NCBI GenBank assembly: GCA_963666345.1
Contig: OY762721.1
Coordinates: 928,001-992,000, forward strand
Reading direction: 5' to 3'
From: Desulfatiglandales bacterium
Lineage (GTDB): Bacteria; Desulfobacterota; DSM-4660; Desulfatiglandales; Desulfatiglandaceae
Length of the DNA: 64,000 nt
This document shows, one piece after another, positions 1-64,000 of the stretch. Both the position numbers and the translations under genes were made by a program. The first letter of the stretch is position 1, and each line of letters begins with the position of its first letter. A model generated the notes under the pieces. That model was not told the origin of the DNA. It searched no databases and saw only the letters and a program-made list of their open reading frames with translations.

Positions 1-1366
1 GATCAAGTCCAAGGGCCCTTTCCATAGCCTTAAGTGCATCCTGGGTATCGCCCATGGACAGATATGACAGACCAAGGAAAAAGTAGGTGTAATACCTGTC
101 GGGCAGGAGTTCGTCCATTTTCTTCAGCTCTTTAACAGCCCATTGCGGATCCCCGCTGTTTGAGATGATCTTGGCGGAAAGCATCCCGACGCTTGTTCCT
201 TCAGTCCTTTCCCTGAAATGTGACCCCGGGATAATCACATAAACGGCAGGGACCTCTAATAATGAATGAGTCACATCAACCGCTATCACGTCCATTCCAT
301 GCCCTGAAACCGCGGACAGGCATTTTTCTATCTCCTCTTTCATGTTGTCATCCGATAGATCCGGCAGACTTGAAACGGGACTCCTTATTCCTGAGCGGGT
401 GATAAACTCAGCCTCGGCAAGGCCTTTTAGCTTTGGGAGTCCGCTTGCGACATAATTTGAACCGGTGTTGAAATCTCCTCCAAGCTGTGCCACCTCTGCA
501 AGTGCCCTTATTACCGATTTCTCCGGGCTGGTTGTGGTTCCGGCCGTCCATACGATCTCGCTCTTTTCAGGGAACGTGGAAGGATCATATGCGAGTGCGG
601 ACACGGTAGGCAAACCCGTATCCAGAGAAAAATCGGAAAGAGTGAGTTCTACGCCTGCACTGCGGAATTTCCGGATCAACTCCCTTGCCAGCGGGTCCTT
701 TATCGACGCGGGTTCTATGACAGGTACCTTCAGCCTTTTCCTGCTCACAAGAGATGACACGTGCCGTTCCACCACCTCGCATATACCCTGCAGCAGTGCC
801 TCTTCCATGCAGTTTCCCGCGGAAGAGCCATTGTACTCGTTAAGAGAAAAAAACCAGTCAAAGGGAATCAGGACTTCACGGCCTTTCGTAAGATTATAGC
901 CCCATGTCCAATTCTGAGGGAGCATTTTAAAGGCCTCCAGCGCCCTTGGCAGATCTTCCGATGTATCACTCACAGACCCTGTTATCATATCAAGGTCAAC
1001 TGCCTTTTCCTTTACTCTTTCATACGATTCGAAGATAAAGTTCTTTGGATCCTTATGAAAGCTGAAAAGGCTGAATCTCTCGACAAGCTCCATCACGGCG
1101 CTTGCCTCGGCCTGCTCAGGGGTCCCCCCCTTCCCCATCTGCTTTCTTTCTCCGATCACCGATGCCGCGTCACTTCCGCATACGCTGAAAAACACAGGGA
1201 TATCAAGCCTGCCGTTGTCGGTTCTTACGGTATCCTTCAATATATCAAGATCCAGTCCTGCCAGTTTCTCCCTCAGACGAGTGACCGTTTCCAAAGGAGA
1301 GACCGACTTGTCAAGATCCCTGGTATAACCCTTATATGTATCCTTAATTATAATAGGCCCGCCCAT
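1..1366 (-). CDS. YcaO-like family protein with C-terminal TPR-like region (3' end runs off the window)
   Basis: Not in the ORF track. Read manually from ATG 1366 (RBS AAAGGAG): MGGPIIIKDTYKGYTRDLDK...KQMGKGGTPEQAEASAVMELVERFS (YcaO ATP-binding signature). The same frame at the window edge gives TPR-like YYTYFFLGLSYLSMGDTQDALKAMERALGLD. Confidence 0.85.
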   Translation of the reverse strand, partial: MGGPIIIKDTYKGYTRDLDKSVSPLETVTRLREKLAGLDLDILKDTVRTDNGRLDIPVFFSVCGSDAASVIGERKQMGKGGTPEQAEASAVMELVERFSLFSFHKDPKNFIFESYERVKEKAVDLDMITGSVSDTSEDLPRALEAFKMLPQNWTWGYNLTKGREVLIPFDWFFSLNEYNGSSAGNCMEEALLQGICEVVERHVSSLVSRKRLKVPVIEPASIKDPLARELIRKFRSAGVELTLSDFSLDTGLPTVSALAYDPSTFPEKSEIVWTAGTTTSPEKSVIRALAEVAQLGGDFNTGSNYVASGLPKLKGLAEAEFITRSGIRSPVSSLPDLSDDNMKEEIEKCLSAVSGHGMDVIAVDVTHSLLEVPAVYVIIPGSHFRERTEGTSVGMLSAKIISNSGDPQWAVKELKKMDELLPDRYYTYFFLGLSYLSMGDTQDALKAMERALGLD

Positions 1367-1467
1367 TACAAGGCTCCTTTCAAAGGCAATTTTTACTTAT
1401 CCCCAAGGCAGTGCGCAGCGATCCTTTTAAATCCTGGTCAAAAAAAATCTCAAGGTGCGATTTATCG

Positions 1468-2292
1468 TTATACACCCACCTTCACGGATCTGTTCATCTT
1501 CCCGGATATATAACCTTCAAGATCCACTGAGACATGGTCAAAACCTATCCCTTTTATCTTTTCACAGATAAGGCCCCTCTTATTTTTGTCCAGCAGGCAA
1601 CCTATTTCATTTCGCATTACCTCTATCCTGGCAACCGATCCGTGATGTCTGACCCTTGGTGCCGAGAAGCCCTGTTTTTCAAGAAATTCTTCCGCCTTAT
1701 CGATCATAACGAGCTTCTCTTCCGTGATAGGGCTTCCGTAAGGTATCCGGGTTGCGAGACAGGGTGAGGAAGGAAGCTCACTGGTAGTCAGATGCATCTG
1801 TCTCGATATCTCACGAATCTCCTGCTTGGTAAGACGCACATCCACCATGGGAGCTGCGACTCCCGCCTCTTGGGCCGCCCTGAATCCAGGTCTGTAATCG
1901 TTCAGGTCGTCATAGTTGGCGCCATGGGCCAAAGAATCTATCGCATTTTCATGCGCAATTTTCACAAGTATCCTGAAAAGGATTTTTTTACACTGAAAGC
2001 AGCGGTCTTCACCGTTTCTGAGGAATGCATCGACCTTCATCTCTCCCGGCTCGACGATGAGGTGCCTGATCCCGAGCTCTCCGCAAAAATCAGAAGCCCG
2101 CTTGATATCTCTTTTCCTGTGAATGATGGAGCCTGCCGTAACGGCCAGTATCCTTTTCCCAAGAACCTCACGCGCAACACTGAGGAGCAGCGTGCTGTCG
2201 ACTCCGCCTGAAAAGGCGATCAGCAGGGAATCCATCTCTTTTAGGCAAGATACCAGGGCATCTCTTTTTTTTTGCAATCCGTAAGATTCCAT
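1468..2292 (-). CDS. larE: LarE-family ATP-dependent sulfur transferase (PP-loop, [4Fe-4S]-type CxxC...C)
   Basis: AFSGGVDS PP-loop, RCFQCK, DDLNDYRPG, PSSPCLATRIPYG, RVRHHG..ARIE. Confidence 0.85.
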   Translation of the reverse strand: MESYGLQKKRDALVSCLKEMDSLLIAFSGGVDSTLLLSVAREVLGKRILAVTAGSIIHRKRDIKRASDFCGELGIRHLIVEPGEMKVDAFLRNGEDRCFQCKKILFRILVKIAHENAIDSLAHGANYDDLNDYRPGFRAAQEAGVAAPMVDVRLTKQEIREISRQMHLTTSELPSSPCLATRIPYGSPITEEKLVMIDKAEEFLEKQGFSAPRVRHHGSVARIEVMRNEIGCLLDKNKRGLICEKIKGIGFDHVSVDLEGYISGKMNRSVKVGV

Positions 2293-2473
2293 ATACCTTC
2301 ATTTATCAATTTACCGAGTTAACTATCAAGGGATAAGACAATTTACAATCTATTTCTTTTCCGGGATATCCGCCCGGACATCTAACCAAGGCGGCCTTCG
2401 GTCCGGTTTGTCGATAATGGAGCCCGGGCAATGAATCCAGACGCATGCCCCGGTTTTTCCGTGATAGCAGCAT

Positions 2474-2506
2474 AAAAAAAGGCGGGCATTTCTGCCCACC
2501 TTTTTT
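2474..2506 (-). terminator. Rho-independent terminator after the DUF5320 genes
   Basis: Minus strand GGTGGGCA-GAAA-TGCCCGCC followed by T7; an A/T tract also lies on the other side. Confidence 0.8.
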
Positions 2507-2567
2507 ATGCTGCGGCCCTTTATCCGGACATGTTAATGATGTCCGGCGACCTTCCGCCTGGATATCC

Positions 2568-2927
2568 CTATTCCTTGGTCTCTTTTTCAAGTTCCTCCAT
2601 GCGCATGTTTATCTCATCAAGGGCGCGCTTCATGGATTCGGCCTCGTTTTTGAGCATTTCCAGTTCACCGGCCCTGTCCATGTTATAGTTTGCGCCCATA
2701 GGGTAATCGGCGCCATAGGGGTAAGCGCCTCTCCAGCCGAAACCTCTTCCCAACCCTCTGCCACGGCCGGGGCCTCTTCCATAACCCCAGCCACGACCGA
2801 AACCTCTTCCGTAGCCAGCGCCATATCCGTATCCGGGGGCATAACCCCCAGCAGGGTTGCAGAACCCCCTGGCTCCTCCTGTCATTGGGCCTGCGCCCAT
2901 CGGACCTGTTCCGTCAAATCCAGGCAT
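2568..2927 (-). CDS. DUF5320 family Gly-rich protein with C-terminal coiled coil
   Basis: MPGFDGTGPMGAGPMTGGARGFC, GRGFG repeats, ELEMLKNEAESMKRALDEINMRMEELE; RBS AGGAGG. Confidence 0.85.
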   Translation of the reverse strand: MPGFDGTGPMGAGPMTGGARGFCNPAGGYAPGYGYGAGYGRGFGRGWGYGRGPGRGRGLGRGFGWRGAYPYGADYPMGANYNMDRAGELEMLKNEAESMKRALDEINMRMEELEKETKE

Positions 2928-2994
2928 AACAAATACCTCCTTTCATCTGATATCTTAAGCAAGGAATCACAAACAACCATTCCTTTCACATCTG

Positions 2995-3222
2995 TTAATA
3001 TCGTCTATTCCCGGAAGAACGCCTTGTTCCTAAGAGACGGCCGAAGAATCCTGATATTCCGCCTCTGCCTCTTCCGGACATGCCTCCGGCATTTCCTGCA
3101 CCCTGTCTGCCGGCGGGAACTCTGCCTGAGTTATTTACCCCTCGGCCGCCGCCGCATCTGCCGGCACCTCTTCCTGTCATTGGACCCTGACCTTCGGGTC
3201 CAGTACCATCAAATCCTGGCAT
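2995..3222 (-). CDS. DUF5320 family Gly/Arg-rich protein (short paralog)
   Basis: MPGFDGTGPEGQGPMTGRGAGRC; ATG at 3222 with RBS AAGGAGG. Confidence 0.8.
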   Translation of the reverse strand: MPGFDGTGPEGQGPMTGRGAGRCGGGRGVNNSGRVPAGRQGAGNAGGMSGRGRGGISGFFGRLLGTRRSSGNRRY

Positions 3223-3260
3223 ATATAACACCTCCTTTTAACTGGAATACAAAATGTTCA

Positions 3261-3587
3261 TCACCAGCCACGACGTCTCCTTCCGCGCCCCCTGGGAGGC
3301 ATCTCGAAATTACCTCCTTCGATTCGCAACACCCTGCCCATAACCAGCGCCTCAGCGACCCTGGACCTGGCCAGGGTGAGAATCCTGCCGAAGGTTTGTC
3401 TGGAGACATTCATCCTCTCCGCTGCCCTCTCCTGATCAAGCCCTTCGAAATCACTCAATCTTATGGCCTCAAGCCCCTCAATTGAGAGGAACACCTCCTG
3501 CATTCCCCAGGGCGGCATCCTGTTTGGAACGAATCCATCCGCTACCGGATGTCCCTGCACGTATCTGGGTTTTATCGGTCTGGGCAT
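3261..3587 (-). CDS. DUF134 family HTH DNA-binding protein
   Basis: MPRP...EGLEAIRLSDFEGLDQERAAERMNVSRQTFGRIL..AR..VAEALV.G..LRIEGG. Confidence 0.9.
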   Translation of the reverse strand: MPRPIKPRYVQGHPVADGFVPNRMPPWGMQEVFLSIEGLEAIRLSDFEGLDQERAAERMNVSRQTFGRILTLARSRVAEALVMGRVLRIEGGNFEMPPRGRGRRRRGW

Positions 3588-3600
3588 CTGGCCTCCGTTA

Positions 3601-3673
3601 TTATGATCATTTGCTCATAACATAATCATAAAACATAAAACTGTCAAGCATTATTATGGTCATATGCTCATTA
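3601..3673 (-). promoter_or_regulatory. Sigma-70 promoter flanked by two 20-bp imperfect palindromic operators
   Basis: TTGACA (3642-3647), 17-nt spacer, TATGTT (3619-3624) on minus strand; palindromes TTATGATCATTTGCTCATAA (3601-3620) and TTATGGTCATATGCTCATTA (3654-3673). Confidence 0.7.
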
Positions 3674-3820
3674 TTTTGATGGGCACCGCTACCGGATACC
3701 CCATAAACACCTTTGTTTGCCGGCGCGCAGGCGCATGTTTTTTTTATTGAGGTATGGATTAGACAAGGGCCTGAGGGGGAGATCGGGGCAGGCAAAACAG
3801 GTTTAAGATCACGCCTTTTT

Positions 3821-5539
3821 CTATGTGGCAGGTTTTTCTTCAAACAAAGGTTCTTCAGATATGATACGCTCGTACACAGGTTCGAACCTGTTCCATATTT
3901 CCAGTCCGAGCCGGTTGTGGGTTCCCACGATCTCACGAAGTATCTTCTCATCAATAAGTGGATTTATAAGAACGGCCCTCAAGACGACTATCTCCTGCGG
4001 CCTGTACCTGGTAGACTCCAGGGTAGTCCTTGACACAAATGTGCTGTCATCCCTTCTTAGTTCCTTGTGAAGTTTGATATTAAGCCCGTTCACAAGGTGG
4101 TTCAGTTTTCTGAGTTTGTCCCTTATCTGCTTTTTCTCTTTTGTTGATTTTACCTTTTTCCTGCTTTTTTCCAGAAACAGAAGGTCTCTTCTGGCCTTTT
4201 CCGGTATGAAGCGATAGGTAAGGATAAACAGGTCGGGTTCATTCAAGGTTTCAAAGTTGCCGCATTTGTCAAGTATCCTCTTAAGGATGTTTGTCGACTC
4301 TTTTGCCCCCCTCAAGAGAAGTCCATATCCATCCCGTCCTATTATCTTGAGTGCGGCCCATGGTTTTAAAGCTGAAAAGGCCCGTGACCCTTCAACTGTA
4401 AAGCGGCCTGTATCCACGGAGTTTTTCCGTATGATATATTTGGAAGACTGTTTTATCAGTTTCAGGTCCTTTTCATTTCGAAAGAGCACTACCCCCATAC
4501 TCATGGGACAGTAGAGCAGTTTATGAGCATCGATTGTGGCCGAATCAGCCATCTCGATACCCTTGAAAAGAGGCCTGTACTCATCCACCAGCATGGCTGA
4601 ACCTCCCCAGCAGGCATCCACGTGAAAAGACGCCCCTACCTGTCGGCATACCTCTGAAATAGAAGCCAGATCGTCGATGTTGCCTGTCTCAGTGGTCCCG
4701 GCTATACCGGCGACGGCAATAACCCTCACCCCCTCCCGATCAAGTTCCAGGGCGCGCTTTTCAAGCTTGTGTATGTTAATTCGATTATCTCCGTTAACAG
4801 GTATTGCTATGACATTTTCTTCACCGATTCCGAGCATGCCGATTGATTTCTTTATTGAATAGTGAGCCCGAGCGGACACAAGCACGACACCCCTTGAACA
4901 ACCGTAATAATTGAGAGCGGTAGCCATCCCGGCCATACGAACGCCCGGGAAGGTTCCATCCTGGGGGAAGGCCTTTTCTCTCGCAACCAGCAGGGCGGTA
5001 AGATTCGCCAGTGTGCCGTCGGAAGTCACATTTCCGAGAGCTACCCTGGGATTCTGCATATTTTTTTCATAGAATTTTTCCGTTCTGCTGAATATAAGCC
5101 TGTGAAGCCAGGCTACCAGTTCCCTTTCCACAAAGCTCGACGCCTTGGCGGTTTCGATCTTTACCTGGTTCTGATTGAGGGCGGCGATTATCATTTCAAG
5201 AAGAATCATGAAGTATGGTATCGCACTCGTCATATGGCCTATGTAATAAGGGTTCCCCACCTTAACCGAGTGGCCTACTACCTTGGATTTTATTTCTGAA
5301 AGCACGTCCTTTATGAGATGGGGACCCACCGGAACAGACTTCTGATTAAAGATCTCACTCAGCTCCGGAAGGGTGATACTGCTGTGGATTCCACCTTTTT
5401 CCTGAAAAAAATCATGGATCATCTCAAGGAGTTCATTGCCGAATTCGACAAACTTATCAGCCGAATCAGGCATGATAAAAAGTTTCCTGAGATATTCGAT
5501 ATTGCTTTCGATCCTTTTTTCAGACGCATCCATGCTCAT
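3821..5539 (-). CDS. panP: Group II PLP-dependent decarboxylase, PanP-like (putative aspartate 1-decarboxylase)
   Basis: YIGHMTSAIP, ALNQNQVKIETAKA, GIAGTTETGNID, FHVDACWGG, TIDAHKLLY (PLP lysine), FVSRTTL. Confidence 0.7.
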   Translation of the reverse strand: MSMDASEKRIESNIEYLRKLFIMPDSADKFVEFGNELLEMIHDFFQEKGGIHSSITLPELSEIFNQKSVPVGPHLIKDVLSEIKSKVVGHSVKVGNPYYIGHMTSAIPYFMILLEMIIAALNQNQVKIETAKASSFVERELVAWLHRLIFSRTEKFYEKNMQNPRVALGNVTSDGTLANLTALLVAREKAFPQDGTFPGVRMAGMATALNYYGCSRGVVLVSARAHYSIKKSIGMLGIGEENVIAIPVNGDNRINIHKLEKRALELDREGVRVIAVAGIAGTTETGNIDDLASISEVCRQVGASFHVDACWGGSAMLVDEYRPLFKGIEMADSATIDAHKLLYCPMSMGVVLFRNEKDLKLIKQSSKYIIRKNSVDTGRFTVEGSRAFSALKPWAALKIIGRDGYGLLLRGAKESTNILKRILDKCGNFETLNEPDLFILTYRFIPEKARRDLLFLEKSRKKVKSTKEKKQIRDKLRKLNHLVNGLNIKLHKELRRDDSTFVSRTTLESTRYRPQEIVVLRAVLINPLIDEKILREIVGTHNRLGLEIWNRFEPVYERIISEEPLFEEKPAT

Positions 5540-5650
5540 ACCCGAGGGTTCTTACAGTTTCTTAAAACACCGCCACACCACCCGGAGATCTTAACCGGGA
5601 AGTATCTCCAAAGCAGCCCTGCCTGCTATTTCATAGGATTATATCGAAGT

Positions 5651-6580
5651 TCAAAGGGAGAGCATTCTGTTTACCGCGGCCCTTGCCCTTATACTTATCT
5701 CTTCGGGGACCCTCACCTCAGGTTCCAGATTTTCAAGGGCCATAACGGTTTCTTTAAGACCGGTCTTTTTCATATCAGTGCATATCATCCTGGTGTCGGC
5801 CGGGATGAAAATCTTGCCCGGGTTTTCTTTTGAAAGTGGATGAAGGATGCCTGTCTCAGTGCCTACTATAAACTCCTTTGCCTTGGAATCTCTGGCAAAT
5901 GCAAGCATGCCTGAAGTACTTTTTATCTCATCGGCCATATGGAGCACTTCAGGCGGACACTCCGGGTGAGCCATAAAAACGGCACCGGGATGCTCCTTTT
6001 TTATCCTTTTCACCTGTTCCGGCGACAGGTTGTTATGTATGGGACAAAAACCGCTCCAATAGCTGATATCCCTGTCTGTCTTCATTTTTGTATACTGTGC
6101 CAGATTCTTATCAGGGGTCATGTAGATCCTCTTTCGAGATTCCACGGAGTTTGCAACTGCAACCGCATTGGCGGACGTGCAGCAGATATCGCTCTCCGCT
6201 TTCACAGAAGCGGTTGTATTCACGTAACTTATCACTACGGCATCAGGCATATCACGCCTTTTCTCAATCAACTCTTCGGCCGAGATCATGTTAGCCATGG
6301 GACAACCCGCGTCCGCAACAGGAAGGATGACCTTCTTGTCCGGGCATAGGATCGAGGCGGTTTCGGCCATAAAATGGACCCCGCAAAAAACAATTACCTC
6401 CGCGTCCGTCTGAGAGGCCTTGATCGACAACTCAAGTGAATCACCGCAAAGATCCGCGATGTCCTGAAGTTCCGGTCTCTGGTAATTGTGAACGAGAAGA
6501 ATCGCCTTTCTGGCGGCAAGCCTATCCCTTATCTCTTTTTGAAGCACTCTTATTTCTTTATTCTCACTGAATGTTATCAT
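5651..6580 (-). CDS. nadA: Quinolinate synthase NadA
   Basis: HNYQRPE, GDSLELS, FCGVHFMAETA, AGCPMA, YVNT, CCTSANA, CPIH, HPEC, GTE; likely start ATG 6580. Confidence 0.95.
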   Translation of the reverse strand: MITFSENKEIRVLQKEIRDRLAARKAILLVHNYQRPELQDIADLCGDSLELSIKASQTDAEVIVFCGVHFMAETASILCPDKKVILPVADAGCPMANMISAEELIEKRRDMPDAVVISYVNTTASVKAESDICCTSANAVAVANSVESRKRIYMTPDKNLAQYTKMKTDRDISYWSGFCPIHNNLSPEQVKRIKKEHPGAVFMAHPECPPEVLHMADEIKSTSGMLAFARDSKAKEFIVGTETGILHPLSKENPGKIFIPADTRMICTDMKKTGLKETVMALENLEPEVRVPEEISIRARAAVNRMLSL

Positions 6581-6799
6581 CTTTAGTCCTGAACCCTTCC
6601 GTATATTTTCCGGTGCCCGGCCTTGAGGCATAATTTTTGGATAAAAATTTCATATAGTTGATATTGAGCCTACAAGTCAAGGCATTAGGCCGAAATTAAT
6701 CGGATTTTCCCTATTGTAAGGATGTTTTTCAGTCCTCAAAAACCGCCGCTGAAATAAATATACCTGGCCCCGGGCCTTTCAAGAAGACAGCTTGGGCAG

Positions 6800-6832
6800 A
6801 AAAAAGGAGAGGCAACCGCCTCTCCTTTTTTT
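6800..6832. terminator. Rho-independent terminator ending the tct/OFOR operon
   Basis: A6-GGAGAGGC-AACC-GCCTCTCC-T7. Confidence 0.85.
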
Positions 6833-6868
6833 GCCGGCAAAAGCCGTTTCTAACCAATCCCTTATGGT

Positions 6869-7849
6869 CTATTTCTTTTTGAGCTCCGAAAGTAGTCCTT
6901 TAAGGTATTTTTCCCTTTCCTGGAACATCTTTATTACCTGATCCCTTGTCATGGTCCTCTGCGGACTGCCGGTATTCTTCATCTGTTTTTTGACCTTTTT
7001 GTCCTCGAATATTTTCTGAAAAGCGGCAGCACACTTGTCGATTATATCCTGTGGCACACCCTTTGGAAAGGCAATGCCCCTGAAATTCACGCTTGAATCA
7101 TCAACGTCTATCCCTGCTTCCTTGAAGGTCTCTACATCAGGCAGGAATGAATGCCTTTCGAGATCCGCCACGCCCAGAATCTTTATGCGATCCTTGTTTC
7201 TGAAGGCATCTGAAAGGTTATTGAAACCGGCCTTTACTTTACCGGCGACCACAGACTGCATTGCAGGGGTACCGCCCTTTTCAGGGATATAGGTCATCTT
7301 GATCCCTGCTGCCTTTGAGAACTGCAGAAAGGCGATATGATGGCCCACGTACATTCCGGCCCCGTTTACGGTGACCTTTCCGGGGTTTGCCTTGGCATAC
7401 TTTACAACATCAACGATACTGTTGAAGGGACTGTCCGCAGGCACTATAAAAACCGCCGGATCCGCGCCCCAGTTGGCAACAGGCTCGAAGGTGTTGATAT
7501 CGTACTTGGTCTTGTAAACGATCGACTGGGCGATGAAATGGGGGACATTATATGCAGTCATGGTATAACCGTCTTTGGAACCCTTCTGAACTGTCCAGTT
7601 CCATCCGACCTGCCCGCCTGCCCCCGGCTTGTTGATAATGACGATAGGTTGCCCCAGATAATTTTCATCGGCCGCAACCATGGTTACGATCCTGGCCTGG
7701 AAATCGGTTGCACCTCCCGGTGAATATGCCACCACCATGCTTATGGGCTTATCAGGATACTCGGCCTGTACAGCCGAAGTCAGACCGAAAACAACTAATC
7801 CGATAATCAAAAAGACCTTTAAAAAAAATCCCAATTTGTCAGCTTTCAT
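6869..7849 (-). CDS. tctC: Tripartite tricarboxylate transporter substrate-binding protein (TctC/Bug)
   Basis: Signal peptide, YPDKPISMVVAYSPGGATD, INKPGAGG, YIPEKGG. Confidence 0.9.
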   Translation of the reverse strand: MKADKLGFFLKVFLIIGLVVFGLTSAVQAEYPDKPISMVVAYSPGGATDFQARIVTMVAADENYLGQPIVIINKPGAGGQVGWNWTVQKGSKDGYTMTAYNVPHFIAQSIVYKTKYDINTFEPVANWGADPAVFIVPADSPFNSIVDVVKYAKANPGKVTVNGAGMYVGHHIAFLQFSKAAGIKMTYIPEKGGTPAMQSVVAGKVKAGFNNLSDAFRNKDRIKILGVADLERHSFLPDVETFKEAGIDVDDSSVNFRGIAFPKGVPQDIIDKCAAAFQKIFEDKKVKKQMKNTGSPQRTMTRDQVIKMFQEREKYLKGLLSELKKK

Positions 7850-7931
7850 TTTCCCCTCCTTGATTTAATGGATAATTCCTGAACATTTGCCAATTACATC
7901 AGATTTCGTTTTATTAAGTCCGCCGAGCCCT

Positions 7932-8420
7932 CTAGATAAAAAGCCCCTGCGGTGTCTGAACGAGCAAAATCTTGCTGAAAAGCACATACAATACAGCCAT
8001 GAAAACAAAGGCGATTCCGACTCGAACAGCACCCTTTTTAAGACCCAGATCCTTTCTCCCAAGCGTGAAAGTTACCGCAATCATAAAGAGAAAAGCGGAG
8101 AAATAGAACCCGATTATTTCCATCACCCAGAAATAGACAATCACGAGGATAAAGGTGAATATCACTTTCACCCAGGGATAGGACATCGCGGAAGCCCTGT
8201 TTTTTTTGTCTTCAACGCTTGAGCCCTGAAGGGTCGCCCTGGCGCTTCCGCCCCTCAGAAGAAGTGACTGCATTAACAGGGCCAGGGAAAGCCCCGCCAT
8301 TATAATGATAAGAACCCTGGGAAAAGTCGCGGCCCTGGGATCATCGAAAAACGACAGAGACCAGTAAAGAGCGGCGCTTCCGGCAAGCACAATCAGAGAT
8401 ATAATTATATCGCGTTTCAA
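7932..8420 (-). CDS. tctB: Tripartite tricarboxylate transporter small permease (TctB)
   Basis: Hydrophobic helices, ATFPRVL, C-terminal LLVQTPQG; probable TTG start at 8420 overlapping the tctA stop. Confidence 0.8.
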   Translation of the reverse strand: MKRDIIISLIVLAGSAALYWSLSFFDDPRAATFPRVLIIIMAGLSLALLMQSLLLRGGSARATLQGSSVEDKKNRASAMSYPWVKVIFTFILVIVYFWVMEIIGFYFSAFLFMIAVTFTLGRKDLGLKKGAVRVGIAFVFMAVLYVLFSKILLVQTPQGLFI

Positions 8421-9925
8421 ACCATTTTCTCCTTTGCCTTCCTGTATGACCTTATTTCTCCGTAGATGCTGTATCCTATCGAGGCGGCGCACAGCACGAT
8501 TATAACGACATTCATGGTGCCGGTGAAAAAATATGAAAATGCGCCCACATCGGTATCGGCAATCAGTTTACCCTTAAGGAAATTATCTTCGGCAATCGGA
8601 CCGAGTATGATTCCCAGCACAACCGGCGCCGCTGAAAAACCGAACTTGTTTCCGATATACATCAGTGTCCCCAGGCTGAACATGACTATAACGTCATCAA
8701 AGCTGTTCTGAACACTGTAGGTCCCGTAGACGGCAAGGACCGTAACCGCAGCGATCATATAGAGATTCGGAACGCTCATTACCATGTAGGAGTACCTTGA
8801 AAGAATAATCCCGAAAACGCACATGGCGACCTGAGCCAGTATAAGGCTGCCGATAAAGGTGTAGGTAACATCCGCGTTATTTATAAACAGATCAGGTCCG
8901 GGAAAAAGCCCATGGATGAGAAGCCCTCCCAACAGAACGGCCGCGGTAGGACTTCCAGGTATGCTCAGGGTAAGAAGGGGTATAAGAGAGGGGCCTACCA
9001 TCGCATTATTGGCCGACTCCGCCGCTGCAACCCCTTCCGGGTTTCCTTTGCCGAAAGATTCCGGCTTCTTTGAAAATTTCCTGTTCTGATCATAGGCGAT
9101 CAGACCTGAAACCTGACCGCCCGCGCCCGGGATGATACCGATTATAGAGCCCGTTACAGAACCTATACCGAGGGCTTTTACCATCTTGATATTCTGTATT
9201 AAGGTCTTTAAAAGTATACCCTTTTCAGGCTTGTAATTCGGCCTCTCAATTTGCACGTCCAGTTTTTCCGACAGGGAAAACACCTGGGGAATAGCAAAAA
9301 GCCCTATAAGTGCGGGCACGATCGCCACCCCTCCGGTAAGCACATCATGAAAGACAAAACGGGGGACCCCCAGCATCATGCTGTAGCCTATCGTACTGAT
9401 CAAAAGCCCGAACATTCCCCCGATGAGCCCCTTGGCAATCGATCCTGAAGCAAGCCCCGCCATTACCGTGACACCGAAGATGGCTATCCAGAACATCTCG
9501 GAAGGACCAAACTTGAGTGCTATCTTGGCCAGGGGCGGGGTAAAGAGCACCATCACGAGCATGCCGAAAAGCCCGCCTATCAGGGAACTTATAAAGCATA
9601 TGTAAAGGGCTGTCTGGGACTTGCCCTGCAGGGCCATTGGATGGCCGTCCAGCAGGGTTGCGATATTTGCCGGCGCCCCGGGGATATTTATGAGAATAGC
9701 CGAGATCGCCCCACCCGCCACTGTTGCCGTGTATACGGCACCCAGCAGGATAAGACCCGTCGCCGGCTGCATGTGAAAGGTGAAGGGTACCAGGAGAGCC
9801 ACAGCCATGGTGGGACTCAGGCCGGGCGTGGCTCCGAGGATCAGTCCTCCGATCACACCCATGATAAGGGTTATAAGATTGGTTAAGGTAAGTGCCTCGG
9901 GAAAATACTGTATAAGTTCTGCCAT
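8417..9925 (-). CDS. tctA: Tripartite tricarboxylate transporter large permease (TctA)
   Basis: GATPGLSPTMAVALLVP, AILINIPGAPANIAT.LDGHPMA, GVAAAESANNA, LTLSIPGS. Confidence 0.92.
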   Translation of the reverse strand: MAELIQYFPEALTLTNLITLIMGVIGGLILGATPGLSPTMAVALLVPFTFHMQPATGLILLGAVYTATVAGGAISAILINIPGAPANIATLLDGHPMALQGKSQTALYICFISSLIGGLFGMLVMVLFTPPLAKIALKFGPSEMFWIAIFGVTVMAGLASGSIAKGLIGGMFGLLISTIGYSMMLGVPRFVFHDVLTGGVAIVPALIGLFAIPQVFSLSEKLDVQIERPNYKPEKGILLKTLIQNIKMVKALGIGSVTGSIIGIIPGAGGQVSGLIAYDQNRKFSKKPESFGKGNPEGVAAAESANNAMVGPSLIPLLTLSIPGSPTAAVLLGGLLIHGLFPGPDLFINNADVTYTFIGSLILAQVAMCVFGIILSRYSYMVMSVPNLYMIAAVTVLAVYGTYSVQNSFDDVIVMFSLGTLMYIGNKFGFSAAPVVLGIILGPIAEDNFLKGKLIADTDVGAFSYFFTGTMNVVIIVLCAASIGYSIYGEIRSYRKAKEKMV

Positions 9926-10031
9926 AAAACAACTCTCATCCTGGATACTATGTTATGAGTTAAAATCATGATACAGCAGTCAGTGCGTCAAGGGTTGCGA
10001 CAATAATGCCTTAGGGCCGAATGTCACGGTA

Positions 10032-11573
10032 CTAACTCAACGCTTGTCCATTTTTTTTGACAATCTCCGGTAGCTTGAGGCGTTGAATCTTTCCCGAAGG
10101 GCCTTTGGGAAGTTCATCCATAATAACTATGAGCCTGGGTGTTTTGAAATCGCCCAGGTGCTTCTGACAATGAAGCCTTAGATCTTCCTCCGTAGTGCTT
10201 GAGCAGTCCGGCTTCAAAACAATGCAGGCCATTATCTCCTCGCCGTAGGCATCGTCCGGGATTCCCACGGCAGCCGCATCAAGCACGGAGGGATGCCTGT
10301 ACAGGGCATCATCTATCTCCCTTGGTGCTATGTTTTCACCTCCTTTTATTATGAGTTCCTTTATACGGCCCGTAACAAACACGAAACCGTCTTCATCCAT
10401 GTGACCTATATCTCCCGTGTGAAGCCATCCATCAGGCTCAAGGGCCTCTCTGGTCTTATCGGGAGACTTGTAATACCCCTTCATGACGTTGTCGCCTTTG
10501 ATCATAATCTCGCCGGGCGTATTTCTGGGGACCTCTTTACCTTCCTTGTTTACGATCTTGGCTATATTTCCCACTGCCTGACCGGGGGAGCCATATTTCA
10601 TTTTCGCCGGATCAAGGGGGTTTGAAAACACCGGGGCCGCCGTTTCCGTAAGCCCCATGGTTTCAACAATGGAGACGTTGAATTTTTTTTCGAACTCCTT
10701 ATGAAGCGAAGGTGGCAGCGCCGAGGAGGCGGAGCGCCCAAAACGAAGCTGAGCCAGGTTGTAGCCCTTTCCCTCTACCTCGGTGCCGCTCGTCAGATAC
10801 GAAATAATGGTAGGCACTACACTGAACCAGGTACATCGGTACTCTGAAATAAGTTCCCAGAAATTTGACGCACTGAACCTATGAGGCATAACAACGCTTC
10901 CCCCGCTTACAAGCGGAGTTACGGCCGTTACAACCTCGCCGTTGATATGATAGAGGGGAAGTGAGCAAAGCGCCCTGTCTGCAGGTGTAATCTCGTGGGC
11001 CATTGCCGTGTACTGACCCCCGGCAACCATATTTTTATGAGAAAGGATGACGCCCTTGGGAACACCGGTTGTGCCGGATGTGTATAGCATAAGCGCGTCA
11101 TCGTCTTCGCTAATCTCAGGTAATGTAAATGAAGAGAGGTCATCTCCCTCAGGGAAAATGACCTCTGAATCGTTGTCTATCTGAATCGTTTTTATATCAC
11201 GATTCACTTTCTTCAATGATGCCTCAAGCCTTTCTCTCTGATCTTCGGTGAAAAAGACCAGCCTCGTATCGGAGTGATCCAATACATATTCCAGCTGCGA
11301 AGGCTGGGCCAGAAGGTTTAGAGGCGCAATGACAAAACCTGAGTACATGGCGCCCAAAAATATCTTTGCAGTCTGATATCCGTTGGATAACATGAAAGAT
11401 ACCTTGTCGCCCTTTTCAAGGCCCAGCTTCATGAGCTGTTTACCTAAGGTTGCCGAATCTTTCTTCAACCGCCCGTATGTCAATTCCAGGCCAGGTTCAG
11501 GGGCGATCATAAAAATTTTATCAGGTTCCGCTTCAGCTCTATGGTCGATATAGTATCTTATGGTACGCATCAC
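10032..11573 (-). CDS. AMP-forming acyl-CoA ligase, most reminiscent of sulfoacetate-CoA ligase SauT
   Basis: LYTSGTTGVPKGV, LPLYHING, RSASSALPP, ETMGLTETAAPVFSNPLDP, GGENIAPREID, PKGPSGKIQR. The SauT resemblance is from recall of the family and was not searched. Confidence 0.8.
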   Translation of the reverse strand: MMRTIRYYIDHRAEAEPDKIFMIAPEPGLELTYGRLKKDSATLGKQLMKLGLEKGDKVSFMLSNGYQTAKIFLGAMYSGFVIAPLNLLAQPSQLEYVLDHSDTRLVFFTEDQRERLEASLKKVNRDIKTIQIDNDSEVIFPEGDDLSSFTLPEISEDDDALMLYTSGTTGVPKGVILSHKNMVAGGQYTAMAHEITPADRALCSLPLYHINGEVVTAVTPLVSGGSVVMPHRFSASNFWELISEYRCTWFSVVPTIISYLTSGTEVEGKGYNLAQLRFGRSASSALPPSLHKEFEKKFNVSIVETMGLTETAAPVFSNPLDPAKMKYGSPGQAVGNIAKIVNKEGKEVPRNTPGEIMIKGDNVMKGYYKSPDKTREALEPDGWLHTGDIGHMDEDGFVFVTGRIKELIIKGGENIAPREIDDALYRHPSVLDAAAVGIPDDAYGEEIMACIVLKPDCSSTTEEDLRLHCQKHLGDFKTPRLIVIMDELPKGPSGKIQRLKLPEIVKKNGQALS

Positions 11574-11610
11574 GGTCGCTCCCCCTCAATTATTTAAAGT
11601 TAGCAACTAA

Positions 11611-12147
11611 TTACGTGGCCTTATAACTAAACCCCACCTCGAATGCCTCTCTGTTTCTGTTGTGAAATTTGGGAATGATGGCAAGGGTGCTCTCAAGAAC
11701 CTTGTCCTTTTCAAGCCCTTCCACCAGGTTCGCCATAAAGCCTAAAACTATGGTATTGGCAAAAAGTGCATTGTCGAATTTTTCCATAGACAACTCCTTT
11801 GCCGGAAATGAAATCTGTTTGCATTTCAGGCCTTCATCCACCTCATCCACAAAGGCGGGGTCATATATGATTACCCCTTCGTCAGGAACCGTATCCTTGA
11901 AACGTTTGTAGGCCGCGCTTGAAAGGGCGATAAAAAAGTCAGGAGCTTCACACATGGGACTGTCTATGATCTTTTCGGAAAGCACCACCTGACTCCTGAC
12001 ATAGCCTCCGCGCATTTCCGTTCCATGACTCTTGAGCATGGCCACATGGAGGCCCTGCTTCACTCCTGTCTCACCTATGATCTGGCCGAGCCTCACCACA
12101 CCCTGGCCGCCAAACCCGCTAGCAACGATTTCGACTCGATCTTTCAT
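11611..12147 (-). CDS. 2-oxoacid:ferredoxin oxidoreductase gamma subunit
   Basis: SGFGGQGVV, HGTEMRGGYVRSQV, NREAFEVG. Confidence 0.9.
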   Translation of the reverse strand: MKDRVEIVASGFGGQGVVRLGQIIGETGVKQGLHVAMLKSHGTEMRGGYVRSQVVLSEKIIDSPMCEAPDFFIALSSAAYKRFKDTVPDEGVIIYDPAFVDEVDEGLKCKQISFPAKELSMEKFDNALFANTIVLGFMANLVEGLEKDKVLESTLAIIPKFHNRNREAFEVGFSYKAT

Positions 12148-12992
12148 AATCTTCCCGTCCTCCTAATTTTCTCGACTGTGTCATGGACAAATTCATGGAA
12201 TTCAGGCCTTGAGTTGCTCTTATCATGCCAGATACCGCAGGCCCAGAAGGTATTCTCCTTTTCCTGGCCGAGAGGTGCGGCATGATCCTTGATCCAACGA
12301 TAGATATTCACCTGATTCCTGGAACCCAACTCCCTTGAGGCAAAGTTTGTAGGACAGGGATACGGCATATGCACAAGGGAAAACCCCTTGTTCTCGATTG
12401 CCTTTTTGACCGTCTCAACGGCCCATGCGCCGTCCATAGCCACATGACGTGCGAGAAAGGTTGCACCCGCCCCCTTGAGTATCTCCAGCACATCCATCCC
12501 CTCACTCATCAGATTGTGCTCAAACATCCCATAGGGGCTGCTGTCGGTATGGCTCCCCTGAGGCGTGGTCCATCCGTACTGGCCGCCGGTGGACTGATAG
12601 CCCAGATTATCATTGACTATAACGGTCATGTCGGCGTTCGATCTGGCAGCGTGAATCAGATGCATCAGCCCTATTCCAAAGGCATCTCCATCCCCGACCG
12701 TAAGTATTATCTTCTTTTCAGGCGGCAGCGCTATCCGCAACCCCCTTGCTATTGCGTAGGCCCTGCCGTGAGTTCCGGCAAAACCGTCTCCCAGCCATGT
12801 AGCAAAAGTTTGGCGCCCTGCGCATCCTATTGAGGTACCCCAAATCACGTCAGCCACTTCCAGCCCCAGCTCATTTACGGCGGTTACGACTATCTTGTGG
12901 TTCATACCTAATCCACAACCGGAACAGGCGGTACTGGGGATCTTTCTGGTACGCAGATATTTTGATATTAACTCTGATGATCTATATTCCAT
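12144..12992 (-). CDS. 2-oxoacid:ferredoxin oxidoreductase beta subunit (TPP-binding)
   Basis: CSGCG, SIGCAGR, GTHGRA, GDGDAFGIG, TGGQ, CPT; coupled to the alpha and gamma genes. Confidence 0.9.
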   Translation of the reverse strand: MEYRSSELISKYLRTRKIPSTACSGCGLGMNHKIVVTAVNELGLEVADVIWGTSIGCAGRQTFATWLGDGFAGTHGRAYAIARGLRIALPPEKKIILTVGDGDAFGIGLMHLIHAARSNADMTVIVNDNLGYQSTGGQYGWTTPQGSHTDSSPYGMFEHNLMSEGMDVLEILKGAGATFLARHVAMDGAWAVETVKKAIENKGFSLVHMPYPCPTNFASRELGSRNQVNIYRWIKDHAAPLGQEKENTFWACGIWHDKSNSRPEFHEFVHDTVEKIRRTGRL

Positions 12993-14167
12993 TACCATGC
13001 CTCCAATACCCAGCCCTTGCGTGTAAGGGGTTCGTTTTTAAGTATCTTTTCATATGTCTCAATGAGATCAGGGGTAGTCGGTAAATCCCCGCAGGTACCA
13101 AGGAATCTTATTTCCGAATCCTTGGGAGCCGCTCTCTGGACCTCACGCACCAGCTCACCGTCCCAGTTGAGCTCCACGGACAGATATTTGGCCTTCCTGG
13201 AAAAAAGCTCGTCCGGGAACGGCCAGATATTGATAAGACGGAGCGAACCCACTTTGAGTCCTTGCGACCTGGCCTTTTCCACGGAGGTATTTACAACCCT
13301 TGAAGGACTGCCGTAAGAAACAACAACCAGATCGGGATCATCATCCATAAATTTTTTCTCATAGTGGTGGTTGAATAGGTCCCTGTTGTTCCTGACCTTG
13401 TAGATGAGCCTGTAGGCATGCTTGTGGTGTGCATCCACCTCCTCGATATCATATCCTTCTACCGTCGGAGTCCAGTCCGAGCAGATCGCTCCCGTGTTGT
13501 GCCCCAACACGACAGGCGGGATATCCAGTTCATCGGTAAAGGGATAGAATTCCGGCCCCTGACAGACCTTTCTGGGCCAGATCCTGAATCCCATCTCGTT
13601 CATTTCATCTTCTGTCTCAGGCACACTTATATCCTCGAAACCGTCTGTTATAAGCTGGTCGGCAAGCACCATCACCGGCATACGGAATCTCTCTGAGAGA
13701 TAAAATGCCTCAACCACCATCTTCATGCATTCCTGCGCGCTGTTCGGTGCAAGACATATGGTCTCGAAATTCCCGCCCTGCGTGGGATACCTCATAAGAT
13801 AAAATTCACCCTGGCCGGGTGCTCCGGTAATACCGCTCACAGGACCGACACGCCCCGAATTAAGCACGACCAGAGGTGTCTCACATCCTAAGGCCCAGCC
13901 GAGCGGGTCCGCGTAAAGGATATAGCCTGGTCCTGAAGTTGCGGTCATGGCCTTGTAACCTCCCAGTGAGGCCCCCACGCACATATGGCAGGCCGCGCAC
14001 TCATCCTCGGCCTGCAGATATACGCCTCCCACCTGGGGCAACCTTAGACTCATAGCCTCGGCAAGCTCCGTTGCAGGCGTAATAGGATAACCTGAAAAGA
14101 ACCTGCACCCTGCTATGATGGCCCCCTCGGTTATTGCAAAATTTCCTGTTTCAAGATACCTTTTCAT
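12992..14167 (-). CDS. 2-oxoacid:ferredoxin oxidoreductase alpha subunit
   Basis: GNFAITEGAIIAGCRFFSGYPITPATE, QAEDE, MTATSGPG. Confidence 0.92.
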   Translation of the reverse strand: MKRYLETGNFAITEGAIIAGCRFFSGYPITPATELAEAMSLRLPQVGGVYLQAEDECAACHMCVGASLGGYKAMTATSGPGYILYADPLGWALGCETPLVVLNSGRVGPVSGITGAPGQGEFYLMRYPTQGGNFETICLAPNSAQECMKMVVEAFYLSERFRMPVMVLADQLITDGFEDISVPETEDEMNEMGFRIWPRKVCQGPEFYPFTDELDIPPVVLGHNTGAICSDWTPTVEGYDIEEVDAHHKHAYRLIYKVRNNRDLFNHHYEKKFMDDDPDLVVVSYGSPSRVVNTSVEKARSQGLKVGSLRLINIWPFPDELFSRKAKYLSVELNWDGELVREVQRAAPKDSEIRFLGTCGDLPTTPDLIETYEKILKNEPLTRKGWVLEAW

Positions 14168-14186
14168 ATCAGAAACCTCCTCTGTT

Positions 14187-15836
14187 TCATGCGGTTACAT
14201 CGATAACGTCAATGGCGAAATCAGGGCAGGAGAAATAACATTTAAAGCACCCGACACACCAGTCTGAGGACTTGACCTCGTTCGGCCTGTAGCCTTTTGC
14301 GTTAAAAAAGTCGGCAGGGCCGAAGGTCTCAACTCCGCAGACCTCGGAACAGTAACCGCATTCCTTGCAGTATTCGGTGTTGAGCACAACCTGGAATTTT
14401 CTGGCATCACAATTGAGGCATCTGCCCGCCTCTGCTTCTATCTGTTCATCTGTAAAACCACATTCGACCTGATCAAAACCGGAAGTACGCTCCCATGGTC
14501 TGAGAAGCTTCATCTCGTTTCTGGGCCTTATATCCAGGACGAATTCCTCGAGCATCACCTTGTCTTCCGGGGCGGCAAGGATTTCGGCAATTTCACCATC
14601 ACCGCCAAGGTAGCTGTCGATGGCGGAGGCCGCCTTTCTGCCGTGAGCTATGGCGTTTATTATGGAATCCGGCCCTGTAACGACATCGCCGCCGGCAAAC
14701 ACGCCCTTTTCACCTGTAGAGAGATCCTGCTCATTTGCCTTGACCCTGTTTCCGCTTGTATCGACCTGTTTTTCCCCTTTCAGGTATGTCAGGTCGGAAA
14801 CCTGACCGACAGCCAGTATGACATTCCCGGCATCCACCTTTTCAGAGATCTCTTCATCGTAGGTCGGATTAAAGTTACATGCATTGTCGAATACGGATGT
14901 GCATTTTATCAGACCTAAGCCTGTGACTTCGTCATCACCCAGTATCTTTTTGGGGGCCCATGAATTGTTGATACTAACCCCTTCTTCTTCTGCACGCGCT
15001 ATTTCCCACTCATGAGCGGGCATCTCTTCCCGTGACTCCAGACAGAACAGGTACACGTTTTTCGCACCAAGCCTCTTTGCCGTCAGAGCCACGTCGATGG
15101 CCACGTTACCGCCGCCTACTACAACCACATCCCCCTCAAAGGAAATATCTTTTTCAAGCCCTATGTCAGAGAGGAAATCCCATCCCCATAGGACCCCTTT
15201 TTTGTCGGAGCCCTCAAGAGGTATTTTTATGCTGCCGCTGGCACCGCTCGCCAGGAATGTGGCGTCATATTCCTTTTTGAGCTGCTCCATACCGACATCC
15301 TTACCCACTGTAGTGTTTCCCTTGAAAGCCACTCCGAGCTCGAATATGTCGTTGATATCCTTGTCCAGTCTTTCCTCAGGCAGCCTGTAATTGGGGATAC
15401 CGTAACGCATGGCCCCACCCGGTTTGGGAAACGAATCAAATATCGTAACTTCATGCCCCTTGGTCGCAAGGTAATATGCGGATGTAAGACCGGCCGGGCC
15501 GGACCCGACAACAGCAACTTTTTTCCCCGTTTTTTCAGCAATCTTTTTATTTTTCTTCCAGCCGTCCCCTCCTTTGTCAACAGCCGCCCTCTTTATCGCG
15601 CGAATAGCTATCGAGTCTCCGAACTGTTTGTAAGCACACACCTCTTCGCAGGGAGCAAAACAGGCATCGGCACAAACAGTTGGGAGAGGGAGCTTTTCGC
15701 GCAGCACAGCCACTGCGTCATCATACCGTTTGTCTTTAACAGCACGGATGTACCTTGGCACGTCCACGCCTGCGGGACATGCTTCTGTACAACGTGGAAC
15801 GATAAATTTTTTTCTTTCAACATGTACTACGCCCAT
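14187..15836 (-). CDS. GltD/NfnB-like FAD- and NAD(P)-binding Fe-S oxidoreductase fused to a C-terminal 2x[4Fe-4S] ferredoxin (OFOR delta-like)
   Basis: CTEACPAG, VCADACFAPCE, VVGSGPAG, YGIPNYRLP, VVGGGNVAIDVA, FAGGD, EAGRCLNCD, then CKECGYCSEVC and CVGCFKCYFSCPDFAI. Confidence 0.88.
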   Translation of the reverse strand: MGVVHVERKKFIVPRCTEACPAGVDVPRYIRAVKDKRYDDAVAVLREKLPLPTVCADACFAPCEEVCAYKQFGDSIAIRAIKRAAVDKGGDGWKKNKKIAEKTGKKVAVVGSGPAGLTSAYYLATKGHEVTIFDSFPKPGGAMRYGIPNYRLPEERLDKDINDIFELGVAFKGNTTVGKDVGMEQLKKEYDATFLASGASGSIKIPLEGSDKKGVLWGWDFLSDIGLEKDISFEGDVVVVGGGNVAIDVALTAKRLGAKNVYLFCLESREEMPAHEWEIARAEEEGVSINNSWAPKKILGDDEVTGLGLIKCTSVFDNACNFNPTYDEEISEKVDAGNVILAVGQVSDLTYLKGEKQVDTSGNRVKANEQDLSTGEKGVFAGGDVVTGPDSIINAIAHGRKAASAIDSYLGGDGEIAEILAAPEDKVMLEEFVLDIRPRNEMKLLRPWERTSGFDQVECGFTDEQIEAEAGRCLNCDARKFQVVLNTEYCKECGYCSEVCGVETFGPADFFNAKGYRPNEVKSSDWCVGCFKCYFSCPDFAIDVIDVTA

Positions 15837-15921
15837 AATTTAATAATCCTCCTCATATTATTAGACAAACAGAACTCCCACACCTTACTGTCTACAAATT
15901 TCGAGATCCCGATTAAAAAAG

Positions 15922-15937
15922 AGCAAGAAAGATGCCA
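15922..15937 (-). promoter_or_regulatory. Sigma-54 (-24/-12) promoter of the OFOR/ligase/Tct operon
   Basis: Minus strand TGGCATCTTTCTTGCT, exact GG-N10-GC spacing, about 85 bp upstream of the ATG at 15836. Confidence 0.85.
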
Positions 15938-16086
15938 CAAAATTAAACAGCAATAAATAAAGCCTGCGGAAGCCACTATATGCTTAATATTACTATAAAA
16001 AGAAAATTGAAAAATTATTAGCCGGAAACATCTACGATATTTGTTTATCAAGTTTGGCCCATGACGGGTGTGCTGCCTGCCTTACA

Positions 16087-16104
16087 TGTCCGATATTGCG
16101 GACA
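16087..16104. promoter_or_regulatory. Candidate upstream activator sequence for the sigma-54 activator
   Basis: Perfect inverted repeat TGTCCG-N6-CGGACA about 150 bp upstream of the -24 box; near-copy TTTCCG-N6-CGGACA at 16432-16449. Confidence 0.6.
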
Positions 16105-16534
16105 CCTTTTTATCCATTGCAATAATTTATTTCAGGAAGAGAAGGGGTAAATAGAGATATGACCGATATAAACCAAGGGAAAGAGAAAAGGCAGATTCAG
16201 AGGCTTCCTGTAAAAATGTTCGGAACCGGGTCAGAAAACCATGTTGTTTATTGTAAAGTATCTTGACACAAAGTCAAATTCTCCGACATGAAAATGGGTC
16301 CGCATTGGAGCGCTTTACTACTTCCTCATAAAGGAACCAAGCATATAGGATCATCTTTTTTATAATAAAACCAACGTCTTTTCAAAGTTGGTCTCTATTC
16401 ATTACAACAAATTTATTATCCTCAAAGACCGTTTCCGGAATTTCGGACACATTTTAAACCTTTCTTTGGTCACTCAATCCGATTTTTTCCAGATTAGAAG
16501 GAACTTTTCTAAGAATCCACATTTGGCCGATCCA

Positions 16535-17998
16535 TCACAGATTATGTTTTTTACATTTTTCGTAAAGAGTTGAACGGGACAGTCCAAGGACTCTGGCGGT
16601 CCTGGCCATATTGCCCCCGGAAAATTTTATCGCCTGGGAAAGCAGTTCCTTCTCATATCTGTCCATTTCCCTTGAAAAAGGCTTTATTTTTTCAGACCTG
16701 GGTCTTTCAAATGTTCCCTTAAAACAGATTAGTTCCGGGGGAAGGTGCTCCGGCCCGATAACCTTTCCCTCTGCCAGACTCACCGCCCTTAAGACAACGT
16801 TTTTAAGCTCTCTTATATTACCGGGCCATGGGTATGCCTGCATGATCTTAAGGGCGTCCTCACTGAACCTGATACCAGGTCTTTCAATGGAGGAGAGGAA
16901 ATGCTCCACCAATTCAGGGATATCATCAGGTCTCTCGGAAAGAGAGGGTATCACGACACTCATGGTGTTCAACCGGTAGAACAGATCGTCCCTGAATTCT
17001 TTTCTGCTTATCATCTCCCTTAAATCCCTGTTGGTCGCAGCCACCAGCCTGAAATCGACCTTAACGGTCTTAAGGCCTCCCAGCTTTTCGATCTTTTTTG
17101 TTTCAAGGACCCTGAGCAATTTGGCCTGGGCGCTCAAAGGCAGGTCCCCTATCTCATCAAGGAACAGGGTTCCCCCGTGGGAAAGCTCTATCTTTCCCGC
17201 CTTGCCCTTCGGTCTTGCACCGGTAAAGGCACCGGTTTCATAGCCGAACAGTTCCGATTCAAGGAGTTCTCTTGGAATGGCGGCGCAGTTTACACAGACA
17301 AAGCTTCCGTTTCTTCTCCAACTTGCCTTATGTATGGCATGAGCAAAAAGCTCCTTTCCGCTGCCGGTTGCCCCTAGAACAAGGACTGAGGCATCTGTCT
17401 TGGCATACTTGGCAGCCATCTTTTTCGCCTCAACAAGCAGCCTGGTATTGCCTAAAATTGATTCGAAGCTGTACGTTGCCGAAAGAAGGCTGTCAAGGCC
17501 TCGTTTGTAATATTTCAACTCTCTTTCCAGCAGATTAAGCCTCTCCATCAGCTCGTTTATTTCGGTATGGTTCTTGAAGATGGTCTGAAGTACGACCCCC
17601 ACTGTCTCGTCCCCGCTCTTTATCGGTATTCGGTTGACAAGCAAGGCCACATTTGATCTCAGACTGCAGCGCTGCCCGATTTCCATTTTACCGCTTTCAA
17701 GAACCGACGGTATCCTGGAGGAGGGAAAATATTTCTTTATGTGTCTTCCGACCGCCTCGTTTTTATCCGTCCCTAGCAACTCTCCATAAAACCTGTTCAT
17801 GTAGAGGATCCTGGAATCGCTGTCGCATAGGATTATCCCTGAATAGACATTTTCCATTATCAACTCAAGGACTGAAGCGAAATCCTTCATACTTCCGTTA
17901 AGGCCGCCAGCCTTAAGCTCTATGGCAGGCTGAAACTGGAGACTGGATCGGCAGAAATTGATATCTGAAGATGTCCTGGAATTATCGACTGATGACAT
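16535..17998 (-). CDS. Sigma-54-dependent transcriptional activator (PAS, AAA+, Fis HTH)
   Basis: [54 protein letters not shown]. Confidence 0.95.
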
Positions 17999-18619
17999 AA
18001 GCTTGATATTCCCTCCTATTTTGAATCACCAGGGTAGGGGTTCAAAATATCTGAAACAGGGGCGGAAAATTCTCAATCGTAAAAGGGCAAGGATATCCTT
18101 CTTACCTATTTAAACATTAGTAAAATGCAATCACAGGTGTCAATTTAAAACAGGCGGGGCTTTATGGCCCGGGTATTCACCAACAGCCCTGTTTATCATC
18201 GTACAGGCGCAGGTACAGGGGCTTTTTCTTTGCTCCGCTACGCTACGCCCAGTCCCACTAATGCTCAGCGGGTTCCCGGTTTCTGCAGACATTGTCTCAC
18301 AAAAAAAAGCCGCTGGAAATTCCAGGGGACGGAGCGTACAGGCTGCAACGGCCGGGTGAATGCCTCATTGAGTTCACCCGCGGGCAAAGGCGAACAAATC
18401 CTTGAATGGGTTATTTTAAATCAACGACAGCAAAATTTACTTGACATAAGAATACTTATAGATTTATTTATCAGATATCAATTACCAAAAAAATTACAAT
18501 TCGTAAATCAACCAGCTGATATTTCTGGTTTTTTTATTGCCCCAGCTTATATCATTGGAGATATAAGAACACCATAGCTGGGTCCGATCCACCACGAATA
18601 TTATAATAGGAGGGATAAC

Positions 18620-19519
18620 ATGGTAGAAGCAAAAGCGATTGAAACGGGCAGCAATTGGGATATGGACTTTGATCTGTGCCTGGATGACGTGGCCCTTGCA
18701 AAAAAGGTCCTTGAAAGCGCCCAACAAAACGGAGGAAAAATCAGTGATGCAGGGATAGTCTTTGCATTGAGAAACATCCTCAAGATGAAATATTATCCTG
18801 TCGCGGTAAAGTATTTTTTTGACGAAAAAGAGCTTGAAGACTTTAAGAACAATACCGAATACAAGGTGTCCCTGCACCCTGTCACCTTCTGCGCCTATGT
18901 TGCGGCAAGCAGGCAGAGGGGGGACATCCTCCTTGGCACAGCCGATAAGCTAGGTTGCTCCAATGCCAAATTCGTCATGAAATGGAAGGAAATTGATGAC
19001 GGCGAGATAAAGAGCCATCTCAAATACACAAAGGACTGGGATCAGGCGGAAAGATTCGTAAAGACCAAAAAGAGACTTCCCAAGGAACCGCTGGCCTTTG
19101 CCACCGCACCCCTTCACAAGGCACCCTTCAAACCGGATCTGATCCACGGCATGTGCGATACCCTCCAGTCATATCATCTTGCAAACGACTGGGATGCCGC
19201 CTTCGACAACCATCCCTTTGAGATGACTATGACCATGAATTCCTCCATATGCCACGGCTGTGTCCAGTGTTTTGTTACGGAGAAATTCAATGTAACCCAG
19301 ATGTGCAGCAGCAGCTATACGGCGGGAAAAACCGAACAGGGCGAGATCAACTGGATTATGCCCTATGATCAGATGGAACCCACAGTCCACTGGATGCTCG
19401 AGCGCACCGTCCGTGACGGAGGGGTGTCCTTCCCCAGGACAGGTGAGACATATCCCGGCTTTGACATCTGCAAGCTGTGCCCCTTCCTGACATTTAAAAA
19501 ACCCAAAAAGGAAAAATAA
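18620..19519 (+). CDS. DUF169-like Cys-rich protein
   Basis: LKMKYYPVAVKY, TFCAYV, LGCSNA, APLHKAPFKPDLI, ICHGCVQC; RBS AGGAGG. Confidence 0.65.
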   Translation: MVEAKAIETGSNWDMDFDLCLDDVALAKKVLESAQQNGGKISDAGIVFALRNILKMKYYPVAVKYFFDEKELEDFKNNTEYKVSLHPVTFCAYVAASRQRGDILLGTADKLGCSNAKFVMKWKEIDDGEIKSHLKYTKDWDQAERFVKTKKRLPKEPLAFATAPLHKAPFKPDLIHGMCDTLQSYHLANDWDAAFDNHPFEMTMTMNSSICHGCVQCFVTEKFNVTQMCSSSYTAGKTEQGEINWIMPYDQMEPTVHWMLERTVRDGGVSFPRTGETYPGFDICKLCPFLTFKKPKKEK

Positions 19520-19675
19520 GCGGAGCGAAATCTCCCCAAACTCATGAAGTCCCCAGGCTCAATATCTCCTGTTGACCTCCTCCCCTGGGGGCTTGAATTG
19601 AACATCCCCGGTATTTTTGCTTAACCGATTTTCTTCTCTTCTGTTCCATGAAAATTCTCACAGGAGACAAATCAG

Positions 19676-20155
19676 ATGAAAGCAACGATAAGGCTGATAG
19701 TAAACGGAGACACCTACTTTGTCGCGGTTGACCCCTCCCGTACGCTCAATGAGGTGCTCAGGGAGGAATTGAACCTTACCGGTACCAAGCTTGGTTGCGG
19801 TTCAGGAGACTGCGGTGCATGCTCGGTCATTGCAGATGGGAAAATAATCAGTTCCTGCCTTACCCTTGCAATAGAGATGGATGGAGTGGAAATAACCACT
19901 GTGGAAGGAATCGCGTCATCAGGTGAGCACCTGCATCCTATCCAAAGGGCCTTTATTGAAAAAGGCGCCATTCAATGCGGGTTCTGCACGCCCGGCATGG
20001 AGCTGTCCGCATTATATCTTTTAAACAGCAACCCTGAACCATCGGAGGATGAAATAAGGGCCGGACTTTCCGGAAATCTTTGCAGATGCACCGGTTATTC
20101 CAAAATCGTGGAGGCCATTTCAGCCGCTGCCGACAAGATGAAAAACTCCGGCTAG
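19676..20155 (+). CDS. Xanthine dehydrogenase family 2x[2Fe-2S] small subunit
   Basis: GTKLGCGSGDCGACSV, QCGFCTPG, GNLCRCTGY. Confidence 0.95.
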   Translation: MKATIRLIVNGDTYFVAVDPSRTLNEVLREELNLTGTKLGCGSGDCGACSVIADGKIISSCLTLAIEMDGVEITTVEGIASSGEHLHPIQRAFIEKGAIQCGFCTPGMELSALYLLNSNPEPSEDEIRAGLSGNLCRCTGYSKIVEAISAAADKMKNSG

Positions 20156-20231
20156 ATCTCAGCCCCCTGTCTTTCGGCAAAGAGGTGTTTATCTAATTAC
20201 CATACAATATCTTTGACAAGGATTTCCAGTA

Positions 20232-21131
20232 ATGAGACTTCCCCGATTCGACTATAAGGCACCGGCCACGGTTGAGGAGGCATGCAGACTCCTTGAACAG
20301 TTCGATAAAAACGCCCTTGTTATGGCAGGGGGCACGGACCTTCTGTTGCGCCTCAAGCAGGGGCTTGTCAAACCTTCCATCATAATAGGCCTCAAGAAGA
20401 TAAAAGGGCTTGGCCTCATCCGTTTTGATGAAAAAACCGGACTCACAATCGGGGCCTCAGCCCTGCTGGCGGAGGTAGCATCCCATACGGACGTTCTTAA
20501 GCATTATCCGGCTGTGGCATATGCCGCCAATGAAACCGCCAATGTCCAGATAAGGAACATGGGGACGGTAGCAGGCAACCTTTGCAACGGCTCCCCTTCC
20601 GCTGACAATGCCCCCTCCCTAATGGCCGCGGATGCCGAGGTTACACTGGTAAGTTCCAAGGGGGAAAGAATCGTCCCTTTGGCGGAATTTTTCAAGGGCC
20701 CAGGCCTCACCGAGTTAAGGGACGGTGAGATAATGTCATCGATACTGATTCCGCCGCCTCCGCCCGGCTCCGGCACAGACTATCAGCATATCTCGGCAAG
20801 GGGAAAAGTGGATATCTCCGCAGTAGGAGTCGCGGTAATGCTGATCATGGACGGACTCGTATGCAGGCGGGCAAGCATCGTGTTAGGCGCTGTGGCACCC
20901 AATCCGATTCATGCCTTGGAGGCTGAGAATTTCATACTGGGGAAAAACCTGACACCCTTTCAAATTGAAAAGGCCGCGATCACGGCGTCAAAAGAGGCCC
21001 GTCCCATCTCGGACATAAGGGCTACAGCAGGATACAGGCGGAAGATGGTAAAGGTGCTGACCATGAGGGCCCTTTTGCGGGCAAAGCAAAGGGCGATTAA
21101 AAAAACAGAGGCAAAAGGGGATAGGCCATGA
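20232..21131 (+). CDS. Xanthine dehydrogenase family FAD-binding subunit
   Basis: AGGTDL, QIRNMGTVAGNLCNGSPSAD, PISDIRATAGYRR. Confidence 0.93.
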   Translation: MRLPRFDYKAPATVEEACRLLEQFDKNALVMAGGTDLLLRLKQGLVKPSIIIGLKKIKGLGLIRFDEKTGLTIGASALLAEVASHTDVLKHYPAVAYAANETANVQIRNMGTVAGNLCNGSPSADNAPSLMAADAEVTLVSSKGERIVPLAEFFKGPGLTELRDGEIMSSILIPPPPPGSGTDYQHISARGKVDISAVGVAVMLIMDGLVCRRASIVLGAVAPNPIHALEAENFILGKNLTPFQIEKAAITASKEARPISDIRATAGYRRKMVKVLTMRALLRAKQRAIKKTEAKGDRP

Positions 21132-23410
21132 AAGAATTCTCATTAATCGGAAAAGATGTTCCCAGAACCGATGCCAGGGCCAAGGCCACTGGAGCCGCTT
21201 TATACACAGATGATCTCAAACTTCCCGGAATGCTTTATGGAAAAATCCTTAGGAGCCCGGTGGCCCACGCCCGCATAGCCCGCATTGATACAGGCAGGGC
21301 GCTGTCCCTTAGCGGGGTAAAGGCGGTCATCACGGGTGAGGATACTCCGAAGATCAGATATGGCAACTGGCGGCTCTACCCTCACACCCAGGATGAATAC
21401 CCCCTGGCGATTGACAAGGTGAGGTTCATAGGAGATGAGGTTGCAGCGGTAGCTGCGGTGGATAAGGACACGGCTGAGGAGGCCCTGCAGCTTATCACGG
21501 TAGACTACGAGGAGCTGCCCGCGGTCTTTGATCTGGAATCGGCCTTAAAAAAGGGCGCCCCTCTTCTGCATGAAGGCTCCAAAAACAATATCAGTTTGTC
21601 CAGAAAGATCAACTACGGAGATGTTGAAAAGGGCTTTGCCGATTCTTACTACATCCGTGAAGACACCTTCTCTCTGCAGCCGGTCAGCCCGGCCTATCTC
21701 GAACCATGCTCAAGCCTTGCACAATGCGATTCCGACGGCCGCATAACCCTCTGGACTTCCACCCAAGCCCCTTACATAGTCCAGTGTCTCCTGGCATCAA
21801 CCATGGGGATGAGGGAAAATGATATAAGGGTCATAAAACCCAACGTGGGAGGGGGCTTTGGAGGCAAGATGGAACTCCGTTCCTGGGAATTCTGCGCAGC
21901 CTTCATGGCAAGGCAGACAGGACGGCCGGTAAAATTCACACTCACCAGGGAAGAGGAGTTTGCAATCGGAAGAAGAAGGCACCCCATGAAGATCCATTCA
22001 AAGATCGGATTGAGAAAGGACGGGACACTTCTTGCCAAAGATCTGCGCATACAGCTTGACGGTGGTGCCTACAACGCCATGGGACCCACAGCCACCTTTC
22101 TCTGCGGTTATTTCGGGGCAATGCTCTACAAATTCCCCAGCTATAGATTCATGGGCGACCACATCTACACGAACAAACCTCCTGCAAGCGCGATGAGGGG
22201 TTTCGGAGCACCTCAATCGTTGTTTGTAACCGAGACTCAAATGAATATGGCGGCTGAAGGACTGGCGATCGACCCTATCGACATAAGGCTCAAAAATGCC
22301 ATGACAACCGGTTATGAAATCCCCGATGTAGCCACTATATCAAGCTGCGGATTCACCGAATCGCTCAAGAAGGTCGCGGAGATGAGCGATTGGAAGTCAA
22401 AGAGGAAAAAGCTCAATAAGGGAAGCGGCATCGGAGTCGGCTGCTACAGTTTTATCTCAGGAGGGGTGTTTAACTGGTTTGACACGAAATATCCCTTTTC
22501 GGCTGCGGAAATAAGGGCATTCTCGGACGGTACCGTGCACCTTCTGACCATGGCTTCGGACATAGGTCAGGGATCGGATACCGTTTTAAAACAGATCCTT
22601 GCCGAAGAGCTTGGCATAAGGATGGAGGATATCAGAATCACCTCCGCGGATACGGCGGTTACCCCTCAGGCGGACCTCGGGTCCTGGGGAAGCCGGGTCA
22701 CGCTCATGGCAGGAAATGCGGTACTTGACGCTGCCCGTAAAATCAAGGAAAGCCTGTTCATCCCGATTTCCGCCACATTTGATCTGAATGTGATCTATGA
22801 CATGGAGTGCTATGGAGGAAGGATATTTGCAAAGGGGAAACCGGAGAAGGGAATGGGCTTCGGAGATGCCGTGGGCCTCATACAAAAGGCCAACAGGGGG
22901 GAACCGCTCGTTGCCAGGGGGTACTACACACCAAGGGGAAAGGGACTTGTCACCCCTGCCTTCAGTTTCGGTGCCCAGGTTGCCGAGGTGGACGTTGATC
23001 AAGACACAGGTATTGTAGATGTCAAAAGGATGTGGACGGCCCACGATTGCGGAACGGTGATAAACTCCGTGTCCGTGGAAGGACAGCTCGAGGGTTCCAT
23101 TCACATGGGGCTCGGCTACGCGCTTTCTGAAGAACTGTTAATGGAGGATGGAAAGACCCTCAACACGAACTTCCTCGACTACAAGATGCCCACGGCCCTG
23201 GATATGCCTCCGGGTGAATCGGTAACAATAGAAACCTTTGAGCCGGAAGGCCCTTTCGGCGCAAAGGAAGCGGGAGAAGGCCTGGTCTCTCCAACCGCGC
23301 CTGCGATCGCCGAGGCGGTCCATGACGCCACGGGCTACCGGTGCATGAGACTGCCGATAAAGGCGGAAGACATCATTGAAAACAGGGCGCAAAAGGCAAA
23401 AGGCGCCTAA
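21128..23410 (+). CDS. Xanthine dehydrogenase family molybdopterin-binding subunit (HcrA-like)
   Basis: LRSPVAHARI, TSTQAPY, GGGFGGK, AMRGFGAPQ, DIGQGS, GSWGSRVT, AHDCG, VEGQ, GAKEAGEG. Confidence 0.92.
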   Translation: MKEFSLIGKDVPRTDARAKATGAALYTDDLKLPGMLYGKILRSPVAHARIARIDTGRALSLSGVKAVITGEDTPKIRYGNWRLYPHTQDEYPLAIDKVRFIGDEVAAVAAVDKDTAEEALQLITVDYEELPAVFDLESALKKGAPLLHEGSKNNISLSRKINYGDVEKGFADSYYIREDTFSLQPVSPAYLEPCSSLAQCDSDGRITLWTSTQAPYIVQCLLASTMGMRENDIRVIKPNVGGGFGGKMELRSWEFCAAFMARQTGRPVKFTLTREEEFAIGRRRHPMKIHSKIGLRKDGTLLAKDLRIQLDGGAYNAMGPTATFLCGYFGAMLYKFPSYRFMGDHIYTNKPPASAMRGFGAPQSLFVTETQMNMAAEGLAIDPIDIRLKNAMTTGYEIPDVATISSCGFTESLKKVAEMSDWKSKRKKLNKGSGIGVGCYSFISGGVFNWFDTKYPFSAAEIRAFSDGTVHLLTMASDIGQGSDTVLKQILAEELGIRMEDIRITSADTAVTPQADLGSWGSRVTLMAGNAVLDAARKIKESLFIPISATFDLNVIYDMECYGGRIFAKGKPEKGMGFGDAVGLIQKANRGEPLVARGYYTPRGKGLVTPAFSFGAQVAEVDVDQDTGIVDVKRMWTAHDCGTVINSVSVEGQLEGSIHMGLGYALSEELLMEDGKTLNTNFLDYKMPTALDMPPGESVTIETFEPEGPFGAKEAGEGLVSPTAPAIAEAVHDATGYRCMRLPIKAEDIIENRAQKAKGA

Positions 23411-23437
23411 AAAAGGGGTGCTTTTGCACCCCTTTTT
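23409..23437. terminator. Bidirectional terminator between convergent operons
   Basis: A6-GGGGTGC-TTTT-GCACCCC-T5. Confidence 0.85.
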
Positions 23438-23447
23438 CTCCTGCAAC

Positions 23448-24041
23448 CTATCCGAATGTAAAGCCTTCGGGAAGCATCCCCGCGTCTGTTCCTTCCGGAA
23501 CCCATGACAGATCCGTAATGGTGTAGGTGGGATTTACGGTCCTGAAGACCGGGACCACCCTCATTCCGATCTTGGGATCCCCGATGGACAGATAACTCAT
23601 CAGAATGGTCGAAACCCCTTCGAACTCGACATTTATGAACTTGATCGGTTTGTCCAGGGTGTTAAACGCGCCTGAACGCTCACACACCATGAAGGTGTGG
23701 ATGGCCGCGGTCTTTTTGCACACATCGGTGAGATCCACCACCGTGTTTCTGAACAGGCAGTCAGGACAGTGAATGCGGAATGGAAGATAGACGGTACCCT
23801 TGAATTCACAGTCAGGATTGTCACACCTGGTCCCATAAATCTTTCCCTTTCCGAGATTTTCAAAAAATACCGCCTCCCCCCCGTAGGTATGGATATAGAT
23901 CATTTCTCTGGGGTTTGTCACTCCCATGAGCCGCCATCCCTCCTCTTCATTCCTGATAGGCATATTGGGGGTGATATGATGGAAGTCTCCCTTGATCTTA
24001 TACTGGCCCTTATTAACCCGCACGGTTCCAAAAATACTCAT
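23448..24041 (-). CDS. DUF35 (Zn-ribbon/OB-fold) acyl-CoA-binding partner protein
   Basis: GTRCDNPDC...PFRIHCPDC, IGMRVVPVF; directly downstream of the thiolase-like gene. Confidence 0.8.
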   Translation of the reverse strand: MSIFGTVRVNKGQYKIKGDFHHITPNMPIRNEEEGWRLMGVTNPREMIYIHTYGGEAVFFENLGKGKIYGTRCDNPDCEFKGTVYLPFRIHCPDCLFRNTVVDLTDVCKKTAAIHTFMVCERSGAFNTLDKPIKFINVEFEGVSTILMSYLSIGDPKIGMRVVPVFRTVNPTYTITDLSWVPEGTDAGMLPEGFTFG

Positions 24042-24057
24042 AATATCTCCTCCTCTC

Positions 24058-25494
24058 TCAGGATTCTTTGTCTAAGAGGTGGTCCGGATCCATTAAAATG
24101 GTTGCCGTTACATGGGAACCCACCCCGGCGTGACTTATTGCAAGCGCCCTTCTGGCGTCCTTGACCTGAAGATCGGTCCAGTCATCCGGTTTTTCACGAT
24201 TGAATTCCTTCCAGGTGCCTGGATCACCGTGCAGTTCGGCCCATCTGTTCCATATATGGGAGGCGATTTCGAATGTCTGCATGATACCGGTCGCCCCGAC
24301 CGCGTGCATGCACCCGATCAGCCCGCCGGACAGATTAGAAGGCAGTTTTCCCGGTTTCCCGGTGTGCGGATTCGTATGATAACAATCCCCGGATTCCACA
24401 TAGTCGCGGCCGTATCCGTAAGGCCTCAGCCCTATATCTTCGTATGTCTGGACATCGCTGATGGTAAATGCGTCATGGAGTTCAATTACATCCAGATCCT
24501 CCGTCGGATCCACTATACCGGCCATGCGATAACCGTAATAGGCGCTCATCCTGGCCCCCAGAAAGCCTGTAAATCCGGGATAACGGTCTCCGCCGGGAAA
24601 ACGTTCACCCAGATCCTTGTACTGGTCGGCAGTCTCATTCGGGAGAAGCGGTATTTCCATATCACGCCTGCACGCGGGTCTGAGTGTGTGAGAACCAGCC
24701 GCGACCCATATCCTCAGAGGTTTGTTTTTGGTGTTCCTGGTCAGTTCCATGGCGGTCTGCTCATCGCATACTATTGCACAGGCCGATCCCACGCTCATCA
24801 GGCAGCAGTCCAGGGCGCGAAGAGGATAGGCCACAACCGGAGAGTTGAGGACATCTTCCACGGTTATTTTCATCGGAGCCTGAGCAAAGGGATTGTGACG
24901 CGCATAGCCGTGGTGTTTCACGGAAATCTCGGCCAGGGTCCGGCGGAAGGATTCCTCCTCCTTGCCGAAGACCTGCCAGTACTTCTGGGCCATGACGGCG
25001 TAATAGCCTGTATATATATGACCGAGCGGAGTTTCCCAATCCTTGTCGGCAGCACATGAAATCAGGTGATTACCTTCATCGGTCGGCACCTCATCCATCC
25101 TTTCCCATCCAATGGCAAGGGCGCAATCAGAGTAGCCTGAGGCAACCGCCTTGACCGCCTCCCACAGGGTGGAGCCGCCTGTAGCGCCGCCCGTTTTTAC
25201 GCCTATGTTCCCCAGGGGATCAAGTCCTAGGCGGTCATGGATGACCGCTTCACCAAGGAGTTGGTCACCGAAATGGTCCGCGAAATGGCCGTAATAGGCC
25301 GTATGGATATAGCTTTTAAGCTCGGCCGGTGTCTTGTCGATCAATCTCGCGGCCATGGTTAAGGCATCGACACAGAGCTCCTCAGTCCTTTTTTCAGGAA
25401 TCGCCCGGTCAAACTTGGACTGGCCTGCTGTTACCAGATAAACGGGTCGTAATAGCTTTGGGGTTCTTAATTGTCTCTCACTGAATGTGATCAT
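24058..25494 (-). CDS. Thiolase-like (SCP2/Ltp2-type) protein lacking the nucleophilic Cys
   Basis: GQSKF, VKTGGATGG in place of the usual NACASG, NPFAQ, PLRALDCC, IELHDAF, NLSGGLIGCMHAVGATG. Confidence 0.85.
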   Translation of the reverse strand: MITFSERQLRTPKLLRPVYLVTAGQSKFDRAIPEKRTEELCVDALTMAARLIDKTPAELKSYIHTAYYGHFADHFGDQLLGEAVIHDRLGLDPLGNIGVKTGGATGGSTLWEAVKAVASGYSDCALAIGWERMDEVPTDEGNHLISCAADKDWETPLGHIYTGYYAVMAQKYWQVFGKEEESFRRTLAEISVKHHGYARHNPFAQAPMKITVEDVLNSPVVAYPLRALDCCLMSVGSACAIVCDEQTAMELTRNTKNKPLRIWVAAGSHTLRPACRRDMEIPLLPNETADQYKDLGERFPGGDRYPGFTGFLGARMSAYYGYRMAGIVDPTEDLDVIELHDAFTISDVQTYEDIGLRPYGYGRDYVESGDCYHTNPHTGKPGKLPSNLSGGLIGCMHAVGATGIMQTFEIASHIWNRWAELHGDPGTWKEFNREKPDDWTDLQVKDARRALAISHAGVGSHVTATILMDPDHLLDKES

Positions 25495-25549
25495 AAGGCA
25501 CGCTCCTTTCTTTTGGTTTCCTTTGCGTTACTCGAAAGGACAATTGCAC

Positions 25550-26092
25550 TCAGAGGGTCCCGACCCAGAGTGCGACGGCAAGTCCTTTGCCCCTGTTGGT
25601 AATGCTCTGTTTTTCAGGATATGACCAGAAATGAACCGAGTCTCCCTTTAAGAGTTCCGTCCTTGATTCTCCCTGAACCAGTTCCAGCGAACCCTCTAAA
25701 ACGGAAAGGACCTCCTGGCCGTTTCTTACCTCCTTTCTTACCGGAATCGATTTTCCCGGTTCAAGTACAAGCACGGCACTGTCAATAACACTCCTGTTCT
25801 CGGGGGAAAGAAATCTCCGGGTCACGAATCCGGATTTGGGCAGTTCGGCATGCAGCCAATCCGACTTCTGTATTACTACGAGTCTCTCCTCCCTGTCGAC
25901 ATGGTTGAGCAGATCCCCTGCACTCAAACCGATTGCATTGCAGATGCCTATAAGGGTATCTACGGACGGCGAACTTACGCTGTTTTCGACCTGACTGAGA
26001 AATCCTTCAGATATGCCCGCCTTCTCAGCCACCGCCTTGAGGGTAAGTTTTCCGGCCTTCCTATATCTGCGCATCAATGAGCCCAGATTCAT
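25550..26092 (-). CDS. XRE-family HTH plus cupin transcriptional regulator
   Basis: LTLKAVAEKAGISEGFLSQVEN..SSPS; C-terminal cupin GQE..VLEG..GDSVHF. Confidence 0.9.
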   Translation of the reverse strand: MNLGSLMRRYRKAGKLTLKAVAEKAGISEGFLSQVENSVSSPSVDTLIGICNAIGLSAGDLLNHVDREERLVVIQKSDWLHAELPKSGFVTRRFLSPENRSVIDSAVLVLEPGKSIPVRKEVRNGQEVLSVLEGSLELVQGESRTELLKGDSVHFWSYPEKQSITNRGKGLAVALWVGTL

Positions 26093-26168
26093 CGAAAGAT
26101 TTCCTTGTCTTGTAAATTATTGAAAGATGGGCCTTGTCATAAAAGGGGTTCTTAGATTCTACTAAATA

Positions 26169-26201
26169 TTAACCATAGGTTAAGTAATATGGTCTTGTCA
26201 A
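26169..26201 (-). promoter_or_regulatory. Putative sigma-70 promoter with an overlapping palindromic operator
   Basis: TTGACA (26196-26201), 18-nt spacer, TATGGT; palindrome TTAACC-ATA-GGTTAA at 26169-26183 covers the -10 box. Confidence 0.5.
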
Positions 26202-26655
26202 GGGAGAACTTTCAGGATTATGAAAGGGTTTGTTCAGGGTGCTTAATAAAGAGGTGCAGGCCCGGCAAAAAGGCCTCTTAAAAAGACAGGGTAACAGGCG
26301 GCTTCTTTATGATTTTAAAAGGTATTACAGCTTATTATTGATGGGAGGATCTTTCCTGACAAAAAGGGGCCACCTCTGTTTTATGCCCTTTTGCCGCCCG
26401 TTTGACAGGCGGCACATGAGCCGAAAGCAGAGGTTTGCCAGGAGGTATCTATTTCAGCTTTTCGATAACAGACCGGATCATTTCGCCTATCATACCGCAT
26501 CAAAAAACTTTGGCATCGCTTAAGTCCGGCATCAGGGATTCCCGGACCACAGGAACAGCTTCGGAGTATACCCTGCCATGAATTCCATTCACATTGTTTA
26601 GTAGCCGGCACTTATCCCGTACTCAAGGGGTTGGAATGCATGCCTCGCCTTCGGC

Positions 26656-27033
26656 CTATTTCCCCACAAACTCTCCGGCATTAAAGTTCCCGACCATTTT
26701 CTTTCCACCGGGCCCGGTCAATGTGCCCTTTCCATGTATCCTGTTGTTTTTGAACTGCCCTACATACTTGACGCCGTTCGCCCTGATCAGGATACCCTGT
26801 CCGTTCAACATATTGTTTCTGAACTCACCCACATATTTTGAACCGTCAGCGGACTGGAGGGTCCCCCTGCCCTCCATTTTCCCGTTTACGAAACAACCCG
26901 TATATCTGTCACCGTTCGGGTACTCGAAAGTACCCCGTCCATTCCTGCAATCGCCCCTTAAACAGTCCCCGAACGCGAGCGAAAAGCTAAGGCAGACGGC
27001 GGATACAATAACCAAGATTTTTATGCCTTTCAT
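26656..27033 (-). CDS. Secreted MORN-repeat protein
   Basis: Signal peptide, CLRGDCRNGRG, repeats of Y.G.F.NG..EG.G. Confidence 0.85.
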   Translation of the reverse strand: MKGIKILVIVSAVCLSFSLAFGDCLRGDCRNGRGTFEYPNGDRYTGCFVNGKMEGRGTLQSADGSKYVGEFRNNMLNGQGILIRANGVKYVGQFKNNRIHGKGTLTGPGGKKMVGNFNAGEFVGK

Positions 27034-27064
27034 TATTCCCTCCTTGATCTTGAAGGCCGGATGT

Positions 27065-27706
27065 TCAGCCTACTGCAGGAATTATCACTATGTTGACTCT
27101 CCTGTTAGTTGAATCATTGCTGGAGATGGGCTGAGTCTCTCCGAAACCGATTGCGATTATCCTGCCTGCGTCCACCCCCTCCTTGACCAGGGCGTTTCTG
27201 ACCGCTTCAGCCCTTTTCTCGGACAGGGTCTGATTGTACGACTCGGTTCCCTTTGAATCGGTGTGCCCTTCAACACGAATTGAGGTTTGAGGATATCTCT
27301 TCAGCACCCCGGCGACCCTGGCGATCTCACTGTAGCCTCCCGGTTTCAGGGTGGAGGAATCAAAATCAAAGAACACCTCCGATTTGAAAGTGGCGGTCAG
27401 CACGTCGCGGTTTCTTTGAACGCTCGCCGCCTCGCTGGTAGCTGCTACCGATTTCAGCTCCTGTTCCTGTCTGTCCATATAAGTGCCGACCTGATGCCCG
27501 GCCAGGCCACCGGCGGCGGCTCCTATAGCGGCGCCCAGGATAGTGGCCTCGGTATCGCTTCCGATTACCTGGCCGAGGATAGCACCTGCCGCGGCACCGA
27601 TAAGCACCCCGGTTTTTGCGCCCCTTTCCCTTTGAGTTGGTCCTGCGCAGGATATAAGGCACAGAGCCGTGATCACACATAAGATTATGGTTACAGTCCT
27701 TTTCAT
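27065..27706 (-). CDS. OmpA-family lipoprotein with glycine zipper (YiaD-like)
   Basis: Lipobox LISC, GAAAGAILG zipper, FDFDSS, EGHTDSKG..YNQTLSEKRA, NRRV. Confidence 0.92.
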   Translation of the reverse strand: MKRTVTIILCVITALCLISCAGPTQRERGAKTGVLIGAAAGAILGQVIGSDTEATILGAAIGAAAGGLAGHQVGTYMDRQEQELKSVAATSEAASVQRNRDVLTATFKSEVFFDFDSSTLKPGGYSEIARVAGVLKRYPQTSIRVEGHTDSKGTESYNQTLSEKRAEAVRNALVKEGVDAGRIIAIGFGETQPISSNDSTNRRVNIVIIPAVG

Positions 27707-27722
27707 AGGTTACCTCCTGGCT

Positions 27723-28850
27723 TCAATATTTCCCTTTGTATTCATAGCCGCCTCTGACCCCGTTTTTTGAAAAAACGACCTGCCACAACTGAATTCTTCT
27801 TGCCCTGAAACTTCCTGCGCAAGAAAGGAGATAATAGGTCCACATGCGGTAGAATCTCTCATCATACATATCACCTATCTTGTCCCAGTTATCGATGAAA
27901 TTCTTATGCCACGCCATCAGGGTGGGGTCATAGTATTGACCGAAGCTGTGCCAATCTTCCATGACAAGCTGTCCCTCGGCCGCCGAGCAGATCTGCCTTG
28001 CCGAAGGAAGCATTGAATTAGGGAAGATATACTTTTCAATCCACGGATCCGTCGACCTGACGGAGCTGTTTCCCGCGATCGTATGCAACAGAAAAAGCCC
28101 GTCTTCTTTCAAACAGTTGCTGACTACCTCCATGTAGGTCCCGTAGTTCCTGTAACCCACATGTTCGATCATGCCGACTGAGACGACACGGTCGAATTGT
28201 TCCTTTATATCCCGATAATCCATGAATTCGATTCGGACATCAAGGCCGCGGCAGTATTGCCTGGCAAATTTCACCTGCTCTTTGGACACCGTTATTCCAA
28301 GCACCCTGACATCATATTTTTCAGCGGCCCACCCGGCAAGGCCTCCCCACCCGCACCCGATATCAAGGACGCTCATGCCCGGTTTAAGCATCATCTTGCG
28401 GCAGATCATGTCCATCTTGGCCTCCTGGGCCTCGTCCAGGGTCCCGGCCTTATCCCAGTAACCGCATGAATAGTTCATCCTCCTATCCAGCATAACGGAA
28501 AAAAGAGGGTTACCGATGTCATAATGCCGCTTTCCGATCATATATGCCTTTGACCTGCTCTGGGCATTTGAGATCTTCGCCTTTAGGACCGCCCACAGGA
28601 GACACTTATCGTTTCGCACCGTCTTGTCAAGCCTCGCGCTCATTATCCTGTCAAAAAGTTGATCAAGTGCCTCACATTTCCACCACCCGTCCATGTAACT
28701 TTCTCCCAGGGCAAGTGAGGCGCCTGACAGAATCCTGTCATAAAAACCGGGGTTTAGCACCCTGATATCCCACGGCCTGTCTCCGTCAACCCGGACATCC
28801 AGGCATTCGAATATCTTTTCCGCTGCCTTCCTGGCATCTGATTTTCTCAT
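27723..28850 (-). CDS. cfa: Cyclopropane-fatty-acyl-phospholipid synthase
   Basis: LGESYMDGWW, HYDIGN, YSCGYW, VLDIGCGWGG, SVGMIEHVG, RMWTYYL..CAG.F. Confidence 0.93.
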   Translation of the reverse strand: MRKSDARKAAEKIFECLDVRVDGDRPWDIRVLNPGFYDRILSGASLALGESYMDGWWKCEALDQLFDRIMSARLDKTVRNDKCLLWAVLKAKISNAQSRSKAYMIGKRHYDIGNPLFSVMLDRRMNYSCGYWDKAGTLDEAQEAKMDMICRKMMLKPGMSVLDIGCGWGGLAGWAAEKYDVRVLGITVSKEQVKFARQYCRGLDVRIEFMDYRDIKEQFDRVVSVGMIEHVGYRNYGTYMEVVSNCLKEDGLFLLHTIAGNSSVRSTDPWIEKYIFPNSMLPSARQICSAAEGQLVMEDWHSFGQYYDPTLMAWHKNFIDNWDKIGDMYDERFYRMWTYYLLSCAGSFRARRIQLWQVVFSKNGVRGGYEYKGKY

Positions 28851-28903
28851 AGGGAATCTCACTTCCGGTGATTTTTATCTCCCGTCTCAAATAGTGCCTT
28901 TGC

Positions 28904-29800
28904 TTATGCGACTAACAACCCTGCGGCAACCAGCACCGGGGTCACGACGCAGATAATAACGTTCAGCCCCATATAAGGTATAAGTTTCTCTATATTCTCC
29001 CGGTACCTTATCCCTCCCACAAAGGCGGGCACTGCCATAATAACGGTTAACAGGCCGATAAGTGTAATTTCAGGTAAAAATCCGAAACAGGCGCCAAATA
29101 TTATAGACAGATAGGCCATCAACAGGAATACGCCGTAAATAAAACCGCTGTTTCGTCTGCCCACGACGATCGGAAAATTTCTTCGCCCCACATTTCGGTC
29201 GGCTTCAATATCAGGGAACTGATTCAAAAGGAGCAGATCGCTGATCAAAAAAAAGGGTACAAGTGACGCGATAAACGCAGGCAGCGAATACTCACCCGTG
29301 AGAACAAAATGTGTGCCCATTACCATGAGCGGCCCGAAACCCACTCCAGGAGCCACCAGGCAGAGCAAGGGGCTTCCTGAAAGCCATGGAGTATATGCAA
29401 ATATCGTCAAAAGCCCCAGGACGCCTACAGGCAGAAGCCATAAGCCTCTGACATAGATAAAAAACAGCCCCATAAAAACGGTTACGGCAAAGGTTATGAC
29501 CGCGGTGTAAAGGACGCAACAAGCCATGGCAGGCCTTTCAGGCAGGGTTCCGCTACCTCCGCTGAAAGGGGTTCGGGAGGTCTTTAGGTCGAGCCCGCTT
29601 TTGAAATCAAAATATTCGTTAAAGGCGTTAACGCTTATGTGAGCGCTGACAGCCCCTAACAGAGCCAGGATAAAGTAGTAAATACTTACATGACCTGCCG
29701 TCCACACGGCTGTCCCCAACCCCAGCAGGACGGATGCGGGGGTTATCACCAGAAAAGGAATGCGCATCGGTCCCAGAAGATATTTCAGGTTGTTCGTCAT
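28904..29800 (-). CDS. UbiA/MenA-family prenyltransferase
   Basis: NAFNEYFDFKSGLD, RTPFSGGSG, LLNQFPDIEAD...GRRN; likely start ATG 29800. Confidence 0.88.
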   Translation of the reverse strand: MTNNLKYLLGPMRIPFLVITPASVLLGLGTAVWTAGHVSIYYFILALLGAVSAHISVNAFNEYFDFKSGLDLKTSRTPFSGGSGTLPERPAMACCVLYTAVITFAVTVFMGLFFIYVRGLWLLPVGVLGLLTIFAYTPWLSGSPLLCLVAPGVGFGPLMVMGTHFVLTGEYSLPAFIASLVPFFLISDLLLLNQFPDIEADRNVGRRNFPIVVGRRNSGFIYGVFLLMAYLSIIFGACFGFLPEITLIGLLTVIMAVPAFVGGIRYRENIEKLIPYMGLNVIICVVTPVLVAAGLLVA

Positions 29801-29804
29801 TGTC

Positions 29805-30098
29805 TCATGTACTTGATTTTTGAGGACCTTCTGATGGAAGACCTTGTTTTCTATCGCCCCATCGCCATGCCGGTTTTTCACCCTTTTTCCAGCATATATA
29901 AATCAACAGGGATGTTAAGGCCATCAGAAAAAAGAAGAAGCCTGTCATGCTCACTATGGAATTTATCAAAAAGCAGCTGCCGGCTAAAACCAGCAGGATA
30001 TATACGATCAGTACGGACCACCCCTGCCATGTAACCGGAAGCCCCCATCCGAAACCATATTTTTTTGCCGGAAACCATACCCGATTTTTCTCCGCCAT
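29805..30098 (-). CDS. Small membrane protein, hypothetical
   Basis: WFPAKKYGFGWGLPVTWQGW, two TM helices, KGEKPAWRWG. Confidence 0.7.
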   Translation of the reverse strand: MAEKNRVWFPAKKYGFGWGLPVTWQGWSVLIVYILLVLAGSCFLINSIVSMTGFFFFLMALTSLLIYICWKKGEKPAWRWGDRKQGLPSEGPQKSST

Positions 30099-30170
30099 AC
30101 TTTTCTCTTTCCTCTTTTGGAACTTCGCCGTCAACCTCCGCCTGAAGCAATCTGCGCCGGCACTGTTGAC

Positions 30171-30695
30171 TTATGGCTTGATCAGATCTCTCTTGATCGA
30201 ATATGACTCAACCATATCTCCATAACAATCGAATCTGCTGTCCGGTTTCATACCGATCTTTTTCAGGATATGGATAGATGCCGTATTTTCTGGAATTGCG
30301 GCCCCGTAGATGGTTTCCAGTTTCAGGGCCTCAAACCCGTATCTGACGCAAAAAGACGCAGCTTCAAATGCATACCCTTTGCCCCACCGGTCCTGAACCA
30401 GACCATACAGTACATCAATAAAAGCGAATTTTTTCACATATTCCAATCCGCAGTAACCGATATTTTCTTCCGAGCCCTTTTCCTGTACCATGAACGTCCC
30501 GAAGTTATGTCTTTCCCAGTGTAAGAGTCTATCTCTGAGCCATTCATAGATCCTGGCTTCAGGATATGGTCTCTCCAGGGGAAGAAATCTTGTCCTTTCA
30601 GGATCAGACAAATAATATCTCATAAAACCATGATCAGTCTCTGAGATTTGCCTTAAAACGAGTCTTCTGGTTTTCAATGTTTTCAAATCATACAT
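30171..30695 (-). CDS. GNAT N-acetyltransferase (RimJ/RimL type)
   Basis: LKTRRLVLR, IGYCGL, WGKGYAFEAA, ENTASIHILKKIGM. Confidence 0.88.
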   Translation of the reverse strand: MYDLKTLKTRRLVLRQISETDHGFMRYYLSDPERTRFLPLERPYPEARIYEWLRDRLLHWERHNFGTFMVQEKGSEENIGYCGLEYVKKFAFIDVLYGLVQDRWGKGYAFEAASFCVRYGFEALKLETIYGAAIPENTASIHILKKIGMKPDSRFDCYGDMVESYSIKRDLIKP

Positions 30696-30739
30696 CCCTG
30701 CATTTTAGAGCTGATAGAGGTACATGCCGTCTTCCGCGC

Positions 30740-31546
30740 TCAAAGAGGAACAAACAAGACATCGCTCATACTTCGGCCCAGGAATTCCTCACCGAAGCTT
30801 TTGAATCTTTTAGGGTCATCGGTGGTGAAAAAGTTCCTGCCCCCGGCCCTGGACAACCTCGTTTCCATCTCCGGGTGGCGCATGAGGTAATCACCCAGTC
30901 TGTCCGCCACTATGGCCGGGGCATCCAGTACCCGGCAGTTCCTTCCCGAAAGCCTCTTGATGTCCCTTTCCAGAAAGGGGTAGTGGGTGCAGCCGAGGAT
31001 CAGGGTGTCCACAGTCTTACTTTTAAGAGTTCTCAGGTATTTCTTAAGGATCATGTTGGTCTCAGGCTTTCCCGCCCACCCCTCCTCCACCAGGGGGACC
31101 AGGAGGGGGCAGGCCTGCCCGAATACCTTCAGTTGAGGGTTCAGCTTGCGCAGTTCCTGTTCATAGACCCCGGATTCGATGGTGGCACGGGTACCCATGA
31201 CCCCGATCCGGCCCCACCGTGAGGACTTTGCCGCAGCCTCAGCAAGGGGGATGACGACTCCAAGAACGCGCCGCTCGGGATAATGCAGGGGCAGCCACTC
31301 CTGCTGGATCTTCCTCAGGGCCTTGGCCGATGCGGTGTTACAGGCAAGTATGACAAGCTCAGCGCCCTGACCAAAAAGAAACTCCACGGCCCGTAGGGTA
31401 TATTCGTAAACCATCTTGAGGGACTTGTTGCCGTAAGGCGCACGCGCACTGTCGCCCAGGTAGAGGTAGTCGTATCCCGGCATTTCCTTTAGAAACGCCT
31501 TTAGGACCGTCAATCCGCCGTATCCGGAATCAAAAACACCGATCAT
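30740..31546 (-). CDS. murI: Glutamate racemase
   Basis: IGVFDSGYGGLTV, PYG, LACNTASA, LILGCTHYP. Confidence 0.95.
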   Translation of the reverse strand: MIGVFDSGYGGLTVLKAFLKEMPGYDYLYLGDSARAPYGNKSLKMVYEYTLRAVEFLFGQGAELVILACNTASAKALRKIQQEWLPLHYPERRVLGVVIPLAEAAAKSSRWGRIGVMGTRATIESGVYEQELRKLNPQLKVFGQACPLLVPLVEEGWAGKPETNMILKKYLRTLKSKTVDTLILGCTHYPFLERDIKRLSGRNCRVLDAPAIVADRLGDYLMRHPEMETRLSRAGGRNFFTTDDPKRFKSFGEEFLGRSMSDVLFVPL

Positions 31547-31605
31547 AATAACTCCCACAGTAGGAAGATAAAGTAGTGAGGAGACTTCCGCAATTATAAA
31601 TCCGC

Positions 31606-32324
31606 TCAGTCCGACAGGTAGTACTCCAGAGTGGACACGACCCTTACCTTCTTGATGTGAGGGGTATTGCTGTCTCTGTCATGGATCGAAAACTGACCTT
31701 GTCTTGCTCTTTTGATCTTGCCGAGTTTACTGTTTGAATCCCTTGCAAATTTCAGGGCAACCTCTCTTGCATTTTTGGTGGCCTCCTCTATCATGTCAGG
31801 CTTTATCCTGTTCAAGTTCGTAAATAAAAATTGGGTCCTTGTTTGATAATCCTGCCCTGAAATGGCGATCCCTTTCTTGCCTATTTCAACGAGTTTCTTC
31901 ATTGCGTCCCGAACGGTATCGACCTTGCCGGAATAGACCGAGATTGTTGAGTTGGCTGAATATCTGAATTTTATCCTGTCCGAGGCGCCATAACCCTGCG
32001 CCTGGCGGTCAATGATGGCTATCGCGGTTATGGAGATATCATCATCGGTGAAGCCATTTTTCTTTAGAAATCCGACTATGATGTCACCTTTTTTTTGAAT
32101 CACCGAATACAAGTTGGAAAGGTCGTTACCGGCTTCACTGAATTTAATCGGCCAGATGGCGATATTTGCGGGCACCTCCCGTTCAGACAGTCCCTTCACC
32201 GTCACGGTTCGATCAAGTCCCTTTATCTTAACGGCACTGCTGAAAAGCAGGAAGCCGAGGGTTACCGACCGGTGCATAAAAATGCACCAAGGATAACAGA
32301 CTCTGCAATTCTCCTTGTATTCAT
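31606..32324 (-). pseudogene. SIMPL (DUF541) domain protein with a 1-nt deletion near the 5' end
   Basis: VTVKGLSEREV, ARQGQFSI, KKVRVVSTLEY. The RBS-associated ATG at 32324 (MNTRRIAESVILGAFLCTG) is out of frame with the body by one base near 32266-32270. Confidence 0.7.
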
Positions 32325-32399
32325 ATGCTGATCCTTTTAAATAACCGGGGTTTGGTTCAACTCACGGGGTGGTGTTCCTTTGGGGCTGCGCCCGAAAAT

Positions 32400-33083
32400 T
32401 CATACAGGCTTTTGTATTTTTGTGTAATTGGATACGGGATGGTTGCATATCTCGCAGGGCAGCTCCGGTTTCTTGCACAGGGTGGATCCGCAGTTTCTGC
32501 AGACATGAAAGTCAAGTTCCGTGGATTCGATCTTCTTGGCAACCTTCGGGAAAAACAGCCCTGAATATCTGTAAATCTGCTCTATCATCTCCCGGTGCTG
32601 TTTGTGGGATTTCCAGGACCACATACAGCTCTCAACCGCCTGGGCATGCGCCTCTTCCTTTAATTTATTCAAAAAATCAGGATAAATCTCCTTTATTTTT
32701 GTTAATTCTTTTTTGGAGGCTATTCTCAGATTATTCTTTGTATCATCTACTTTCGTGCATATCTCAGATGAAGTGAATTCGACCCCCAGCACTGACAATA
32801 CCTTCCTGTAATTTTCCGCGTGGATATACTCCGAGGCAGCAAATGCTGAAAAAAGATAGGCAATCCCCTTGTAATTATCCCTGACAGCCCTTTCACAATA
32901 CCCCCTGTAGTGTTCGTATGAATTCATCTCCGATTCATTTGCCGCCTTAAGGGTGGAAATGGTATCAGCAAAACCTTGAGGGTAATTTTTAGGTTCTTCA
33001 GCGCTTACCAGCCTACTGAAACATAGCGGAACCGGCAGGGTAGCAATAAACTTAAGCAGACTCCTTCTGGTAATCTCATACAT
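32400..33083 (-). CDS. Rubrerythrin-family protein with twin-arginine signal peptide
   Basis: ITRRSLLK, ESEMNSYEHY, FAASEYIHAENY, C-terminal CRNCG...CEIC. Confidence 0.8.
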   Translation of the reverse strand: MYEITRRSLLKFIATLPVPLCFSRLVSAEEPKNYPQGFADTISTLKAANESEMNSYEHYRGYCERAVRDNYKGIAYLFSAFAASEYIHAENYRKVLSVLGVEFTSSEICTKVDDTKNNLRIASKKELTKIKEIYPDFLNKLKEEAHAQAVESCMWSWKSHKQHREMIEQIYRYSGLFFPKVAKKIESTELDFHVCRNCGSTLCKKPELPCEICNHPVSNYTKIQKPV

Positions 33084-33395
33084 ATCCGTTCCTTTTTTTA
33101 ATACATAACTGGTTTGCGAAAAAGATCTCTTTTCAGCCCTGTTTAACGCCTTCTAATCGGGGGATGATCCATACATGATAACGACTTTATAGTCTCAATA
33201 CAACCCTTCATGCAAATCCCGAATCCGCCACTTAATTGAGGCGCAATCAACCATGATTTCGACTTCCGGGCACAGGCAGGATGTTGGATGCAAGCGAGGA
33301 GCTAGGATTGAGGCTATGACTTGTACAACGCGCATTACCGGATCAGGGCATTAAAGCTCCCCTCAGCAAGCTGCTTGGTTGGCCGCGAGACATTT

Positions 33396-34298
33396 TCAAC
33401 CGATTGTCAAACGGTTCCTCCCTTCAGCCTTGCTTCTGTACAAAAGGGTATCGGCTCTTTTTATAAGCCCTTTTATAGTGTCGGTTTCTTCTGCGAGTGT
33501 GGCTCCGATTGAAATTGTCACAGACAGTCTTTTCTTCTCATGAATTATGTATGAATTTTCTATCAGCAGGCAAAGCCTGTTACCCAGTATTTCAAGGTCT
33601 TTGCCGTTTATATTAGGAATAACACCGATAAATTCTTCACCCCCCCAGCGCCCGTAAAGGTCAAACGGCCTTGCGTTGGCCGCAAAGGTCTTTGCGACAA
33701 ATCTCAGTACTTCGTCACCCACGTCATGGCCATATGTGTCATTAAACTTCTTGAAATGGTCAATATCAATAAACAAGACACCGAACGGCACATTAAAACG
33801 TTTTTTTTCTTCAAACCTGCTATGGATTTCTTTGTCGATATAGTTTCTGTTTGCCAGTTGAGTAAGATTGTCGATAAGGGCAAGCTTTTCAAGTTCCTTT
33901 ACCCTGAAATTATTGATTTCCTGACTGCTGATATCCGTAAACAGCTCTATCCCGCCGATTACATTGCCCTCTTTATCTGTCAGGGTGCTTACACGAACGG
34001 AAACCGGTATCCTGTGGCCATCCTTGTGGTGCATGTATATTTCAGCTTCACGCGGCTTTCCATCGGCAATGCTTGCTGCAAGAGGACAGAGCCCTGCACA
34101 AAGGTTGTTACCCTCACTGTCGACGTGGGTGAGAAGGCTATCGGAGCAGGAACTGCCCACGACCTCATCAGCCTTAAACCCGGAAATCCTTTCAGCAGCC
34201 TTGTTCCAGTATGTTATAACCCTTTCACGGTCCACGAAATAGAGCCCGTCATGGAGTTTTTCAACGATCCTTTCATAAAAGTCTTTTTCCATGCCCAT
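33396..34298 (-). CDS. PAS-domain diguanylate cyclase
   Basis: WNKAAERISG PAS domain, DNLTQLANR, DIDHFKKFNDTYGH, RPFD I-site, GRWGGEEF. Confidence 0.93.
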   Translation of the reverse strand: MGMEKDFYERIVEKLHDGLYFVDRERVITYWNKAAERISGFKADEVVGSSCSDSLLTHVDSEGNNLCAGLCPLAASIADGKPREAEIYMHHKDGHRIPVSVRVSTLTDKEGNVIGGIELFTDISSQEINNFRVKELEKLALIDNLTQLANRNYIDKEIHSRFEEKKRFNVPFGVLFIDIDHFKKFNDTYGHDVGDEVLRFVAKTFAANARPFDLYGRWGGEEFIGVIPNINGKDLEILGNRLCLLIENSYIIHEKKRLSVTISIGATLAEETDTIKGLIKRADTLLYRSKAEGRNRLTIG

Positions 34299-34511
34299 GG
34301 ATTATTCCTCCCCGATTTTCCATAGAAACGGCTTCCGTCTTTCCACATTGATATATTATGCTCAAGCCCCGGAAAAACAAACCCATCTTGTAACGACACC
34401 TTCTTGAAGGAACATTTTACCCCATTACTTCCTCCATATCATATACTTATCTCGGCCTGAACTAAAAAACCGACAGGTCCTCACGGTGTTCATTTAGCGC
34501 CGCTTAAGCCG

Positions 34512-35387
34512 CTACCAGTGCGGCTGATTGCCTATGCGCTGGCCCATTACCTCCAGGGTGTCGGAAACCACCATGAATACATCCGGATCGACACCGCGGA
34601 TCAACTGTTTAAGCCGCGAAAGTTCACTAAAGGAAATGACCACGTAAAGGAGTTGCCTCTCGCTGCCTGTATATCCCCCGCGGCCGCCGATGATAGTGAC
34701 CGTTCGCCCTATCTTGGCAATAATCTCATCGGATATTCTCCGCCACTGGCTAGAGATGATAAACGCCGCCTTTCTCTTGCTCAGCCCGCTGACCACGAGG
34801 TTGATCATATAGGAACTGACATAAATGAATATCAGGGTATAGAGCGCTCCTTCCAGGGAAAAGAGTATGGCCCCGGCAGCCAGCACGATGCTGTTAAAGG
34901 CCAGAATGGTGGTGCCGATACGGATTGAGAAAAGTTTCAAAAGCATAACAGATAGGATATCCAGGCCACCGGAGGAGCCAAGGGATTTCAGGATAACCCC
35001 TGCTCCGACCCCGGTTATGATGCCCCCCAGTATGGCACTCAGGATCTTGTCATGCACAGGCACGCCAAAATGGATAAACAGCATGGCACATGTGAAGATA
35101 GACATCCCGGCAATGCTGTAGAAAAAGAAACGCCGGCCCACATATACCCACCCCAGGCAGAATACCGGTATGTTGAGGATAAAATAAAGCATCGCCACCG
35201 GCAGGGAGGGTACAAGGTAATGGATGACCAGTGCCAAGCCGGTAAACCCGGCACCGAAGAAATGCTGAGGTATGAGTATCCCGTTTATGCAGACTGCGCA
35301 AAGGGTGCTGCCGAAAGACAACAAAAACAGATTCCATAAAACCTGTAAGACCGCTTTTTTATCCGGCTTCCAAGGCCGTCTTGACAT
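34512..35387 (-). CDS. YitT-family membrane protein (DUF161/DUF2179)
   Basis: LNIPVF, GSSGGLDI, GGYTG, DPDVFMVVSDTLEVMG. Confidence 0.88.
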   Translation of the reverse strand: MSRRPWKPDKKAVLQVLWNLFLLSFGSTLCAVCINGILIPQHFFGAGFTGLALVIHYLVPSLPVAMLYFILNIPVFCLGWVYVGRRFFFYSIAGMSIFTCAMLFIHFGVPVHDKILSAILGGIITGVGAGVILKSLGSSGGLDILSVMLLKLFSIRIGTTILAFNSIVLAAGAILFSLEGALYTLIFIYVSSYMINLVVSGLSKRKAAFIISSQWRRISDEIIAKIGRTVTIIGGRGGYTGSERQLLYVVISFSELSRLKQLIRGVDPDVFMVVSDTLEVMGQRIGNQPHW

Positions 35388-35705
35388 CACTGTTTCCTCC
35401 CTCTCTTTTTAAAGTATACTGCTTTTTTCATATCGCCCCCGAGAAACCGGATAAAGGCTGACTTCTCTTGGCCTGCGGGCAGAGGCGACAGCATACCCAT
35501 AATGGCGATACAACTGTTTTTGTATCACACAATGGGTCCCGAAAGCTATCAGCGCCTTAGGTCGTAGATATCATTGCAGGATTGCGCTTCAGATCTTTAC
35601 ACGCCATCCTGGATTCATTCAATCCATCCATTATTTTCTTGATATTTTCAGTCAGTAAAAATATTGCTGCCTCTGGCAATACTTGTATCATAAGGGAGGA
35701 TATTA

Positions 35706-36512
35706 ATGATCGAAAAAACAGCTCGTGACATCTGGGACTCCCGTGCGGAATCCCGCGTGAAATTATTGAAACAAAGGGAAATTAAACGAAGTAACACCCT
35801 CTATGAAGACGGCTGCTGGAGATTTATCGAACCTTTCCTTCCTGCCGGCCCGGGCCGCATTCTGGAGGCCGGATGCGGCACAGGGCGCTGGGTGTACCGT
35901 CTGGCCCCCCTTGGACATCGGATCGTACTTTCCGATTTTTCCCCGGAGATGATACGCGTCGCCTCCGAGGAAGTCGACAGGCGGGGGGTGTCGGACAGTG
36001 TGAATGCCTGCCATGTGCCTGACATATGCGACATGCACGCATTGGAGGATGAGGCCTTTGACATGGCACTGGCCCTGGGGGAACCCGTTGGTCTGTGCGA
36101 CGATCAGTGCAAAGCGGTGAAGGAAATGCACAGGGTGGTCAGGCCGGGAGGTTATGTGATCTGCGATGTGTCAAACCGGTACCGCAGAGCCCTTGACCTT
36201 GCGCGGGAAAACGACTGGTCAGGAGCCGCGGAACTGCTGAATCGCGGAACAAGCCGGACAAAGAGTGGTTTTTCTCACAAGAGTTTTTCTCCCGAGGAGG
36301 TACGTGAACTTTTCACCTCTTGCGGCCTGGAGGTCCTGCATGTGGCGGCCGTATGCCCCTTTCTGTCCTTTCCTCCTAAAAGGGATCAGACGAGTGCTCT
36401 TGAAGAGGATAAGACCTATGAAACAGTAAGGGATATTTTCCACCGGTTTGCAGAAGACCCGGAAATGATAGGTATGAGCGCCCGCCTCCTGATAGTGGGC
36501 AGGAAAATTTGA
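35706..36512 (+). CDS. Class I SAM-dependent methyltransferase
   Basis: ILEAGCGTGRW, DFSPEM, RVVRPGG; RBS GGAGG. Confidence 0.88.
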   Translation: MIEKTARDIWDSRAESRVKLLKQREIKRSNTLYEDGCWRFIEPFLPAGPGRILEAGCGTGRWVYRLAPLGHRIVLSDFSPEMIRVASEEVDRRGVSDSVNACHVPDICDMHALEDEAFDMALALGEPVGLCDDQCKAVKEMHRVVRPGGYVICDVSNRYRRALDLARENDWSGAAELLNRGTSRTKSGFSHKSFSPEEVRELFTSCGLEVLHVAAVCPFLSFPPKRDQTSALEEDKTYETVRDIFHRFAEDPEMIGMSARLLIVGRKI

Positions 36513-36596
36513 CTAATTGCCGGTTTTTTAACCCGGCCGCCCCGGTTGAGTGTTCGGTTGCGGAGGATTGAATTACGGCCTGATATATGCGGAAAA

Positions 36597-37277
36597 TCAC
36601 GGCGATATGGCAAAATCCCAACCCATTTCAACCGCCAGCCATTGAGGAAGAAGCATTAATGACCGAGAAAAATCCAAACCTGCGTTTTCGATATGATCCC
36701 TTATTGCCATTGAAAACCGACTTGCCTCCGTCACAATGGATGTAAGCACCACCGGAGCGTCTTCTGCAGATTCCGGATCATTTACTGCCGCGCAGGATAG
36801 CGGATGCGAACAGACAAAATGCGTTCGACACACGACCGGCCTCACGGGATAGGCGCTGCATGCGCCGTTCACCAGCAGAGGGCAGGGATGCTCATAGTTG
36901 GATAGATCGGGCTCCTCGTTTTTATCGGCCGACGGATATCTGCCCGGCCTGGATCTGTCCCATTCATGCCATTTCTGCGTACGCACCCTGAGTCCGTTTA
37001 TCTGCTCTTCTGACATTTCCCGCCTGACATACTGCCCCAGGGTGTGGGCCTCTGCGATGTTGGTAAGGATATGATACCGGCAACAGTAACAACAACCCAG
37101 CTTGCAGGTCGAAATGATGCCGTCTTCCCTTCGCAGACGATCCAGTCCGCATGCAGCCGCTTCATCCACTGAAGAGTACACGGCGTGAACGAATTTTTCT
37201 TGCGAAGCAATCAGGATATCGGCTTCCGATTTCTCTGGACCCATACCGGGATTGCCGTTTTCAATCATGTTCATCAT
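36597..37277 (-). CDS. YkgJ-family cysteine-cluster (CxxxCxxCC) protein
   Basis: CKLGCCYCC, CPLLVNGACSAYPVRPVVCR; likely start ATG 37277. Confidence 0.82.
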   Translation of the reverse strand: MMNMIENGNPGMGPEKSEADILIASQEKFVHAVYSSVDEAAACGLDRLRREDGIISTCKLGCCYCCRYHILTNIAEAHTLGQYVRREMSEEQINGLRVRTQKWHEWDRSRPGRYPSADKNEEPDLSNYEHPCPLLVNGACSAYPVRPVVCRTHFVCSHPLSCAAVNDPESAEDAPVVLTSIVTEASRFSMAIRDHIENAGLDFSRSLMLLPQWLAVEMGWDFAISP

Positions 37278-37563
37278 TTTCCCTTTTTTCGACATGAACT
37301 TCAGCCATGCAAAAGGCAACAGACCCGACTGATGTGAGCCGCCTGATTTATTGCCGAATAAACTTATATTGGGCAAGAGGAATTTTTGCCTATCGGGGAC
37401 AAAATGAGGGTCTGTTTTGACTGCCGGCTGTTTAGAGACACAACAGGGGAAAATCACATTTTTGACTCACTTTTTACCTGAATGCCTTATCTTACCAGTA
37501 TTCTCAAAAAATAACATCACATTATTAAAACATTCAGGGTTCCCATTTCATGCCCACGTTCTG

Positions 37564-38862
37564 TTACCTGAGGCCTGGGAGGAACAGGGCGATCTGCGGA
37601 AAGATAATGAGGATGACGATACAGATCCCCATGGTGATGAAGAATGGCAGTATCCCTTTGAACACTACTTCAAGTTCCACATCGCTGGCTACGCCCTTTA
37701 TCACGTAGGCATTGATGCCCACCGGAGGGGTAATTGCCCCCATCTCCAGAAGAATTACGATGATTACCCCGAACCACACAGGATCGTAACCCAGCTTCAT
37801 GATCATCGGGAAAAACACCGAGATAGTCACAAGGAGAAACGAAAGCGCGTCCATAATGCACCCGCCCAGGGCGTAAATAGCCAGAACAAGCGCGAGGATT
37901 ACAACTCGCGGCACGGGCAGGGACACCACCCACTGAGCCAGTTCCGTAGGGATTCTGCTTACTGCTAGAAATTTACCGAATACCATGGCGCCTGCCAGTA
38001 TCAGGAAGAGCATGGCAACCACCTTGGTGGTCTCCATAGCGGCCGCGGAAAAGGCCTTCCAGCCTATCTGCCGCCTGAGCAGTCCGATCAAAAGGGTGCC
38101 TAAGGCGCCTACCCCGCCCGCTTCCGTGGGCGTGAACCAGCCGTCCATAAGCCCCCACATGATCAGGGCAAAGAGGATAAAGGCCTCCAGGGCCCCGGGC
38201 AGAGAGCGCAGCTTCTCCCTGAAAGTCGTTTTAGGCCCCTTAGGACCGAGATCGGGGTTAAATCGTGACAGGACAAAGATGGTAAGTACAAACAGGAGGG
38301 TCAGCAGAATCCCCGGCAGGATGCCGGCCACGAAAAGCTTTCCGATGGATTGTTCTGTCTGGATCCCGTATATAATCAGGACCACGCTGGGCGGGATGAG
38401 GATGCCCAGAGTTCCCCCTGCAGCGATGGCTCCGGTGGCAAGCGAAAGGTCGTAATTATGTTTTCTCATCTCAGGCAGGGCGACCGTGGCCATGGTGGCT
38501 GCCGTAGCCGAACTGGACCCGGAAATAGCCGAAAATCCGGCGCACCCGCCGATAGTGGCCATGGCAAGGCCGCATGGCAATTGTCCCAGCCAGGTATATG
38601 CAGTGGAAAAAAGTCGTCTGCTCATGCCTGCCTGAAACGCAATCTGTCCCATGAGGAAGAAAAGAGGCAGCACGGCCAGCGAATAGGAACTGAGGGTGAG
38701 AAATATCTCCTTTGCGAGCAGGCTGAGCGCCGCCGCAGGAGACACTATATACCCGAATCCCAGCAAACCGACCATGATAAGGGAAAAACCGATGGGTGTG
38801 CCGGAAAGGATCATGAAGAGCAGGGCGATGATACCGATAATACCAACCGTGATTTCGCTCAT
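37564..38862 (-). CDS. dctM: TRAP transporter large permease DctM
   Basis: SGSSSATAAT, GGTLGILIPPS, FTPTEAG, ITPPVG; start 38862 overlaps the dctQ stop. Confidence 0.92.
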   Translation of the reverse strand: MSEITVGIIGIIALLFMILSGTPIGFSLIMVGLLGFGYIVSPAAALSLLAKEIFLTLSSYSLAVLPLFFLMGQIAFQAGMSRRLFSTAYTWLGQLPCGLAMATIGGCAGFSAISGSSSATAATMATVALPEMRKHNYDLSLATGAIAAGGTLGILIPPSVVLIIYGIQTEQSIGKLFVAGILPGILLTLLFVLTIFVLSRFNPDLGPKGPKTTFREKLRSLPGALEAFILFALIMWGLMDGWFTPTEAGGVGALGTLLIGLLRRQIGWKAFSAAAMETTKVVAMLFLILAGAMVFGKFLAVSRIPTELAQWVVSLPVPRVVILALVLAIYALGGCIMDALSFLLVTISVFFPMIMKLGYDPVWFGVIIVILLEMGAITPPVGINAYVIKGVASDVELEVVFKGILPFFITMGICIVILIIFPQIALFLPGLR

Positions 38863-39356
38863 CTTGTTTCCACCCGCAACGGTGCCTTGAGGATATCCAC
38901 AAGAACGATAACGGCCGACAGGCCGAAGGCGAATGCAATTCCATACAGAAACGGATAAATGGGCATCTTCAGTGTGGCGGATACCTGCCCGCTCAGCACC
39001 ACTTTTATCCCGTATATGGCGCTCTGCCGGGCCACCAGGGCCAGTATGGTCAGGCATATAAGACGGTTTATCAAACCAAGGGCCAAACGTACGTTCAGAG
39101 GCAGGCGTGATATGACTATTTCAACCGCCATGTGGCCCCTGGAAAAGGTTGTCTGGATCAGGGAAAATGAAATCACGATCGTACCGAGAAAGCCCACGAT
39201 TTCAAAGGTACCCCAGATCGGCCTTCCGAAAGGCCTAAGGAATACATTTGCGTTTACCAGGAACATCATGGCTATCAGGGCGCCGGCGGCGCCCCGGTTA
39301 AGCCATATCGAAAGCTTTTCAAGCCCGCCCTCTAAACCATCCAGAAGCTGTTTCAA
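38859..39356 (-). CDS. dctQ: TRAP transporter small permease DctQ
   Basis: NVFLR..PIWGTFEI, GHMAVE, 4 TM helices. Confidence 0.88.
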   Translation of the reverse strand: MKQLLDGLEGGLEKLSIWLNRGAAGALIAMMFLVNANVFLRPFGRPIWGTFEIVGFLGTIVISFSLIQTTFSRGHMAVEIVISRLPLNVRLALGLINRLICLTILALVARQSAIYGIKVVLSGQVSATLKMPIYPFLYGIAFAFGLSAVIVLVDILKAPLRVETR

Positions 39357-39414
39357 CTTATATCTCCACCCTCTCCTTTTTTCATGAACGGCATTTCAAC
39401 CGGTAGAAAAACTT

Positions 39415-40428
39415 TTAACGATATTTCTCGATGAGCTGTTCGATTTCCTCGACAAATGCCTTGCCCGGCAGACCCTTGGCCTCCATGGCCTTTATGTATT
39501 CGTCCCTGAGAGGCTTGTAGGCGGCATGCCACCTTGCCTTCTCCTCAGGCGTCAGGGTGATGATCTCCAGTCCCTCTTCCTCTGCATATTTGAGACCCGC
39601 CTTCGAGGCATTGTCCCATACATCACCTGCAATGCCGATGTATTCTTTGCTGACCTCGTCAAAGACCTTCCGGATATCCTCCGGCAGGCCGTTCCACCTG
39701 TCGAGGTTCATGCTCACGAAAAACGGCGCTACGTGAAAGTAGGTTAAGGTCACGTACTTGACGACTTCGGCCTGGCGAAAACCTTTAAGCACGTCCAGGC
39801 TGCTGATGGAACCTTTGACTATACCCTTTGACAGCATCTCATAGACCTGGCTCTGCGGAGCGCTTACCGGGACACCGCCCATAAGTTTGACCAGCTTTCC
39901 GGTAGGTCCCCCCGCCCTTATCTCCATTCCCTTCACATCCTCCAGCGTGCGAACCGGTGTCTTGGTCCACATATGCATGGGCGCGCAGGTATGAATAAAG
40001 AGCAGATGCGTATCAGAGAGCTCTTTTAACCTGAATTTTTCATTTACTTCGTTCGCGATCCTGGCCGCGACCTTGGCGGATGGAAAACCCGGAGCATAGA
40101 TAAAGGCATCCATTACCGGGTGACGCCCTCTTTCCCATCCGAAAGAACTGGTTCCGATATCCGTGATACCGTCCACTATGCTGCTGTACATGACGTTTCC
40201 GCTTACAAGGGTACCCGCCGGATACAGAGTGATCTTGACCTTTCCGTCGGTCCGTTTCTCGATCTCCTCGGCCCACGGTTGGCTGATGGCCGAGTAGTAA
40301 GGGTGGGTGGCGGGTGTGATCTGGGCGAACCGGAACTTATAAACCTTATCCTTGGCATAAGCCGGGGACAGGCAGAAGATCATACCGGCAATCATCAGTG
40401 CGGATAACATTACGAGTTTTTTCTTCAT
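39415..40428 (-). CDS. dctP: TRAP transporter substrate-binding protein DctP
   Basis: Signal peptide, EKRTDGKVKITLYPAGTL, PVRTLEDVKGMEIR, MNLDRWNGLP. Confidence 0.92.
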   Translation of the reverse strand: MKKKLVMLSALMIAGMIFCLSPAYAKDKVYKFRFAQITPATHPYYSAISQPWAEEIEKRTDGKVKITLYPAGTLVSGNVMYSSIVDGITDIGTSSFGWERGRHPVMDAFIYAPGFPSAKVAARIANEVNEKFRLKELSDTHLLFIHTCAPMHMWTKTPVRTLEDVKGMEIRAGGPTGKLVKLMGGVPVSAPQSQVYEMLSKGIVKGSISSLDVLKGFRQAEVVKYVTLTYFHVAPFFVSMNLDRWNGLPEDIRKVFDEVSKEYIGIAGDVWDNASKAGLKYAEEEGLEIITLTPEEKARWHAAYKPLRDEYIKAMEAKGLPGKAFVEEIEQLIEKYR

Positions 40429-40491
40429 GATTTTTATCCTTTTCTAAGAGGTTGAACAACATGCCCGATGGTTAAAAAGGCTTTTTCCGTT

Positions 40492-41715
40492 TCAATGAAA
40501 GACCTGGGCCGGGCCATTGACCTTCCGGCCGTCCTTGTACACGCCCCAAATTCTTTTTTTATCGGTAAGCAAGGAAATATCTTCAAGGGGATTTCCATCT
40601 ACGATCATCAGGTCCGCGCGCCTGCCCGCGGCTATGGTTCCGATGGTATCGGCCATGCCCAGCAGCTCGGCCGCGCCGGAGGTTGAACAGATTATGGCAT
40701 CCTGCGGCGAAAATCCGTTTCCAACGAGATAGACAAGTTCAAAGGCATTCTCACCGTGACGGTTGAAAGGGGTGCCCGCATCCGTTCCCATGGCGATTTT
40801 AGCACCGGCATCCCTGGCCCTTGAAATCCCCGCCACATGGTCTTCGGCGAGCCGTTTCGTTTTTTCCACAAACTCGGCAGGGATGCCGAAGCCGACACCC
40901 TTGGTCATAATATTAAAAGGAGCGCTGAAGGTGGGGACCAGGAAGGTCCCTCTCTTTATAATCTCTTCGATGATTGCGTCATCAAGGCTCACCCCGTGTT
41001 CGACCGAGTCGATCCCCGCGAAAACCGCGTTTCTCGTTCCCTCAAGGCTCTGGGAGTGCGCGCATGTCTTAAGACCCAGTTTGTGCGCCTCCTCTATCCC
41101 GGCCTTTAATTCATCCGGATTGAGCTGCGGGACTCCTGCCTTGCCGCCCCTTGTCAGCACTCCTCCGGTTGCCATGAATTTGATCCAGGAGACCCCTGCC
41201 GCCATCTGTTTTCTGACGGCCTGTCTTACCTCGTCCGGCCCGTCAGCCACGCATCCCATCTGATGGCCGTGCCCCCCGGTGATACATATCATCTGACCTG
41301 AGCAGGCCATTCGGGGGCCGTCCGCGATGCCCGCCTCGACAGCATCCCTCATGTGGATATCAATAAAATCCTTGGATCCTGCATCACGCACCGTGGTTAT
41401 GCCCGCGCCCAGCGTCAGGCGTGCGTTGGCTGCCGTCTTAAGGGTCGCTGCGGCAACAGGCACTGCCGTAAGCCCCGTCATCGGATCAGGTGAGCCGTCA
41501 AGGCTGAGATGGACATGGCAGTCGATCAATCCCGGAAGGATGGTCTTTCCCTCAAGGTCGGTAATGTCCGCGCCCTGCTCCGATCCCATGTACTTTAAAT
41601 CGGGCTCTCCCTCTCCCACTTCACTGATCTGATTGTCTTCGATCAGCAGCCAGCCCTTTTCAATCACACCGCCTGCGCCGTCAATAATCCGCAGGCTTTT
41701 AAAAAATGTCTTCAA
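40492..41715 (-). CDS. Metal-dependent amidohydrolase (Xaa-Pro dipeptidase-like subgroup)
   Basis: PGLIDCHVH, GITTVRDAG, IKFMATGG, SVEHG, MGTDAG; probable TTG start at 41715 with RBS AAGGAG. Confidence 0.9.
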   Translation of the reverse strand: MKTFFKSLRIIDGAGGVIEKGWLLIEDNQISEVGEGEPDLKYMGSEQGADITDLEGKTILPGLIDCHVHLSLDGSPDPMTGLTAVPVAAATLKTAANARLTLGAGITTVRDAGSKDFIDIHMRDAVEAGIADGPRMACSGQMICITGGHGHQMGCVADGPDEVRQAVRKQMAAGVSWIKFMATGGVLTRGGKAGVPQLNPDELKAGIEEAHKLGLKTCAHSQSLEGTRNAVFAGIDSVEHGVSLDDAIIEEIIKRGTFLVPTFSAPFNIMTKGVGFGIPAEFVEKTKRLAEDHVAGISRARDAGAKIAMGTDAGTPFNRHGENAFELVYLVGNGFSPQDAIICSTSGAAELLGMADTIGTIAAGRRADLMIVDGNPLEDISLLTDKKRIWGVYKDGRKVNGPAQVFH

Positions 41716-41965
41716 TGTCTTTGGCTCCTTTCCGATCCGGTCACAATCCGGGTACAGCATGCCCCTTAAAAGACGACTGGCGATGTTTTCACATTCCCCC
41801 CCCCCGATCCCCCCCCCGGGGTCTGACCAAGCTGTTGGGTGACCCTGCTTTTTATAACTTAGTTTCGCATTTCTCAACAAAAAAACACCACCCGGCAGCC
41901 GAATCCCCTCCCCTGCATGATGCCTCGGAAAGCCCGTAAAGGCATCAGGTAGCGGATCTTTATTC

Positions 41966-42067
41966 TTACCACGCCTCGATCGCTACGAACAGGACATTGA
42001 GCGCAACGCCTAGGGCAAAAGCCCGGTTGTAATCTGCCGCCTGATGATTGTCCTGTTCATGAGGCAT
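41966..42067 (-). pseudogene. 33-codon remnant of a CDF (CzcD-like) cation transporter N-terminus
   Basis: Manual translation MPHEQDNHQAADYNRAFALGVALNVLFVAIEAW*, RBS CAGGAG; resembles the YNRAFAIGVALN start of CDF transporters. Confidence 0.6.
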
Positions 42068-42139
42068 ATTCACACTCCTGTCCGCCCAAGGCTGACATAG
42101 ATGGATCGGCCCTTTGAAGCGCACCTCATAAGACCCTGA

Positions 42140-42664
42140 TCAGAGCCCCTCTTTCTTATACAGCCTCGCCATCTCAAGGTATTGTTCCGGGGCCTGCTCA
42201 ACCCACCAGAGCTGTTCATCCGTTACCGCTCCCTTTATAATACCGGGAACACCCGCTACAAAGGATCTTTCAGGCACCTTCATGCCCTGGCCCACAAGAC
42301 AGCCCGCACCCAGGATACAGAATCTCCCGATCTCCGCGTCATGAAGAAGAGTCGCGTTCATACCCACAAGCACGCGGTCCCCAATGCTGCTGCAGTTTAT
42401 GACCGCCCCATGACCTATATGGACATTGTTTCCGATAAACAGATGCCCGGATCCTTTGCCAGTTGTTCCTCCATGGATGGTGACATTGTCTTCTACGGCG
42501 GTATTTTCCCCGATCGTTACCCTTCCGAAATCGGCCCTTATCACGGCACCCGGCCACACGCTTGAATTCTCTCCTATTTCCACATCCCCCACTACATAGG
42601 CCGCCTCGCTTATAAAGGCAGACTCGGCAATTATTGGTCTTTTTTCTCTGAAACTTCTGATCAT
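42140..42664 (-). CDS. Gamma-carbonic anhydrase family (YrdA/PaaY/CaiE-like) hexapeptide-repeat protein
   Basis: VVGDVEIGENSSVWPGAVIRAD, EDNVTIH, IGHGAVI; RBS AAGGAG before ATG 42664. Confidence 0.88.
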   Translation of the reverse strand: MIRSFREKRPIIAESAFISEAAYVVGDVEIGENSSVWPGAVIRADFGRVTIGENTAVEDNVTIHGGTTGKGSGHLFIGNNVHIGHGAVINCSSIGDRVLVGMNATLLHDAEIGRFCILGAGCLVGQGMKVPERSFVAGVPGIIKGAVTDEQLWWVEQAPEQYLEMARLYKKEGL

Positions 42665-42802
42665 GCGCAGCTCCTTAAAAAAGTTTAATATCATTTAATT
42701 TTGTTAACTCCATTTATACACTTTGATATAAAAACAGTCTATTTAAACGTTATATCCAGCATTATGAATTATTTATTATTGACATTTACATGAACTAAGA
42801 CT

Positions 42803-42827
42803 ACTGAATACTGTAGACTGTATACAG
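42803..42827. promoter_or_regulatory. Candidate GntR operator in the divergent promoter region
   Basis: Heptad repeats ACTGAAT-ACTGTAG-ACTGTAT ending in palindrome CTGTATACAG (42818-42827); TTGACA at 42779-42784. Confidence 0.55.
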
Positions 42828-42840
42828 AGTTAAAGGGATC

Positions 42841-43488
42841 ATGGAAATCAAAACCGTTACAAATACCGTAACAGAATACTTGCGAAAACTGATTATTGTC
42901 GGGGAATTTTCAGCGGGTCAAAGGATAAATGAAACCGATCTTGCAGTAAGTCTCAAGATCAGCAGGCCTCCTATCCGTGAATCATTGAGGATACTGGAAA
43001 ATGAAACCCTTGTCGTAAATATTCCGAGAAAAGGTACTTACGTCACCGATATATCAAGCGAAAGGTTGCGCGATATCTGCCAGGCAAGGGAGATGCTTGA
43101 ATGTTATGCCATTGATATTCTAAAGGCAAAAAAGATAAAGACCCTTCCCGATGTTATCGCATCCTTGGAGTCGGCATCAGAATTACCCATACCTTCACAA
43201 GATAATAAGGATGAGGTGTTCGACTACCTTAAGGCCTTTGTGGATTTTCACATAAAACTGATTGAGGCAAGCGGCAACAGCTGGGTAATTCATTTCTATA
43301 AGTCAATTGCTTCTCATCTGGCGCGATATCAATTCATTTACCTGTATGTCCCCGGTACAGGCAGCCGTTCAACCGAGGAGCATTATAAGATAATGGACCT
43401 TATAAAGTCCGGCAACTATGAAAAAGCCAAAAAAATCATGAAAGACCATACAAATTATATATTTGAGTTTTTAAGAAACAAAATTTAG
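42841..43488 (+). CDS. GntR (FCD) family transcriptional regulator
   Basis: GQRINETDLA..LKISRPPIRESLRILE, FH..LIEASGN, EEH. Confidence 0.92.
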   Translation: MEIKTVTNTVTEYLRKLIIVGEFSAGQRINETDLAVSLKISRPPIRESLRILENETLVVNIPRKGTYVTDISSERLRDICQAREMLECYAIDILKAKKIKTLPDVIASLESASELPIPSQDNKDEVFDYLKAFVDFHIKLIEASGNSWVIHFYKSIASHLARYQFIYLYVPGTGSRSTEEHYKIMDLIKSGNYEKAKKIMKDHTNYIFEFLRNKI

Positions 43489-43528
43489 CTAGTTCCCATC
43501 CAGAGATGATCCATTTCTGGATGTTGCC

Positions 43529-43609
43529 TTCAGACGTCAGCCATCGGCAAGTAGCCAACAAATTGATATCTCAAGTGTTTTACTGACAGCTGAGAGCTGA
43601 TTGCTGATA
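43529..43609. repeat. Short inverted arrays of heptamer repeats
   Basis: TTCAGAC-GTCAGCC-ATCGGCA (43529-43549) facing ACTGACA-GCTGAGA-GCTGATT-GCTGATA (43582-43609). Confidence 0.45.
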
Positions 43610-43715
43610 GCGTGAGTCCGTCTTGATTTATGGATGAATACCAGCAAGATCGACTAAACGGACGACAAGGATAGAGTTGAACCTGTAACCGTAAAAATCA
43701 AAAAGGGACCCGGCC

Positions 43716-44927
43716 TTGAAAATTCCGAATTCCGTATTTACCAAACGTCTCAAGAATACCTGCGAAAAAATGCAGGCCCGGAACCTGAGCGGCCTCGTAG
43801 TATATTCTACCGGCAGTATGATCGGCAATACCAGCAGCACTCACGGCTACATACGATATCTATGCGGCTGGGACGGGAGAAATTTACCCTCTGTCTTGGT
43901 ATTGACCCCTGGAAGAGCGCCTATCCTGTTTGTACCTATGCGTTCTTCTCAACTATTTGCCAGGGAAACTTTGTGTTTTGATGATATCCGCGCCGTTCCA
44001 AAGGCAAAAACCGGCCAGGAAATAGCCGATGTTGTCAATTCATTGGTTAAGGGAAACAAAAAAGTCGGATATATCGGACGCGACGAAACACCCGCACCTG
44101 TCTATGAGTCGCTGAAGGAATCCACACAGGGTATTGAATGGATCGAAGCGAACAGGATCATTGACGAGCAGAGAGTTGTAAAAGATGAAATTCAAATCGT
44201 TTTTCATCAGCGCGCGGCCGATATCTGTGATGCGATGTTTGGAACTCTGAGCAGGGAGATTTCAAAAGGCAAGAAGGCATATCAGCTTCAGGCCGACATG
44301 GAACATACCGCCAGATATATGGGTTGTGAACATGCCTCAAGCTTTTTAAGCGTCGGTCCGATCGCAGACAGACCCAGATATTCCAAGGGGGAATGCTCAA
44401 GGGCCCCTCAAAAGGGAGATCAGATCCTGGCAGCGCTTTTCGTCATGTATGAGGGGCATTGGGGGCATGCCATAAGAATCGGGACTATGGGAGATCCCGA
44501 TGAAGCCCAGACAAGGGCATTTGATATTGTTCTGGAAATGGAGGAAGCCGCATTAAGCAGGATGCAACCGGGAACGGAACTGAGCGAAGTTTGGATGGCC
44601 TCCGATAATGTACTTAGAAAGTATTATCCCGATGTAAGAGATCTTGACTGGTACTGGCTCAAGACAGGGCACAGCCTGGGCCTCGACTATAACGATCCGA
44701 TTTTATCAAATGCCTTCCCCAATCCCTATTTACTAAGAACCGAGGATATCGGAAGAGATGAGAAGAACGGGCCATCCATTAAAATTGAGGAAGGCATGCT
44801 TTTCGAGCTTCATCCCAACCTCTTTATTAAAGATGCCGCCACAGGAGTTATCGGTGATATGGTCCTTGTAAATGAAACAGGTTATGAGATTCTAAATAAA
44901 TTCCCCCGACAATTAATAACCTGGTAA
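43716..44927 (+). CDS. M24 (pita-bread fold) creatinase/prolidase-like hydrolase, metal ligands degenerate
   Basis: IRYLCG, RVVKDE, GHSLGL, EEGMLFELHPN, GDMVLVNETGYEILN. Confidence 0.8.
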   Translation: MKIPNSVFTKRLKNTCEKMQARNLSGLVVYSTGSMIGNTSSTHGYIRYLCGWDGRNLPSVLVLTPGRAPILFVPMRSSQLFARETLCFDDIRAVPKAKTGQEIADVVNSLVKGNKKVGYIGRDETPAPVYESLKESTQGIEWIEANRIIDEQRVVKDEIQIVFHQRAADICDAMFGTLSREISKGKKAYQLQADMEHTARYMGCEHASSFLSVGPIADRPRYSKGECSRAPQKGDQILAALFVMYEGHWGHAIRIGTMGDPDEAQTRAFDIVLEMEEAALSRMQPGTELSEVWMASDNVLRKYYPDVRDLDWYWLKTGHSLGLDYNDPILSNAFPNPYLLRTEDIGRDEKNGPSIKIEEGMLFELHPNLFIKDAATGVIGDMVLVNETGYEILNKFPRQLITW

Positions 44928-45009
44928 TGAGGCAAAAAAACGTCTGACTTCATCATGATTTATTTACTTAATTCTTATTAAAATTCAAACTTAGATTGAG
45001 GAGGCAAAG

Positions 45010-45369
45010 ATGAAAAGATCTATCGTATTTCTGTTGGTTATGTTTTTCCTGACCGTATCCTGCACCGGCACTTCCATGGGAATCAAAAAGAAAAGCGTGG
45101 AAAGTGCGAAGATAGAAAAAGTTGAATTTAAACCGGACAAAAAGGGGAATTATTATGTCCATGTGACCATAAAGAATATGTCCGGAAAGGATAGACCTTT
45201 CTATCTGGCGCTCCAGGCAGATGATCAGGTCCCCCAGTTTACCGCGTCAGGGAAAAAAGGGCAGCCGAATCTGGTTAAGGCGGGCGAAAGTTACACATTC
45301 AAAGTAAATACATGGAGAAAGGCCAAACCTCAAAAACTTCAGATAGAGGTAAAGGAGACATTGAGATAG
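45010..45369 (+). CDS. Hypothetical lipoprotein
   Basis: Lipobox-like LTVSC after a hydrophobic stretch; RBS GAGGAGG. Confidence 0.7.
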   Translation: MKRSIVFLLVMFFLTVSCTGTSMGIKKKSVESAKIEKVEFKPDKKGNYYVHVTIKNMSGKDRPFYLALQADDQVPQFTASGKKGQPNLVKAGESYTFKVNTWRKAKPQKLQIEVKETLR

Positions 45370-45467
45370 CCGCGGACAGCCAAATGCAATCCAATGTCAC
45401 TTAAATGAGCACATACAATTTCAAGCTTATCGATTTTAAAACATTGCCAATCCAAGGAGAAAAACCA

Positions 45468-46466
45468 ATGAAAAAACATGCGGGATTCTTTTTTGTCTTC
45501 ATAGCATTAGTGATTCTGACATTGCCGGCCAACTCCCATGCCAAGAAAACATATCTTTTCTTCGGGGCCAGTGCAGCCTCTTCAAGCCACTATGCATATG
45601 TAGTCGGTGCCACAAAAGCTATAAATAAGTATGTCTCGGGGGTAAAGGCTAATGTGGTTGAAACAGGCGCAAGCGTGGACAACCTCAAAAGGGTCAAATC
45701 GGGTGAAATTGACATGGGCATCTGCTCCATGAAAGTCATGTATGAGGCATGGCAGGGACTTTCCCGATGGAAAGATAACGCCTTGCCTGATACGAGACTG
45801 CTCTGGCTCTACGCGGTAGGCATTGATTTTATAGTAGTCAGAGCAGACAGCGGAGTGGAAAAACTTGAAGACCTCAATGGCAAGAAATTCAACCCGGGAA
45901 TCAGGGGCTCTGCTTCAGAGGCTACCACAAAGCAGATATTCAAGATACTCGGGGTAGAGCCGGTTTATCATATCGGTGCGACATCCGATGCCGTTAAGGC
46001 GATAAAAGACAACAGGATAGTTGGTTATGTCAAAACAGGAGTAGGAACACAGCTCGATGCATCGACCCTGGACATCATGACCCTTACCAAAGTACGGCTA
46101 ATTCCGCTTACAAGCGAACACACAAAGAAGATTCTGGCTGAAATTCCCTATATCTCATTCATCACTGTTCCATCGGGTGGAATAAAAGCCATGCCTGATC
46201 AGCCGGCATATACGATGTGGGGAAGGCCGATAGGCGTAATGTGCAGCAAGAAGCTTCCGGACGACATAGCCAATAAACTTGTAAAGGGGATAATAAAGGG
46301 TAAAAAATACCAGGTTGACGCATGGCCGGCATTTAAGGAATTGGATCTTGTTCAGGATCCGCCGGACCTGACGCTTATTCCCATCCATAAGGGGGCCTTG
46401 GAGGCATACCGCGAACTTGGAGCAAAAGATATCCGACCGATAGCAATACCTCCGGAAGCAAAATAA
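45468..46466 (+). CDS. TAXI-family TRAP substrate-binding protein
   Basis: VETGASVDNL, VVRADSGVEKLEDLNGKKFNPG, IPIHKGA..AYRELG; start 45468 with RBS AAGGAG. Confidence 0.9.
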   Translation: MKKHAGFFFVFIALVILTLPANSHAKKTYLFFGASAASSSHYAYVVGATKAINKYVSGVKANVVETGASVDNLKRVKSGEIDMGICSMKVMYEAWQGLSRWKDNALPDTRLLWLYAVGIDFIVVRADSGVEKLEDLNGKKFNPGIRGSASEATTKQIFKILGVEPVYHIGATSDAVKAIKDNRIVGYVKTGVGTQLDASTLDIMTLTKVRLIPLTSEHTKKILAEIPYISFITVPSGGIKAMPDQPAYTMWGRPIGVMCSKKLPDDIANKLVKGIIKGKKYQVDAWPAFKELDLVQDPPDLTLIPIHKGALEAYRELGAKDIRPIAIPPEAK

Positions 46467-46478
46467 GGCTGTAAAAAA

Positions 46479-46521
46479 ATAATAAAGGAGCGCTTCCATT
46501 AGTGGACCGCTCCTTTATTAT
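46479..46521 (+). terminator. Intergenic stem-loop between the TAXI and permease genes (terminator or mRNA stabiliser)
   Basis: ATAATAAAGGAGCG...CGCTCCTTTATTAT inverted repeat. Confidence 0.65.
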
Positions 46522-46588
46522 GGAATTTTTTGTTATTAACCCGGCAAAATCCGGTATTCCGTACTGAAAATACCTCAAGGAGCAATGC

Positions 46589-48595
46589 ATGCCCTCTGTC
46601 GAAAATCATGACCCACAGGCTAAGGAAAAAAAATTAAAGAATAGATCGGAACAACGAACTCCCGAAGGAATCTGGAAGGCAGCTTTAAGCGCGATTGCCG
46701 TAATTTTCGTTTTGTTCCAGGTCTATACAGGTTTTGCCGGGCCTCTTCCCAATTTGAAGCAGAGGGCGATACATGTCGGGTTTGCTTTAATACTGACATT
46801 TTTTATTATGAGGCCTTCAAAGAAAAAGACGGAACACCCGTGGGACTCAATATTTCTCGGCATGGATGTAATTTTTGTTTTGTTCGTGGTTTTCTCATGC
46901 GGTTACATCTTTTTCAACTATAACTGGATAATGGAAAACCCTGCCGAGTCAACGCCTACACAGCTTTTTCTTGGAACGGCAGCCATGATTCTTGCTTTGG
47001 AGGCAGGCAGAAGAACCATAGGAATAGCATTCCCGATCCTGACCATTATTTTTCTCTTTTACGCGCTGTTCGGCCAATACATTCCGGACATCCCGTTAAT
47101 AGGGGATTCCCTTTCCTATTGGGGTCATAGAGGCTTCAGCGTGAAGCACATCATTCAGGTTATGTATCTGAGCGACAAGGGCCTATGGGGGTTTGTAACA
47201 GGGGTATCTTCAACAATCGTTGCAATATTCATAATCTTTGGAGGATTTCTCCTTGCTACAGGCGCAGGGAACACATTCATGGATTTGGCGGTCAGGCTGA
47301 CCGGAAGATTTGTAGGGGGGGCCGCAAAGGTTTCAGTGCTGGTAAGTGCTTTTTTTGGAATGCTTTCAGGCTCTGCAGTGGCAAATACCGCCACCACGGG
47401 AAATTTCACGATTCCCTTGATGAAAAAGCTCAATTACAAAAATGATTTCGCCGGAGGTGTTGAAGCCACGGCATCCGCAGGCGGGCAGATAACTCCGCCT
47501 ATCATGGGTTCGGCAGCCTTTCTGATGGCTGAACTCCTTGAAATACCTTACGTCAAAGTTGCGGTATGCGCTGCCGTACCCGCCTATCTGTTTTTCGCGT
47601 CTCTATTTTTTGCAATTCATTTTGAAAGCAAAAAACGCAATCTGGGAAAGGTGCCCAAAGAAAACATCAAACCTCTAAGTTATATAATAGGACCGTCCCG
47701 CTCCATACCCCTGATGATTCCGGTCATAATTCTGATTGCCCTGATGCTTCAGGGACGCACTCCGGAGACATCGGCCTTCTGGGCAATTGCATCCCTTTCA
47801 ATTCTCTTTGTCTTTTCAACACCAAAGATATCTGAAATGAAAGAAAGGGGCGTCAGGCTCATAAAGGGCATGGATGCCGTGGGCAGATCACTTATAAAAG
47901 TTGTTCCTCTTCTGATCTGCGCCAATATAATTGTCTCGCTCATAACCCTGACAGGCATTGGAGTAAATATCTCCGAAATCATAATGAGCCTCAGCGGAAG
48001 CCATGTTTATCTGGCCCTGGGCCTTGCCGCCGCAGTGGCCCTGCTGCTCGGCATGGGAGTTCCCACTCCTGCGGCATATCTTCTGGCCGCAGCTGTCGTG
48101 GCACCATCCCTTATAAGTATGGGATTCGACCCGATTGCCTCACATATGTTTGTCTTTTATTTTGCCATCCTGTCCGTGCTTACCCCTCCGGTCTGTCCCG
48201 GAGTATACATAGCGGCAGGGATAGCTGATGCGGACTGGCTGAAAACTGCGTGGGTGGCTGTAAGGCTTGCTATCGTGACCTATATCCTGCCCTTTATGTT
48301 CATTTCAAACACTTCCCTGCTGCTGCTTGGACCGACATCCAAAATAATCTGGTCTGTTGCAGCCGCGACAATAGGAGTCTACATGATTGCCGCGGGAATC
48401 ATGGGCTACCTGATCAGAGATCTCAACAAATTTATGCGGGCCCTCTTAATCGTGGGGTCACTGCTCTGTTTCAGTAATGACCCGGTAAAGATAGGCATCG
48501 GAATAATCTTCGGTGTATTTGTGTTTGTGTATCAAAATTACTTGAAAAAAGCAGAACTGAGAGATAGTGAAGCTTCAATCGGGGCCAACCCATGA
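46589..48595 (+). CDS. TRAP transporter fused (4TM/12TM) permease
   Basis: GGAAKVSV, SGSAVANTATTG, ASAGGQITPPIMG, LGMGVPT, LTPPVC. Confidence 0.92.
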   Translation: MPSVENHDPQAKEKKLKNRSEQRTPEGIWKAALSAIAVIFVLFQVYTGFAGPLPNLKQRAIHVGFALILTFFIMRPSKKKTEHPWDSIFLGMDVIFVLFVVFSCGYIFFNYNWIMENPAESTPTQLFLGTAAMILALEAGRRTIGIAFPILTIIFLFYALFGQYIPDIPLIGDSLSYWGHRGFSVKHIIQVMYLSDKGLWGFVTGVSSTIVAIFIIFGGFLLATGAGNTFMDLAVRLTGRFVGGAAKVSVLVSAFFGMLSGSAVANTATTGNFTIPLMKKLNYKNDFAGGVEATASAGGQITPPIMGSAAFLMAELLEIPYVKVAVCAAVPAYLFFASLFFAIHFESKKRNLGKVPKENIKPLSYIIGPSRSIPLMIPVIILIALMLQGRTPETSAFWAIASLSILFVFSTPKISEMKERGVRLIKGMDAVGRSLIKVVPLLICANIIVSLITLTGIGVNISEIIMSLSGSHVYLALGLAAAVALLLGMGVPTPAAYLLAAAVVAPSLISMGFDPIASHMFVFYFAILSVLTPPVCPGVYIAAGIADADWLKTAWVAVRLAIVTYILPFMFISNTSLLLLGPTSKIIWSVAAATIGVYMIAAGIMGYLIRDLNKFMRALLIVGSLLCFSNDPVKIGIGIIFGVFVFVYQNYLKKAELRDSEASIGANP

Positions 48596-48612
48596 TAACA
48601 TTACCGCAAGGA

Positions 48613-49026
48613 TTATACACCCTCAGGTGGTCTGCCCATCAACATGGGATTCTGTGTAAAACCATATTTTTCATATAATCGGTGCGCATCACCGGTCTGT
48701 AAAACCATCTGAGTCATCCGTATCTTGGGGTGTTCAATAATGCATGAGACCATCCATTTGCCCAATCCTTTTCCCCTGTGATCAGGATGAATAACGACAT
48801 CTGCTATCCAGGAAAACACGGTGTAATCACTGACCGCGCGGGCAAAACCAACCTGCTTATCCTCATACAATAATGAAAAGCACAATGAGGTTTTCACAAT
48901 CCTTTCCACCACATCGCGCGGTCGGCGATCTCCCCAATAGGTGTCTTTCAAAAGTTGATACGCGACATCAGTATCCACCCTGTCAAAATCATCGGTTAAA
49001 AGGAACTCATCCTTGATCCATTCCAT
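48613..49026 (-). CDS. GNAT N-acetyltransferase
   Basis: QVGFARAVSD, ADVVIHPDHRGKGLGKW, LYEKYGF. Confidence 0.9.
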   Translation of the reverse strand: MEWIKDEFLLTDDFDRVDTDVAYQLLKDTYWGDRRPRDVVERIVKTSLCFSLLYEDKQVGFARAVSDYTVFSWIADVVIHPDHRGKGLGKWMVSCIIEHPKIRMTQMVLQTGDAHRLYEKYGFTQNPMLMGRPPEGV

Positions 49027-49087
49027 TCTTTTTTCCCTTTCCTATGTCGAGCTTCTTTCGAATCAGCCCCTTTGCTTAATTCTCTCC

Positions 49088-49348
49088 TTACCCTTTGAGT
49101 CTTTCCGAAAGGAAATCCTTGAGCCTGTCTTTGTCCAACGACACCTCAAAGGGTATCAGTTCATCCTCAAACAGGACATTTGTTGAACTTCTGAAATTAT
49201 ATTCCCGGGCTTCTTCGGAATCGGTGGTATATATACCCAGATCTATTTTTTCTCCGAAAATCTCTTTTATATCCTCGGCTACGCCTATAGCCTTTTTGCA
49301 CGACATTCAATTGGGGTTTCCGCTGTGAAAAACTGTCGGTTCAGCCAT
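49088..49348 (-). CDS. Probable small selenoprotein with UxxC motif (thioredoxin/glutaredoxin-like), 86 aa
   Basis: RBS GGGAGGT before ATG 49348; MAEPTVFHSGNPN-TGA(49307-49309)-MSCKKAIG in frame with the 72-aa ORF; SECIS-like hairpin follows. Confidence 0.75.
49277..49292 (-). promoter_or_regulatory. Candidate bacterial SECIS hairpin
   Basis: GGCUAU-AGGC-GUAGCC starting 14 nt after the UGA, with G in the apical loop. Confidence 0.6.
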
Positions 49349-49597
49349 AATTACCTCCCTTTTTCAGATTTCATTTTCAGATTCACGTCAACTTGAGAGA
49401 CTAGCCTTCTTTTCAACCGTATATGAGCAGCAAAGTGAGAAGCGGTTCCTGTCTTTCGGCTTTTTTTATATACTCCCTTTTATCTCCAATGATATATAAC
49501 CCAATTCCTGGCCCTTTTTCAACACCTCATTAACCTATTTCATGGGGTTATCTTGGAGCGGTCCTGCCCCCCCCCGGACAACATCACGTAAAGTGAA

Positions 49598-49891
49598 TTA
49601 ATAGCTATTTGGGTTGGTATCATTACGTGAATGTATATAATCAACGAGAACATCATTGATTTTTGTCTGCCAGCCCTTGCCTTGAAGTTTAAAATAGTCA
49701 ATGACTTCACGGTTAAGCCTTAGACTAAGCTGTTTCTTTGTCGGAGCCACTTGAGGGCCGCGCACACGTGACGGAATATCAGGATGGGCCTTGCTGACCG
49801 CTTTCATCCCGGATATTATCTTTTTGGAAAGAGGGGGAGAATCAACGGCGTCCCAGTCCCCTTGTTTTATATTTTCAGGTTTTTTCTTCAT
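49598..49891 (-). CDS. brnA: BrnA-family antitoxin
   Basis: RGPQVAPTKKQLSLRLNREVIDYFK..GKGWQTKINDVL. Confidence 0.88.
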   Translation of the reverse strand: MKKKPENIKQGDWDAVDSPPLSKKIISGMKAVSKAHPDIPSRVRGPQVAPTKKQLSLRLNREVIDYFKLQGKGWQTKINDVLVDYIHSRNDTNPNSY

Positions 49892-50145
49892 AATATCTCC
49901 TCTCACGACTATTTGCCCTGCGAAGGCTGATTAAACGAATATTTTTGCCCCGCAAGGCATATATTAAGACATGGAGACGATTGTCGATATTACCGAGCGC
50001 GATCCATCTCTCTTCCCTATAATCAGCTCGATCATCAATGGTTTCAATCGCTGATTCCCATTGGAAGCGTTCAGCATCCAAAAAAATCCACGTTGTGTTT
50101 AATATAATTGGCAATTCTCTTATTTTCGTCCCATTCATATTTCAT
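49875..50145 (-). pseudogene. brnT: BrnT-family toxin, frameshifted in a T7 homopolymer
   Basis: ATG 50145 gives MKYEWDENKRIANYIKHNVDF and then shifts frame at the A7 run (50080-50086); the body has DYREERWIALG and IRLISLRRANSRE. Confidence 0.8.
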
Positions 50146-50440
50146 GGTATATTGTATCTACAATAAAGTTAATTGTCAAATCAATTGCTGATATAAAATT
50201 ATTGAGAAAGTGAACGTCTTGTTCATTGATTATCAAGGATAAAATGAGGAAAAGATCATGCCTGCCGGCTGGAGGCGGATATCTGTCTTTTAAATGCCGA
50301 TGACCTGCAATACCCTTTTCGGTACCAAAAACGGCCGTATAGAGCCTGTTTTCGGCCCTTTCCCGATACTTTATTCACCAATTTTAATTACCTCGGCCCG
50401 ATCCCGCGTGCCCCAGCGACACCGATTTTTCACGGGGCTT

Positions 50441-50743
50441 TTAGATGAGCATTTCAATATCAATTTCCAGTTCCCTTGCGATTGCCTTCAAAGTATCAAT
50501 TGTGGGATTTTTTTCCGTTCTCTATCTGAGACAGATAGGCTGAACTGATACCAACCTTTTTAGACAACTCATTCATTTTGATTTGCTTTTTTCTTTCTCC
50601 ATGCACGGATGGGATTAATGCCGTCAAGAATTGCAAAGGTGACTTCGCCCGGAGCTGTTATTTCTTTACCCACCTTTATAGCCCTTAAATTTTCTTCGAT
50701 TTCTTTTATATCTTCCGCATATTCCCCTGAGCGGCGTACGGCA
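50441..50743 (-). pseudogene. Degenerate XRE/HigA-like HTH gene, 5'-truncated, two frameshifts
   Basis: Fragments PGEVTFAILDGINPIRAWRK / KMNELSKKVGISSAYLSQIENGK / NPTIDTLKAIARELEIDIEMLI in successive frames, broken at A-runs. Confidence 0.7.
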
Positions 50744-52648
50744 CTACTCCATAGGGGTTTTGCCCAGCATCTTTCTAAGCTCATCTCCCTGCACACTTTC
50801 CTTTTCAGAAAGGAGACGGGCCAGATCGTCCAAAACATTGCGTTGAGCGGAGAGGATTCCTCGAACCCTTTGATGGGCTTCCTCGACGACCCGGGAGATT
50901 TCTTCATCGATCTGGCCGGCTTTCTCTTCACTGTAGGTTTTATTGGGAGCAAAACTGTCCGGCAGGAACATAGCCTGGCGCGGGCGCTCATAGCTCACCA
51001 GTCCCAGGCGGTCGCTCATGCCGTACTCCGTGACCATTGACCGGGCAATATCCGTAGCCCGTTGTAAGTCGTTTTGGGCCCCTGTGGAGACTTCTCCGAA
51101 AACCAGCTCCTCCGCTACCCTGCCTCCCAAAAGAACGCCCAGCCGGTCCAGCAGCTCCGAGCGGGTCATTAAGTAGCGGTCCTCCGTGGGCTGCTGCTGG
51201 GTATATCCAAGAGCTGCAATTCCCCGGGGAATAATGGAAATTTTGTGCACCGGGTCGGCATGCTCAACAGACTCGGCCACAATCGCATGTCCGGACTCAT
51301 GGAAGGCGACAATTTCTTTCTCCTGAGAATTCATCACCCGGTTCTTTTTCTGAAGACCCGCAACCACCCGGTCGATGGCCTCGTCGAAATCCGCCGGCTC
51401 TACCGTTTCTTTGTCTTTCCGGGCGGCCAACAAGGCCGCCTCGTTTATGAGGTTAGCCAGGTCAGCTCCCACAAAGCCCGGAGTACGGCCGGCGAGCATA
51501 CGGAGATCGACATCGGGAGACAGGAGAACATTACTGGAATGGATTTTCAGGATGGCTTCCCGCCCGTTGATATCCGGGCGGTCCACCAGGACCTGCCGAT
51601 CAAACCGTCCCGGGCGCAGCAAGGCAGTATCCAAGATTTCCGGCCGGTTGGTGGCGGCCATGATGATGACCCCTTTATTCGTTTCAAATCCATCCATCTC
51701 CACCAGGAGTTGATTGAGCGTCTGTTCTCGTTCGTCATGCCCACCCATGACATTCATTCCCCGGGCTTTCCCCAACGCATCCAGTTCATCGATAAAGATG
51801 ATACAGGGGGCCTGGCCGGCGGCCTGGGCGAAAAGATCGCGAACACGGGCTGCTCCCACCCCGACAAACATCTCCACAAACTCGGACCCGCTGATGCTGA
51901 AGAAGGGAACCTTCGCCTCCCCGGCCACGGCCCTGGCCAGAAGGGTTTTGCCGGTACCCGGAGGGCCGACAAGAAGCACCCCTTTGGGAATTCTCCCACC
52001 CAGTTTCTGGAATTTCCCGGGGTTACCCAAGAATTCCACGACTTCCTGAAGCTCTTCTTCGGCCTCATCGATTCCAGCCACATCGGCAAAAGTGACCTTC
52101 GTCTCACTCTCGGCAAATATCTTGGCCTTGCTCTTGCCAAATGACATGACCCCCATCCCCGCCCCCATCTTTTTCATTGCGAATCTCCAGATCAGAAAAA
52201 AAATGCCGATGGGAATGACCCAGGAGAGAATGCTGCTCAGGAATTTACTCTCATAGTGCCCTGAGTAACTGACCTTGCGATCATCCAGATCCTTCACCAG
52301 GTCGGGATCATTCACCCGAACCGTGGTGAACGCCTGGTCCTGGCCCGGCTTTTTCCCTTTTCCTTTTAGCGTTCCGCGGATGTTTTCCGGGCCGATGGTC
52401 AATTTGCTCAAGGTGCCTTCGGCTATGTATTGTTTAAATTGGCTGTAGGGAATCGTCTCCACCTTTGCAGAAAAAAAGTTTTGTTGGAGGTAGGAAAATA
52501 GAAGGAAGGCCATCAGGAAATACCAGATGCTGAAATGAGCCTTAGGAGGTAAGGCATTCTTCCTTTTCCGGGGATCCTTGGGGCTGAAGATTGAACGAAA
52601 CTTATCTTTCAAAATTTCCCCCGGTTCCTTTTTCCCATTGGATGACAT
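50744..52648 (-). CDS. ftsH: ATP-dependent zinc metalloprotease FtsH (paralog 1)
   Basis: [44 protein letters not shown]; likely start ATG 52648. Confidence 0.95.
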
Positions 52649-52705
52649 ATTCCCCCCCTTCATACTTACAAAAATTGATATCAACGAAAAGAACCCTTGC
52701 TTGCA

Positions 52706-54184
52706 CTATGCCGCCGCGCACATGCAGTCAATTAGTTCGCTTACGTTAATGGTTGCTATGCCGCACCTAACATCAGACATGCCATAGGGAATGACCAGGT
52801 CGCTATTGTGGAAAATCGCGCCGCAGGTATAAACAACATTTGGGACATACCCCTCGCGCTCTTCCTCACGCGGTGCAAGTAACGGCTCTTCAAGGCGGGC
52901 GATGACTCTTGCCGGGTTTTCAAGATCGAGCAGCATGGCGCCGATACAATACTGCCGCATGGGTCCGACACCGTGGGTGAGCACGATCCAGCCTTTATCG
53001 GTCTCCAGGGGGGAGCCGCAGTTGCCGATCTGGATGAACTCCCAGGGACGTGTAGGCTCCTGGATGATTTTGGTCTCCTGCCAGAAATGGATATTGTCTG
53101 AGAACATGATATGATTATTTTCACCGTCCTGGCGGGAAAGCATAACGTAGCTGCCGTCAATTTTGCGCGGGAAAAGAGCCAGGCCCTTGTTTTTTACTGC
53201 TTTGCCGTTGAGCGTAATAACTTTAAATCTAATAAAATCCTTTGTTTCAATCAACTGAGGGAGTATGTTAAAGCCATTATACGCCGTATAGGTCGCATAA
53301 TAGGTCACTTCACCGTTGTCATCAAAAAATTGCACGAACCGGGCGTCTTCAATGCCGCCGCTTTCGTTTTTTGAAACGGGAAAGATGACCCGTTCGGATA
53401 TTTTGTAATCGGGTCGGAAACTCATCTCATAATTGGAGTTGGCAAGCCAGTACATGATCTCGAAGGTTCCGTTTTGGCGATCCTCAGAGAAAACGGGTCT
53501 TTCGCGAAGAGCTCCGATTTTTTCTTTTAATTCATTATAGGTGAAACCTTCCTGCAACTGGTCAAGAATATGCGCTGTTACCTCATTGCAGACCTCCATT
53601 TCATTGAGTTTCAGCTCGAAGAGATGCCGGTCGTAAACCGAATTTAAACGGACGTCAGGCCTCTCGACATAATCGCTGGTCGGGTCGAAGATAAACGTAT
53701 TGTCCCGATCAAGGACGCCGCTTCGAAATACAATAGAGGACACATGGCCTTCGCCGATTGCCCTCAGGCTCATGATAAAGCGCAAGCTGCCTTCGTCCAG
53801 ATCGCCTTGATCAGGGTGCAGGACGATGGAAGGGTTGAAAAGGGCGGCCGATTCTATGGAGTACTCCATGGTAAAATAGGCCCCGATGAGAGCCCTTTGA
53901 ACATCACTGAGCATTGCATCCCGGGGAACATGATCTCTTACCTCATTCAGGTTACGCTCAAAAATGCGTCTGATGTCTTTGTGCCGCTCTGAAAAATCAA
54001 GCATTATTTGTGCAAGGAGATCTTCGGCCGTAGTGTCAGGCAAGTCCAGTATGCGTTGAATGATTTTGGGTATGCGATTAACGCCGCTGGGAATATGAGG
54101 GCGGGATATAACGCGTGAAGTGTCTCCCCAAATTTTTATCTTTTTTCTTTTAACTTTTGAAATTAGATGATTTTTTTCTTGCAT
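52706..54184 (-). CDS. Glycoside hydrolase family 130 protein (long form)
   Basis: ALFNPS, SLRAIGEGHVSSI, GIEDARF, YATYTAY, KNKGLALFPRKI, QIGNCGSP, GYVPNVVY. Confidence 0.88.
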   Translation of the reverse strand: MQEKNHLISKVKRKKIKIWGDTSRVISRPHIPSGVNRIPKIIQRILDLPDTTAEDLLAQIMLDFSERHKDIRRIFERNLNEVRDHVPRDAMLSDVQRALIGAYFTMEYSIESAALFNPSIVLHPDQGDLDEGSLRFIMSLRAIGEGHVSSIVFRSGVLDRDNTFIFDPTSDYVERPDVRLNSVYDRHLFELKLNEMEVCNEVTAHILDQLQEGFTYNELKEKIGALRERPVFSEDRQNGTFEIMYWLANSNYEMSFRPDYKISERVIFPVSKNESGGIEDARFVQFFDDNGEVTYYATYTAYNGFNILPQLIETKDFIRFKVITLNGKAVKNKGLALFPRKIDGSYVMLSRQDGENNHIMFSDNIHFWQETKIIQEPTRPWEFIQIGNCGSPLETDKGWIVLTHGVGPMRQYCIGAMLLDLENPARVIARLEEPLLAPREEEREGYVPNVVYTCGAIFHNSDLVIPYGMSDVRCGIATINVSELIDCMCAAA

Positions 54185-54303
54185 TTCATTGTGTCCTTAG
54201 TGTTGATAGCGTCGATTGATATTTAATACACGCCGTCTTAAGACCTTCAATTCCAGCCTGTCCTCGAAGTTGATCCGGTCTGCGATCATCCGGCAATTAT
54301 CAT

Positions 54304-55245
54304 CTAAAGCGGAGGCCGGGAAACCGAAAGGCAGAGCGCTACCAATTCATCAATTACGGCCGTACCGGCGCACATGACCGTATCCGCGCCGCCCCAGTAT
54401 ATTTTTACCGTCCCGTCTTCTTCCGGAACAGCACCGCAGGTAAAGACGACATTGGGCACATAGCCGCTTACCTCCCAGGGATCCTCAGGCTGCAATATCC
54501 ACTGATCGGAAACACCGATGATGTTGGCCGGGTCCTTAAGGTCATGCAGGGCCGCGCCTAGTCGATACACTGTCCCGGACATCGTCTTAAAAACGCCATG
54601 GTAAATATGAAGCCAGCCCTTGTCGGTTTTAAACGGCGGTGCGCCGGGCCCGATTTTCATTTCATCCCAGTGATACGCCACCGGCTTCATAATCACCCGG
54701 GAATCGCCCCAGTGCACCAGGTCGGGAGAATAGGAAATCCAGATAGACCAGGGTGAAATTTCCGAATGCGGCCGGTCCAGACGCACGTATCTGCCCTGGA
54801 ATTTCTCAGGGAAAATGACTACATTGCGGAGGTCGGCCTGGGTGATCAGCGCAATTCGTTCCACTTTTTCAAAATCACGAGTGCGCGCCAGGGCAATCCG
54901 CACGCCGTGACGGGAATAGGCGCTGTAGGTCAGCAGGTACTCTCCCTCAACAGGGCAAATTCTGAGGTCCTCGACCCCGAATGCTTCATATTCGGCAAAA
55001 ACATTGTCCGTTGAAGGTATAAGAAAGGGTTTGGGATGAACCGTAAAAGAAAAACCGTCCTCGCTGTCGGCCCTGCCGATGATGGAGCGCCCGTTCAGCA
55101 GATGCGACCTGAAAAGCATAATGTAACGATCGTTGTGTTTGACGATGCCGGCATTGTGAACTGTAGCTACCGGATACGGCACATCCCTCCTTGTCAGTAT
55201 AGGGTTTTCGTTAGAACGCTTTATAATTGGGGGATGCGTTTTCAT
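54304..55245 (-). CDS. Glycoside hydrolase family 130 protein (beta-mannoside phosphorylase-like)
   Basis: NPIL, VHNAG, FGVEDLRI, VIFPEK, KIGPGAPP, GYVPNVVFTCG, YWGGAD. Confidence 0.9.
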   Translation of the reverse strand: MKTHPPIIKRSNENPILTRRDVPYPVATVHNAGIVKHNDRYIMLFRSHLLNGRSIIGRADSEDGFSFTVHPKPFLIPSTDNVFAEYEAFGVEDLRICPVEGEYLLTYSAYSRHGVRIALARTRDFEKVERIALITQADLRNVVIFPEKFQGRYVRLDRPHSEISPWSIWISYSPDLVHWGDSRVIMKPVAYHWDEMKIGPGAPPFKTDKGWLHIYHGVFKTMSGTVYRLGAALHDLKDPANIIGVSDQWILQPEDPWEVSGYVPNVVFTCGAVPEEDGTVKIYWGGADTVMCAGTAVIDELVALCLSVSRPPL

Positions 55246-56261
55246 AGTGGTCCGCCCTTTAGAATCATTTCATAGACTTGTATGTACTCATCGATCATGC
55301 GGTCGACCTTGAAATGACGTTCAACATGGCGACGACAGGTTGCGCGGTCAATCTCTTTAATGCGTGCAACAGTCTCAATGGCCTCGTCCACGTTGTTGAC
55401 CAAAAAACCGTTTTTGCCGTTTTCGATAAGTTCAGGCATGCTGCCCCTATCAAAGGCGATCGCTGGGGTACCGCAAGCCATGGACTCTATAATCGACAGT
55501 CCGAAAGGCTCGTTAAAATTTATGGAATGCAGAAGCGCGTATGCCTTGCCTAGCAGCTGGTTGCGCTGAACCGGCCCGACGCTGCCGACATAAATAACCA
55601 TGTCGTTGTCTATGTGAGGGGCGACATATCGGTCATAGTAACCCTGGTCCTGGATGATTCCCGCCAATATCAGCTTTTTATTGCAGGCCCTGGCAATTTC
55701 AAGGGCCTCTCTGGCACCCTTGTCATGGTGGATGCGCCCGAAAAAAAGCAAATAATCATCCGGTTCAGGCTGAAAATCAAACTGCTCGATATCAATTCCG
55801 TGATGGATGGTTTTGATATAATCAAGATCCGGCGATCGATCGGCATCGCTGATTGAAACATAGAACGCTTTGCCGTTGTATTTTTTGTAAACCGGCAGAA
55901 TCCCGGGCGATGAAAAGCCGTGAATGGTGGTCACTACCGGGGTGGTGGTAAGGCCGATATAGGTCAGAGGCAGGAAATCAAAATGGTTATGGATCATGTC
56001 GTATGCATCGGCATGCTCAAAGAGTTCCGAAATGTGCAGGCACTCCCATACTTTTGGTATGAGTGAGCGGTCTTCTTCATAACCCCGCGGGCAAACGGCA
56101 TGCAGTCTGCCGCCGGTCTGCGAATCCGCGGTTGCAAACAAGGTAACGTCATGACCGCGCGCTACCAGCCCCTCGGTTAATAGAGAGGTCACGTTTTCCC
56201 ACGGCCCGTAATGTCGCGGCGGTGTGCGCCAAGCAATGGGCGAGAGCATTGCGATATGCAT
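55242..56261 (-). CDS. Glycosyltransferase family 4 protein
   Basis: PPRHYGPWE, FFGRIHHDKG, EPFGLSIIESMACGTP. Confidence 0.92.
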   Translation of the reverse strand: MHIAMLSPIAWRTPPRHYGPWENVTSLLTEGLVARGHDVTLFATADSQTGGRLHAVCPRGYEEDRSLIPKVWECLHISELFEHADAYDMIHNHFDFLPLTYIGLTTTPVVTTIHGFSSPGILPVYKKYNGKAFYVSISDADRSPDLDYIKTIHHGIDIEQFDFQPEPDDYLLFFGRIHHDKGAREALEIARACNKKLILAGIIQDQGYYDRYVAPHIDNDMVIYVGSVGPVQRNQLLGKAYALLHSINFNEPFGLSIIESMACGTPAIAFDRGSMPELIENGKNGFLVNNVDEAIETVARIKEIDRATCRRHVERHFKVDRMIDEYIQVYEMILKGGPL

Positions 56262-56343
56262 AGCTGATCCTTTTGTTAAATCGAGAGGTTTCTGTAATGA
56301 ATCATATCTTCAGTTTTTCCATGAAAGCATGCGGAGTGTCGTC

Positions 56344-57849
56344 TTACTTAAAATACCTCCTCATACCCTCAAGTACATCTATGCATGTTTTATTTATCTC
56401 TTTCACCCGCTGCCGGCTTCCCGCCTCATTGTAGCAACGAAATTCCGGAGCATTTCCTGATGGGCGCAGATGAACCACTTCGCTATTTTCAAAGGTAATC
56501 CGTACACCGTCGGTGTGATCAACTGAGGCAACCTTTCCGCACAGCGAGCCAAAGACATTTTCAATGTTTTTATTGTCTCGGCGGGCATCACCACTTGAAA
56601 AATGCGCAAGCATGACTGAGCTTTCTTCCAATGGAAAGTCCTTGATCCGGTCACTGGTTGTAAAACGCGCGGGCAGATCCGCAACCAGTTCTGATATTGT
56701 TTTACCGGCACTCTCTGCCAGTATCATTATCCCAATCTGCACTATAACAGCATCACGGGTAGGCAGTGCCTTCAAAGTTCTTCCATTTATTTCAATGGCA
56801 GAAGCGGTCAGAAATCCGCCATTTGCTTCATAGCCCACAACCGCCCCAAAGCCGGCATTTACGGCATCCAACATAGAGGCAATGACATATGGAGAGCCGA
56901 TTCGTGTTCTTCGTACCTCTTTAAAAAAACCGCTTTTTTCTGCTGCGCTGTTACAACTTACCGGTATATTGATCGAATCGGAACCAAGGAAATGTGCACA
57001 CAGGATCCCTGCAATGTCACCACGCAGCCACATCCCTTTTTCATCACTAATGAGCGGACGATCGCCGTCTCCATCGGTTGAAATTATGGCATCAAAACTG
57101 TACTGACGAACCCACTCTTTTGCCAGCATTTCATCTTCTTCCCTGATCGCCTCGGTATCGACAGGTATAAATTTTTCTGAAAATCCGAGCCTTGTAACCT
57201 CTGCCCCAAGGCCCTTGAAAATATTAAAAAGAAGATCCCGTCCCACTGCGGAATGCTGATAAAGACCAATTTTCTTACCGGATAGTGCAGTAGAAGAGAA
57301 AAAATTCAGATAACGCTGAACATACATTTCAGCCGCATCATCATTGACTGTCCAATTATCCGGACCGTTTCTATCAAGGAAGAGGCCATGTCTATCAAAT
57401 AGATCGTCATCGATAATTATCTGCTGTTGTTTGATCTTGGCCTCATCATCTTTTAATATTTCTCCTGTTGCAGTATTAAATTTTATACCATTGCGGTCTT
57501 CAGGGATATGACTGCCAGTCACCATAACCGTTGGAAATTTTTTCTCCAGGCCATATAATGCAATGGCTGGCGATGGGATTTTCCCGCAGTTTATAACTTC
57601 ATATTGCATGTCAAAGGCTGCACTTGCAACAGCTTTCATAATGCGATCAGTGCTGGGCCGAAGGTCGCCCGCAAGGGCAATTTTTTTCCCACTACCGGTG
57701 CCCTTGCCACTCTTTTTAATAAATTGCAAAAAACCACAAGTATAGGCATAGCAAATAAAATCGGTCATATGATCGGAAAGACCTCTTGCTCCACTTGTGC
57801 CAAACTTTATTCCGCTTTGAGTCATGAGATCTATTATTTTTATATTCAT
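56344..57849 (-). CDS. manB: Phosphomannomutase
   Basis: FGTSGARG, TGSHIP (catalytic Ser), DGDGDRP, GYEANGG, HLRPSGNAPE; likely start ATG 57849. Confidence 0.9.
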   Translation of the reverse strand: MNIKIIDLMTQSGIKFGTSGARGLSDHMTDFICYAYTCGFLQFIKKSGKGTGSGKKIALAGDLRPSTDRIMKAVASAAFDMQYEVINCGKIPSPAIALYGLEKKFPTVMVTGSHIPEDRNGIKFNTATGEILKDDEAKIKQQQIIIDDDLFDRHGLFLDRNGPDNWTVNDDAAEMYVQRYLNFFSSTALSGKKIGLYQHSAVGRDLLFNIFKGLGAEVTRLGFSEKFIPVDTEAIREEDEMLAKEWVRQYSFDAIISTDGDGDRPLISDEKGMWLRGDIAGILCAHFLGSDSINIPVSCNSAAEKSGFFKEVRRTRIGSPYVIASMLDAVNAGFGAVVGYEANGGFLTASAIEINGRTLKALPTRDAVIVQIGIMILAESAGKTISELVADLPARFTTSDRIKDFPLEESSVMLAHFSSGDARRDNKNIENVFGSLCGKVASVDHTDGVRITFENSEVVHLRPSGNAPEFRCYNEAGSRQRVKEINKTCIDVLEGMRRYFK

Positions 57850-57862
57850 TGTATTCCCTGAT

Positions 57863-60217
57863 TTATATTTGCTTCTGGGTCGATTGGGGGTTTCCATGCC
57901 GATCCCTTTGTTGGTCGGTTTTCCGTGACAAGGTCTGGTTTAAGACTTCGTCGGCATAAAGCTTCTGCAATGTCATCAGCGAAAGCAGCCAGGCAAGGGT
58001 GGACTCGGCGCCTTCATTCTGGTTGATGCCGTCCGCCATCAATCCGTCTCGGCAGCCGCCTGTCTTGGGATCATAGAGCGGCATATTCAGGTCATTGTGT
58101 CCGAGAAACCAGTTAAAGCACATGACCGCATTCTCAAACCATGTGTGGTCCCGGGTAACGATAAAAGCTTCGACACAGGCTTCAACCATGGCACTGGCTT
58201 CAAGGGGCTGCTGGTCGAAACGGGCTCTGGGGCCGTCTTTTTCATACCATCCGTTGCAGCCGATGGGCGCAAGGTGCTTGTCTTCGGTTTGGATGCTGAG
58301 CAGCCACTTGAGGGAGAGGAGCCCCATATCGATCATGTCATTGCGCTGCATCCGGTGGCCGCACAGCAGCAGGGCATGGGGCAGTTTGCCGTTCGCATAG
58401 TTTAGCGCGTTTTCAAGCCAGGGCCAATCGTCTGTTCCATTGGTTTTAAACTGATCAAAAAGCCTGTTGCCAAAGACTTCAAGGATCCTGCGCACAACGC
58501 TGTCTCCGGAAAATTTATCCAGGTAGGCATGCATGCCCACCAGTGAAAAAGCGATGGCGCGGGGTGAATAAAAATTCTCGACGGCCCTCAGTGCCTTTTT
58601 GAAAAGGGTTGTGCTCATTGCGAGATACCCTGGATCGTCAAGAAAAGCCACGGCTTTACCAAGGCACCAGAGCGCCCTGCCATGGGCATCCTCGGACCCG
58701 ACCTCCTCCGTCCACTGCCGCGAATAGGTCATGAAATTGCGGAACCGCCCATTTTTTTCATTATAGGCATACAGAAGAAATCCAAGATAATGACCGCTGA
58801 GAGTATTAAGTCCCAGGCCGTTCGTCGGCAGGTATTTTTGACCCATGGCGGCAGCCAGCAGCGCTCTGGCATTATCATCGGTGCAGTAGCCGTGGGTGCG
58901 ATCGGGAATGGTATAGTTGGCATGTTGCAACATGCCGGTATCATCGGTAAAGGCCTTGAGGTGATCAAGCTTGATCTCCGGGAGTTCGAATTTCGTGATG
59001 GCCTTGATATTTTCGACATAGGAATGACGGGGACGGGGGGTCAGGGTGCGGGTTTGCCGCACTTCACTGAAAACCTGGAGGTATTTTCGGGATACCTCCT
59101 TCCAGACTGCGTCGCGGCTGAACATATAGGCTTTCTTACGCATCGCGTGACGGTCCACATCGTTGTCCAGAAGATCGATGATTTGTTCCGCCATGGCATC
59201 CGGATTGTGGAAGGGTACAATTCGGCCCCGGTCTTCGGCAAGCATCTCGGTGGCATACCAGTACGGGGTTGAGATGATGGCTTTGCCTGTGCCCATGGCA
59301 TAGGCGAGTGTCCCGGAGGAAATCTGGGCTTCTTCAAGATAAGGGGTTACGTAGATATCGGCGATGCCTAAGAACTCACATAACTCTTTTAGTTCAACAA
59401 AACGATTTTGAAAAATGACATGCTCGCCGATATCGAGTTTGCGCACGAGCTGCTGCAGCATGATACGGTATGCATCTCCATGATTTTTCAAAATATTCGG
59501 ATGTGTTGCGCCCAGAATAATATAGACCACATCCGGGTGTTTTTTGATGACCGCCGGAAGCGCCTGCAATACATTTTCAATGCCCTTATTCGGGGAAAGC
59601 AGGCCGAATGTGAGCACCACCTTTTTGCCTTCCACGCCGAACTTGTCTTTATTGAAGCTGGGATCAATAAAAGGCGCATCCGGAATGCCGTGATGGATAA
59701 AAACAATTTTATCCTCGGGAACCCCATAGATATCTTTGAGTAAATCAAATGCCTTACGGCTTATCACCACCAGTTTATCGGACAGATCGGATAGCTTGCA
59801 CATGACGTCACGATATTCCGGCGCGGGGTCCTTCAGAACCGTGTGTAACGTAGTAACCACCGGCATGCGTAGATCAGCCAATAGTTTCAGCAGATGGCTG
59901 CCGGCCGGGCCGCCGAAAAGTCCGTATTCATGCTGAACGCAGACAATATCCGTCTGACTGATATTGAGAAATTGAGCCGCCACACTATAATCGATCAACT
60001 TGTTCTGGTTGATCTCAAAGCGCACCTTTTCCGGATATGGATATCCCTCGGGTTTGTCATTCATGGCGATCGTCCAGAAGTAAATATCCGGGGCTTCCGC
60101 TGATAAGCCTTCAACCAGATCCGTGGTGAAGGTTGCGATGCCGCACTGGCGGGGCAGATAGTTGCCGATTACGGCAACCGAGTCGATTCCCTCATAATGC
60201 TTAAAAACAGATGTCAT
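57863..60217 (-). CDS. Two-domain glycosyltransferase: N-terminal GT4 plus a C-terminal helical domain
   Basis: PRQCGIATFT, QHEYG, FGLLSPNKGIE, SGTLAYA; C-domain DDTGMLQHA..GYCTDDNARAL..FDQQPLEA..NQNEGAEST. Confidence 0.88.
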   Translation of the reverse strand: MTSVFKHYEGIDSVAVIGNYLPRQCGIATFTTDLVEGLSAEAPDIYFWTIAMNDKPEGYPYPEKVRFEINQNKLIDYSVAAQFLNISQTDIVCVQHEYGLFGGPAGSHLLKLLADLRMPVVTTLHTVLKDPAPEYRDVMCKLSDLSDKLVVISRKAFDLLKDIYGVPEDKIVFIHHGIPDAPFIDPSFNKDKFGVEGKKVVLTFGLLSPNKGIENVLQALPAVIKKHPDVVYIILGATHPNILKNHGDAYRIMLQQLVRKLDIGEHVIFQNRFVELKELCEFLGIADIYVTPYLEEAQISSGTLAYAMGTGKAIISTPYWYATEMLAEDRGRIVPFHNPDAMAEQIIDLLDNDVDRHAMRKKAYMFSRDAVWKEVSRKYLQVFSEVRQTRTLTPRPRHSYVENIKAITKFELPEIKLDHLKAFTDDTGMLQHANYTIPDRTHGYCTDDNARALLAAAMGQKYLPTNGLGLNTLSGHYLGFLLYAYNEKNGRFRNFMTYSRQWTEEVGSEDAHGRALWCLGKAVAFLDDPGYLAMSTTLFKKALRAVENFYSPRAIAFSLVGMHAYLDKFSGDSVVRRILEVFGNRLFDQFKTNGTDDWPWLENALNYANGKLPHALLLCGHRMQRNDMIDMGLLSLKWLLSIQTEDKHLAPIGCNGWYEKDGPRARFDQQPLEASAMVEACVEAFIVTRDHTWFENAVMCFNWFLGHNDLNMPLYDPKTGGCRDGLMADGINQNEGAESTLAWLLSLMTLQKLYADEVLNQTLSRKTDQQRDRHGNPQSTQKQI

Positions 60218-60247
60218 AACCACTACCTTTTTGTTTTATTTTTATCT

Positions 60248-60367
60248 TTAATTTTCATAAATCGATTTATTTTTGTCTTTTTTTTGTTTCCGCTTATCTT
60301 TTGCTGTTTGCTTGCCTTTTTTCTGTTCTTCTCGTTTGCCTTTATCTCTTTTTCCCTTGTCTCCCAT
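60248..60367 (-). CDS. 39-aa Lys-rich small protein (below the ORF-track cutoff)
   Basis: MGDKGKRDKGKREEQKKGKQTAKDKRKQKKDKNKSIYEN*, RBS AGAGGG, 30 bp upstream of the large GT start. Confidence 0.65.
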   Translation of the reverse strand: MGDKGKRDKGKREEQKKGKQTAKDKRKQKKDKNKSIYEN

Positions 60368-60695
60368 TTTGCCCTCTTTTCGTTTTAAAAAATGGTTTTA
60401 TCCTGAGCCAGTACCTGACCGTTTTTCCAATATGAAGATCATTTCCCCGATATTTCCTTTCTGGTGGGTTCTCGTTTGGCATTTCATGAACTATTCAAGC
60501 CGGGGTTCTTCCATATTTATTGTGTCGATAGCGTTAAAGCCAATGTTAAAGAACATAACAAGCTCCACTATCGATTGACGGTGTGGAACCGGCTAAAAAT
60601 CTGCCACTCGATGAACTTTTCTAACGGTGAATCCATAATCATTCCTTTAAAATTGAAAAGAGCCCTAACCAGGGGCAAAAGCTTGCATTTCCAGT

Positions 60696-62510
60696 TCAAG
60701 GTGTCCCGGCGTTTATTTCTTCCGATATGGACTTCCCACCAGCCATTATTTCATCAATGTCGCTGCTGTCCAGTGTCTCTCTCTCCAGTAGCTCTTTGGC
60801 CATTCGTTCATGGATCTCCAGATTAGCTTTAATGAGCTGAAAGGCCTTTTCATAGGCACCCGTGACGATATCCCTAACGTCCTCATCAATCTTTTGGGCT
60901 GTCAACTCGCTGTAATCCCTGTGCTGGACAATCTCTCTCCCCAAGAATATCTGTTCCTCCTTTTTGCCAAAGGTCAAAGGACCCAGATTCTTACTCATAC
61001 CGTAACTGCAAACCATCTTTCTTGCCAGATTAGATGCTTTTTCAATATCGTCTCCTGTACCTGTTGTTTTTATGTCCAGGATTGCTTTTTCGGCAGCCCT
61101 GCCCCCCATCAATATGCGTATATTATTTATCAAGTAATCTTTGGGGTATGTGTGCTTTTCGTCCATCGGTAACTGCTGGGTCAAACCAAGGGAGCGCCCC
61201 CGGGGAATAATCGTCACCTTATGAATGGGATCTGTATTGGGAAGTAACCTGGCTACCAAGGTATGCCCTGCCTCATGACAGGCGGTTATCTTTTTCTCTT
61301 CATCGCTTATGATCATACTTTTCCGCTCAGCTCCCATCATGACCTTGTCCTTGGCATCTTCAAAGTCGACCATCTCCAAACTGTCCTTTCCGCGTCTGGC
61401 TGCCATTAGCGCAGCCTCATTCACCATATTTTCAATGTCAGCACCCGTAAACCCGGGTGTCCCTCTCGCAAGGACCTCGAGATCAACATTATTTGACAGG
61501 GGCGTTTTTCTGACATGGACTTTCAGGATACTTACCCTCCCCGTTATGTCGGGAACAGACACAACTACCTGCCTGTCGAATCGTCCGGGTCTCAATAAAG
61601 CGGGATCAAGCACATCGGGTCTGTTAGTCGCTGATATCAAAATGACGCCCTCATTGGATTCAAATCCGTCCATCTCCACAAGAAGCTGGTTGAGGGTCTG
61701 TTCTTTTTCATCATGTCCACCGCCCAGACCGGCACCCCTCTGGCGACCAACCGCATCTATCTCATCCATAAATATGATGCAGGGAGCATTTTTTTTGCCC
61801 TGCTTAAAGAGGTCCCTGACCCTTGAAGCACCAACACCTACAAACATCTCTACAAAATCCGATCCGCTTATGCTGAAAAAGGGAACACCCGCCACACCGG
61901 CTATTGCCCTTGCCAGTAGCGTCTTGCCTGTGCCTGGAACTCCCACAAGAAGAACACCTTTAGGTATTCTTCCCCCCAGACGGGTGAATTTTCCGGGATC
62001 GCGAAGAAAGTCCACGATTTCTCCCAGTTCTTCCTTGGCCTCATCGATACCCGCCACATCGTCAAAGGTGACTTTTCTCTGGGCATCACTCATTAGTCTT
62101 GCCTTGCTCTTCCCAAAGGATAGCGGATTTCCTCCCCCGCCCTGCATGCGCTGCATAAAAAATATCCAGACACCGACCAGTAACAGCATGGGAATCCAGG
62201 AGAGAAAGACATGGAATAATGAGGACCCTTCCGCAGGTTTTGCCGATATTTCAACCCCTTTGCTCTTTAGCAACTGAATAAGTATAGGATCTTCCGGGGC
62301 GAAGGTATTAAACGGTCCTTGCGCGCTCAGTCCTGATATGTTGTTCCCCTGTATAGTGACCTGCATGACACTTGAGTTCTCAACCATGCCTAAAAAATCA
62401 CTGTAACCGATAGAGACACTCTTTCCTGGTTGGTTGAATACCCAAAACAGCATGACCAGCATAGAACCGATTATGATAAAGACAGCAAGTTTTTTATGGG
62501 AGAGGTCCAA
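60696..62510 (-). CDS. ftsH: ATP-dependent zinc metalloprotease FtsH (paralog 2)
   Basis: [44 protein letters not shown]; probable TTG start at 62510. Confidence 0.95.
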
Positions 62511-62630
62511 TTTAATATATTCCTCATAAGATACATTTACATTTCCTCCTCTACGGCTGCGCGAGTGGCGTTGAGGCCATCCTCGGCACGGACAATTCAA
62601 CCCTAGATCATCTCTTCAAAGTGCCCCCGT

Positions 62631-63503
62631 TTATTCTTCTCCAAATGCGAAACGGGATATAAAATGGTTTATTTTTGATTTTCCCGGCGGCGCTAGTTCA
62701 GTGAGGGGCTCTTTGCTGATCTTTTCTCTGAAACGGCCGGCAAAAATGAATTCGGAAAGACCCTCGTAGAGGACCCCTATGGGCATCGTTTTGTCCCGGT
62801 CCAGAATTCTCTTAAGGGCAGCGCTTCTATCACTCGGATCATAATCATCACCCAATTTAATGATTTTTTCTTTATACCAGCCCAAAGGATGTGTGCCCCA
62901 GGTGATGCAGGGCTGGACGACATCCACATATGAGAGGCCCCTGTGCTTGACAGCCCGGACCAGGATCTCCTTCAAATGTTCAACGTCCCCTGCGAATCCT
63001 CTGGCCACAAAGGTGCATCCGTGTAAAATAGCAATAGCCGGCATGTTCAGGGGTGTAATTTCCACCCCACCGGTCTGCAACGTTCTCTTCTCCCCTGCCG
63101 GTGTTGTGGGGGATGCCTGTCCTTTGGTCAGGGCATATATCTCATTGTTATGGACCACCACCGTTATATCCGGATTTCGTCGAACTGCATGGAGAAAATG
63201 GTTGCCTCCTTCTCCGTAACAATCACCGTCTCCTGTCACAACGATGGTCGTCATTTTCGGATTGACCACATGAATGCCCAGTGCCACAGGGATAGCCCGA
63301 CCATGCAGGCCGTTAAAAAAGTTGCATTTCAAATAGTGGGGCAGCTTGGCAGCCTGCCCGATCCCCGATACGAAACACACCTCGTGGGGGGCCTTATGCA
63401 ATTGGGTAAGGGCCATTTTGAAGGCCTGCAAAATCCCGAAATTGGGACATCCTGCACACCATTGAATCTCAACTTCGTTTTCATAGGCTTCCATTTCGGG
63501 CAT
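62631..63503 (-). CDS. 2-oxoacid:ferredoxin oxidoreductase beta subunit
   Basis: WCAGCPNFGIL, SGIGQAAK, LHGRA, GDGDCYGEGGNH, LTKGQASPT, QPC. Confidence 0.92.
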   Translation of the reverse strand: MPEMEAYENEVEIQWCAGCPNFGILQAFKMALTQLHKAPHEVCFVSGIGQAAKLPHYLKCNFFNGLHGRAIPVALGIHVVNPKMTTIVVTGDGDCYGEGGNHFLHAVRRNPDITVVVHNNEIYALTKGQASPTTPAGEKRTLQTGGVEITPLNMPAIAILHGCTFVARGFAGDVEHLKEILVRAVKHRGLSYVDVVQPCITWGTHPLGWYKEKIIKLGDDYDPSDRSAALKRILDRDKTMPIGVLYEGLSEFIFAGRFREKISKEPLTELAPPGKSKINHFISRFAFGEE

Positions 63504-64000
63504 TTAATTGTCTCCTTATATAATCTCCCGTGAGGGGTAAACCGTCATAACGGGACAGTGCCCCCGTAAAATCCACCCGGTACTCGGATCTCAGGAGTCT
63601 GGCCAATTGCCCGGTGCAGTTGTTCTCAATTGTCCAATAGTTTTTTTCGCCAGGGAAAGCGTATTCGGGAAGGGGCCACACCTCTGTAAAGTGGATCATG
63701 CCTGCATTCACGCCATCTTTGTTTAAAAGCCTGATAGCCTCCAGTATAGCCTGGCGTGAAGATCCCCAACCAACAAATATGATATCGGATTCATCAATGG
63801 AAACCTCCTCAGGCATACTGATTTCTCCCTTCAGACGGTTCATTTTGGCAAGGCGTTTTTGGGACATCGCTACAGCCATCCCGGCCAGGTCTTCGGTAAT
63901 ATGGCCCCTTTCGTCGTGTTCATCGCTATCAACACCAACCAAGTGATTGCTACAGCCGGGATAGAGGCGAGGAGATATCCCATCCTCTGTCAACTGATAC
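63481..64000 (-). CDS. 2-oxoacid:ferredoxin oxidoreductase alpha subunit (C-terminal part; 5' end off the window)
   Basis: GISPR..PG, DSDEHDERGHI, VGWGSS, WPLP, ENN.TGQLA, YDGLP. Confidence 0.9.
   Translation of the reverse strand, partial: YQLTEDGISPRLYPGCSNHLVGVDSDEHDERGHITEDLAGMAVAMSQKRLAKMNRLKGEISMPEEVSIDESDIIFVGWGSSRQAILEAIRLLNKDGVNAGMIHFTEVWPLPEYAFPGEKNYWTIENNCTGQLARLLRSEYRVDFTGALSRYDGLPLTGDYIRRQLNARNGSL

Follow-up and report, generated by a model that had tools for sequence, protein, structure and literature searches.

The window analysed here, a 64,000-nucleotide stretch from a sulfate-reducing Desulfatiglandales bacterium, carries a sigma-54-controlled operon for which sulfoacetate is the best candidate substrate. 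By comparison with described clusters, a four-part enzyme (OFOR alpha, beta and gamma subunits and a flavoprotein–ferredoxin fusion, GltDFd) stands where the acylating sulfoacetaldehyde dehydrogenase SauS stands elsewhere, with Xsc nearby. This replacement of SauS and Xsc by an OFOR suggests a mode of C–S bond cleavage that has yet to be described. We tentatively propose, giving it slightly less than an even chance, that the OFOR performs NAD(P)H-driven reductive desulfonation of sulfoacetyl-CoA to acetyl-CoA and sulfite. No route of this kind was found in print.

Layout, conservation and expression of the operon

Nine genes lie on the minus strand, with families assigned by Pfam and NCBIfam; together with the control elements they are:

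6800–6832, minus: intrinsic terminator at the operon end, a GC-rich hairpin followed by a U run
6869–7849, minus: TctC-family periplasmic binding protein, SauZ-like (PF03401, 3.9e-43)
7932–8492, minus: TctB small membrane subunit (PF07331), true start probably near 8420
8417–9925, minus: TctA large membrane subunit (PF01970, 2e-131)
10032–11573, minus: AMP-forming CoA ligase of the SauT clade (PF00501, 7e-81; PF13193, 5.6e-19)
11611–12147, minus: OFOR gamma subunit, domain III (PF01558)
12144–12998, minus: OFOR beta subunit, TPP and proximal [4Fe-4S] (PF02775)
12992–14167, minus: OFOR alpha subunit (PF01855, PF17147)
14187–15836, minus: NfnB/GltD-like FAD/NAD(P)H flavoprotein with C-terminal ferredoxin (PF14691, PF07992, PF13187)
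15922–15937, minus: sigma-54 -24/-12 promoter, TGGCATCTTTCTTGCT, 101 nt 5′ of the start codon
16087–16104, no strand: palindrome TGTCCG-N6-CGGACA, candidate activator binding site
16433–16448, no strand: second, imperfect palindrome of the same type, offset -612, role presumed
16535–17998, minus: PAS – AAA+ sigma-54 activator – Fis HTH regulator (PF00989, PF00158, PF02954)

We confirmed that the genes form a single co-oriented minus-strand unit running from the sigma-54 promoter to a strong terminator; the bounds and gene families read by the first-pass annotation are all present at these coordinates. The terminator hairpin (~6832–6800) has a folding energy of -28.5 kcal/mol (z -5.0 relative to shuffled sequences) and is absent from the output of an automated terminator scan. 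As listed, the TctB frame opens with GTG; its start is uncertain, given a 76-nt overlap with TctA and a Pfam match that covers the protein only from residue 30 on. Elements of the -24/-12 type recur in 12 of 33 related loci, at -80 to -156, and in 13 of the 33 loci GTCCG-N(4-10)-CGGA[CA] palindromes lie 5′ of the flavoprotein gene; the window copy at 16087–16104 may bind the sigma-54 activator. The PAS activator is itself kept 5′ of the operon in related loci (52–66% identity).

The OFOR–ligase–TctABC arrangement, whose recurrence had been left to be checked, does recur: OFOR genes adjoin the ligase in 31 of 55 ligase-bearing genome loci, 13 of which hold all nine genes, a grouping far beyond chance. 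The operon is also expressed as a block, with metatranscriptome contigs (four runs from one study) covering all its genes and bridging every gene junction. The source genome is closed (4.16 Mb, one contig, 96.7% complete), and two runs from 2023, each carrying one organism name as its label, contain the whole window; for these reasons a culture may exist.

The ligase, the transporter and their likely substrate

The ligase combines an ANL-superfamily adenylate-forming fold with the C-terminal domain (Pfam), and no NCBIfam model reaches its cut-off. In a tree of 121 rows, of which the Cupriavidus SauT sequence itself is not one, SauS/Xsc-linked and OFOR-linked ligases share one clade of 111 rows (support 100), set apart from rows of 27–37% identity. 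All 55 OFOR-linked rows fall inside a single subclade (81 rows, support 99) that contains no SauS-linked row and whose sister group is SauS-linked (support 96). Identity to the window ligase is 60–82% across 54 OFOR-linked loci and 47–64% across 26 SauS/Xsc-linked loci, and among these 54 and 26 the two contexts never occur in one locus. In two loci, L034 and L035, the ligase neighbours exceed the NCBIfam cut-offs for SauS and Xsc. Twelve members of the OFOR subclade have no adjacent OFOR; in three of the four such genomes checked, OFOR beta was found elsewhere. The ligase at 10032–11573 is probably a sulfoacetate-CoA ligase, judged by its placing in this tree.

TctC, TctB and TctA (PF03401, PF07331, PF01970) occur together, as in a SauXYZ-type TTT transporter. 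Window TctC is 57–64% identical to TctC of SauS/Xsc clusters and at most 33% identical to the other TctC paralogues of the source genome; for TctA, identity to the SauS/Xsc-cluster proteins is 60–64%. In the TctC tree, which compares sequences other than Bilophila SauZ, the window protein and nine SauS-linked TctC form one clade (support 99). Two distinct TctC types exist, each common to SauS-linked and OFOR-linked clusters. The protein at 6869–7849 is probably the sulfoacetate receptor; a SauZ of the same transporter type, as characterized in PMC10413351, binds sulfoacetate with a Kd of 0.13 µM.

Comparison of loci reveals three other gene sets feeding the same OFOR clade, all with sulfoacetyl-CoA as their would-be product. 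Two genomes carry GltDFd–OFOR–SauS-like–aminotransferase–GntR–TauABC, a taurine-type cluster whose dehydrogenase best matches SauS (520–525 bits, cut-off 600) and whose transporter best matches taurine TauA/B/C, with none over the NCBIfam cut-off. Two metagenome loci carry OFOR–ligase–ferredoxin–AOR–aminotransferase (AOR, aldehyde:ferredoxin oxidoreductase), and one genome carries OFOR–SucC/SucD-like–TctC-like. Because these three further routes also end in sulfoacetyl-CoA, this is very likely the OFOR substrate. In the phylum sample, two genomes that carry the OFOR lack a SauT-clade ligase at E ≤ 1e-100; one of the two, G260, shows no recognised feeder, though the contig in question spans only 3.6 kb.

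Part of the first-pass annotation stands on these data. Its SauT-like ligase is grouped by the tree, in a strongly supported clade, with SauS/Xsc-adjacent ligases, and the motif strings that it quoted are present in the window protein. Its sulfoacetate importer agrees with the grouping and identities of TctC, and its tentative substrate, sulfoacetate, emerges as best candidate from the ligase tree, the TctC clade and the feeder sets. That the OFOR takes the place of SauS is matched by the mutual exclusion of the two contexts, and that it consumes acyl-CoA is backed by the other feeder routes.

A divergent OFOR with its own electron module

The alpha, beta and gamma subunits have the hallmarks of the OFOR superfamily: a TPP motif (GDG...N; GDGD in beta), four cluster cysteines in beta and, in alpha, the Thr of YPITP and an Arg that corresponds to Arg344 of StOFOR1, as aligned to PDB chains (residue roles as given in PMC5020499). 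Among solved structures, alpha and beta come closest to four-subunit OorDABC/KorAB types (PDB 8ys5, 1yd7, 6n2n), with which they share the TPP motif, proximal-cluster cysteines, YPITP and substrate Arg. They differ from these in falling under the NCBIfam equivalog cut-offs (alpha 321 against 411 bits; beta 147 against 364) and in their substrate pockets, where YGLT/YGMT becomes YQST in beta and GPSTGLPT becomes GPVSGITG in alpha. Models for the named subfamilies (KOR/OGOR, VOR, POR, IOR, OOR and Pad) all score below NCBIfam cut-off for alpha, beta and gamma, as do all NCBIfam gamma-subunit models for gamma. Clade-specific motifs (DNLGYQSTGGQ and SIGCAGRQT in beta; RVGPVSGITGAPGQGEFY in alpha) are invariant in 12 aligned sequences. 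Both beta motifs recur in three more loci, two of which each have one alpha motif, and the motifs are missing from all five OFOR paralogues of the source genome compared. Among 301 genomes of the phylum the nearest outsiders are 38–41% identical, a gap down from 63%.

The partner protein has an N-terminal 2×[4Fe-4S] domain, FAD and NAD(P) Rossmann domains of NfnB/GltD type and, fused at its C terminus, an OFOR-delta-like 2×[4Fe-4S] dicluster ferredoxin (residues 478–544 match NF042987, OGOR_delta). In the PDB it matches NfnA/NfnB-type proteins and GltD (5.5e-101 to 4e-48); against PRK12771 it scores 472 bits, under the cut-off of 516. From this family membership the electron donor would be NAD(P)H. 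NADH-dependent phenylglyoxylate dehydrogenase, PadEFGHI (NF045762/4/6), likewise joins a three-subunit OFOR core to a ferredoxin-type and a flavin/NAD(P) component, and the Azoarcus 2-oxoglutarate:NADP+ oxidoreductase is another NAD(P)-linked multi-subunit OFOR. Pad models, however, score far below cut-off for the window proteins, in which flavoprotein and delta ferredoxin are one polypeptide, and PadEFGHI and the Azoarcus enzyme oxidise 2-oxoacids, whereas gene context suggests that acyl-CoA is consumed here.

Possible fates of sulfoacetyl-CoA

To our knowledge, all described sulfoacetate routes go via sulfoacetaldehyde. The window operon probably does not; in the Sau pathways this aldehyde is an obligatory intermediate. 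These comprise SauT–SauS–Xsc of Cupriavidus necator and SauXYZ–SauCD–SauS–TauF–IseG of Bilophila wadsworthia, as described in PMC10413351. The likenesses are a TTT importer whose binding protein is SauZ-like, a SauT-clade ligase that would yield sulfoacetyl-CoA, and an anaerobe with Dsr, in which sulfite is likely to serve as electron acceptor; one relative of the window operon uses a SucCD-like ligase, as in Bilophila. The difference is that the window is without SauS, Xsc and IseG and has instead an OFOR, dependent on TPP and Fe-S clusters, that comes with an NAD(P)H-type flavoprotein of its own.

The genomes count against a sulfoacetaldehyde route. In the source genome the best SauS match scores 32 bits (cut-off 600), Xsc is not found over cut-off, and a profile search finds no Gly_radical domain. 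None of 28 cluster genomes has SauS over cut-off, and no SauS was found in the 54 OFOR-linked loci; Xsc is present in 5 of the 28 and in none of seven quality-rated OFOR genomes. One genome with ligase and TctABC, in which OFOR beta was not found, has Xsc.

We reason from chemistry and gene context to the following reaction. Sulfoacetate would be imported and activated to sulfoacetyl-CoA, and the OFOR would take the acyl group onto thiamine diphosphate. Two electrons, supplied by NAD(P)H and relayed by FAD and five [4Fe-4S] clusters, would reduce it to 1-hydroxy-2-sulfoethylidene-TPP, the intermediate of Xsc. This would expel sulfite to leave acetyl-TPP, from which CoA would release acetyl-CoA (net: sulfoacetyl-CoA + NAD(P)H → acetyl-CoA + sulfite + NAD(P)+). 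A single enzyme would serve in place of SauS, Xsc and Pta, and the sulfite would pass as electron acceptor to the organism's DsrAB; DsrA is over cut-off in the source genome. Xsc (sulfoacetaldehyde acetyltransferase, TIGR03457) is likewise a TPP enzyme in which, on this reading, the same adduct loses sulfite and leaves an activated acetyl group. It belongs, however, to an acetolactate-synthase-like family rather than the OFORs, needs no redox partner and converts an aldehyde to acetyl phosphate, whereas the window enzyme would use a thioester and two electrons and yield acetyl-CoA. That GltDFd–OFOR is a sulfoacetyl-CoA reductive desulfonase, its reduced TPP adduct losing sulfite instead of gaining CO2, and the point on which sulfoacetate and taurine utilization converge in marine-sediment sulfate reducers lacking Xsc, is a plausible reading that we place just short of the halfway mark.

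The first-pass annotation had instead inferred a ferredoxin-driven reductive carboxylation of sulfoacetyl-CoA to 3-sulfopyruvate that could feed sulfolactate or cysteate desulfonation. Reduction to sulfolactate with cleavage by SuyAB, or transamination to cysteate with cleavage by CuyA, would give pyruvate and sulfite. Carboxylation is the canonical reverse reaction of the family, and alpha retains both residues (YPITP Thr and Arg) to which the 2-oxoacid carboxylate binds in solved OFORs, which is no less compatible with a genuine 2-oxoacid product than with desulfonation. The source genome also holds SuyAB-like genes, including three split GD_AH/SuyB-like genes. One of these, whose locus also encodes a HIBADH-like dehydrogenase, a LarA-type racemase and a TTT transporter, is 71% identical to an Xsc-adjacent gene in L034; in L008 a SuyB-like gene lies ~5 kb from the OFOR. 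Against this, the donor built into the operon is of NAD(P)H type. Because the acyl-CoA + CO2/2-oxoacid couple lies at about -500 mV and NAD(P)H at -320 mV, carboxylation would run uphill by roughly 35 kJ/mol. The downstream steps fare no better: a probable SuyB orthologue (at least 77% identity) occurs in just 10 of 31 cluster-carrying genomes, a SuyB-like gene lies near the OFOR in 1 of 54 loci, and the source genome has no gene over cut-off for ComDE or for TIGR01275, which we take to be CuyA-type. In the taurine-type clusters, moreover, a C2 sulfonate would be made C3 merely to be desulfonated. With such a donor and no known sulfo-lyase consistently co-occurring, we consider carboxylation unlikely; we retain it because of the SuyAB-like genes. 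All seven quality-rated genomes do hold at least one member of the broad families that include known desulfonating enzymes (GD_AH in four, glycyl radical in two, TIGR01275 over cut-off in two), which counts against assuming that the operon is self-sufficient.

A carboxylate look-alike as substrate (malonate or, in taurine-like clusters, beta-alanine), with the OFOR acting on malonyl-CoA or another short acyl-CoA, is more doubtful still. PDB comparison does give oxalate- and malonyl-CoA ligases as the closest solved relatives of the ligase; the ligase, the TauABC-like proteins and the second-type SauS-like dehydrogenase all fall under NCBIfam cut-offs, and 60–64% identity leaves room for a change of specificity. 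Yet the ligase clade branches within a set of ligases flanked by genes that satisfy the specific SauS and Xsc models, both TctC types are shared between SauS- and OFOR-linked clusters, the taurine-type proteins find their best matches in SauS and TauA/B/C, and malonyl-CoA would need decarboxylation alone, not a five-cluster reductase. An oxidative OFOR, converting sulfopyruvate or another 2-oxoacid with CoA and NAD(P)+ to acyl-CoA, CO2 and NAD(P)H while a reversed ligase conserves energy and sulfoacetate leaves as end product, would follow the described NAD(P)-linked OFORs (NCBIfam: NADH-dependent phenylglyoxylate dehydrogenase) and the sulfoacetate excretion that PMC13436972 gives for the sulfo-transketolase pathway, but is highly improbable against a periplasmic binding protein of the type described in PMC10413351 as binding sulfoacetate for import, a taurine-type importer, aminotransferase and acylating dehydrogenase that all lead towards sulfoacetyl-CoA, and a unit encoding no 2-oxoacid source.

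Turnover of sulfolipids and of animal sulfonates commonly ends in sulfoacetate and taurine (PMC13436972, PMC10413351), and the way in which strictly anaerobic sulfate reducers desulfonate them sets the share of this pool that becomes sulfide. The gene set recurs widely, with 54 OFOR-linked loci found across Desulfobacterota MAGs and metagenomes from sediment, and sediment RNA libraries contain it too. If the OFOR does cleave the C–S bond, this would be new enzyme chemistry in a very old family and a further biological mechanism beside Xsc, SuyAB/CuyA, glycyl-radical lyases and oxygenases; if it carboxylates, it would be a new CO2-fixing entry to C3-sulfonate metabolism. Either outcome would correct the annotations 'long-chain-fatty-acid-CoA ligase' and '2-oxoglutarate oxidoreductase', and the clade motifs may serve as markers for sulfonate respiration in sediments.

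Operon layout, transcription and spread

The gene cluster is a minus-strand unit of nine co-oriented genes within 6800–17998, and Pfam and NCBIfam scans recovered the layout just as the first-pass annotation had drawn it, with its sigma-54 promoter and its terminator both in place.

Features of the operon and its upstream region (genes from Pfam/NCBIfam scans)
~6832–6800, minus strand: intrinsic terminator, hairpin plus U run (−28.5 kcal/mol, z −5.0)
6869–7849, minus strand: TctC
7932–8492, minus strand: TctB
8417–9925, minus strand: TctA
10032–11573, minus strand: AMP-binding ligase
11611–12147, minus strand: OFOR gamma
12144–12998, minus strand: OFOR beta
12992–14167, minus strand: OFOR alpha
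14187–15836, minus strand: flavoprotein–ferredoxin fusion, 549 aa (PF14691 N-terminal Fe–S domain, PF07992 FAD/pyridine-nucleotide core, C-terminal dicluster ferredoxin)
15937–15922, minus strand: sigma-54 promoter TGGCATCTTTCTTGCT, fitting the −24/−12 consensus, 101 nt before the first start codon
16087–16104, no strand: perfect palindrome TGTCCG-N6-CGGACA (sequence scan)
16535–17998, minus strand: PAS/sigma-54-AAA+/Fis-HTH activator

For the ligase and the subunits of the 2-oxoacid:ferredoxin oxidoreductase-type enzyme (OFOR), no model reached its curated NCBIfam cut-off; the dicluster ferredoxin of the fusion matches the NCBIfam model of the OFOR delta subunit (NF042987). Diverging from the activator gene on the plus strand (18164–23410) are a family-less 137-aa ORF, a DUF169 gene and 2Fe–2S, FAD and Mo subunits of the xanthine dehydrogenase family, and beyond them on the other strand a family-less 197-aa ORF, a thiolase-like protein and an HTH–cupin regulator. 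We rejected the 137-aa ORF, DUF169, Mo-enzyme and thiolase-like genes as operon members, since neither they nor the 197-aa ORF and the HTH–cupin gene are kept beside the operon in any of 55 genome loci, and likewise the downstream PanP-like and NadA genes (PanP-like recurs in a single locus of the 55).

Of the 33 loci with enough upstream DNA, 12 have a −24/−12 element (TGG[CT]-N8-TGC) 80–156 nt ahead of the flavoprotein gene, and GTCCG...CGGA[CA] palindromes stand farther upstream in 13 of them. Promoter and activator gene are separated in the window by ~600 nt of low-GC non-coding DNA (15937–16535), with two palindromes and a sigma-70-like site (16277–16250). Sigma-70 and terminator scans gave counts near shuffle expectation, and the terminator scan missed the hairpin.

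Contigs 95–99% like the window, from four marine-sediment metatranscriptome runs of one study, cover 6911–15230 and bridge every operon junction: TctC–TctB–TctA (6942–9942), TctA/ligase (9540–10241), ligase/gamma (11542–11838), gamma/beta (11807–12193), beta/alpha (12820–13574) and alpha/flavoprotein (13974–14522); assembled contigs, from RNA libraries that may carry some DNA, are no proof that the genes share one transcript. The flanks (5600–6900 and 15600–18600) are nearly free of such coverage, which is not evidence of transcript ends. Base 10051, near the ligase 3′ end, is absent from contigs of all four runs. The missing base reflects either strain variation or misassembly and touches only the last residues of a ligase whose C-terminal tail exceeds that of its relatives.

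Scanning one genome per species for the ligase yielded the 55 loci. The expected recurrence of OFOR, ligase and TctABC genes holds: OFOR genes adjoin the ligase in 31 loci, and 13 carry all nine genes. Identity to the window is 79–92% for OFOR alpha/beta, 57–77% for the flavoprotein fusion and 52–66% for the activator. The hosts are metagenome-assembled genomes (MAGs) labelled Desulfobacterales, Desulfatiglandales, Desulfarculia, Desulfomonilaceae, Desulfocapsaceae and others. Their spread is patchy; in an even phylum sample of 301 genomes, the ligase (at least 60% identity) occurs in five, source genome counted, and OFOR beta (at least 63%) in seven, with a clear gap to the next best matches at 38–41%.

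Ligase and transporter relatives

The solved structures closest to the ligase are oxalate-CoA and malonyl-CoA ligases, which places it with ligases of short anionic acids. Its two most distant genome homologues, from Cocleimonas flava (L035, 52% identity) and a Pelagibacteraceae genome (L034, 47%), come right after a gene that scores 731 and 653 bits, respectively, with the NCBIfam model of SauS (cut-off 600), and both loci have Xsc over cut-off nearby. L035 further encodes Pta, plus TctA and TctC 60% and 59% identical to those of the window.

An alignment of these ligases, run against metagenomes, added 80 loci, and we sorted 120 full-length ligases by their neighbours: 54 are OFOR-linked (60–82% identity to the window), 26 are SauS/Xsc-linked (47–64%), and 18 lack both despite 2.5 kb or more of upstream sequence (six of them distant outgroups at no more than 35% identity), the flank of the other 22 being too short for classing. 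No classified locus holds OFOR and SauS/Xsc together. In a maximum-likelihood tree (121 rows, quick search, SH-aLRT support), all SauS- and OFOR-linked ligases fall within one clade (support 100, branch length 1.0) in which the SauS-linked rows are paraphyletic. The 55 OFOR-linked rows nest in a single subclade (support 99; 81 rows, none SauS-linked), sister to a SauS-linked group (support 96). The resemblance to SauT proposed in the first-pass annotation is thus supported, the assignment to the SauT and SauZ types running through ligases and TctC proteins encoded in SauS/Xsc clusters.

The transporter behaves similarly. The window TctC belongs to a clade (support 99) with 25 other OFOR-linked and nine SauS-linked TctC proteins, and a second TctC type is likewise common to both kinds of cluster; the other TctC paralogues of the source genome are at most 33% identical to it. 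In the available text of Liu et al. 2023 (PMC10413351), the TctC-family protein SauZ binds sulfoacetate with a Kd of 0.13 µM and 'nearly all' SauZ homologues are linked to SauS; the few that are not may belong to clusters like the present one. By these relationships, ligase and transporter are predicted to be of the sulfoacetate type.

Feeder contexts of the OFOR clade

Twelve ligases of the OFOR subclade have no adjoining OFOR, and in three of four genomes examined OFOR beta lies elsewhere. The OFOR itself occurs in four contexts. In two genomes (i; L199 and L200), co-directional genes lie after a paralogous flavoprotein–OFOR set (44/72/68/55% identity): one for an acylating aldehyde dehydrogenase that matches SauS best among the NCBIfam models (520–525 bits, short of the 600-bit cut-off), then those for a class-III aminotransferase and a GntR regulator; TauA/B/C-like transporter genes close the L200 cluster. 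We read these clusters as a probable route from taurine through sulfoacetaldehyde to sulfoacetyl-CoA. Two metagenome loci (ii; L115 and L116) join the flavoprotein–OFOR set to a SauT-clade ligase (74%), a dicluster ferredoxin, an aldehyde:ferredoxin oxidoreductase (AOR), an aminotransferase of the same type as in (i) (79–80%) and GntR, read as putatively taurine to sulfoacetaldehyde, sulfoacetate and sulfoacetyl-CoA. One genome (iii; L207) has OFOR followed by SucC-like, SucD-like and TctC-like genes, which would mirror the known SauT/SauCD alternation, a less secure reading since the SucC/SucD-like proteins just exceed succinate-CoA ligase cut-offs. The window's own arrangement of SauT-clade ligase and TctABC is the fourth (iv). 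The predicted common denominator of all four is sulfoacetyl-CoA, made upstream of the OFOR in every one.

A histidinol-dehydrogenase-family gene, of a family that we take to include the DHPS dehydrogenase HpsN, stands beside the taurine-type cluster of L199 (3138–4454), and L016 has a copy of it at 79% identity near 17646. Locus L014 (features at 6928–7737 and 15739–17625) encodes a TauE/SafE-family permease immediately upstream of ligase–TctABC; both L014 and L044 (near 18287) have, on the downstream side, an AOR 67–69% identical to that of L115.

Motifs invariant in 12 aligned sequences of the OFOR clade are absent from five OFOR paralogues in the source genome. Beta carries DNLGYQSTGGQ (other OFORs have Y-G/A-M/L-T in its place) and SIGCAGRQT, and alpha carries RVGPVSGITGAPGQGEFY. 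The Ser of YQST occupies the position of StOFOR1 Leu123b and DaPFOR Asn996, a specificity determinant in the available text of PMC5020499. Both beta motifs recur in L207, L193 and L208. Two alpha motifs were also looked for in these three loci: L193 and L208 each have one, and the truncated alpha of L207 has neither.

The first-pass annotation had put the OFOR in the place of SauS. The exclusivity of the two across classified loci agrees with this, but we rejected a plain substitute making sulfoacetaldehyde: SauS-like dehydrogenase and OFOR coexist in type (i), so the OFOR is not simply another aldehyde-making sulfoacetyl-CoA reductase, and the source genome has neither Xsc over cut-off nor a glycyl-radical domain for cleaving sulfoacetaldehyde. 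A second-type SauS-like protein gave no match in five genomes searched, a search run with no positive control.

The proposed step after sulfoacetyl-CoA

The operon enzyme is predicted to hold everything that an OFOR needs. Aligned to solved structures, beta has the TPP motif and four proximal-cluster cysteines, and alpha keeps the YPITP threonine and the equivalent of StOFOR1 Arg344 (roles from the available text of PMC5020499); gamma is present, and the delta-type ferredoxin is fused to an NfnB/GltD-type flavoprotein. A second fusion in the source genome (608 aa, GltD-like plus PorD-like; L184 7909–12390, G000:C1:2193900–2198400) sits between PorC and PorA/PorB and adjoins citrate synthase, aconitase and isocitrate dehydrogenase genes; this set appears to serve central metabolism as a pyruvate or 2-oxoacid oxidoreductase linked to NAD(P). 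With two such fusions in one genome, pairing a pyridine-nucleotide-type flavoprotein with an OFOR seems a habit of the lineage. A further OFOR alpha/beta/gamma set, 28–34% identical to that of the operon, lies at the end of the window (62631–64000) and extends beyond it (990901–993169 of the source genome).

Approximate potentials are −500 mV for acyl-CoA + CO2/2-oxoacid, −410 mV for acyl-CoA/aldehyde and −320 mV for NAD(P)H. On these values, reducing the acyl group on TPP as far as the aldehyde stage would be mildly uphill, as for SauS, and the onward step to a 2-oxoacid would cost ~20 kJ/mol more. Xsc expels sulfite from an aldehyde-level adduct of sulfoacetyl-TPP, and every OFOR hands acetyl-TPP to CoA; we therefore tentatively propose, at somewhat short of even confidence, that the OFOR performs a reductive desulfonation. 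An NAD(P)H-type donor would reduce TPP-bound sulfoacetyl to the same adduct as in Xsc (described as TPP-centred in the available text of PMC10413351), the adduct would lose sulfite, and the remaining acetyl-TPP would pass to CoA, giving sulfoacetyl-CoA + NAD(P)H → acetyl-CoA + sulfite. From sulfoacetaldehyde onward, the route of the taurine-type clusters would then be redox-neutral, like the Xsc reaction, the OFOR using up the NAD(P)H that the SauS-like step yields or the ferredoxin that the AOR reduces.

The first-pass annotation had the OFOR carboxylate sulfoacetyl-CoA to 3-sulfopyruvate. The kept carboxylate-binding residues can be read as binding a true 2-oxoacid product, or else as holding the leaving sulfonate. 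Carboxylation also gains from a credible SuyB in the source genome (one contig, 4.16 Mb, 96.7% complete): the SuyB-like gene of L069 shares 71% identity with a neighbour of Xsc in L034. L069 (G000:C1:789600–801700), probably a sulfolactate/C3-sulfonate locus, comprises AOR-like, HIBADH-like dehydrogenase, split SuyB-like dehydratase, GntR, sulfatase-family, LarA-type 'malate racemase' and TTT transporter genes; the LarA-type enzyme might racemise sulfolactate. In another genome (G330; L201 10707–14169), OFOR gamma is followed immediately by BCCP, biotin carboxylase, a pyruvate-carboxylase-B/oxaloacetate-decarboxylase-alpha-like carboxyltransferase, BKACE-family and LarA-like genes, and a SauT-clade ligase lies ~20 kb off on the same contig; sulfopyruvate being an oxaloacetate look-alike, this set could bear on carboxylation.

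The suggested co-occurrence with suyAB and cuyA was inconsistent. SuyB and CuyA presumably belong to the broad families GD_AH (PF04295) and TIGR01275. Of 31 cluster-bearing genomes, 10 have a probable orthologue of the L069 gene (77% identity or more), and the source genome has no TIGR01275 member; nor does it hold a glycyl-radical domain, Xsc or ComE over cut-off, or SauS (best 32 bits), the absence of SauS noted for the window thus extending genome-wide. DsrA is over cut-off. Among 28 further cluster genomes, SauS over cut-off is found in none, Xsc in five, GD_AH in 24 and a glycyl-radical domain in 16 (family-level matches, also in genomes G331 and G332). Isethionate lyase may be among the latter; many glycyl-radical enzymes of this phylum act on other substrates. 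One genome with ligase and TctABC, in which OFOR beta was not found, carries Xsc, and three with OFOR have no Xsc. Seven quality-rated OFOR genomes have a glycyl-radical domain in two, GD_AH in four and TIGR01275 over cut-off in two; Xsc is in none, in a search whose controls also went unmatched, the same model matching Xsc in other genomes. Each of the seven has at least one such broad family (most genomes are MAGs), and no known desulfonating family tracks OFOR presence. Given these energetics and the patchy SuyB, we consider carboxylation unlikely and favour reductive desulfonation over it. A non-sulfonate substrate is improbable, and an OFOR running oxidatively highly so; what probability remains belongs to chemistry outside these four readings.

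The freely available literature searched contained no report linking sulfoacetyl-CoA with ferredoxin, and among the listed papers pairing sulfopyruvate with ferredoxin oxidoreductase, titles and abstract openings revealed no enzyme of this kind. Sulfoacetate routes in the available text of two 2025–2026 papers (PMC13436972, PMC12625764) are SauS-based only. What follows sulfoacetyl-CoA departs from the known Sau system, to which uptake and activation belong. Described Sau clusters share the ligase and TctC clades with the operon but have SauS/Xsc where it has OFOR and the flavoprotein fusion, and with Xsc it would share a TPP-bound adduct, on an enzyme of the OFOR type. We read the operon as a C2-sulfonate catabolic operon whose central enzyme may have a new catalytic function.
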